From contig CAYGVI010000003.1 in the NCBI GenBank assembly GCA_964353335.1, forward strand, positions 205,694 to 229,693: a stretch of DNA of 24,000 nucleotides, written 5' to 3'. The position numbers and the translations under genes are program-made. This stretch comes from an uncultured Methanosarcinales archaeon (lineage in GTDB: Archaea; Nanobdellota; Nanobdellia; Woesearchaeales; ARS49). Of this stretch, positions 1 through 24,000 are shown one piece after another. A model generated the notes under the pieces. The model did no database searches, was not told where the DNA came from, and saw only the letters and a list, made by a program, of their open reading frames with translations. Position 1 is the stretch's first letter. The number at the start of each line of letters is the position of its first letter.

Positions 1-76
1 CAAAACATTTGCTGCTTGACTACAATTCTTTGCGTGAAAAAGTAAGGCAGTATTCAAGGCTTATTGCTTAAACACC

Positions 77-103
77 ACAATCTTCCACTCTTCCTTTCCC
101 TGC
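77..103 (-). repeat. Relic copy of the 3' end of the THUMP-methyltransferase gene, a direct repeat of 679-705
   Basis: acaatcttccactcttcctttccctgc (77-103) matches acaatcttccactcttctttcccctgc (679-705) at 25 of 27 positions in the same orientation. On the minus strand copy A reads [15 protein letters not shown]. The real gene ends [20 protein letters not shown] stop codon 4 codons upstream of IKQG on the minus strand shows copy A is a fragment. Confidence 0.7.
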
Positions 104-117
104 TTGATACAGAAAAG

Positions 118-125
118 TATTTAAT
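118..125 (+). promoter_or_regulatory. TATA-box-like element 23 nt upstream of the ATG at 148
   Basis: tatttaat ends 23 nt before the start codon. At least 8 other genes in this window show the same spacing. Confidence 0.5.
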
Positions 126-147
126 CTCAAATTAAAACCTGCAGGAC

Positions 148-654
148 ATGCCAACAAAAGAAATGACGCTTATTGAGGCTGATGTTGAAAAAGCAGACTC
201 AAAGCTTGCACAGGCATTAAAATGGGCAAATGCAAATTTCAAGCTTGCGGAAAACGCTTTGGTTTGGATTAAAAAAGACGCCAATAATCAAGAAGCGCTT
301 ATGAGAATGAAGCCCGCAATGATGGAAATCAGAAGAATGAGCAGGCAATTATTTGTAATTGCACAGTTTTTGAAATACCAATTTGGAAAGGATATGCCTG
401 GCGGAGCGCTTTCTAATTTCATAAGGTGCTGCGGCACAGTAGAAGCACAAGACGAAGCATTACAAGAAGCGTATCAGAAAGGCGCCATGGGTGCCAAGTA
501 CCCCCAAGGGGGAATTGAATTCTGGCAAAATGTAGTCAATGCGTTGGCTGAAATCGTAACTGCAGTTACTATTTGGCAAAAGGAATTAAAAAAACCAATA
601 ATGGTTTTAGCATCCAAAAAGACAGGTTATTCCCGCCCATTGGGTCTTGATTAA
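148..654 (+). CDS. Hypothetical protein (168 aa), no recognisable domain
   Basis: The ORF starts at an ATG with a TATA-like box at -23. Its stop shares a palindromic TTAA with the stop of the convergent methyltransferase gene. It is bracketed by the 27-nt direct repeats at 77-103 and 679-705. Confidence 0.5.
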   Translation: MPTKEMTLIEADVEKADSKLAQALKWANANFKLAENALVWIKKDANNQEALMRMKPAMMEIRRMSRQLFVIAQFLKYQFGKDMPGGALSNFIRCCGTVEAQDEALQEAYQKGAMGAKYPQGGIEFWQNVVNALAEIVTAVTIWQKELKKPIMVLASKKTGYSRPLGLD

Positions 655-1709
655 TTCTCTTTAAGATTTACGAGAACGACAATCTTCCACTCTTCTTTCC
701 CCTGCATAATCGTTCGCTCGTGTTCCACAGTAAATCCTTTTGCAGCTTGCTTGTATTCCTCTGCTCCCTGGCGTAAAACCAGCCCGATTTTGCCGTCTTT
801 CTTCAATATTGTCTTTGCCCTTTCAAAGAAAAGCCCTGCGATTTTGCTGAATTTTGCAGGCGGGAAGTTTTTTGTCATCTCAACCGGCTGGGAAACAATG
901 CAGTCAATGGAATTTTTCTCAAATTTCAGGTCAAGCCAGTCAACAGATGTCCTTGAAAAGTCAATTGCCTTGACAATGCCTGCGATTTTTGCGTTCTTTC
1001 GCGTTGCCTGCACTGACGGAAACAGCTCTGAAAGCGCAATAATCGCCCCTGAACTGCTTTCCTTGATGCTTTTGTCCTGGGATTTGTAAAACTCCTCAAA
1101 GTCAAACTCCTTGAAGACTTTTGTAAATGGCATTTTGTCTTTGAAATAATGCCTGACAGGGAATTTCAGTGCATAAAACGCTGCCTCAATCGCAATGCTT
1201 CCTGCGCGGCAGTTTGGGTCAATCAGTTTTTTCTTGGAATCATAGCCAGATAATCTCATAACAGCATAAGCTGTTCCGCCCTTGAGTGTCTCAGAGCCGA
1301 CAAAAATTCTGTAATCGCGCTTTGAAATGTCGTCAGTCAGGTCAATTCCGAGCCAGTAATATTCGTTTTCAAAGTGCAGATAGAAAGGAACATCTGCGTT
1401 TTTGTACACTTTGTTTGCTTTTATGTTCTCTGCGAGCTCATTTGCCTTTGTTGTTGTCTTGCCTGAGATTGAAATCGTGCCTTTCAAATACTCAGAAGGT
1501 ATGGAAAGCTCTGGAATTTTTCCTTCACTAACCAAAAGAATAACCCTGCAAACACTTTGAGCCCTGTAGCAAACTGCGAAAATATCCTTAAGCTCTGCAT
1601 CAAACACCACACCTTCTGCTGTTTCTTTTCCAGAAGCGCCGGTAATTTCTTTTATTTCTGCAGAACAAACGTCAGTAAGCCCTGGAAATGTTAGTGCTAA
1701 GGCATTCAT
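651..1709 (-). CDS. THUMP-domain RNA methyltransferase, Trm14/RlmL-like (COG0116-type), with divergent catalytic motifs
   Basis: 352 aa. The N-terminal half has the ferredoxin-like/THUMP pattern. The central [16 protein letters not shown] corresponds to motif I (usually DPMCGSGT..EAA). The NPPY position reads VSQPV. The start overlaps the gyrA stop by 4 nt. Confidence 0.7.
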
Positions 1710-4171
1710 TGTGCTCCATTTCCGTTCTCCTTTTCCTGAACTACAGCAACGCTCGTGACCTTGTCCCCTTCTCCGAGCTTGATTATGCGGACTCCTTGCG
1801 TGTTCCTGCCGATTACAGAAATCTGGTTTGCTGGAACGCGTATTGCGATTCCGCTTTGCGTAATCAAAAGCAGCTGGTCATCATCTTTTACTGTCTTTAT
1901 TGTGACTGCCTTGCCGTTTTTGTCAGTGACTTTGATGTTTATGACTCCGACTCCGCCGCGCCTTATCGTGCTGTATTCCTCAAATGCGCTTCTCTTTCCG
2001 TAGCCGAGCTCTGTAACAGTCAAAAGTGTCTTGTCTTTCTGCGCCAAAACAGCTCCGATGACTTCGTCTTTCTCCCTCAACCTGATTCCAATGACTCCCT
2101 GCGCTGTCCTGCCCATTGGCCTGACGTCGCTTTCATTGAATCTTATGGCGTTTCCATCATTTGTCGCGATAATAATGTCCTGCTTTGAGTCCGTCAGGTC
2201 AACAGCCATAAGCTCGTCGCCTTCTGTGAGTGTTACTGCAATAATTCCGCCTTTGCGCGGGTTTGCGAATTCTGAAAGCGGTGTTTTCTTCACAGTTCCC
2301 TGCTTTGTGACAAGGAACAAGTACTGGTCTTCCTTGAATTCCTTTACTGGAATGCTTGTTGCGACTTTTTCACCCTGCGCAAGCTCTAACAAATTGACAA
2401 TCGCTGTTCCTTTTGCATATCTTCCTGCTTCTGGAATCTGGTAGACCTTGAGCCAGTGCACTTTGCCAAGGTTCGTAAACAATAAGAGTGAATCGTGCGT
2501 GTTTGCAATGAACAAGTCTTCGACAAAGTCTTCTTCCTTTGTTTCTGCAGCAATAACACCCTTTCCGCCCCTTCTCTGCGCCTGGTATGTGTCAACAGTT
2601 AATCTCTTGACATATCCTGCGTGGGTCATTGTAACAACCATGTCTTCTGGCTTGATCAAGTGCTCTTCCTCAATCGCAGAAGCTTCTGTCTGTATGACCT
2701 GTGTCCTTCTGTCGTCGCCATAGCCCTTTGCGAGCTCGAGCATTTCGTCCTTGATGATATTGAGAATCTTTTGGGCGTCTGCGAGTATGCTCTTGAGCTC
2801 TATAATCAGTTTCAGCAGTCCTGCGTGATCTTCTTTTATCTTGTTCTGCTCAAGAGATGTCAGGCGTGACAAGCGCATCTCAAGTATTGCCTGGGCCTGA
2901 ATTTCAGTGAGCTTGTAGTCTGCCACCAGTCCTGCTTTCGCAGTTGCAGCGTCCTTGCTCTTTTTCAAAAACGCAATAATCGAGTCAATGTTGTTCAGCG
3001 CAATAATGAGTCCTTCCAAAATATGCGCTTTCTGTTCTGCCTCTTTCAGGTCAAATGCAGTGCGCTTCCTTACAACTTCCTGCCTGTGCAAAACAAACTT
3101 CTCAATCAATGACTTCAACGGAAGGACCATTGGCTCATTGTCAGAAAGCGCCAGCATTATTATTCCAAAAGTGGTCTGCAAGCGGGAGTGCTGGAACAAT
3201 TGGTTCAGCACAACATCAGAATTCGCGCCTGTCTTTAATTCAATAACAATGCGCATTCCCTCCCTGTCTGATTCATCCCTTAAGTCTGAAATTCCCTGTA
3301 TTTTCTTGTCCTTGACGCGTTCTGCGATTTCCTCAATCAGCAGGGCCTTGTTGACCTGGTAAGGTATTTCAGAAACAATAATTCTTTGCCTGTTCTTGAA
3401 GTCTTCAATGCTTGTCCTTGCCCTGATTATGATTTTTCCGCGTCCTGTGGAATACGCATCCCTGATTCCTGAGGTTCCCATTATTATTCCGCCTGTTGGG
3501 AAATCAGGGGCAGGTATGTTGAGCATTAAATCCTGCACAGTGCATGTTGGATGGTCGATAAAGTGCGCAACAGCGCCGCAGACCTCTTTCAGGTTGTGAG
3601 GCGGTATGTTTGTCGCCATTCCGACTGCGATGCCTGCTGAGCCATTAACAAGCAAATTCGGCACTTTGCTTGGCAAAACAGAGGGCTCTTTCAGTGAGTT
3701 ATCATAGTTTGGCACAAAGTCAACTGTTTCCTTGTCTATGTCCTGCAGGATTTCCTCTGCTATTTTCTTCAAGCGTGCTTCTGTGTAACGCATTGCAGCT
3801 GCATTATCCCCGTCAACGCTACCAAAATTGCCTTGCCCGTCAACAAGAATATACCTGAGTGAGAAATCCTGAGCCATTCTTACGAGCGTGTCATAGATTG
3901 CTGCGTCGCCGTGCGGGTGGTATTTACCCATCACGTCTCCCACAATGCGCGCGCACTTCTTGAACGGCTTATTGTGGAGCATTCCCATTTCATACATTCC
4001 GAAAAGAACACGCCTGTGAACTGGCTTCAATCCATCACGCACATCAGGAAGAGCACGTCCGACAATAACTGACATGGAATAATCTAGGTAAGACTTCTTC
4101 ATCTCATCTTCAATCACGCGGACAACAATCTTGTTTGCCGGTGTTTTGACTGCTTCGCTACCTTCCACCAT
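1706..4171 (-). CDS. gyrA: DNA gyrase subunit A
   Basis: 821 aa. It has the active-site motif [10 protein letters not shown] (catalytic Tyr) and the GyrA box QRRGGKG, which distinguishes gyrase from ParC. The C-terminal region has repeated beta-pinwheel blades ([21 protein letters not shown]). Confidence 0.97.
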
Positions 4172-4175
4172 TTTA

Positions 4176-4205
4176 TTCGTCGAGAAACTCCCCTTTTCTC
4201 GTCGA
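4176..4205 (-). promoter_or_regulatory. Imperfect hairpin in the gyrA 5' leader with a purine-rich SD-like loop
   Basis: The arms are ttcgtcgagaaa (4176-4187) and tttctcgtcga (4195-4205), inverted with one central mismatch. On the mRNA strand the loop contains GGGGAG. The hairpin sits immediately upstream of the ATG at 4171. Confidence 0.35.
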
Positions 4206-4306
4206 TAAAACAGAATTAACCGTGCTTTATAAGCCTTTCCTTTCTAAAACGCACTTATACTGCGTATAAACCCTGTTTTCGCCCCTTTTGGCTCGACGAA
4301 GAAAGC

Positions 4307-5002
4307 TTATTTTTTCATGTAATGCTTCTTTTTCTGCTCAGATAACCGTTCAATCGAATACCTTAGCATTGTTCTTGGCATGTCTGGAGCGTTTCTGTCA
4401 AGGAATTTTAATTCTGCTTCAAGGTTTCTCTTGCCGACTTCGCGGAGCATCCATCCTGCTGCCTTGTGCATAAGGTCGTGTTCGTCTTGAAGGAGCATTT
4501 CAGATATTTTCAAGGTGTGCTCAAAGTGTTGCCGCGCGATAAAAGCAGCTGTTGAAATAATCGCAATCCTTCTTTCCCAGATATTTGAAGACTTTGCGAG
4601 CTTGTAAAGCACTGAAACATCCTTGTCAAGCAAATAATCGCCAAGTATCTTGTGCGAACTCAGGTCAACAAGGTCCCAGTTGTTGATGTGCTTTGTATTT
4701 GCAAGATAAAAATCAACTATTTTCTTTCTCTCAGAAGGATTTTTCTTGTATTTCTCAATCAAAATCAGCAATGCAGTGAGCCGATGTTCATGTATTTTGC
4801 TGGAAAGCAGTTTTTGCAGTTCAGAAAGCGGCAAATGAGCATATTTCTTTGCCACAGCGCGCTGATCAGGAACAATAACGCCGATAAAAACATCGCCTTC
4901 GCCATATTCTCCCTTGCCTGTTTTGAAAAATCCAGATAACAACTTGGCTTTAGCAGGGCTGCTTTTTTCTTCCAAGTCCTTTTTCAGCGAATTGAGGCTC
5001 AT
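4307..5002 (-). CDS. DNA alkylation repair protein, AlkD-like HEAT-repeat family
   Basis: 231 aa. The family-typical features are the N-terminus (KAKLLSGFFKTGKGEYGEGDVFIGV.VPDQR), NNWDLVD, IWERRIAI and AAGWMLREVGK. Confidence 0.8.
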   Translation of the reverse strand: MSLNSLKKDLEEKSSPAKAKLLSGFFKTGKGEYGEGDVFIGVIVPDQRAVAKKYAHLPLSELQKLLSSKIHEHRLTALLILIEKYKKNPSERKKIVDFYLANTKHINNWDLVDLSSHKILGDYLLDKDVSVLYKLAKSSNIWERRIAIISTAAFIARQHFEHTLKISEMLLQDEHDLMHKAAGWMLREVGKRNLEAELKFLDRNAPDMPRTMLRYSIERLSEQKKKHYMKK

Positions 5003-5007
5003 AAAAA

Positions 5008-5157
5008 TCAGAACAACTGTTTTACAATGCTGTTTTTAACGCGGTAATTTTTCCCGCAGTAAACACATCTCTTGATTTTATTTGTGAGTATGCTGTCGCG
5101 GGCCTCATACTTCATGTGGTGTCCGCACTTTGGGCATTTTAATTCGAATCTTAGCAT
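5008..5157 (-). CDS. Small C4 zinc-ribbon protein (49 aa)
   Basis: MLRFELKCPKCGHH...RCVYCGKNY has two CxxC pairs. The ATG at 5157 lies 1 nt after the ScpB stop codon (5159-5161). The longer 110-aa form in the ORF track is a K-rich out-of-frame overlap with the ScpB tail and was not used. Confidence 0.55.
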   Translation of the reverse strand: MLRFELKCPKCGHHMKYEARDSILTNKIKRCVYCGKNYRVKNSIVKQLF

Positions 5158-5158
5158 T

Positions 5159-6496
5159 TTAGTGGTGCTTGTGCTTTTTTGCTTTTGTTTCTGGCGCTGG
5201 AGCTTCGTGCTCTTCAGCTGTTTCTTCTTCAGCAACCTCTTCTTCAGGCTCTTTCTCAGCAGGCTCTTCTGAAGCTTCTTTCTCTTCAGCAGCTTCTTCA
5301 GCAGGTGTTTCGTCCTCTGGATTTTCTGCCTCAGACTCAACTTCTTTCACAGCTTCTTCTTCCTCAGGTGTTTCACTAGGATTTTCTTCCTCTGATTTCA
5401 CTTCCTCTTCAGCCTCAGAAGCAGTTTCCTCTTCCTCGGTCATTGGCTTTGGCGCGGGAATAATATCAGGAAGTCCCATTTCTGCGTTTTCATCGACAGC
5501 TTCCTCATGCGTCTCGCCGGATGTAATCTCTGCAACGCGGTGCTCTATTTTTTCCTGCAATTCCGGCGGCACTCCGCCAGGAAACATCCCTTTTGAAGTG
5601 TATTCTGTCTTGCGGGGCTTTTCCTTTGCTGCCTCGCGCTTGATTTTTTCAACAGTGAGCTTGCCTTCTTCTTCCATTTCTGCTGTTTCTTCCTCTGTCG
5701 CTCCAGTTTCAATTCCTGCCTCGCCGAGAATCTTTTGCGCAAGTGCTTCTGCTGCTTCCTCAGGCGTCTTTGGCTCCTCTTCCTCCTTGTGCTTCTTGTG
5801 CTTGTGCTTTTTCTTTGGCTTTGGCGCCTCGCCATATGTCTGAAGCTCTCCGACTTTGCCGCCGATAACTTCAATTTCAGGCGCTAATTTTGGCAGTTCG
5901 TCAGTAAACACTTCAACTTTCGGAGTATTGTCATGCGCAGCGACAAAAATTGCCTGCTGTGTCTGTTCAATTGCAGTTTCTTTTTCCTCAATTGCCTTTT
6001 CAAGCGCTGCAACATTGTGGAACTTCTCTTTCAGCTTGTCAGGAGGAACATCAAAGTAGTCAAAGAATTTTGGAGTCAATTTTATCAGCCTGCTTCTTCC
6101 TTTTTTCTCCCTTGTAAGATAACCCATTTCCTCAAGCTCTTCCAGATGGCGATACGCCTTATTCGTCCTTATCTTAATCACATGGCTCTGCATTACTGGA
6201 GCCTTGTAAGCAACAACAGCGAGTGTTTCCATTATGCTCTTTGGAAGTTCAGGCGTTTTCACAACTTTTTTGACCATTGAAATGTATTTTTCCCTCACTG
6301 TGAGCTTGTAAGCCTCTCCTTCCTGCACAAGCATCAGCGAGCTTTGCTTGTCGTCAAGCTCCTGCTTTAGAATCTCAACCGCAGCCTTAACCGCGTCAAG
6401 GTTTTCCTCCTTGCATAATCTTCCGAGCTCTTCGAGTGTGAGCCTTTTGCCTGCGGAAAACAGCAGGGATTCAACCTGGTTTTTTAGTTCGCTCAT
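5159..6496 (-). CDS. scpB: Segregation and condensation protein B (ScpB) with a roughly 280-aa acidic low-complexity C-terminal extension
   Basis: The N-terminal ~165 aa match the double winged-helix ScpB pattern (VESLLFSAG, METLAVVAYKAPV..S.V..IR, GRSRL.KLT.KFFDYF). The remainder is Glu-rich with two Lys/His patches (KKKHKHKKHK and the C-terminal KAKKHKHH). Confidence 0.88.
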   Translation of the reverse strand: MSELKNQVESLLFSAGKRLTLEELGRLCKEENLDAVKAAVEILKQELDDKQSSLMLVQEGEAYKLTVREKYISMVKKVVKTPELPKSIMETLAVVAYKAPVMQSHVIKIRTNKAYRHLEELEEMGYLTREKKGRSRLIKLTPKFFDYFDVPPDKLKEKFHNVAALEKAIEEKETAIEQTQQAIFVAAHDNTPKVEVFTDELPKLAPEIEVIGGKVGELQTYGEAPKPKKKHKHKKHKEEEEPKTPEEAAEALAQKILGEAGIETGATEEETAEMEEEGKLTVEKIKREAAKEKPRKTEYTSKGMFPGGVPPELQEKIEHRVAEITSGETHEEAVDENAEMGLPDIIPAPKPMTEEEETASEAEEEVKSEEENPSETPEEEEAVKEVESEAENPEDETPAEEAAEEKEASEEPAEKEPEEEVAEEETAEEHEAPAPETKAKKHKHH

Positions 6497-7047
6497 ACAG
6501 GTAGGTAATTATCGCCTTCTTTTTTCAGCTTTTTGTCCTCAACAAGCTTTGCGAGGAACGGAATCAGCTTGCTCGGGTGCACTCCTATGAAATGTGACAT
6601 CTCGCCTGTTGTCTTGTGGCCTTTCTCCACGAGCGTGACAAGGAACCTTCTGAATATGTTTGTTGCGTTTGCGTCAAGCACCTGCTGTGTCATCTTGTTT
6701 GTCTTCACGATTGCATCTGCCTCGTGCAGTCTTGCCTGCAAATCATTAAGGAAGCCGTTTAATTTGTTCAGCGGTATTGAAAGCTCACCTGGCTCGACAA
6801 CCTCTACAGAGCTTGGCATGCTGTCAAAGCAGAAGTCAAGCAGTGCAGAGAGGTCCTTGAAGCGCATTTCAAGCTCTGCGTAAACTGAGAATATCGTTTC
6901 AGCAGGCTCAGCTTCTGCTATTTCTGCTTTTACAACAGTCTCTTCCTTCCTGAGCTTTTCCACATAGCTCTTCATCGTCTGCTCGATGTACTCCTTTGGC
7001 GCACCGAGCATCTCGATTATTACTCGTGCGAGAACCGTATCTCCCAT
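6493..7047 (-). CDS. Hypothetical protein (184 aa) with a probable C-terminal winged-helix domain, in the position upstream of scpB
   Basis: It overlaps the scpB start by 4 nt. The C-terminal FLVTLVEKGHKTTGEMSHFIGVHPSKLIPFLAKLVEDKKLKKEGDNY looks like a wHTH. I saw no recognisable ScpA N-terminal motif. Confidence 0.6.
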   Translation of the reverse strand: MGDTVLARVIIEMLGAPKEYIEQTMKSYVEKLRKEETVVKAEIAEAEPAETIFSVYAELEMRFKDLSALLDFCFDSMPSSVEVVEPGELSIPLNKLNGFLNDLQARLHEADAIVKTNKMTQQVLDANATNIFRRFLVTLVEKGHKTTGEMSHFIGVHPSKLIPFLAKLVEDKKLKKEGDNYLPV

Positions 7048-7070
7048 AACCTATTCCAGCACTTGGTGTC

Positions 7071-7079
7071 TATTTATAA
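7071..7079 (-). promoter_or_regulatory. TATA box (ttataaata on the minus strand) 24 nt upstream of the start at 7047
   Basis: The spacing fits the leaderless pattern seen elsewhere in the window. The element overlaps the stop codon of the upstream gene. Confidence 0.5.
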
Positions 7080-7553
7080 CTTTTGCTCATTAAGTTTTTG
7101 CCCAAGCGCAGATTCCAGGTTGCAAACGATGTACGGCTTGTGCTCTTCAAATGCCAAGTCATACGCTTCCTTTGCTGCCCTGTGGTTTCCAATGTCCAAT
7201 GACCAGAGGTATGCATTCTTTGCTGTCTGCTGCGGCTCAAGTGCGTTTTTCGCGCTCAGCACCCAGAATACAGGCATGGCAAGCCTGTGAGTCTCAGGCG
7301 TGTCAGGAAGCCCTGCTGAAACAAGGCATTCTGAAAGCGCCTTGATGACATCAGGGTTTCCTTTCACAGACCCGTTTCCAATTGTGCCTGCAGTTGTGCT
7401 GTAGTCCAGGTTTGGCACCTGCTGATAAAGCAAGCCCCAAATCTGTTGAGCCTGGGCTTCAACTGGCTCGCCTTTTGCGCGCCTGCTCAAAGCCTCACTG
7501 ACAACAGTTTCTATAGAAGCAGCCTCTGGTCTTGCGGCTGTAGTTGTCTCCAT
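7074..7553 (-). CDS. Hypothetical protein (159 aa)
   Basis: An uninterrupted ORF with composition similar to its neighbours. No recognisable motif. Confidence 0.45.
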   Translation of the reverse strand: METTTAARPEAASIETVVSEALSRRAKGEPVEAQAQQIWGLLYQQVPNLDYSTTAGTIGNGSVKGNPDVIKALSECLVSAGLPDTPETHRLAMPVFWVLSAKNALEPQQTAKNAYLWSLDIGNHRAAKEAYDLAFEEHKPYIVCNLESALGQKLNEQKL

Positions 7554-7673
7554 CTCAGAAGTTCCTTACGGATACCCTCAAGTATTAAAGCATTATTGTG
7601 ATGCAAAATAGGTTTTGTTACCATTCCGCAATACTCATAAAAGTTTATGAAGGCGTATTGAGAGCATCACCAT

Positions 7674-8288
7674 TTGGGTGTGGGTACAATGTTCGGATTT
7701 GGTAAAAAGAAACAACCATCGCTTCCTGAACTGCCACCGCCTCCTTCTCCGCCTGCATTCCCCGCGCCTGAGGGAGACATTCCCAGCATAAGGCCTTCTG
7801 AGGAAATGCTGGCTGCTCCGTCATTTGAGCCGTCGGAAGAACAGCCAATTGAGCTTCCTGAAGCTCCTGCTCCTGAAATGCCTGAGTTCCCTGAACCAGG
7901 TCAACTGCAGCAGGAAATGCCTGCTGAAATGGAAGAGCTTCCAAAATTTGCAAAGTTTGAACCTGACACAGGCCATGTTGAGCCGCTTGTTCCCGAAGAG
8001 CAGCCAATGGAAATCCCAGAGGAAGCGCCTTCATATGAAGCTCCTGAGCGTGAAACAATTCGCAGGCCAATCGGTCCTGCGTTTATCGCTGTCGACGAAT
8101 ACCGCAGCATAATGGACCATTCGGACAGGGTGCGCTCAAAGCTGGCAGAGGCAGAGGAATTCGTGCACCGCCTTTCAGAAATCAAGGCAGATGAGGAAAA
8201 GGCGTTTGACAAGTGGCGCTCCCAGCTCGAGGATATTGAGCGAAAGCTCGGACAGATTGATAGGGTTATTGCAAAGGCTAAAAGGTGA
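7674..8288 (+). CDS. Pro/Glu-rich protein with a C-terminal coiled-coil module (first of three coupled genes)
   Basis: The TTG at 7674 lies 24 nt after a tttatga element. An in-frame ATG at 7689 would give MFGFGKKK. About 115 aa of PE-rich spacer precede FIAVDEYRSIMD...VRSKL...EIK...W...DIERKL, which is paralogous to the next ORF. Confidence 0.6.
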   Translation: MGVGTMFGFGKKKQPSLPELPPPPSPPAFPAPEGDIPSIRPSEEMLAAPSFEPSEEQPIELPEAPAPEMPEFPEPGQLQQEMPAEMEELPKFAKFEPDTGHVEPLVPEEQPMEIPEEAPSYEAPERETIRRPIGPAFIAVDEYRSIMDHSDRVRSKLAEAEEFVHRLSEIKADEEKAFDKWRSQLEDIERKLGQIDRVIAKAKR

Positions 8289-8524
8289 TTATGATGGATG
8301 ATCAAAGGGCACCGGTGTTTGTAAAAGTGGATGAGTACAAGTCAATTCTTGACCTTCTTGATACAGTAAGGCAGCGCCTTTCACAGGCAAAGGAATTGCT
8401 TGCACGGGTCAATGAGCTAAAACAGCAGGAAGACCAGCAGATTGAATCCTGGGCTCGCGACATTGATGATGTCGAGGAAAGGCTTTCATCTATTTCCAAA
8501 TCACTTCTGGAACCTCAGGCATGA
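8285..8524 (+). CDS. Small coiled-coil protein (second of three), paralogous to the C-terminus of 7674-8288
   Basis: VFVKVDEYKSILD...VRQRL...ELK...W...DVEERL. The GTG at 8285 overlaps the upstream stop. Alternative ATGs at 8291 and 8294 follow an aggtga SD-like site. Confidence 0.6.
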   Translation: MIMMDDQRAPVFVKVDEYKSILDLLDTVRQRLSQAKELLARVNELKQQEDQQIESWARDIDDVEERLSSISKSLLEPQA

Positions 8525-8901
8525 AAAAAACCGAGCAGGACTTGCTTTTCGTGGAACTTAAGGAGCCTTCTGCTACTCGCCGCGACGTTCTTATGTCCAC
8601 AAAGGATGTTCTTGACATCCTGAAGCGGTATGAAGAATACAGGGCTGTGTCTGCAGAGAAAATGAGAGTCCTTGGGGAGCTTAAGCAGGTTGTTGACACG
8701 CTCCAGTCCCTTAACAGGAGGATTAGGAACAAGATGCCAAAGACGCCTGCTGCACAATCTCAAATTTACGAAATAGAGCGGGAAAAAGAGGAAAAATTCA
8801 TCACGGGCTCGCGGCCGTTACTGGCGCGGCCCAAATCAAAATTAGACATTCTCCAGGAAGAACTCGAGAAGATAGAGAGCAGATTAGGGGCTTTGGAGTA
8901 A
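8521..8901 (+). CDS. Coiled-coil protein (third of three), distantly similar to the previous two
   Basis: An ATGA overlap joins it to the upstream gene. LFVELKE...VLGELKQ...LEKIESRLGAL echoes the same motif order with a longer first helix. Confidence 0.55.
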   Translation: MKKTEQDLLFVELKEPSATRRDVLMSTKDVLDILKRYEEYRAVSAEKMRVLGELKQVVDTLQSLNRRIRNKMPKTPAAQSQIYEIEREKEEKFITGSRPLLARPKSKLDILQEELEKIESRLGALE

Positions 8902-8905
8902 AGAT

Positions 8906-8912
8906 TTTTAAA
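8906..8912 (+). promoter_or_regulatory. TATA-like box for tRNA-Leu
   Basis: ttttaaa ends 27 nt upstream of tRNA position 1. Confidence 0.45.
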
Positions 8913-8938
8913 GGGAGTCAAGGTCTATTTCTTTATAC

Positions 8939-9068
8939 GCGCCGGTGCCGGAGTGGCCAAACGGGACAGCCTCAAGCAGCGGTCAGCGGAGCTGACAAGC
9001 TCTCTTCGCTGATGCTCGAGAGAGCTGTTGGCTTAGTGCCTACGCAGGTTCAAATCCTGTCCGGCGCA
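8939..9068 (+). tRNA. tRNA-Leu(CAA) with a 46-nt intron at the canonical 37/38 position (about 8977-9022)
   Basis: Hand-folded. Acceptor GCGCCGG/CCGGCGC with discriminator A. Class II D arm (CCG GAGTGGCCAAA CGG). Anticodon stem ACAGC/GCTGT with loop CT-CAA-G|intron|A. Long variable arm TGGCTTAGTGCCTAC. T arm GCAGG TTCAAAT CCTGT. Confidence 0.85.
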
Positions 9069-9090
9069 TCGAACGCAGTGAGGTGAGACG

Positions 9091-9133
9091 GACAGGTCCG
9101 CTGACCGCAGTCAGCCGCTACCTGTCCGGCGCA
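9091..9133 (+). repeat. Hairpin whose 3' arm is a 13-nt duplicate of the tRNA-Leu 3' end, followed by a T-tract
   Basis: cctgtccggcgca occurs at 9056-9068 and again at 9121-9133. The hairpin has outer arms CGGACAGGT/ACCTGTCCG and inner arms GCTGAC-CGCA-GTCAGC, then tttt at 9134-9137. Confidence 0.7.
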
Positions 9134-9247
9134 TTTTCACCCTTAAAATGCCTTTCGTTCTCACGAGTCCCAACCAAACGTTTTTATAGTCGGCAAGTCC
9201 ATAGCAGTCCCAGTCCCTGCTTGGGAATACATTGGGAATGACACAAA

Positions 9248-10591
9248 ATGAGCGTTGAAATCTTTGCAGTCGGCGGTTATGGAGAGGTTGGCAGGAATAT
9301 GACTGCTGTAAAAGTTGATGACCAGGTCGTAATCTTTGACATGGGGCTCCACATGCCCAATTACATCAAGCTCACAGAGGAGGAAATGGGCGAAATAGTG
9401 AGGATTAATGAGGGAACCCTCAAGAAAGCTGACGCAGTGCCTCAGGACAGCGCAATAAAGGACTGGCGCTCCCAGGTTGTCGCTATTGTGCTTTCACACG
9501 CCCACCTTGACCATATCGGCGCTGTGCCTTATCTTGCCTCAAAATACAATGCTCCGATAATCTGCACTCCTTTTACAGCAGAAGTGCTCAAATCCATGTG
9601 CAAGGACGAGAACATCCGCATGTCCAACAAGATTGTCCAGCTTTACCCTAATCAGCGTATGACAATTGCAGACGGGCTTATCCTCGAGTTCTGCGCAATC
9701 ACCCACTCAACACCGCAGGCAGTTATTGCATTGCTTCACACCAAATATGGCGGGATTATGTACGGCAATGACTACAAGCTTGACGACCATCCTGGAATAG
9801 GAAAAAAGCCGAATTATGAGCATTTCACAAATATGGGCGACAAAGGCGCAATACTCGCGCTTATCCAGGACTGCCTTTATGCACGGGAGCCGAGAAAGAC
9901 TCCGTCAGAAGCTATTGCCCGCGACATGCTTGACGATGTCCTGCTTGGAATCAAGAGCAAGGGAAAAGCAGTGATTGTGACAACATTCGCAAGCCACATT
10001 GCGCGGTTAAAGTGCATAGCTGATTTTGGAAAGAAAATGGGCAGAAAAGTTGTCTTTATGGGCCGCTCAATCGCAAAATACAGCTGGGCTGCTGACGCTG
10101 CAGGAATCACCCAGCTCAAGAAAGATGCGGAAATACTGAAGTACAGGCGCCAGCTCGAGCAAAAGCTGAAGGAAGTGCAGGCAAAAGGAAGGGACAAATA
10201 TCTTTTGGTGATGTCTGGGCACCAGGGAGAGCCCAAGTCAGCACTCTCAAGAATCATCCGCGGCGAGCTGCATTTCAAGTTTGAGCCAGGCGACCACGTG
10301 ATTTTCTCGTGCTCAGTAATCCCTGCTGAAATCAACATCAAAAACAGGGCTGAAATGGACGAGCGGCTGAAGCAGTTGGGCGTCAGGCTTTTCACAAACA
10401 TCCACGCCTCAGGCCACTCAAGCAGGGAGGATTTGAGGGAATTCATAATGATGACAAAGCCAAAGCACATCATCCCGACCCACGGCGAGCCAAAGAAAAT
10501 GGACTCATTCATATCGCTGGCAAAGGAAATAGGCTACGCTAACAAGAATATCCACGCATTGGTCACAGGCCAAAAAGTAAAAATTGTCTAA
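9248..10591 (+). CDS. rnj: Archaeal RNase J (beta-CASP metallo-beta-lactamase ribonuclease)
   Basis: 447 aa. The N-terminus EIFAVGGYGEVGRNMT is typical of archaeal RNase J. It also has the HxHxDH motif (SHAHLDH) and the beta-CASP C-terminal motifs (HASGHSSRED, IPTHGE). Confidence 0.9.
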   Translation: MSVEIFAVGGYGEVGRNMTAVKVDDQVVIFDMGLHMPNYIKLTEEEMGEIVRINEGTLKKADAVPQDSAIKDWRSQVVAIVLSHAHLDHIGAVPYLASKYNAPIICTPFTAEVLKSMCKDENIRMSNKIVQLYPNQRMTIADGLILEFCAITHSTPQAVIALLHTKYGGIMYGNDYKLDDHPGIGKKPNYEHFTNMGDKGAILALIQDCLYAREPRKTPSEAIARDMLDDVLLGIKSKGKAVIVTTFASHIARLKCIADFGKKMGRKVVFMGRSIAKYSWAADAAGITQLKKDAEILKYRRQLEQKLKEVQAKGRDKYLLVMSGHQGEPKSALSRIIRGELHFKFEPGDHVIFSCSVIPAEINIKNRAEMDERLKQLGVRLFTNIHASGHSSREDLREFIMMTKPKHIIPTHGEPKKMDSFISLAKEIGYANKNIHALVTGQKVKIV

Positions 10592-10594
10592 AAA

Positions 10595-10635
10595 CGCCAG
10601 GCATAAGAAATTAATAAAAAATGTTATGTCTGGCG
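10595..10635. repeat. Long hairpin 1 (12-bp stem with one G-T pair, 17-nt A-rich loop)
   Basis: CGCCAGGCATAA (10595-10606) pairs with TTATGTCTGGCG (10624-10635). Confidence 0.6.
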
Positions 10636-10636
10636 G

Positions 10637-10682
10637 TTATGGCAAACGAACAATCGACAATAAAACGCGTCGTTTGCCATAA
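10637..10682. repeat. Long hairpin 2 (perfect 13-bp stem, 20-nt loop)
   Basis: TTATGGCAAACGA (10637-10649) pairs with TCGTTTGCCATAA (10670-10682). Confidence 0.65.
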
Positions 10683-10692
10683 AATAACAAAA

Positions 10693-10700
10693 TTTATATA
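10693..10700 (+). promoter_or_regulatory. TATA box for the PCNA gene
   Basis: tttatata lies 38 nt upstream of the ATG. A purine-rich SD-like run (gggggag, 10725-10731) follows, so this gene appears to have a leader. Confidence 0.55.
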
Positions 10701-10737
10701 GGTTTAACCATTCCAGAGGAGTTAAGGGGGAGAGCAA

Positions 10738-11484
10738 ATGAAACTTGTTTTGGCAGATCCAACATATCTTAAAGACAGCATAGCGGTAATTTCTGACCTT
10801 GTCAACGAAGCGCGCTTTAAAATCTCAAAAGACGGCGTTGAAATGATAGCGATGGACCCTGCGAACGTCGCAATGGTCGTCTACAAGCTCCTTTCAAGCG
10901 CATTCACTGAGTTTGACGTTCCAAAGGAGACAGACCTCGCAATCAACCTGGCAAACCTGAAGCAGGTATTGAGAAGGGTAAAGGCAAATGACATCCTTAC
11001 CCTGATGGTTACCGACGAAAACAAGCTGCAGGTAACTCTGAAGGGCAGCACCACTAGGACTTTCTCGCTGCCAATAATTGACATTGAGGAAAAGGAGCAA
11101 AGGGTCCCGAATTTGACTTTTCCTGTCAATATTACCACTGCCTCTTCTGTGCTTAATGATGCGATTGAGGATGCTGACATTGTCGCTGAGTCAGTCACTT
11201 TCTCAGCAGAGCCTGATAAGTTTTCTGTCTCTGCAGAAGGCGACTTGAGCAAGGCGCACATTGAAATCGGCCACGGCACTGACACAAAGGTCACGACAGA
11301 AAGCCCTGCCAAGGTCAAGGCAAAGTACTCGATTGAATACCTCAAGAAGATGATTCAGGCAGGCAAACTGGCAGACACAGTGAGCATAGGCTTCAACCAG
11401 GACTATCCATTGAAGCTTGAGTACAAGGTTGTTGACAGGCTCCTGCTCAGCTTTATTCTCGCGCCAAGGGTAGAAAACGACTGA
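10738..11484 (+). CDS. pcn: DNA polymerase sliding clamp (PCNA)
   Basis: 248 aa. The typical archaeal PCNA N-terminus is present (..LKDSIAVISDLVNEARFKISKDGVEMIAMDPANVAMV), and length and two-domain layout fit. Confidence 0.95.
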   Translation: MKLVLADPTYLKDSIAVISDLVNEARFKISKDGVEMIAMDPANVAMVVYKLLSSAFTEFDVPKETDLAINLANLKQVLRRVKANDILTLMVTDENKLQVTLKGSTTRTFSLPIIDIEEKEQRVPNLTFPVNITTASSVLNDAIEDADIVAESVTFSAEPDKFSVSAEGDLSKAHIEIGHGTDTKVTTESPAKVKAKYSIEYLKKMIQAGKLADTVSIGFNQDYPLKLEYKVVDRLLLSFILAPRVEND

Positions 11485-11714
11485 TGAAAATCATTGCCAT
11501 AACCCAAAGCGGAAGCCAGTACGAGCTTATTCCTGACAGGACAGGTGATGCTCCAAAGGAATTCTTCGTGAAAAAAGAAGGGTCGCCGGCATCAGAGCCT
11601 GCTGTTATGATGATCAATGTTATCAAGCATATTGAAAACCTTGTCGGCCAGCAGATAGTCCTGACGAACAATGCAAGAAGTTCTAAAGTAATTCAGATAA
11701 TAATAACAGAATAA
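11484..11714 (+). CDS. Small hypothetical protein (76 aa) translationally coupled to PCNA
   Basis: A TGATG stop/start overlap joins it to PCNA. No recognisable domain. Confidence 0.45.
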   Translation: MKIIAITQSGSQYELIPDRTGDAPKEFFVKKEGSPASEPAVMMINVIKHIENLVGQQIVLTNNARSSKVIQIIITE

Positions 11715-11733
11715 AGTAAAAATTAATTTCTGC

Positions 11734-12204
11734 TTATTTCTTGTTTCCGTAGTAGAACATCTTCTGAATGTCCACATCGCCAGGCTTCCAGTCTCCCTGC
11801 CTTGGGTGCGATACCTTTACCTCAGTCTTGAGCTCAACCTGCTTTTCCTTCTGCTTCGGCGGCTGTGCTGCCTGGGCTTTTGACAGGTCTTCGCGCAATG
11901 AATTCACTTCCATTATTACCTGATTCATCGCATTGCGGATGACGTCAAGCTCCTCTGAGAACGCCTTCTGGATTTTGTCAACCTCAATCTGGAACTGCCT
12001 TGCAGCCAATGGCTCTGCAGCAGGCGCTGCCTCTATGACCACGCTTTCCTGCGGAGTTGAATTTGTCTTGGGTATGACCTGCACCATCTGCTGTGCCTGG
12101 TTGTATGCATCTGTCGAGGAGTCTGCCATGCCGTGCTTCTTGAGTTCGTGGCTGAGCATGTTGATCCTGCGTAGTTTCTCAACGTCCATTTTATCAATCC
12201 TCAC
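11734..12204 (-). CDS. Hypothetical coiled-coil protein (156 aa)
   Basis: The GTG start overlaps the upstream stop (alternative ATG at 12189). The central segment is heptad-like (FQIEVDKIQKAFSEELDVIRNAMNQVIMEVNSLREDL). Confidence 0.5.
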   Translation of the reverse strand: MRIDKMDVEKLRRINMLSHELKKHGMADSSTDAYNQAQQMVQVIPKTNSTPQESVVIEAAPAAEPLAARQFQIEVDKIQKAFSEELDVIRNAMNQVIMEVNSLREDLSKAQAAQPPKQKEKQVELKTEVKVSHPRQGDWKPGDVDIQKMFYYGNKK

Positions 12205-12464
12205 TTGAGTTCAAAGTATCCGTCTTTTCCAAGCACAAACCTGCGCTTGACTTCCGGCGTTTCCACTTCCTGCACCTGCTCAAGAGGCCTCGCTATCGGC
12301 GTTGGAGCCGGAAGCTTCTCGCGCTTGAATGGAATGAGTGCGATAGTGCAGTGCTCGCAGTAAATCTTCCTGCCTTCCTGCTTTGCTATGCATAGCTCGC
12401 AGAGTTTTTTCCCGCACCAGTTGCAGGCGCCGTCAAATTCCCTTTTGTGTGTCGTGCATCGCAT
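12201..12464 (-). CDS. B-box-like zinc-finger protein (87 aa)
   Basis: The ligand spacing is C3-x2-H6-x7-C14-x2-C17-x4-C22-x2-C25-x10-C36-x2-C39, eight ligands in a cross-brace-like arrangement. Confidence 0.55.
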   Translation of the reverse strand: MRCTTHKREFDGACNWCGKKLCELCIAKQEGRKIYCEHCTIALIPFKREKLPAPTPIARPLEQVQEVETPEVKRRFVLGKDGYFELK

Positions 12465-12470
12465 TGTATC

Positions 12471-13217
12471 TCACCCTAATTGGTGTCCGAAATTTTCCTT
12501 TATGAACTGTATCATCATTTCATTGCCCGCAAGCTTGTATGCATGCAGTGCTGCTGTGAACAGGTTCTCGCGCAGGCAGACATCGCCGAGCGCTGAGAGC
12601 TTTTCCTTGTCTCCCGCGAGCTCATACGCCTTCTGCGCGTAGCCGAGCTGGTTGTCGCTGACGCACCTGTCTCCGACGTGGACCAGCTTTGCCGGGTTCC
12701 TTATCGCCGAAAAGACCTCAATTGCGTGGTCCCACTTGCCCCTTACGAGGCATTCCTCGCCGACTTTTGCAAGCTTGTCCACATTGCTTATCGCCCTGAA
12801 CGCCTTGATTGCGTCTCCGAGCTTTCCGTCTTCCAGACACTTGTCACCAAGCCTCATGAGCTTGACATGGTTGTCTGCCAGGTTGTAGCAGTCAACTGCA
12901 TTGCTGTAAAGGGCAACTCGCTCGTAGTCTTCGCCTATCTCGGTCAGTTTTGCCTTGTTGCCCGCAAGAATGAACGCCTTAACCGCATCATTGAGCTTGC
13001 CCTTGCGCTGGTATTCATCGCCGAGCACATTCAGGACATGGCGCCTTGTGACTTCGTTGAACATGGACAGGTTGATGTTGTCCAAGCCGCGCTCAATCAG
13101 TGTCGGCAAAATTTTCCTGAAGTTGTCTGCGTTTGAGACAGTCTCTGCATGCTTCATCTCGTTGGTTTGCTCTACTAAGTTAGAAACAATTTTGCGCATC
13201 AGCAATTCTTCGCTCAT
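12471..13217 (-). CDS. Alpha-solenoid repeat protein with six tandem ~29-aa repeats (TPR/Sel1-like periodicity)
   Basis: Example repeat units are LGDKCLEDGKLGDAIKAFRAISNVDKLAK, VGEECLVRGKWDHAIEVFSAIRNPAKLVH and VGDRCVSDNQLGYAQKAYELAGDKEKLSA. The consensus is [LV]G[DE]xCLxxGxxxxAIxAFxxxxNxxKLxx. Confidence 0.6.
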   Translation of the reverse strand: MSEELLMRKIVSNLVEQTNEMKHAETVSNADNFRKILPTLIERGLDNINLSMFNEVTRRHVLNVLGDEYQRKGKLNDAVKAFILAGNKAKLTEIGEDYERVALYSNAVDCYNLADNHVKLMRLGDKCLEDGKLGDAIKAFRAISNVDKLAKVGEECLVRGKWDHAIEVFSAIRNPAKLVHVGDRCVSDNQLGYAQKAYELAGDKEKLSALGDVCLRENLFTAALHAYKLAGNEMMIQFIKENFGHQLG

Positions 13218-13327
13218 CTCTGCACCTCTCTTTCCCGCGCGTTTTAGTACTGATTTACTACTCTACGGGGTATTTCAAAGTATTATACTAATATATAAAT
13301 GTTACTATTCCGTATACTAGAAATATT

Positions 13328-13335
13328 TTTATATT
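13328..13335 (+). promoter_or_regulatory. TATA box 22 nt upstream of the ATG at 13357
   Basis: tttatatt at leaderless spacing. Confidence 0.55.
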
Positions 13336-13356
13336 TGAGCTAAAAGAGGGTATAAT

Positions 13357-13788
13357 ATGGCAGAAGTAAAAGACGTCCTGAAAGACTGGATTGTCGAGTA
13401 TGTCAAAAACAAGGACGCTATGACCAGGCAGATTACTTCAATCCAGAAAGACGCTGAAAATGTTGATGTTTTTGTTGAAGGCACGCTGAAAAGCCAGTTT
13501 ATAATAGTCCAGCCAGAGCTCAATGACCTTGGAAAGCTTGATTCTTTGAAAGACAAGCACATTGTCCTTGTCACAGCAAACACAAAAGAGAACGCTGAAT
13601 TCCTGATAAGCAACTGGCCAGAGCTCGTCAAGTATCCTCATTTATGCGTCTACTTTGTCAATCCAAACTCTTCTATGGACAAGCGCTGGGTAATCTTCCC
13701 AGCCACCCATGACAAAATAACAGAGCGCCGCTCACTGAGAAAAGGCATAGAATCATTATACGCGACAGTTGAGCCGTGGAAGGAATAA
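13357..13788 (+). CDS. Hypothetical protein (143 aa)
   Basis: A clean ORF with a TATA at -22. No recognisable domain. Confidence 0.55.
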   Translation: MAEVKDVLKDWIVEYVKNKDAMTRQITSIQKDAENVDVFVEGTLKSQFIIVQPELNDLGKLDSLKDKHIVLVTANTKENAEFLISNWPELVKYPHLCVYFVNPNSSMDKRWVIFPATHDKITERRSLRKGIESLYATVEPWKE

Positions 13789-13815
13789 TAACTATAAAAT
13801 AGCATTTCGATGGTT

Positions 13816-13822
13816 TTTTATA
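13816..13822 (+). promoter_or_regulatory. TATA box 23 nt upstream of the ATG at 13845
   Basis: ttttata at leaderless spacing. Confidence 0.5.
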
Positions 13823-13844
13823 GATTCTAATCAGCACATAAAAT

Positions 13845-14297
13845 ATGGATTTAGAAAGTTATCTTCAAGAAAAGAAAATATGGCATAAGTTCGTTGATAA
13901 ACCTGAAACCATACACACTGCGGATGCAGCTGAAAAAGCAGGAATTGAGCTTAAAAGGGTCACAAAATCTTTAGTAGTTTTAGATCAAGATAATCGACCT
14001 ATTCTGGCAATTATTCCAGGAGACTGTAAGCTGAGCTTTGAAAAAATAAGGGCGGCTGCAAATGCAAAAAAAGTAAGATTAGTCCCTTTTGCAGAAGCAG
14101 AACAATATTCAGGATATCTGCCTGGTGCAACCCCCATGGTCTACCATAAAATTGCAATGAAAGTATTCTTAGACAAAAAATTAACACAATATGAAAACAT
14201 CTATGGCGGCGGGGGAGTAAGAACAAAACTTCTTGAACTTAAAGTCAGTGATGTAATAAATTTGAATAATGCAACAGTTGCAGATATTACAGAGTAA
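13845..14297 (+). CDS. YbaK/ProX-type aminoacyl-tRNA deacylase (trans-editing domain)
   Basis: 150 aa. The pattern is VTKSLVVLDQDNRPILAIIPGDCKLSFEKI...SGYLPGATPMV...YGGGG, typical of the YbaK/EbsC family. The first 60 nt of the gene are visibly more AT-rich than flanking genes; a second sampled line inside the gene (about 42% GC) is less so. Confidence 0.75.
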   Translation: MDLESYLQEKKIWHKFVDKPETIHTADAAEKAGIELKRVTKSLVVLDQDNRPILAIIPGDCKLSFEKIRAAANAKKVRLVPFAEAEQYSGYLPGATPMVYHKIAMKVFLDKKLTQYENIYGGGGVRTKLLELKVSDVINLNNATVADITE

Positions 14298-14307
14298 TTT
14301 TCAACCT

Positions 14308-14380
14308 GATACGGCGTGCGGGCAGCGACGAACTGCGGTCCGTCTGGTCCGCACTTGTATCTGCGGATACGGCGTGCGGG
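14308..14380. repeat. Perfect 15-nt direct repeat (gatacggcgtgcggg at 14308-14322 and 14366-14380) flanking a hairpin, followed by tRNA-like fragments
   Basis: The second copy runs into gggaatcgaacc, the reverse complement of a T-loop consensus GGTTCGATTCC. This is followed by tggtctagtggtagga, which is D-arm-like on the plus strand. The hairpin TCCGCA-cttgtatc-TGCGGA lies at 14348-14367. No complete cloverleaf can be folded by hand. Confidence 0.6.
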
Positions 14381-14417
14381 AATCGAACCACAGGTCACTG
14401 GTCTAGTGGTAGGAAGG

Positions 14418-14425
14418 TTTATATA
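14418..14425 (+). promoter_or_regulatory. TATA box 23 nt upstream of the GTG at 14448
   Basis: tttatata at leaderless spacing. Confidence 0.55.
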
Positions 14426-14447
14426 AGAATGCTGTCAATAACAGATT

Positions 14448-15494
14448 GTGGGGCGCTATATCGTCGATGAAAGGGTAAAGTTTCCGAAAGGTCTCCAAAG
14501 AAAGCTTCTTGAAAGCATAAAAGACGAGCATAATTTAACTTGGAAAGAATTTGCGGCAAGACTGGGAATTTCTGAAGGAATGCTTAGCATTGATTGGAGG
14601 CTTGAGCGGTGCACTCTTCCAAAATCGCGGATGAAACTGCTTGCTAAAATGAGTGAGAAACCTGCTGTTCGAAGAATAATTGATATGGGAAAAATTCTGC
14701 CACGCTGCTGGGGGCAAACGAAAGGCGCGATAAAAGCTTGCAAGACAATGAATATTGATCGCGTACTCACCATCACCCAAGGGATTGAGAAAACCCCCTC
14801 ATTTGCTGAATTGGTAGGCATCATTTTAGGCGATGGCCACCTTCACGAAAAGGGAATGGAAATAACTCTGAACATCTATAAAGAGGTGGGTTATGCAGCA
14901 CACGTAGCAGAACTCATCAAGACTTTATTTGGCAAAGAACCTAGAATTAGACACACACATTCAACCATACGCGTCATCTTGAATTCAAAACTGGTGGTGA
15001 AAGCTCTGAAAGAAATAGGATTGAAAACAGGCAGAAAAGGAGATCATACACGCATCCCAGAACTGTTTTGGACGGATAAAACTCTCCTCAGCCGGTGCGT
15101 ACGCGGATTAATCGACACAGACGGAGGAATCCATAAAAAAGAGCGGTTTGGAAAACGGCACATTATTGAATTCAAGAATATGTCACAGCCATTGCTTGAC
15201 GACGTTAGAAACGCGCTTGCCCTGCTCGGTTTTCAGGTCTCGCTTGGCGGACCCCATGCAATTAGGGTGCAGCATCAGAGTGAGATTAAAAAATACCTAC
15301 TCAACATAGGCACTTCAAACGGCAAAAATACCGAAATAATTGGTGAAATTTTCGCGCCAGTAGTCCAGCGGCAGGATACGAGCTTCCCAAGACCTCAAAA
15401 AAAGGTCGGTAAGAGCTTGGGACCCGGGTTCAAATCCCGGCTGGCGCATCCGCTAATTCAAGATAAAAAAATAGAACAAAATCATTCTTTTTAG
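14448..15494 (+). CDS. HTH plus double-motif LAGLIDADG endonuclease-like protein; the ORF reads through the tRNA-Gly gene
   Basis: The N-terminal HTH is LTWKEFAARLGISEGMLS. The two LAGLIDADG motifs are LVGIILGDGHL and VRGLIDTDGGI. The recognisable domain ends near 15350. The last ~47 codons are the translation of the tRNA gene and its trailer, because no stop codon intervenes. Confidence 0.75.
   Translation: MGRYIVDERVKFPKGLQRKLLESIKDEHNLTWKEFAARLGISEGMLSIDWRLERCTLPKSRMKLLAKMSEKPAVRRIIDMGKILPRCWGQTKGAIKACKTMNIDRVLTITQGIEKTPSFAELVGIILGDGHLHEKGMEITLNIYKEVGYAAHVAELIKTLFGKEPRIRHTHSTIRVILNSKLVVKALKEIGLKTGRKGDHTRIPELFWTDKTLLSRCVRGLIDTDGGIHKKERFGKRHIIEFKNMSQPLLDDVRNALALLGFQVSLGGPHAIRVQHQSEIKKYLLNIGTSNGKNTEIIGEIFAPVVQRQDTSFPRPQKKVGKSLGPGFKSRLAHPLIQDKKIEQNHSF
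15324..15330 (+). promoter_or_regulatory. TATA-like box for tRNA-Gly, located inside the LAGLIDADG ORF
   Basis: aaaaata ends 24 nt upstream of tRNA position 1. Confidence 0.4.
15354..15448 (+). tRNA. tRNA-Gly(CCC) with a 24-nt intron at 37/38 (about 15390-15413)
   Basis: Hand-folded. Acceptor GCGCCAG/CTGGCGC with discriminator A. D arm GTCC AGCGGCA GGAT. Anticodon stem CGAGC/GCTTG (one G-U pair) with loop TT-CCC-A|intron|A. T arm CCGGG TTCAAAT CCCGG. The intron contains the hairpin GACCT-caaaaaa-AGGTC. Confidence 0.8.
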
Positions 15495-15781
15495 GCAGCT
15501 TCTGCAGGAGCTTCTTCTCCTTCTTCGCCCGAATAGCTTGGTACAGCCGCCTTGGAGATTATCATTATGTCGCCCATTGCCTTTACGAGCTGGTGCGGAA
15601 CGACAACTCCCTTTGCGCTTCCAAGAACCTTGCTCAGGAACGAATTCTTTGTTGCCCTGACCCGCCATCCATAAACCTTGCTTTGCGTTAAAAGCGCCTC
15701 TTCAATATCCCCAAAATAATCGCCAGTGTCAGTGAAAACTTTCATGTCGAATGTGTCCGAGATTTTCTTCATCTTAAGCAT
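15491..15781 (-). CDS. PRC-barrel domain protein (96 aa)
   Basis: The pattern is MKVFTDTGDYFGDIEEALL...VYGWRV...VVVPHQLVKAMGDIMIISK with an acidic tail. A GGAGG SD lies 8 nt upstream of the ATG. Confidence 0.65.
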   Translation of the reverse strand: MLKMKKISDTFDMKVFTDTGDYFGDIEEALLTQSKVYGWRVRATKNSFLSKVLGSAKGVVVPHQLVKAMGDIMIISKAAVPSYSGEEGEEAPAEAA

Positions 15782-15867
15782 GTGTTATCCTCCCTCTTGA
15801 GCAGTAGTGTCATTCAGAGCGCCACAGCTATATAAATTTTGTGTTGGCTATAGAGGAATGTTTATTA

Positions 15868-16215
15868 ATGGCAGAAAACAACACAGGGAATATGGCAGGA
15901 ACAACCACACGTCGCAGGCCATTGGTGACTACAAAAAGAACCATGATAAGTGAGATATTAAAAGGCCTGAAAGACCTCAAGTTTCTTCTTGAAAAGACAA
16001 ACGACGTGAAATCCGATGATATTGAACTGTATTCGGAGACAATTAAGACCTTCAGCGTGGAAAGGATTAGGGCAACAGATACTGAGCTTACAAGGATTTC
16101 AGGAGTTCTAAAAACTGTCAAAAGATGGACAAATGACAGTGACGTACAGGTCTTGGCAGACTACCTTCTGGACCTCATAACAACCACAAAGCGGCAGTTT
16201 AATTATGAAGAGTAG
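15868..16215 (+). CDS. Hypothetical protein (115 aa from the ATG at 15868)
   Basis: The TATA box tatataaa at 15829-15836 makes the GTG at 15841 in the ORF track implausible, so the first ATG downstream was used. No recognisable domain. Confidence 0.45.
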   Translation: MAENNTGNMAGTTTRRRPLVTTKRTMISEILKGLKDLKFLLEKTNDVKSDDIELYSETIKTFSVERIRATDTELTRISGVLKTVKRWTNDSDVQVLADYLLDLITTTKRQFNYEE

Positions 16216-16216
16216 G

Positions 16217-16225
16217 TTATATAAA
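16217..16225 (+). promoter_or_regulatory. TATA box 22 nt upstream of the ATG at 16247
   Basis: ttatataaa. This supports the internal ATG rather than 16205 as the TraB start. Confidence 0.55.
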
Positions 16226-16246
16226 CCGCGCAATTCTCAAAAGACC

Positions 16247-16951
16247 ATGCATTACCGCAACCTTACGCTGATTGGAACGTCTCACATTGCAGCAGAGAGC
16301 GTTACTGCTGTGACAAACATAATTCTGAAAGAGCAGCCGGCAATTGTGGCTTTGGAGCTTGACAGGAAGCGCTTGCCTGCATTGCTCCACCCGCAAAAGG
16401 CAAAAACAAGCTGGAAGGACATAAAGCGCATTGGCTTCAAGGGATGGCTTTTCAGCATTATCGGCGCCTGGGTTGAAAAAAAGCTTGGCGAAAAGGTCGG
16501 AATGAAGCCTGGAGCAGAGATGCTGCAGGCGATAAAAGCCGCAAAAGCAGTAAAGGCAGACATTGCGCTTGTTGACCAGGACATTGAAATCACCCTAAAA
16601 CGCTTCTCACAGACAATGACCTGGAAGGAAAAATGGCGCCTGTTCATAGACGTAATCAAGGGCATCATCTTCAGGAAAAGCGAGTTCAGTTTTGACCTGA
16701 GCACTGTTCCAAGCCAGAAATTAATCGCGAAAATGATTAAGGAGGTGCAGAAGCGCTACCCGAACATCTACAAAGTGCTTGTCACAGAAAGAAACGAGGT
16801 TATGGCAAAAAACCTCGCTTACCTGATGAACAACAACCCTGACAAGAAAATAGTCGCAATAGTCGGCGCAGGCCACGAAAAGGAGCTTATGCAATTAATC
16901 AAGGATGAGATGCGGGTAACACTTTCTTATAGTTTCCAAGTTGCTGAATGA
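16247..16951 (+). CDS. TraB/PrgY/GumN family protein
   Basis: LTLIGTSHIAAESV...PAIVALELDRKR...GAEM...VTERNEVMAKNL...IVAIVGAGHEKEL match the TraB-family signature blocks. The ORF track begins at 16205. Confidence 0.8.
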   Translation: MHYRNLTLIGTSHIAAESVTAVTNIILKEQPAIVALELDRKRLPALLHPQKAKTSWKDIKRIGFKGWLFSIIGAWVEKKLGEKVGMKPGAEMLQAIKAAKAVKADIALVDQDIEITLKRFSQTMTWKEKWRLFIDVIKGIIFRKSEFSFDLSTVPSQKLIAKMIKEVQKRYPNIYKVLVTERNEVMAKNLAYLMNNNPDKKIVAIVGAGHEKELMQLIKDEMRVTLSYSFQVAE

Positions 16952-17035
16952 GGCGAGGAGCAAACGGAGCGTAGCGGAGTGCAGCTACGAGCCGAATTCG
17001 CAATGAGTGTCTCTACGCCGCAGCCACCAGAATGA

Positions 17036-17043
17036 TTTATATA
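17036..17043 (+). promoter_or_regulatory. TATA box 23 nt upstream of the ATG at 17066
   Basis: tttatata at leaderless spacing. Confidence 0.55.
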
Positions 17044-17065
17044 CTCAAATTAATGAGTTTGGCGC

Positions 17066-17797
17066 ATGAGCTGGGCGAACTATAAGGACAAGGTTAAGAG
17101 ATACTTTCCTTTCTCAAGAACAGAGTGGAACAACTTCATCATCCTCGTCCTTGCTTTCGCGTTCATATGGTCTTTCACGCAATGGGGCGCGGCAAATTTT
17201 GACTTTGGCTCAGGCCTGAAGAACTTTATTTTCTCTGCTATAATGATTGCTGTTATTGTTTTCATCCACCACGCAGCCCAAAGGCTGTACGGACTTTTCT
17301 TTGGCTACCGCATTGAGCACAAGATATGGTGGGCAGGACTGCTTGCCTGCGTGCTCGGCGTCCTGCTTTCAAACGGCAAAGTCATCATCCTGGCTGCAAG
17401 CGCAATGCAGGCGCACTTCCTGGCGCATCACCGCATTGGCGAGTGGCGCTATGGTGCAAGCATTTTCCAGATGGGGCTTGTTGCGTTCTCAGGCCCGATA
17501 GCGTCTGTCGTAATCGCTTTCATTTTGCAGCTTATCGCACCTGTGTTTTTCGCAGGGATGTTTGAGTTCAGCCTTTTGTTCGCGCTGTACTGCATCATCC
17601 CGATTCCGCCTTTGGACGGCGTGCATGTCTTTGCAGCCTCAAGGATTTACGGGTTTGTGTTTATTTTCACTCTGTTTGCCCTGCTCGCGTTCCTTTTGCT
17701 GTATTTTGTCGCGCAGCTGGGCATGATATGGAGCGTCATCCTCGCGCTGGTAATCGGCTTTTTGTGCTGGCTCGCGTTTGACTACATGGTGGGATAA
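17066..17797 (+). CDS. Polytopic membrane protein, site-2-protease (M50)-like, with a degenerate HExxH
   Basis: Multiple hydrophobic helices. IIPIPPLDGVHVF matches the M50 NxxPxxPLDG motif. The position expected for HExxH reads IHHAAQRL. Confidence 0.55.
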   Translation: MSWANYKDKVKRYFPFSRTEWNNFIILVLAFAFIWSFTQWGAANFDFGSGLKNFIFSAIMIAVIVFIHHAAQRLYGLFFGYRIEHKIWWAGLLACVLGVLLSNGKVIILAASAMQAHFLAHHRIGEWRYGASIFQMGLVAFSGPIASVVIAFILQLIAPVFFAGMFEFSLLFALYCIIPIPPLDGVHVFAASRIYGFVFIFTLFALLAFLLLYFVAQLGMIWSVILALVIGFLCWLAFDYMVG

Positions 17798-18135
17798 TGG
17801 ACAAAAAAGCGCAGTGGGAATGGGAAAGTTTCTGGCTTGAATACGTTGCAGGCGCATTGCTGATAATTGCGTTCTACCTTTCTGCAAGGGGCGCTTATGT
17901 TGGAGTCACTTACGCTGTTGCTTTCATCATTGGCGCAATTCTCGGAAAGTTCTGGTATGACAAGATAAGGCGCCACAGGAACACGCTTTATATCACGGTC
18001 CTGACTCTTGCGGTTATGCTTGGGATAATAATAGGCAGCATTGGCACAGACAGGAGGATAATAGTGGTCCTTTACGTAATCGGCCTGCTCCTAAGCTATG
18101 TTATCCACAAGGAGAAGTGGATCAGGAGCGCTTGA
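17797..18135 (+). CDS. Small membrane protein (112 aa, 3-4 predicted TM helices)
   Basis: A TAATG overlap joins it to the upstream gene. It has hydrophobic segments with flanking basic residues. Confidence 0.5.
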   Translation: MDKKAQWEWESFWLEYVAGALLIIAFYLSARGAYVGVTYAVAFIIGAILGKFWYDKIRRHRNTLYITVLTLAVMLGIIIGSIGTDRRIIVVLYVIGLLLSYVIHKEKWIRSA

Positions 18136-18696
18136 TTTTAACAAAGAAACTGTTTTTTCAATATTATCTGATTCTTTCAAATAAATAATGTTGCGGTGCC
18201 CTTTGTATTCAGCATAGGCGCTGCACGCAGCCCTGCAGTAATCAATGTTTTCCTCTTTCCATTTTTTTGGCTCTGACTGCCATCTTTTTCCAAGCCGGTC
18301 TTTCACTGTTGAGAAAGGCGGGTTGAGGACAATTGCGTTTGGGCTTCGCACTTTCCCGGGAAAAGCGAAAAGCGCATAATTTTTCTGGTCTTCCAGCTGT
18401 TTTTCATTAATCCACCCAAGGGAAAAATATGCTTCTGCGTAAGCAAGTGCGTCATAAATGCACCTGTTTGCCAGCACAATCCTGCCAGGGCTGTTCTCTG
18501 CGATTTCAAGCGCCTCAAAGTTCTCAATTGACCGCTGGCAGATTTTCATTGTAATCCTTTCCAGCGGGCTTGTGTGGAATACGGGTGTTTTTGTTTTCAG
18601 TTCAGGAACCAATATCTCAGGGCAGGCTTCCTGCAGTTTTTTGACAAGGGTTGTTTTTCCTGCGCCGTGAGGGCCTGAAATGAAAAAAAGGCTCAT
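18091..18696 (-). CDS. P-loop nucleoside/nucleotide-kinase-like protein
   Basis: Walker A is at the extreme N-terminus (FISGPHGAGKTTL). ANRCIYDALAYAEAYF resembles the dNK-family (D/E)RS..sd..f block. Its 3' end overlaps the convergent ORF 17797-18135 by 45 nt. Confidence 0.6.
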   Translation of the reverse strand: MSLFFISGPHGAGKTTLVKKLQEACPEILVPELKTKTPVFHTSPLERITMKICQRSIENFEALEIAENSPGRIVLANRCIYDALAYAEAYFSLGWINEKQLEDQKNYALFAFPGKVRSPNAIVLNPPFSTVKDRLGKRWQSEPKKWKEENIDYCRAACSAYAEYKGHRNIIYLKESDNIEKTVSLLKSSAPDPLLLVDNIA

Positions 18697-19670
18697 TTTG
18701 TCTCCACAGTTTCTTTTTCCTCCATCTTCAGCAGCGTTGACATAAGCGCCTTGCTGAGCCGCTTTGGAGCTTTTCCGCTGACAAAGTCATACTTTCTCTG
18801 GCTTGTTGGGAAAAGCCCCATCCTCCAGCCCCCTTTGACAGGCGCATTGTGGCTCAGGAACGCTGACATTTTTGCAAGGTCAACCATTCCTGCGACTATC
18901 TGCTTTTCAGAATCCTTTTCAAACGAATGAAATCCAGGGACATAGCCTGCATATTCGATTTCAAGCTGCCTTTGTATGTCATCCTTTCCCGCCAGGTGCG
19001 CACGGGTTATGGTAAATGAATAAATCCTGCCGTCATAATTGTCAAGGATGAATGCGTCGCCTTTTTCCTTGCGGATGTTTCCTGCATAATCCCCTCCGCC
19101 CCTGTGGACTTCAGACACTTTTTTCAAAATGTCTTCCATTGTCGCAGGATATCGCTTTTCTGTCCTCTTTATGACAAGCTGCTCATGCGGAACCCCTGTC
19201 TTTAACTGCAATGGCTGGCTTTTTTCCTTTAGGTATGTCTTGCCCATTTTTTCTATTACTACAAGGCGCTCCTCAATGCCTGAGCCAAAGAAATGGTTTG
19301 TGCCCTCTGCAATAGAATCAACAGGGTCTTTCAGGAACCTTGCGTTTCCAACTGCGGGAAAGTCAAACGCTGCAAGATAGTCTGCGATTGACGGCTCTTT
19401 TGCCCCTTGTTTTTCAGCCACAGGCCTTATGTCCAGCTTTACCTCATACTCGATGTCAGAAAATTCCTTTGGCGCTTCTTTTATTCCCTTGTGCCCAAGC
19501 ACCACCTGGATAAATCCCGCCCTGTTTGCCTCAAAAAATGTACGGTATGCGGCAACTATTTTCTCAGTGTTCTGGCTTCTGAAAAATTCAGTCAGCCCCT
19601 CACTCACCCCTGATTTCCATGCAGGCACACTGCATTCCGAATACCTCGAACTGTCATAACATCCTCCCAT
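18693..19670 (-). CDS. CYTH/triphosphate-tunnel-metalloenzyme (TTM)-like protein (325 aa)
   Basis: An ExExK signature is at residues 74-78 (DIEYEVKLD). Later charged beta-strand patterns are IKRTEKRY (compare RVEKTRY in characterised CYTH enzymes), IRKEKGDAFILDNYDG and LEIEYAGY. It overlaps the downstream kinase-like gene by 4 nt. Confidence 0.5.
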   Translation of the reverse strand: MGGCYDSSRYSECSVPAWKSGVSEGLTEFFRSQNTEKIVAAYRTFFEANRAGFIQVVLGHKGIKEAPKEFSDIEYEVKLDIRPVAEKQGAKEPSIADYLAAFDFPAVGNARFLKDPVDSIAEGTNHFFGSGIEERLVVIEKMGKTYLKEKSQPLQLKTGVPHEQLVIKRTEKRYPATMEDILKKVSEVHRGGGDYAGNIRKEKGDAFILDNYDGRIYSFTITRAHLAGKDDIQRQLEIEYAGYVPGFHSFEKDSEKQIVAGMVDLAKMSAFLSHNAPVKGGWRMGLFPTSQRKYDFVSGKAPKRLSKALMSTLLKMEEKETVETK

Positions 19671-19673
19671 TTT

Positions 19674-20225
19674 TCATCCCTCCTTGTGTTGTTGAATTAT
19701 CCAATCTATGTGCATCGCCCTTTCTTCGGGCGTCTCAACAGGAACGTGCATTGGTTTGTATCCGAATTTATTGTATGCCTTGATTATTTCCTGGTGGATT
19801 TGCTGGGCCTGCTCAGGTGTTTCGCGGCGCTGCGCATCATTTCTGAAAGGCAGTGGCTCGAGAAGGAACACAAGGTCATACCTGTTCCAGCAGTCAAGAT
19901 GCGTGCTGTGAAAGGCGTTGTCAAGTTTGTCAACATCATACACCCTGCAATATGCAAGGTTGTCAATCAAGCCCCTGTCAAGTATAACTTCAGGAATGTC
20001 TTTTATCTGGTATTCAAGTGCTTCCTGCCTGACAAAAAGTTTTGTCTGGAACATATTTTTGCTGTTCCACGGAAGGTCGCCGTGCTCTTTTGCCTCTTCT
20101 TCGCGTATCAGCTTTCTTGCCATTTCAGGCATGACAATGTAGCCAAGCCCGAGAAGCTCCTTGCACGTTGCTGTTTTTCCGCTGCACGATGTTCCGGTGA
20201 TGATGTATCTTTTTGTGTCCCTCAT
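19674..20225 (-). CDS. AAA_28/NadR-type P-loop ATPase (kinase-like)
   Basis: YIITGTSCSGKT, LGYIVMPEMARKLI, LPW, ILDRGLIDNLAYCRVY, YDLVFLLEPLPF..DAQRRE and GY....VP follow the AAA_28 block order. The start is taken at the first ATG (20225). The ORF track extends to a TTG at 20270. Confidence 0.7.
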   Translation of the reverse strand: MRDTKRYIITGTSCSGKTATCKELLGLGYIVMPEMARKLIREEEAKEHGDLPWNSKNMFQTKLFVRQEALEYQIKDIPEVILDRGLIDNLAYCRVYDVDKLDNAFHSTHLDCWNRYDLVFLLEPLPFRNDAQRRETPEQAQQIHQEIIKAYNKFGYKPMHVPVETPEERAMHIDWIIQQHKEG

Positions 20226-20291
20226 AGAAATGTATATATACTTGTAGAAAATATCCTTTTTACTGTACAAAAAATAGGCAGAGTGTTGTAT

Positions 20292-21122
20292 ATGCTAAAC
20301 AAACAGACAACAGATGAGATAATTGACCTGATAAGGCAGAAGCCGAGGGCCGTGCAGGAGGTTGCTTTTTCAATAAAGAAAAACTGGCGTACAGCAGACA
20401 GGTACATAGACATAATTGCAAAGGAAACAGGGCTGATAGCAACAAGGACTTTCAGGGAAGGAAGCAGGGGCGCGCTGAAAGTCGTTTACTGGAACGCCCT
20501 TGACCGCGCAAAAGGAAGCGCATACCAGGAATTATTATTGCAAAGGATTATCCACGGCAAAAAGAAGGAGGACTTTTCCCCTTTTGACATCTACCAGTTT
20601 GCAAGCCCTGACAAAAGGGAATCATACCTTGAATACAAGGAATTCTCAACCCACCCGCAAACCCGCTATGACAAGCTTCTTGAAGGCGCAAAACAGCAGT
20701 TATTGCTTTTCTCAGGAAACCTTTCCTGGATGGAGCTCGGGCCAAACACAAAGCAAATCCTTGAAAGCCTCGCAAGGAAAAAAGTCAGCATAAAAGTCAT
20801 CACAAGGGTTGATGTCACGTCATTGAAAAACACAAATGCAATCCTTGACATCAACAAGCGCGTTGGCTGGGATGCTGTTGAAGTAAGGCACTGCGAGCAG
20901 CCATTAAGGGCTGTAATAGTTGATGATTCATTGGTGAGCATAAAGGAAGTTCTTTCCCCTCAACACCACCGCGAACTCAAGAAAAAAACATTCATTTTCT
21001 ACAAAATTAAGGACATTGAGTGGATTAACTGGATGCAAAAGGCATTCTGGCACTTGTGGGGCCAGAGCATTGACGCCCAGACGAGGCTTGAAGCCCTGAA
21101 GACACTGCAGCCCATAGGATAA
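20292..21122 (+). CDS. wHTH regulator with a PLD-like C-terminal domain (TrmB-family-like)
   Basis: This is the in-frame ATG inside the 478-aa track ORF, whose first 202 codons are antisense to the ATPase gene. The N-terminus IIDLIRQKPRAVQEVAFSIKKNWRTADRYIDIIAKETGLI looks like a wHTH. The C-terminal half has a PLD-like pattern lacking the HxK catalytic motif (RHCEQPLRAVIVDD). Confidence 0.5.
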   Translation: MLNKQTTDEIIDLIRQKPRAVQEVAFSIKKNWRTADRYIDIIAKETGLIATRTFREGSRGALKVVYWNALDRAKGSAYQELLLQRIIHGKKKEDFSPFDIYQFASPDKRESYLEYKEFSTHPQTRYDKLLEGAKQQLLLFSGNLSWMELGPNTKQILESLARKKVSIKVITRVDVTSLKNTNAILDINKRVGWDAVEVRHCEQPLRAVIVDDSLVSIKEVLSPQHHRELKKKTFIFYKIKDIEWINWMQKAFWHLWGQSIDAQTRLEALKTLQPIG

Positions 21123-21157
21123 AACCCACTGGACACCTTTCAGCGCCTACGTAAGCC

Positions 21158-21164
21158 TTTTAAA
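21158..21164 (+). promoter_or_regulatory. TATA-like box 23 nt upstream of the ATG at 21187
   Basis: ttttaaa. This supports ATG 21187 over TTG 21166 as the Hef start. Confidence 0.5.
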
Positions 21165-21186
21165 CTTGGCTTTCTGGGATTTTCCC

Positions 21187-23403
21187 ATGCTCGCGCAGGG
21201 ATTTACCCCGAGGCTGTATCAGGAAACCATTCTTTCAACAGCTGCGAGTAAGAACACGCTTGTTGTCCTGCCGACTGGAATGGGCAAGACAGCGATTGCA
21301 TTCATGCTTGCCGCTCAAAGGCTGCAGCATTTTCCGCTTTCAAAGATTCTGTTATTGGCGCCCACAAAGCCATTGGCAGAGCAGCATTTGCAGACTTTCA
21401 AGGAAAATATGCAATTGCCTGAGGAAAACTTTGCATTGTTCACAGGCGAAGTGCCTCCTGCGAAAAGGCAGGAAATGTGGCAAAAGGCAAAAGTGATTTT
21501 CTCAACGCCGCAGGGATTGGAAAATGACATTATGTCTGACAAAATCTCCCTTGCAAATGTTTCTTTGCTTGTTTTTGACGAAGCACACCGCGCAACAGGA
21601 GATTACAGCTATAATTTCATAGCAAAGCAGTACAATTCAAAGGCAAAATTCCCAAGAATTCTCGCTTTGACAGCATCTCCTGGCTCTGATGCTTTGAAAA
21701 TTGAGGAGGTGTGCAAGAATTTGTTCATTGAAGGCGTTGAAATCCGCACTGACTCAGACCCTGACGTCCGGCCTTACGTCCAGGAAACAGAGGTTCAGTG
21801 GATAAAAGTGCCATTGCCTCCTGAATTTTTGGATGTTAAAAAATTCCTTGATGCCTGCATAAAAAGCAAGCTTGCGTCATTAAGGGAGCTTGGATTCACA
21901 AAGCCTGTTGATTATTTCAGCAAAAAGGAAATGCTCCTCCTGCAGGGAGAATTGCACGCCAAGCTTGCTGCTGGCGAGCGCGACTTTGAGACAATGAGGG
22001 CATTGTCTGTTGCAGCAGAGGCAATGAAAGTCCAGCACGCTTTGGAGCTTTTGGAAAGCCAGGGAAGCACTACATTGTTCAAATATCTCGATAAAATTAT
22101 GATGGAAGCTGAAACTTCAAAGGTCAAGGCAGTCAAAAACCTTGTCAAGGACATTAATTTCCGCTCTGCTTATGTCAAGGCGCAGAAATTAATCGAGCAA
22201 AAGATTGAGCACCCGAAATTAGCCATTGCCAGAAGCATTGTTTCGCGCGAAATCACAGAAAACAAGCACGCCAAGATTCTGCTTTTCACACAGTTCAGGG
22301 ATTCTGCTGTCAAGATAAAAGAGGAAATTGAGAAAGCCAAGGGCGTTGTTGCTGGAATTTTTGTCGGGCAGGCAAAAAAAGGCGACACTGGATTGTCACA
22401 GAAAAAACAGATTGAGATGCTTGAGCAGTTCAAGGATGGATTGTACAATGTTTTAATCTGCACTTCTGTCGCAGAGGAAGGATTGGACATTCCTTGCGTT
22501 GACCTCGTCATATTTTACGAGCCGATTCCATCTGCAATCCGCACAATCCAGCGAAGAGGCCGCACAGGAAGGCAGGAAAAAGGCAAAGTTGTCGTCTTAA
22601 TGGCGCAGAACACGCGCGATGAAGGTTACAGGTGGAGCGCGCATCACAAGGAAAGAAAAATGCACCAGGTTCTTGCTGAATTAAGGACTGATTTGAGAAA
22701 GAGGTTTCCGAGCCAGCCTCCGCTGATGAAATATGAAAAGCCAGAACAGCCAACTCTTGTCTTTGCTGACTACCGGGAAAAAGGCTCTGGTGTTTTGAAA
22801 GAGCTTGTTGAGCTTGGAGTTTCGCTAAAGCTTGAGATGCTTAATGTCGCTGACTATGTTCTTTCACCGCGGTGCGCTGTTGAATTCAAGACAGTTGAGG
22901 ATTTTGCACAAAGTATAATCGACGGCAGGCTTTTGGACCAATTAAAGAACATTAAGCAGAGCTATGACCGCCCTGTGATTATTGTCGAGGGCTCGCAGGA
23001 CTTGTTCAAGGTCAGGAATATTCACCCGAATGCAATACGCGGAATGCTCGCGACAATTGCAGTGAGCTATGGAATCCCGATAATCTACACAAAGGATGCG
23101 AAAGACACTGCAGCACAGCTTGTCGCGATTGCAAAGCGAGAGCAGGCAGTGAGCAAGGAAACATTCCAGCCGCATGCAGAAAAGCGCGCATCAACAGTTC
23201 AGGAACAGCAGGAATACATTGTCTCTTCTCTTCCAAATGTCGGCTTGAACCTTGCAAAAGAACTTCTCGAACACTTCAAGTCTGTAAAGAACGTTGTAAA
23301 TGCCTCTGAAGAAGAACTAAAGAAAGTCGAAGGCGTTGGCGAAAAGAAAGCAAAAGCGATTAAGGACGCTGTTGAGAAGGAATATCAGAAACCGAAAGCT
23401 TAA
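21187..23403 (+). CDS. hef: Hef (helicase-associated endonuclease for fork-structured DNA), an XPF/ERCC4-family helicase-nuclease
   Basis: The SF2 helicase motifs are LPTGMGKT, DEAH, TASPG and QRRGRTGR. The ERCC4 nuclease domain reads ADYREKGSG...VADYVLSPRCAVEFKTVEDFAQSIIDGRLLDQ. The C-terminus is a tandem HhH (LPNVGLNLAKELL...VEGVGEKKAKAI). Confidence 0.92.
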   Translation: MLAQGFTPRLYQETILSTAASKNTLVVLPTGMGKTAIAFMLAAQRLQHFPLSKILLLAPTKPLAEQHLQTFKENMQLPEENFALFTGEVPPAKRQEMWQKAKVIFSTPQGLENDIMSDKISLANVSLLVFDEAHRATGDYSYNFIAKQYNSKAKFPRILALTASPGSDALKIEEVCKNLFIEGVEIRTDSDPDVRPYVQETEVQWIKVPLPPEFLDVKKFLDACIKSKLASLRELGFTKPVDYFSKKEMLLLQGELHAKLAAGERDFETMRALSVAAEAMKVQHALELLESQGSTTLFKYLDKIMMEAETSKVKAVKNLVKDINFRSAYVKAQKLIEQKIEHPKLAIARSIVSREITENKHAKILLFTQFRDSAVKIKEEIEKAKGVVAGIFVGQAKKGDTGLSQKKQIEMLEQFKDGLYNVLICTSVAEEGLDIPCVDLVIFYEPIPSAIRTIQRRGRTGRQEKGKVVVLMAQNTRDEGYRWSAHHKERKMHQVLAELRTDLRKRFPSQPPLMKYEKPEQPTLVFADYREKGSGVLKELVELGVSLKLEMLNVADYVLSPRCAVEFKTVEDFAQSIIDGRLLDQLKNIKQSYDRPVIIVEGSQDLFKVRNIHPNAIRGMLATIAVSYGIPIIYTKDAKDTAAQLVAIAKREQAVSKETFQPHAEKRASTVQEQQEYIVSSLPNVGLNLAKELLEHFKSVKNVVNASEEELKKVEGVGEKKAKAIKDAVEKEYQKPKA

Positions 23404-23441
23404 TAAGTAAGCTCATTCTTACCAGTAAGACTGGTGAGAAT

Positions 23442-23708
23442 ATGATAGACGTGATTAGTGTGTCATCAAAAGGACAAATCGTGATACCTGAGAAGGTCAG
23501 GGAGCGTTTCGGCATCAATCCAGGTACAAAGCTTGTCCTAATTGAGAAAGAGGACACGCTTCTCCTGAAAAAAGAGGAAGAAGTGGCAAAACACCTTGAA
23601 GAAAGCGAACGAAAGGAAACAATAGGCTGGATGATGCTCGCAGAAAAATCATTGAAGGACGTCTGGGATAATCCAAAAGATAAAAAGGTGTGGAAAAAGT
23701 ACCTATGA
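23442..23708 (+). CDS. mazE: AbrB/SpoVT-domain antitoxin (MazE-like)
   Basis: VSSKGQIVIPEKVRERFGINPGTKLVL is the swapped-hairpin AbrB motif. It overlaps the downstream toxin gene by 4 nt. Confidence 0.85.
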   Translation: MIDVISVSSKGQIVIPEKVRERFGINPGTKLVLIEKEDTLLLKKEEEVAKHLEESERKETIGWMMLAEKSLKDVWDNPKDKKVWKKYL

Positions 23709-24000
23709 AGCAGCGCGATATTGTACTTGTGCCATTTCCGTTCTCTGACACGTCAGGCAGTAAAATCAGGCCTGCTCTAGTTCTTTCAAATGAAAAGTTC
23801 AACAAGGCAAGTAATGACGTGGTTATTTGCGCCATAACAAGCAACCTGAAGCAGACGCCATATTCTCTCGTAATTGACCAGAAGGATATTGAAATCGGAA
23901 AGCTTTATGACATAAGCACTATCAAGGCAGAGAGCATTGCGAAAATTAACAAGTCATTTGTTCTTAAAACAATTGCCATGCTTAAAAAACAGGCATTTAC
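23705..24000 (+). CDS. mazF: MazF/PemK-family toxin endoribonuclease (partial, runs off the window end)
   Basis: My own translation from ATG 23705 gives MKQRDIVLVPFPFSDTSGSKIRPALVLSNEKFN..VVICAITSN..., the PemK/MazF N-terminal signature. There is no stop before position 24000. Confidence 0.85.
   Translation, partial: MKQRDIVLVPFPFSDTSGSKIRPALVLSNEKFNKASNDVVICAITSNLKQTPYSLVIDQKDIEIGKLYDISTIKAESIAKINKSFVLKTIAMLKKQAF

Follow-up and report, generated by a model that had tools for sequence, protein, structure and literature searches.

The three consecutive plus-strand genes found in the first half of the window (the whole stretch of 24,000 nucleotides that was analysed) are real, co-oriented and tightly packed genes under purifying selection. 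The host is a member of the Woesearchaeota (DPANN archaea), and the three genes sit in a housekeeping region of its genome. We propose, with a probability of about 45%, that the three products of this operon assemble into a hetero-oligomeric coiled coil, most likely a bundle of three parallel strands in 1:1:1 composition, and that the product of the first gene (g1) would be held by a tether at the inner side of the cytoplasmic membrane. We infer the complex and its stoichiometry from sequence motifs, gene packing and charge only. The features on which the discussion is based are given below (aa, amino acids).

7640–7651, plus strand: candidate promoter, an A+T-rich TATA-like box (AAAGTTTATGAA) about 40–50 nt 5' of the g1 ATG (sequence reading)
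7689–8288, plus strand: g1, 199 aa, with N-terminal tip, LPPPP motif, Pro/Glu-rich spacer and C-terminal coiled-coil module
7689–7712, plus strand: g1 N-terminal tip MFGFGKKK, hydrophobic and polybasic, a putative peripheral membrane anchor
7713–8069, plus strand: g1 Pro/Glu-rich spacer (aa 9–127), 119 aa, 26% Pro and 22% Glu, of low conservation
7722–7754, plus strand: polyproline motif LPELPPPPSPP of g1, with L16, P17–P20 and P22 near-invariant (alignment A2)
7770–7796, plus strand: second short conserved motif of g1, EGDIPSIRP, with I35 conserved (alignment A2)
8070–8285, plus strand: g1 C-terminal module (aa 128–199), strand-like PAFIAV and DEY followed by an eight-heptad helix, with the end WRSQLEDIERKLGQIDRVIAKAKR
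8284–8289, plus strand: GGTGAT, a Shine–Dalgarno-like site within the g1 end, 1–4 nt upstream of the ATGs at 8291 and 8294 (sequence reading)
8294–8524, plus strand: g2, 76 aa (77 aa from ATG 8291, 79 aa from GTG 8285)
8521–8901, plus strand: g3, 126 aa, with an ATGA overlap with the g2 stop at 8521–8524
8824–8898, plus strand: g3 C-terminal motif ARPKSKLDILQEELEKIESRLGALE, which ends in R-LGALE, has 16 invariant columns and is an exact R-hxxhE motif

The ORF list places the three frames at 7674–8288, 8285–8524 and 8521–8901, in agreement with the preliminary description of this DNA, whose quoted peptides also match the translation. As for the start sites, g1 most likely begins at ATG 7689 and not at TTG 7674, because its homologues begin with MFGF or MGLF, while g2 probably begins at ATG 8291 or 8294, 2–5 nt past the g1 stop, the start at GTG 8285 being disfavoured because the g2 homologues consulted for this purpose are 74–77 aa long and begin with MDDQ. 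This assignment would leave no overlap between g1 and g2. Therefore, of the two 4-nt overlaps that had been described, the ATGA between g2 and g3 stands, while the GTGA between g1 and g2 is not backed by the homologues, and the fixed stoichiometry that had been deduced from these overlaps can be retained for g2/g3 but not for g1/g2. The GGTGAT site preceding g2 is one that we take to be complementary to the archaeal 16S 3' end, and the TATA-like box is a possible archaeal promoter of the g1-g2-g3 operon. It should be noted that a sigma-70 promoter scan of the locus has no bearing here, the host being an archaeon.

The basic N-terminus and the Pro/Glu-rich linker previously reported for g1 (45 close homologues, dN/dS 0.18–0.19) are both real, the linker being 119 aa long. 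The layout read from the single protein, i.e. a membrane- or partner-binding tip, a flexible linker and a coiled coil, appears to hold family-wide. The tip follows the consensus M-[GA]-[LIF]-[FL]-x-[FL]-[FL]-KKKK and is present in 152 of 176 full-length members of the g1 family; the first 14 residues carry a net charge of +3. The tip is here called hydrophobic and polybasic, and not an amphipathic helix, because its helical hydrophobic moment is only moderate (family median 0.38; 0.15 in the window protein). Neither a transmembrane segment nor a signal peptide was found, the longest apolar run being of at most 12 residues. Binding of the tip to the membrane would be peripheral; alternatively, the tip could be a partner-binding peptide instead of a membrane anchor. 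The polyproline motif is found in 160 of the 176 members, at a median distance of 16 residues past the initiator Met, and in 142 of the 176 the tip and the polyproline motif occur in this order. The second motif (GDIPxI) resembles the bacterial motif DIPxFL. The spacer varies in length and sequence (alignment A2), with a family median of 111 aa (IQR 99–123) and fractions of 0.23 for Pro, 0.21 for acidic and 0.08 for basic residues.

The second protein, g2, is acidic and consists of APVFVKVDEY at the N-terminus followed by a single long helix; its 51 close homologues are 74–79 aa long, with a mean column identity of 78% and a dN/dS of 0.09–0.14. AF2 predicts one 60-residue helix (residues 15–75 in the 79-aa numbering, pLDDT 88). 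The third protein, g3, is basic, and its 46 close homologues share 32 invariant columns. It comprises a strand-like LLFVELK, a long helix (16–71), a variable linker (72–101) and an invariant C-terminal helix, and its AF2 model (pLDDT 76) shows helices at 16–71 and 107–125 that do not pack and a disordered stretch at 91–99. The median pI is 4.6 for the g2 family and 9.3 for the g3 family, the g1 module has a pI of 6.8, and helix A of g3 has a net charge of +5. Overall, dN/dS ranges from 0.09 to 0.19, as taken where dS was not saturated.

The C-terminal 72 aa of g1 and nearly all of g2 are paralogues. Their gap-free alignment, first reported at roughly 30% identity, turned out to be stronger than that: BLASTP aligns 62 aa, of which 39% are identical and 68% positive (E = 3e-17), and comparison of profile with profile by hhalign gave a probability of 98.9% (E = 3.8e-17, 68 columns). 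The same motif order had been attributed to g3, and indeed a reading of the sequence finds the three blocks in order, the stretch from LFV to ELKQ being 11 residues longer, but no significant alignment was obtained. With BLASTP, g3 gave E values of 0.004–0.37 against g1 and g2 and alignments that were not collinear, while with hhalign its profile A3 reached a probability of 1.6% against A1 and 3.2% against A2. A g3 profile broadened with divergent loci matched the module in the last 20 columns only (E = 0.0015, 16.8%), and the global alignment failed (E = 0.28). Because neither method gave significance, even with the broader profile, g3 was rejected as a third paralogue. The hhalign matches between g3 and the module span 9–20 columns (E = 0.0015–0.014), and the part of g3 that resembles the g1/g2 module is limited to the last ~20 residues, in the C-terminal motif. 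Of the three paralogous modules originally described there remain, then, two proven paralogues, g1 and g2, and a third protein that is only similar in layout.

Several observations speak for a coiled coil. In a 47-sequence diverse alignment of the module (A5), the hydrophobic a/d pattern runs through 57 columns without a break; the module family has invariant W, K and Y residues, and in the g1 module a polar K(a)/E(d) layer and a Trp in a d position are both conserved. The R-hxxhE motif specifies parallel three-stranded coiled coils (PMC3653964), and in its strict form it was found at the C-terminus of 40 of the 46 g3 homologues, the R-LGALE of g3 matching exactly the R(g)-h(a)-x-x-h(d)-E(e) pattern of the trimers of coronin-1, ccbeta and engineered GCN4/cortexillin variants. 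A relaxed form, [RK]hxxh[ED], occurs at the equivalent position in all 45 g1 homologues, in 29 of 51 g2 homologues and in 129 of 143 family representatives, compared with 4–7% in shuffles. Its register on A5 is g-a-x-x-d-e, with K59(g), L60(a), V63(d) and D64(e); the relaxed motif of g1 is K-LGQID, and at the aligned position g1 and g2 carry K-LxxID and R-LSS(I/V)D in the same heptad register. Two of the three motifs are conservative variants of R-hxxhE (K for R, D for E), and in the window's own g2 the acidic residue is replaced by Ser. While the known R-hxxhE examples are homotrimers, the motif would here be contributed once by each of three different chains. A hetero-trimer is favoured because the motif occurs in all three proteins and the charges of g2 and g3 are complementary.

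The preliminary description could not assign the module to a family, and it does lie outside every described one. Searches of Pfam, NCBIfam, PADLOC and PHROGs with g1, g2 and g3, extended for Pfam to 47 diverse module and 33 g3 sequences, and of the PDB sequences gave only sub-threshold coiled-coil noise. The assignments considered and rejected were RIN1 (24 bits against a cutoff of 27) and Med9, DUF948, ERM_helical, MtrG, FlaC and similar families, all of them below threshold. The precomputed Pfam fields were empty for all homologues. Against the PDB sequences, the three profiles gave a best E value of 0.077, to unrelated coiled coils (CdvA, E = 3.7), and a Foldseek search of the PDB with the AF2 models of g2 and g3 returned zero matches, which is to be expected because the models are isolated helices. 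A literature search brought up no publication dealing with this family, with MJ0538 or with any coiled-coil division protein of the Woesearchaeota.

The only recurrent sequence echo was MtrG, subunit G of tetrahydromethanopterin S-methyltransferase, with which 9 of the 47 module sequences match over the first ~32 profile positions (best E = 2e-5), and one homologue had been automatically annotated as MtrG by JGI. The likeness concerns the N-terminal 30 residues of MtrG and covers PxFVxVD(D/E)Y and the start of the helix, i.e. only ~30 residues. The window's g1-like consensus gave E = 0.16 and 12 bits against a cutoff of 27, and the window proteins are below the Pfam threshold. MtrG has a transmembrane helix at its C-terminus, which is absent here; no hydrophobic C-terminus and no mtr neighbours were found, and the matches are partial and N-terminal only. 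As to ESCRT-III, PspA and Vipp1 (profiles Snf7 and PspA_IM30), no such family was listed for g1, g2 or g3 at E ≤ 10 in Pfam, nor was any present among the 25 most frequent families for the 47 module or the 33 g3 sequences. The only resemblance is that of the MGLF.. tip of the g1 family to the start of helix alpha0 of PspA/Vipp1. The core of these proteins is an alpha1–alpha2 helical hairpin, while in the AF2 models g2 is one extended helix and the helices of g3 do not pack.

In the complex that we propose, the tip of g1 (MFGFGKKK; consensus MGLFxFLKKKK) would bind the membrane peripherally, and the LPPPP/GDIP region together with the acidic Pro/Glu-rich spacer of ~110 aa would provide an extended, flexible and self-repelling tether. 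In favour of such a tether are the likeness of the tip to the membrane-binding peptide of SepF, the likeness of the layout to that of SepF and the spacer composition, which is close to that of the PopZ disordered region (both proteins are compared below). The eight-heptad helix of g1 would pair with g2, the acidic paralogue that has no anchor, and with the basic g3; the conserved xFVxV(D/E)(D/E)Y segment at the N-terminus would nucleate this pairing, and the (R/K)-h-x-x-h-(E/D) layer at the C-terminus would lock it. The assembled stalk may act as a scaffold or spacer by which some partner is held or organised close to the membrane; it would be functionally akin to SepF or ZipA as a tether, or to PopZ or DivIVA as a hub, while being homologous to none of them. 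We infer membrane binding, hetero-trimerisation and a scaffold role. A more specific form of this proposal, in which the triad is an undescribed cytoskeletal or scaffold system, i.e. a membrane-tethered heterotrimeric stalk with a role in organising division or in anchoring the chromosome throughout Woesearchaeota, is put forward as a doubtful one. In that case the triad would represent an independent archaeal counterpart of organisers of the PopZ, DivIVA or SepF type, built from three dedicated small proteins.

A different and, in our opinion, unlikely reading is that g1 is a hub like PopZ, whose C-terminal helix homo-oligomerises into a network or condensate, with the acidic Pro-rich disordered region (IDR) tuning its material state and the N-terminal motifs recruiting clients or the membrane; g2 and g3 would then be caps or modulators, not obligate subunits. 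The architectures do match. PopZ, from Caulobacter and other Alphaproteobacteria, and g1 are similar in total size (~180–200 aa), each combines a short conserved region at the N-terminus with a helical oligomerisation domain of ~70 aa at the C-terminus, and the composition of their acidic Pro-rich spacers is nearly equal (78 aa, Pro 0.23 and acidic 0.29 in PopZ, PMC9512792; 111 aa, 0.23 and 0.21 as the values for the g1 family), although this is an analogy only. In addition, g2 corresponds exactly to the bare oligomerisation module, lacking both tip and IDR, and some genomes do without it: g2 is absent from loci L009 and L030 and is reduced to frame-broken remnants in L023, so that a strict 1:1:1 complex is either not universal or not essential. 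ScpB and chromosome-maintenance genes adjoin the operon in most loci, but ScpB is lost from this neighbourhood in L030 and L033. Furthermore, PopZ and g1 have no detectable sequence similarity, no PopZ-family match appeared in any Pfam scan, and the hosts belong to different domains of life. The PopZ domain is made of three short helices, in contrast with one long, continuous helix of eight heptads here, and the N-terminus of PopZ is an acidic client-binding helix, while the g1 tip is basic and hydrophobic. Unlike PopZ, g1 is accompanied by two dedicated partner genes, and the tight packing of the genes and the complementary charges of the products speak for a stoichiometric complex of different subunits.

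Even less likely is a function as an accessory of the FtsZ divisome, either as a Woesearchaeota-specific partner of FtsZ or SepF comparable to ZapA, ZapB or EzrA, or as a second membrane anchor; the N-terminal motifs of g1 or the xFVxVDDY segment would in that case bind division proteins by beta-augmentation. The sequence of tip, linker and interaction domain is indeed that of FtsZ tethers (PMC8187382, PMC8178401), FtsZ is expressed by Woesearchaeota (PMC11606122), and few components of the archaeal divisome are known so far. SepF, the FtsZ membrane anchor of archaea and Gram-positives, has like g1 a short N-terminal peptide, a flexible linker and a C-terminal interaction domain. In M. smithii SepF, which is organised as helix, linker and core, the membrane-binding function of the peptide MGFTDALKRSLGF has been shown experimentally, and this peptide resembles the MGLFxFLKKKK consensus of the g1 family (PMC8178401). 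However, SepF has as its core an alpha/beta dimer, to which the C-terminal peptide of FtsZ binds, whereas the C-terminus of g1 is a single coiled-coil helix, and the g1 linker is much longer than that of SepF and rich in Pro and Glu. The SepF profile had no match in Pfam or NCBIfam; no similarity to SepF, ZapA, ZapB or DivIVA was present among the matches listed, and no FtsZ, SepF, MinD or CdpB gene is adjacent in any locus examined. The possibility that GDIPxI mimics the FtsZ C-terminal peptide was rejected because it does not fit the consensus of archaeal FtsZ tails, which is centred on GID (PMC8178401). ZapB, DivIVA/GpsB and FtsB/FtsL are likewise short adaptors with one long heptad helix, encoded in conserved housekeeping regions, but no profile similarity to them was found; FtsB/FtsL have transmembrane segments, which g1–g3 do not, and the N-terminal lipid-binding domain of the DivIVA type is absent here. 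The role in cell division or envelope remodelling that had initially been suggested has no direct support; the neighbours are replication and chromosome housekeeping genes.

Returning to the hetero-oligomeric complex, the distribution of the genes also bears on it. An exhaustive profile search with the module retrieved 3,220 representatives of clusters formed at 50% identity at E ≤ 1e-3, with 1,423 representatives passing the stricter limit of E ≤ 1e-10, and all the members with informative organism names belong to the Woesearchaeota, Nanoarchaeia or Nanoarchaeota. Nine contigs that come from automated binning bear the title 'uncultured Methanosarcinales', but their synteny is of the Woesearchaeota type, and a spread beyond Woesearchaeota was rejected as far as a genome scan with one peptide pattern (from the narrower alignment A6) could show. 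Among the other loci that were retrieved, ~28 of 32 keep the g1-g2-g3 order, divergent ones included, with sizes of roughly 185/75/120 aa. The triad is thus conserved as a unit in relatives and matches no known family, so that the preliminary description of it as a candidate undescribed system holds.

The neighbours ScpB, RNase J, PCNA and tRNA-Leu(CAA) were confirmed, the last of these containing a 46-nt intron. In the window and in divergent loci the flanking genes encode GyrA, ScpB, an MJ0538-family protein, RNase J, PCNA, Hef, a radical SAM protein, OTCase, TFE, AlaRS and an Obg-like GTPase, among which guilt by association pointed to no consistent functional partner. Adjacency alone is weak evidence, because the whole region of ~15 kb is syntenic genome-wide among close relatives. 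This synteny could be taken to mean that the three proteins act independently or with other partners, their adjacency reflecting conserved genome order and their shared features being those of any coiled coil, a reading to which the kinship of g3 with g1 and g2, unprovable by alignment, would also conform. We consider it improbable, since the synteny breaks in divergent loci and the triad stays together where its flanks have changed (L021, L028, L030 and L033). Moreover, the gene junctions overlap or abut: of 26 other loci, 20 have a g2/g3 junction within the range from a 4-nt overlap to direct abutment, and in other loci as well g2 begins a few nt past the g1 stop. The C-terminal motif common to the three proteins, found at equivalent positions and far above its frequency in shuffles, and the opposite charges of g2 and g3 argue in the same direction. 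Finally, that the ORFs are spurious or low-complexity coiled-coil noise, as the biased composition of the g1 linker and the antisense ORFs of 134–141 aa overlapping the locus (ORF list) might suggest, is already refuted by the conservation data, i.e. thousands of homologues with position-specific conservation, the invariant W, K and Y, the 32 invariant g3 columns, a dN/dS well below 1 and the maintained gene order.

Woesearchaeota rank with the most abundant archaea but also with those least understood, and none of the proteins organising their tiny cells is known to have been studied beyond the FtsZ and SepF homologues. The operon lies in a core replication and chromosome region and was missed by every annotation library tried. 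Considering that it is kept throughout the lineage and that no described family matches it, the triad is probably an unstudied scaffold complex. Should it prove to be a scaffold tethered to the membrane, archaeal cell biology would gain a new component. Such a compact and tractable set (199, 76 and 126 aa), which can be co-expressed, could serve as a model for the way in which cellular organisers are made from heteromeric coiled coils, spacers rich in Pro and Glu and short membrane tips. Even if the triad is only a minor structural adaptor, it would still be a new family, which annotates thousands of 'hypothetical proteins'.

The triad of small coiled-coil genes (g1, g2 and g3) is real and its family is undescribed. 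The core of the preliminary description stands, namely the paralogy of g1 and g2, the triad and the tip-linker-coil architecture, whereas two of its starts had to be corrected and the third paralogue is unproven. The three plus-strand ORFs occur with the quoted sequences at 7674-8288, 8285-8524 and 8521-8901. Because the homologues of g1 open with MFGF or MGLF, its start is best placed at the ATG at 7689 (MFGFGKKK...). Homologues of g2 are 74-77 aa long and open with MDDQ, so that g2 most likely starts at the ATG at 8291 or 8294, right after the g1 stop; a Shine-Dalgarno-like GGTGAT (8284-8289) lies upstream of both candidates. The GTGA overlap proposed for g1 and g2 is therefore probably not real. 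That of g2 and g3 (ATGA) is real, and in 20 of 26 other loci this junction ranges from a 4-nt overlap to direct abutment. The features in and around the triad are as follows.

5159-6496, - strand: ScpB, 445 aa (unusually long), ScpB domain at residues 7-150
6493-7047, - strand: MJ0538-family gene, 184 aa, with a 4-nt overlap with the ScpB start
7074-7553, - strand: ORF of 159 aa, between the MJ0538-family gene and g1
8286-8288, + strand: stop codon of g1
8939-9068, + strand: tRNA-Leu(CAA), its anticodon loop interrupted by a 46-nt intron, downstream of the triad; found only with the ARAGORN intron option, and missed by default ARAGORN and by Rfam (E ≤ 0.1)

The host of the window is a member of the Woesearchaeota (GTDB Nanoarchaeia), within the DPANN archaea. 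On one side, the triad is flanked by GyrA, a DNA-alkylation repair enzyme, ScpB and the 184-aa gene co-operonic with it, and beyond the triad, on the other, by RNase J, PCNA and Hef. After its domain, ScpB continues in a low-complexity, Glu/Lys/Pro-rich tail of about 290 aa with KKHKHKKHK-type runs. The 184-aa protein had no match in the Pfam scan; PF27325 (MJ0538) is the precomputed family assignment of its orthologues, and in every locus with ScpB except one the two genes are co-operonic. No match to ScpA/kleisin was seen within the window, and the MJ0538-family protein could stand in for the kleisin or act as a partner of ScpB. Since the 159-aa ORF, which matched no family and was detected among relatives only in loci L002 and L007, intervenes, the MJ0538-family gene and g1 do not directly share a divergent promoter region in this genome. 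A LAGLIDADG-type homing-endonuclease-like ORF is present at 14448-15494 (+ strand); in locus L028 such an ORF (6973-7647) lies directly downstream of the triad, unlike its position in the window.

Close homologues number 45-51 per protein in a database clustered at 90%, and an exhaustive HMMER search of 1.84 billion representatives with a g1+g2 profile matched 3,220 proteins at E ≤ 1e-3, of which 1,423 also passed E ≤ 1e-10 and 28 passed E ≤ 1e-30. Where informative, the organism names of homologues are 'Candidatus Woesearchaeota archaeon', 'Nanoarchaeia' or 'Nanoarchaeota'. Nine loci (L008, L010, L011, L013, L015-L017, L020 and L022) bear the TPA title 'uncultured Methanosarcinales archaeon'; these MAGs, which are GTDB species representatives, have a clear Woesearchaeota-type synteny (GyrA-ScpB-triad-RNase J-PCNA), and automated binning probably gave them the wrong label.

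Other loci were gathered by contig look-ups and by scanning GTDB species genomes; of these 32, about 28 keep the order g1-g2-g3, with products of roughly 150-270, 74-79 and 111-135 aa, respectively. The exceptions include two loci cut by a contig edge (L006 and L032). In L009 (3123-3984) and L030 (3044-4100), g1 is followed at once by a g3-like gene, without g2 (47 nt apart in L009). In L023 (Woesearchaeota RIFOXYD1_FULL_32_9, 5970-6300), frame-broken remnants persist beside tRNA-Leu, namely a g1 module that lacks the N-terminal region and a g2 cut short (MPVFVKIGEYKDIMDIL...*), reflecting either pseudogenization or an assembly error. The wider order in most loci (GyrA, ScpB, MJ0538-family gene, triad, sometimes tRNA-Leu, RNase J, PCNA) is general synteny of related genomes. 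In L033 an ornithine carbamoyltransferase lies upstream of the triad, in L030 its neighbours are TFE and AlaRS, and L021 and L028 contain 3-4 kb of unrelated inserted genes; the triad travels as a unit, and adjacency to ScpB is not obligatory. The dN/dS of the triad genes is 0.09-0.19 where dS is unsaturated. Conservation of g2 among close homologues is extreme (mean column identity 78%), and of the 32 columns that are invariant in g3, 16 fall within the last 25 residues.

The architecture of g1 holds across the family. Its N-terminal tip (consensus M-[GA]-[LIF]-[FL]-x-[FL]-[FL]-K-K-K-K, net charge +3) has no transmembrane segment or signal peptide and only a moderate helical hydrophobic moment. 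The median distance of a (D/E)LPPPPxPP motif from the start is 16 residues; GDIPxI often comes next, and the spacer is variable in sequence (median 111 aa, IQR 99-123; Pro 0.23, acidic 0.21, basic 0.08). A near-invariant P-x-F-V-x-V-D-D-Y segment is present, as is a 57-residue stretch of unbroken a/d heptad periodicity, in which the polar layer L-K(a)-x-x-E(d) is conserved, 44 of 47 sequences have Trp at a d position, and the C-terminus reads K(g)-L(a)-x-x-V(d)-D(e). The g2 protein (pI 4.6) is such a segment and heptad stretch alone, with a conserved SLLEPQ tail; its AF2 model is one helix (residues 15-75, pLDDT 88). In the g3 protein (pI 9.3), a segment of the LLFVELK type and a long basic helix are joined through a variable linker to an invariant tail, ARPKSKLDxLQEELxKIExRLGxLE; its AF2 model (pLDDT 76, pTM 0.34) has helices at 16-71 and 107-125 and disorder at 91-99.

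The paralogy of the g1 C-terminus and g2 was confirmed by BLASTP (39% identity over 62 ungapped residues, E 3e-17) and hhalign (98.9% probability, E 3.8e-17, 68 columns). For g3, BLASTP gave non-collinear alignments (E 0.004-0.37) and hhalign 1.6-3.2%. Its three motif blocks do follow in the order described, but as a reading only, with no significant alignment. With the g3 profile broadened by divergent loci, its last 20 columns alone aligned to the module, the part of g1 paralogous to g2 (E 0.0015, 16.8% probability), and global alignment failed. Because the g3-like protein of L030 ends in ELEDIQRKLKEM, the motif words of the g1 family (QLEDIQRKL), a common origin of the C-terminal helix of g3 with that family is plausible.

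As the preliminary description supposed, no described family accommodates these proteins: Pfam, NCBIfam, PADLOC and PHROGs all gave scores below threshold. The precomputed Pfam annotation is blank for every homologue and for the triad genes of each locus, although the same tables assign PF27325 to the adjacent gene. PDB profile searches and Foldseek returned nothing for the triad proteins, and profile tests placed them outside the ESCRT-III/PspA, SepF, PopZ and DivIVA/ZapB-type families. The sole recurring echo is of the first ~30 positions of MtrG, which 9 of the 47 sequences resemble (best E 2e-5), far from membership; it accounts for one JGI auto-annotation as MtrG.

The closest analogues by architecture are PopZ and SepF, and by structural motif the R-hxxhE trimeric coiled coils. 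In coiled coils, the trimerization motif R(g)-h(a)-x-x-h(d)-E(e) dictates a parallel arrangement of three strands (PMC3653964). It is exact in 40 of 46 g3 homologues (R-LGALE) and conservative in g1 (K-LxxID, 45/45) and g2 (R-LSS[IV]D, 29/51); only 4-7% of shuffled tails contain its relaxed form. A parallel 1:1:1 three-stranded stalk of g1, g2 and g3 is proposed. The overlapping or abutting junctions and persistence of the triad as a unit, the nature of g2 as the bare oligomerization module of g1, the complementary charges (g2 acidic, g3 helix A net +5, g1 module near neutral), and the C-terminal motif common to all three at equivalent positions favour a hetero-oligomer over three proteins that act independently. 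The genomes without g2 argue against a universally obligatory 1:1:1 complex.

The g1 tip would be a peripheral membrane tether, resembling the M. smithii SepF tip MGFTDALKRSLGF, for which membrane binding was shown experimentally (PMC8178401), although it might instead be a protein-binding peptide. The spacer, almost equal in composition to the disordered linker of PopZ (PMC9512792), would form a long acidic Pro-rich arm between the putative tether and the stalk. A tethered, coiled-coil scaffold with an acidic Pro-rich spacer is the most economical reading; division or chromosome anchoring as the scaffolded process are guesses from analogy and from the replication/chromosome neighbourhood. The triad is a new protein family whose design would be of a known kind, and whose function we can only infer. 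Conserved, unannotated and tractable in vitro, in host organisms that are uncultivated, it has a moderate chance of marking a new cell-organizing system of DPANN archaea.

What the first reader, a model, noticed from the sequence alone, without database searches (positions are those of the whole stretch)
18091..21122. A kinase-like / CYTH(TTM)-like / kinase-like operon sits divergent from a TrmB-like regulator
Three tightly packed minus-strand genes (a 3-nt gap, then a 4-nt overlap) encode an AAA_28/NadR-type P-loop ATPase, a 325-aa protein and a second, unrelated P-loop protein.

The 325-aa protein carries the CYTH/TTM hallmarks: ExExK at residues 74-78, IKRTEKRY, ILDNYDG and LEIEYAGY. It also has about 70 extra N-terminal residues and is larger than typical CYTH enzymes. 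The second P-loop protein has a dNK-like block.

Across a ~65-bp AT-rich spacer containing tatatata lies a wHTH protein with a catalytically dead PLD-like domain (TrmB-like architecture). TTM enzymes act on triphosphate substrates as NTP, thiamine-triphosphate or polyphosphate hydrolases or as class IV adenylyl cyclases. One bracketed by two different nucleotide-kinase-like proteins under a dedicated regulator suggests a small nucleotide or cofactor phosphorylation-dephosphorylation or signalling module. I do not recognise this as a described pathway. The last gene overlaps the convergent membrane-protein gene by 45 nt.
Basis: partly seen in the sequence, partly recalled or inferred. Interest (0 to 1): 0.65.

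Follow-up and report, generated by a model that had tools for sequence, protein, structure and literature searches.

The report
Divergent triphosphate-tunnel enzyme with nucleoside-kinase partners
A small archaeon (DPANN group) carries a three-gene operon in which an undescribed, very divergent "triphosphate tunnel" enzyme sits between two nucleoside-kinase-like proteins, next to a TrmB-like regulator with a strongly conserved DNA control element; it is most likely a nucleotide salvage and pool-control module, but no activity has been tested.

Summary
The 325-aa protein matches no Pfam, NCBIfam or PDB sequence, even as a profile. Its AlphaFold model (pLDDT 91) matches triphosphate tunnel metalloenzymes (YgiF, SaTTM, Pyrococcus CYTH, Cet1/Pct1). 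Its ExExK and ExE motifs are invariant down to 20% identity.

The obligate partner is the dNK-like kinase. It is adjacent in 30 of 30 complete loci across DPANN, CPR and other MAGs, and the two are fused in some proteins. The AAA_28 kinase is optional (16 of 25 loci). In sister loci the same position holds an AAA_28::canonical-CYTH fusion, a homologous kinase and a dCTP deaminase.

The divergent protein is structurally TrmB/TrmBL2-like (wHTH plus PLD-like domain). It is not dedicated to this operon: only about 1 in 6 of its homologues with enough flanking sequence neighbour the tunnel gene.

I found a conserved bipartite element in the shared spacer. It consists of TTGTA sites exactly 44 bp apart, with GTGTTGTA next to the regulator's ATG, and occurs in 71 of 92 loci.

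Best reading: a (deoxy)nucleotide salvage and homeostasis module under a TrmB-like autoregulator. It is a new variant of the known P-loop kinase plus TTM theme. Function is inferred only.

The parts
18091..18696 (-). dNK-like P-loop kinase (201 aa), the obligate partner of the tunnel protein
   Evidence: It matches Pfam dNK PF01712 (27.7 bits) and AAA_28 (33.4 bits). Invariant residues are GxxGxGKT, R47, N-R78-C-x-Y-D82 (equivalent to the dNK 'ERS' motif), lid R138 and E148. The family profile aligns end to end with deoxynucleoside and thymidylate kinases in the PDB. It is adjacent to the TTM-like gene in 30/30 complete loci and fused to it in P0326 and P0311. Sources name homologues 'deoxynucleoside kinase'.
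18693..19670 (-). Divergent triphosphate-tunnel-metalloenzyme-like protein (325 aa). It has an N-terminal MGGCY motif, a three-helix extension (residues 17-60) and a beta-barrel core (about 68-305).
   Evidence: AF2 model pLDDT 91, pTM 0.87. Foldseek hits: YgiF 5a60 E=1.4e-6, SaTTM 7nsd E=2.6e-6 (TM 0.66 normalised by target), 1yem, 2dc4, Pct1, Cet1. E74, E76, K78, E237 and E239 are invariant. No sequence-family match.
19674..20225 (-). AAA_28 (NadR ribosylnicotinamide-kinase-type) P-loop kinase, 183 aa; first gene of the operon
   Evidence: PF13521 E=5.7e-32, full length. Weak hit to Mycoplasma deoxyguanosine kinase. Present in 16/25 DPANN loci that carry the TTM gene. Fused to a canonical CYTH domain in sister loci.
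19678..19683 (-). Shine-Dalgarno-like GGAGGG, 7 nt before the TTM-like start codon, inside the 3' end of the AAA_28 gene
   Evidence: Seen. A GGAGGTGA-type motif lies 5-9 nt upstream of the TTM-like ATG in essentially all 27 distinct loci examined.
18702..18705 (-). Shine-Dalgarno-like GGAG, 5 nt before the dNK-like start codon; the ATGA stop/start overlap is at 18693-18696
   Evidence: Seen. This points to translational coupling within a polycistronic message (inference).
20226..20291 (.). 66-bp AT-rich divergent control region between the AAA_28 and regulator start codons
   Evidence: Seen. The spacing of 64-67 bp is conserved in loci with this arrangement. The region holds the whole conserved bipartite element.
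20233..20246 (+). Site 1 of the element: TATATATA followed by CTTGTA. The 8-mer in register with site 2 lies at 20239-20246.
   Evidence: A TTG[TC]A site lies exactly 44 bp upstream of site 2 in 57 loci. TATA.A(G/C)TTGTA columns are 78-93% conserved.
20260..20273 (+). Conserved centre of the element, TTaCTgACAAAAAA. It contains an inverted TACAA half-site.
   Evidence: Position-specific frequencies over 68 anchored loci.
20283..20290 (+). Site 2 of the element: GTGTTGTA, ending 1 nt before the regulator ATG
   Evidence: Present within 150 bp upstream of the regulator gene in 71/92 non-identical loci, at 5.75 per kb against a background of 0.071 per kb. 96 of 114 occurrences in 807 kb of loci lie within 200 bp of a regulator start. 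It occurs once in the window.
20292..21122 (+). TrmB/TrmBL2-like protein (276 aa): N-terminal winged helix-turn-helix plus C-terminal PLD-like domain with an incomplete HKD motif
   Evidence: AF2 pLDDT 89.6. Foldseek hits: TrmBL2 5bpd E=8e-10, Nuc 1byr, Zucchini, TrmB 3qph/2f5t. No Pfam or NCBIfam hit. Helix residues N31-W-R-T-A35..Y38 and H200, R206, S141-G-N143 are invariant.

Best explanation
This is a polycistronic operon for nucleotide (probably deoxynucleotide) salvage and pool control in a reduced-genome DPANN archaeon. It is transcribed divergently from, and probably co-repressed with, a TrmB-like autoregulator.

Shown or directly supported:
[quoted passage not shown] It has the ExExK and ExE metal ligands and a dense set of conserved Lys/Arg residues.
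- Its fixed partner is a kinase with the deoxynucleoside-kinase motif set.
- The first gene is an AAA_28 nucleoside-kinase-type protein.
- The internal genes carry Shine-Dalgarno sites and overlapping stop/start codons.
- The shared 66-bp spacer holds a bipartite TTGTA element that travels with the regulator gene across roughly 90 loci.

Inferred:
- The kinases phosphorylate salvaged (deoxy)nucleosides or nucleotides.
- The tunnel enzyme works in physical association with the dNK-like kinase. It binds and hydrolyses a triphosphate species, either a (d)NTP end-product or inorganic triphosphate. This would set the flux or relieve end-product inhibition of the kinase.
- The TrmB-like protein binds the TTGTA sites through its invariant NWRTA..Y helix. 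It would thereby repress both its own gene and the operon, possibly in response to a phosphorylated ligand bound by the PLD-like domain.
For: TTM fold and motifs. By the criteria of PMC8233210, ExExK and ExE are both present.

Coupling to the kinase:
- The two genes are adjacent in 30/30 loci, including CPR and other lineages and two loci where the orientation is flipped.
- Rosetta-stone fusions exist: P0326 and P0311.

Kinase family.

Displacement evidence:
- In 12 loci lacking the 325-aa gene, the same slot next to the regulator holds AAA_28::CYTH (PF01928, E=5e-14).
- This is followed by a kinase homologous to the dNK-like family (hhalign 96.6%). In 8 of these 12 loci a dCTP deaminase (PF22769, TIGR02274) follows as well.

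Context:
- In L028 the pair sits between a purH-like gene and DNA polymerase B.
- The window is rich in replication and repair genes.
- The family is confined to DPANN/CPR-type genomes. De novo nucleotide synthesis is annotated in only about 25-35% of Pace-, Woese- and Aenigmarchaeota (PMC8407392).

Precedent for a physical kinase-TTM unit: AtTTM1/2 (PMC9582702).

Operon signals.

Regulator and operator. L065 has a second copy of the element with the same geometry beside the TTM gene.
Against: - No activity has been measured for any of the four proteins.
- The tunnel protein has no detectable sequence similarity to CYTH or Cet1 profiles. The fold rests on a prediction.
- dNK membership is marginal by Pfam score. 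The acceptor substrate cannot be read from the sequence.
- No established salvage pathway needs a triphosphatase, so the role assigned to the tunnel enzyme is the weakest step.
- The dCTP-deaminase link comes from essentially one lineage (68-81% identity among those loci).
- The regulator neighbours many unrelated genes, including radical SAM proteins and unknowns. Its adjacency could partly reflect conserved synteny with Hef, TraB and membrane genes.
- DNA binding to the element is untested. The two TTGTA sites are direct repeats, which is unusual for a dimeric wHTH protein.
Confidence: 0.45

Rival explanations
1. Polyphosphate or triphosphate energy module. The P-loop proteins would act as polyphosphate-dependent nucleotide kinases, like PPK2 or the thymidylate-kinase-like PPK3. 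The tunnel enzyme would be a tripolyphosphatase, or a Vtc4-like polyphosphate polymerase.
For: - The best structural matches are the inorganic triphosphatases YgiF and SaTTM.
- PPK3 of Sulfolobus is a heteromer of two thymidylate-kinase-like P-loop proteins encoded next to a phosphatase (PMC12995831).
- Both window kinases weakly match thymidylate-kinase families.
- Vtc4 is a TTM that synthesises polyP (PMC9582702).
Against: - The profile search of the dNK-like family against the PDB lists dNK, TMPK, guanylate kinase and NadR among its best 60, but no PPK2.
- No PPX, PPK1 or CHAD gene appears in any of the loci examined.
- The dNK 'ERS'-type motif and the dCTP deaminase in the sister operon point to nucleoside and nucleotide substrates.
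Confidence: 0.12
2. The tunnel protein is mainly a regulatory subunit and not a metabolic enzyme. It would clamp the dNK-like kinase in an inactive state until a triphosphate ligand binds, as proposed for plant AtTTM1.
For: - Kinase/TTM fusions have arisen repeatedly and independently: the TTM-like::dNK-like fusion P0326, AAA_28::CYTH, and plant UCK::CYTH.
- The AtTTM1 structure shows the TTM domain locking the kinase in an inactive conformation (PMC9582702).
Against: AtTTM1/2 have lost ExExK and ExE (PMC8233210). Here these residues are the most conserved in the whole family, which argues for retained catalysis.
Confidence: 0.1
3. Nucleotide second-messenger module. The tunnel enzyme would be a class IV-type cyclase, or a synthase or hydrolase of another signal. 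The product would be sensed by the PLD-like domain of the TrmB-like regulator.
For: - CYTH includes CyaB-type cyclases.
- The regulator keeps invariant H, R, N, S and T residues in its PLD-like domain that could bind a phosphorylated ligand.
- The operon and regulator share one control region.
Against: - The AC-IV determinant HFxxxxExExK is absent. The family has KEFxxxExExK, one residue shorter and without the His.
- The regulator is far more widespread than the operon.
- No effector or receptor genes are linked.
Confidence: 0.08
4. Antiviral defence by nucleotide depletion or modification. Kinase-like proteins plus a (d)NTP-destroying enzyme would act together, with the TrmB-like protein playing a BrxR/CapW-like role next to variable cassettes.
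For: - The distribution is patchy and includes bacterial MAGs.
- The genes next to the regulator vary: kinases, dCTP deaminase, radical SAM proteins.
- Defensive dCTP deaminases with kinase-like domains are known (my own knowledge, not checked here).
Against: - No PADLOC match for any of the four proteins, nor for the sister-operon proteins beyond P-loop noise.
- The dCTP deaminase is of housekeeping size and type.
- The neighbours are housekeeping genes: PolB, purH, CofD, RluA, Hef, PCNA.
- No homologue was found in IMG/VR.
Confidence: 0.07
5. RNA 5'-end remodelling. The tunnel enzyme would be an RNA 5'-triphosphatase (Cet1/Pct1-like) and the P-loop proteins polynucleotide 5'-kinases.
For: Foldseek also returns Pct1, Cet1 and the vaccinia capping enzyme. 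The many conserved basic residues could bind a nucleic acid.
Against: - TM-scores to the Cet1 branch are much lower (<=0.34) than to small CYTH enzymes (0.57-0.66).
- The kinase family carries dNK-type motifs and not Pnk/Clp1-type motifs.
- No ligase, guanylyltransferase or methyltransferase is linked.
Confidence: 0.05

Closest known systems
CYTH/TTM superfamily triphosphatases (E. coli YgiF, Sulfolobus SaTTM, Pyrococcus PF0863/PH1012-type CYTH proteins)
   Same: Predicted eight-stranded tunnel fold. N-terminal ExExK and a later ExE acidic pair. Alternating Lys/Arg residues on the strands. These are the best Foldseek matches.
   Different: No detectable sequence similarity, even profile to sequence. 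About twice the size of a minimal CYTH protein. It has a 70-aa N-terminal helical extension with an invariant MGGCY start, and further inserted helices. It is always paired with a dNK-like kinase.
Plant AtTTM1/AtTTM2 (uridine/cytidine-kinase-like P-loop domain fused to a CYTH domain; PMC9582702)
   Same: A nucleoside-kinase-fold P-loop module physically coupled to a TTM module. Here the coupling is an operon, with fusion in relatives.
   Different: The plant TTM domain has lost ExExK and ExE and is catalytically incompetent; here these motifs are invariant. The kinase family differs (dNK-like or AAA_28, not UCK). The domain order is reversed in the fusion P0326. There is no transmembrane anchor.
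AAA_28::CYTH - dNK-like kinase - dCTP deaminase operon of sister DPANN lineages
   Same: Same position divergent from the same TrmB-like gene, with the same bipartite element. Same AAA_28 kinase and a homologous second kinase.
   Different: The tunnel function is supplied by a canonical Pfam CYTH domain fused to AAA_28, not by the stand-alone 325-aa protein. It carries an added dCTP deaminase.
Deoxynucleoside kinase / thymidylate kinase family (dNK PF01712; e.g. Mycoplasma dGK 2jaq)
   Same: P-loop, an R-x-x-Y-D 'ERS'-type motif, an Arg-rich lid, and an end-to-end profile alignment.
   Different: Similarity is very weak (E about 1e-5). The first motif residue is Asn and not Glu or Asp. The substrate is unknown.
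TrmB / TrmBL2 archaeal regulators (PMC4158304; PDB 5bpd, 3qph)
   Same: N-terminal wHTH plus C-terminal PLD-like domain. Placed divergently next to the genes it may control.
   Different: No match to Pfam TrmB models. No sugar-binding subdomain or link to sugar metabolism. The candidate operator is two direct TTGTA repeats 44 bp apart, not the palindromic TGM-type site (the latter from my own knowledge).
PPK3-PPX cluster of Sulfolobus (PMC12995831)
   Same: Two thymidylate-kinase-like P-loop proteins encoded next to a phosphoanhydride hydrolase.
   Different: The hydrolase there is a PPX and not a TTM. No polyP-specific features or neighbours were found here.

Membership tests
TTM / CYTH-like superfamily | Eight-stranded antiparallel beta-barrel tunnel | tested here: met
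   The AF2 model (pLDDT 91) has at least 8 long strands. Foldseek gives probability 1.0 to YgiF, SaTTM, 1yem, 2dc4, Pct1 and Cet1. This is a predicted structure, not a solved one.
TTM / CYTH-like superfamily | N-terminal ExExK motif on the first strand | tested here: met
   E74-Y-E76-V-K78. Invariant in 40 close homologues and in 12 distant ones.
TTM / CYTH-like superfamily | Second acidic ExE motif for metal coordination (PMC8233210) | tested here: met
   L-E237-I-E239-Y-A-G is invariant across the family.
TTM / CYTH-like superfamily | Significant match to the Pfam CYTH (PF01928) or Cet1-like sequence models | tested here: not met
   No Pfam or NCBIfam hit. The profile search against the PDB was empty. 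hhalign against YgiF and against a canonical DPANN CYTH domain gave probability <1%.
TTM / CYTH-like superfamily | Divalent-metal-dependent hydrolysis of a triphosphate substrate | not testable with these tools
   Needs a biochemical assay.
Class IV adenylyl cyclase (CyaB) | HFxxxxExExK extension of the signature (PMC8233210) | tested here: not met
   The family has P-K-E69-F70-x-x-x-E-x-E-x-K. There is no His, and the Phe sits one residue closer.
Thiamine triphosphatase | WxRxR motif with the stacking Trp (PMC8233210) | tested here: not met
   No conserved WxRxR anywhere in alignment A1. The only conserved Trp lies in GWRM near the C-terminus.
Deoxynucleoside kinase family (PF01712) | P-loop, ERS-type motif, Arg-rich lid, and a Pfam score above gathering | tested here: met
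   G8..K14-T16, R78..D82 and R138 are invariant. The Pfam score is 27.7 against a cut-off of 27, which is marginal. Full-length profile alignment to dNK and TMPK structures at E about 1e-5. Substrate not tested.
AAA_28 (NadR RNK-type kinase, PF13521) | Full-length match above gathering | tested here: met
   111.6 bits, profile positions 1-164 of 164. Ribosylnicotinamide kinase activity itself was not tested.
TrmB family regulators | wHTH N-domain plus PLD-like C-domain architecture | tested here: met
   Foldseek hits to TrmBL2 (E=8e-10), TrmB 3qph/2f5t and PLD-fold proteins.
TrmB family regulators | Sequence match to the Pfam TrmB model PF01978 (accession as cited in PMC9426492) or to a TrmB C-terminal-domain model | tested here: not met
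   No Pfam family at E<=0.1.
TrmB family regulators | Sequence-specific operator binding and ligand response | not testable with these tools
   The only evidence is comparative. The bipartite TTGTA element co-occurs with the gene in 71/92 loci, and the putative recognition helix NWRTA..Y is invariant.
PPK2/PPK3 polyphosphate kinases | Sequence relationship to PPK2/PPK3 and linkage to polyP genes | tested here: not met
   No PPK2 entry among the best 60 PDB matches of the kinase profile. No PPX, PPK1 or CHAD genes in the loci.
Known anti-phage defence systems (PADLOC) | Match to a defence-system protein model | tested here: not met
   No hits for the four window proteins. The sister-operon proteins gave only weak P-loop noise.

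The most novel reading that the evidence does not exclude
The operon and its neighbour form a closed dNTP- or triphosphate-sensing circuit peculiar to ultra-small symbionts. A previously unrecognised TTM family, in complex with a dNK-like kinase, would gate nucleoside salvage by reading or destroying the triphosphate end-product. The TrmB-like protein would sense the same metabolite through its degenerate PLD pocket and repress transcription from the bipartite TTGTA element. In function this would be an archaeal analogue of NrdR-type control, built from unrelated parts.
Probability: 0.12. Interest if true: 0.75.

Novelty: new variant of a known kind. Interest (0 to 1): 0.55.

Why it matters
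DPANN archaea and CPR bacteria live on scavenged building blocks, and most of their conserved 'hypothetical' proteins are unexplained. This work gives a fold, a catalytic signature and an obligate partner to one such family. About 145 proteins were found by the indexed search, and 112 representatives at 50% identity among 1.84 billion proteins.

It also shows that coupling between a nucleoside-kinase module and a triphosphate-tunnel module has arisen at least three times: in plants, in the DPANN AAA_28::CYTH fusion, and in this pair. That makes the unresolved question of what TTM domains do for kinases testable with small soluble proteins.

In addition, it yields a candidate regulator-operator pair (the invariant NWRTA..Y helix and GTGTTGTA) conserved across a large part of DPANN. 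That is a rare handle on transcriptional control in organisms that cannot be cultured.

Tried and rejected
- Sequence-based classification of the 325-aa protein all failed. This covered Pfam, NCBIfam, phmmer and profile searches against the PDB, and hhalign against E. coli YgiF and a canonical CYTH domain. Only structure prediction plus Foldseek worked.
- The exhaustive profile search of 1.84 billion representatives never reached classical CYTH proteins, so it could not bridge the families. It did reveal the fusion proteins.
- I looked for a conserved third partner in the distant loci L026-L031. The neighbours differ (PolB, purH-like, CofD, RluA, unknowns), so none was found.
- Defence role: PADLOC was negative and IMG/VR had no relatives.
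- Cyclase and thiamine triphosphatase roles: the motif tests were negative.
- 'Dedicated regulator': rejected after the survey of 80 metagenomic regulator loci.
- The bacterial-type promoter and terminator scan is not informative for an archaeon.
- The Iyer & Aravind 2002 CYTH paper could not be retrieved. Statements about it rest on citations within PMC8233210.
- The conserved N-terminal MGG is not an RNA-level signal, because the Gly codons vary at the third position.

Full report
**1. What is in the sequence**

The region holds three tightly packed minus-strand genes and one divergent plus-strand gene.
- dNK-like protein: 18091-18696, 201 aa.
- 325-aa protein: 18693-19670.
- AAA_28 protein: 19674-20225, 183 aa.
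- Divergent protein: 20292-21122, 276 aa.

There is a 3-nt gap between the AAA_28 and 325-aa genes. An ATGA stop/start overlap joins the 325-aa and dNK-like genes. The dNK-like gene overlaps the convergent membrane ORF 17797-18135 by 45 nt.

Two ORF-list entries are artefacts. The TTG start at 20270 for AAA_28 and the 478-aa GTG ORF on the plus strand run through the conserved intergenic element or antisense to AAA_28. Homologues begin at the ATGs I use.

Both internal genes have Shine-Dalgarno-like motifs. GGAGGG lies 7 nt before the 325-aa gene and GGAG lies 5 nt before the dNK-like gene. A GGAGGTGA-type motif precedes the 325-aa gene in essentially all 27 distinct loci examined.

The organism is a DPANN archaeon. 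Homologues come from Woese-, Pace-, Nano- and Aenigmarchaeota MAGs. The window also encodes Hef, PCNA, GyrA, ScpB, RNase J and an intron-sized tRNA-Trp.

**2. The 325-aa protein**

It matches nothing by sequence. Pfam, NCBIfam, phmmer against the PDB and a 40-sequence profile against the PDB are all empty.

The family is small: 145 hits in the indexed search. An exhaustive profile search found 112 representatives at 50% identity among 1.84 billion proteins. All named members are 'hypothetical protein'.

The AlphaFold2 model built on the alignment is confident (pLDDT 91, pTM 0.87). It shows three N-terminal helices (residues 17-60) followed by a barrel of long strands.

Foldseek against the PDB returns TTM-fold proteins at probability 1.0:
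- E. coli YgiF, E=1.4e-6.
- Sulfolobus SaTTM, E=2.6e-6, TM 0.66 normalised by target.
- The Pyrococcus CYTH proteins 1yem and 2dc4.
- The RNA triphosphatases Pct1 and Cet1, the vaccinia capping enzyme, Mediator Med18/20 and mouse thiamine triphosphatase, all with lower TM-scores.

E74, E76, K78, E237 and E239 are invariant in the 40-sequence alignment and in distant members at 20-28% identity. K141, K148, K150, K168, R169, R173, K201, K203, R215, R292 and K293 are invariant in the 40-sequence alignment; of these, K201, R215 and K293 remain nearly invariant among the distant members.

By the criteria of the SaTTM study, ExExK and ExE are both present. The cyclase-specific HFxxxxExExK and the thiamine-triphosphatase WxRxR are absent.

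I conclude that this is a catalytically equipped, very divergent TTM. It is closer to the small CYTH branch than to the Cet1 branch. It is not a member of Pfam CYTH by sequence: hhalign against YgiF and against a canonical DPANN CYTH domain gave no signal.

**3. The partners**

AAA_28 is unambiguous (PF13521, E=5.7e-32).

The 201-aa protein scores just above the Pfam dNK threshold (27.7 bits against 27). It also matches AAA_28 and thymidylate-kinase models weakly.
- Its family keeps the P-loop, an invariant Arg47, an N-R78-C-x-Y-D82 block equivalent to the dNK 'ERS' motif, and a lid with invariant R138 and E148.
- The family profile aligns end to end with deoxynucleoside and thymidylate kinases, with no PPK2 among the best 60 matches listed.
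- NCBI and JGI call homologues 'deoxynucleoside kinase'.

The two window kinases are similar pairwise only at the P-loop.

**4. Gene-neighbourhood survey**

A scan of one genome per GTDB species found 31 loci encoding a relative of the 325-aa protein.
- The dNK-like gene is adjacent in all 30 loci that extend beyond the gene. This includes distant versions in a Liptonbacteria (CPR) genome, two other bacterial MAGs and two other archaea. It also includes two loci where the kinase is on the opposite strand.
- Two proteins from the exhaustive search are fusions of the tunnel domain with the dNK-like kinase: P0326 (465 aa) and P0311.
- AAA_28 is present in 16 of the 25 DPANN-type loci.
- The divergent regulator is present in 24 of the 25 DPANN-type loci.

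The obligate unit is therefore the tunnel protein plus the dNK-like kinase.

**5. The divergent protein**

It has no Pfam or NCBIfam hit. Its model (pLDDT 89.6) matches TrmBL2 best (E=8e-10). Next come the PLD-fold proteins Nuc, Zucchini and FAM83, then TrmB itself.

H200 is invariant, but the residue two positions on is mostly Glu and not Lys.

It is not a dedicated regulator. Its family is much larger: 1062 hits, and at least 467 metagenomic loci. Among 36 metagenomic loci with at least 2.5 kb of upstream sequence, only 6 carry the tunnel gene. Many have only AAA_28, and many have unrelated genes. In loci lacking the operon the regulator still sits with Hef, TraB and the membrane genes.

**6. 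A conserved control element (new observation)**

I aligned the 150 bp upstream of the regulator gene from 92 non-identical loci. This reveals a roughly 56-bp element: TATA.A(G/C)TTGTA - N13 - TTaCTgACAAAAAA - N - CA.AGTGTTGTA.
- GTGTTGTA is present in 71 of 92 upstream regions, at 5.75 per kb against a background of 0.071 per kb.
- A second TTG[TC]A lies exactly 44 bp upstream of it in 57 loci.
- Of 114 occurrences of the 8-mer in 807 kb of loci, 96 lie within 200 bp of a regulator start.
- A relaxed two-site pattern gives the same picture.

In the window, site 2 is 20283-20290, 1 nt before the ATG. AAA_28 starts 13 nt beyond site 1. The 8-mer occurs only once in the 24-kb window.

The site-2-to-ATG distance is bimodal. 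It is either 1-2 nt or 40-44 nt, and in the latter case a TTAAATA box lies in between.

In L065 the tunnel and kinase genes are co-directional with the regulator. There, a second full copy of the element sits upstream of the tunnel gene. Its site 2 faces a ferredoxin, peroxiredoxin and superoxide dismutase operon. The operon is therefore again on the site-1 side of an element.

The regulator's putative recognition helix, N31-W-R-T-A35..Y38, is invariant. I infer that the element is the regulator's operator. The regulator would then control its own gene and whatever is transcribed divergently from it. Binding is untested.

**7. Displacement by a canonical CYTH domain**

In 12 loci without the 325-aa gene (L037, L041-L051), the AAA_28 gene next to the regulator is about 350 aa. 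Pfam shows AAA_28 plus a canonical CYTH domain (PF01928, E=5.4e-14), with EIEKK and EYVEIE motifs.

Downstream lies a 161-174 aa P-loop protein in 8 of them. It is homologous to the window's dNK-like family (hhalign 96.6%, E=6.7e-10). After that comes a dCTP deaminase (PF22769; TIGR02274 at 82.9 bits).

No locus has both the stand-alone tunnel gene and the CYTH fusion. The same slot between an AAA_28 kinase and a dNK-like kinase is thus filled either by the 325-aa protein or by a textbook CYTH domain. This is independent support for the fold assignment, and it ties the system to deoxynucleotide metabolism. Caveat: the 12 loci are one fairly tight lineage.

**8. Mechanism**

Established by sequence, structure prediction and comparison:
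- The enzyme classes.
- The operon organisation.
- The obligate coupling of the pair.
- The conserved cis-element.

Inferred:
- The kinases phosphorylate salvaged (deoxy)nucleosides or nucleotides.
- The tunnel enzyme acts in a complex with the dNK-like kinase on a triphosphate species, either a (d)NTP end-product or PPPi. This would tune flux.

Several observations favour a nucleotide reading:
- The dNK motif set.
- The dCTP deaminase in the sister operon.
- The purH-like/PolB context in L028.
- The replication and repair genes in the window.
- The restriction of the family to DPANN/CPR-type genomes. De novo nucleotide synthesis is annotated in only about 25-35% of Pace-, Woese- and Aenigmarchaeota (PMC8407392).

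The plant AtTTM1 structure shows that a TTM domain can clamp a P-loop kinase (PMC9582702). There the catalytic motifs are lost; here they are invariant.

I give this reading 0.45. The rivals are:
- A polyphosphate/PPPi module on the PPK3 precedent (PMC12995831): 0.12.
- A purely regulatory tunnel subunit: 0.10.
- A signalling module: 0.08.
- Defence by nucleotide depletion: 0.07. PADLOC and IMG/VR were negative.
- RNA 5'-end processing: 0.05.

**9. Novelty and verdict**

It is wrong on 'dedicated regulator' and on the trio being the unit.

I found no paper describing this family, the AAA_28::CYTH fusion or the regulator's motif.

The finding is a new variant of a known kind: the P-loop kinase plus TTM theme, here with an undescribed TTM family. 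Interest is moderate (0.55). The parts are recognisable and the biology is plausible rather than startling. The family is uncharacterised and tightly defined, and it now comes with clear, cheap experiments and a candidate regulator-operator pair for DPANN.

Noticed in passing
window 19656-19670 (-), residues 1-5 of the 325-aa protein; also L001-L025: The N-terminus M-G-G-[C/S]-Y is nearly invariant in DPANN homologues, while the Gly codons vary at the third position. This points to protein-level selection. Residues 1-7 are disordered in the model, and the motif is absent from the CPR-type homologues. It resembles a eukaryotic N-terminal acylation start (MGxC). No archaeal equivalent is known to me, and it remains unexplained.
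   Followed up: partly
L037, L041-L051 (e.g. L045 2847-4918): A sister operon sits divergent from the same regulator. It encodes an AAA_28::canonical-CYTH fusion (about 350 aa). In 8 of these 12 loci a dNK-like kinase homologue and a dCTP deaminase follow. This architecture appears to be undescribed.
   Followed up: partly
L065 1804-3332: A second full copy of the bipartite TTGTA element lies upstream of a ferredoxin, peroxiredoxin and superoxide dismutase operon, divergent from the tunnel-kinase-regulator genes. This hints that the regulon may include oxidative-stress genes.
   Followed up: partly
window 14448-15494 (+) and 15354-15448 (+): A 95-nt tRNA-Trp (probably intron-containing) lies entirely inside the 3' end of a 348-aa ORF that carries a LAGLIDADG_3 domain. 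Either the ORF is over-extended or a homing-endonuclease-like gene abuts the tRNA.
   Followed up: no
L036, L041, L046, L047, L087, L088, L097 upstream of the regulator gene: In loci lacking the kinase operon, the regulator's divergent neighbours include small radical SAM proteins and several unannotated families (clusters c5, c6, c11, c16). The regulator sits beside a variable gene slot.
   Followed up: partly
L033, L035, L077, L080, L084, L085, L102: Hef, TraB and the two membrane-protein genes that flank the operon in the window also neighbour the regulator gene in loci without the operon. The AAA_28/tunnel/kinase cassette therefore looks like an insertion into an older synteny block.
   Followed up: partly
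L028 5475-11600: A purH-like fragment (MGS plus the start of AICARFT), the tunnel protein, the dNK-like kinase and an intein-containing family B DNA polymerase all lie on one strand in a non-DPANN-type archaeal MAG.
   Followed up: no
L026 5504-6660: Two tandem copies of the dNK-like kinase lie on the strand opposite to the tunnel-protein gene.
   Followed up: no
window 1-16000: The window is dense in DNA replication and repair genes: GyrA 1706-4171(-), AlkD-like 4307-5002(-), ScpB 5159-6496(-), RNase J 9248-10591(+) and PCNA 10738-11484(+).
   Followed up: no
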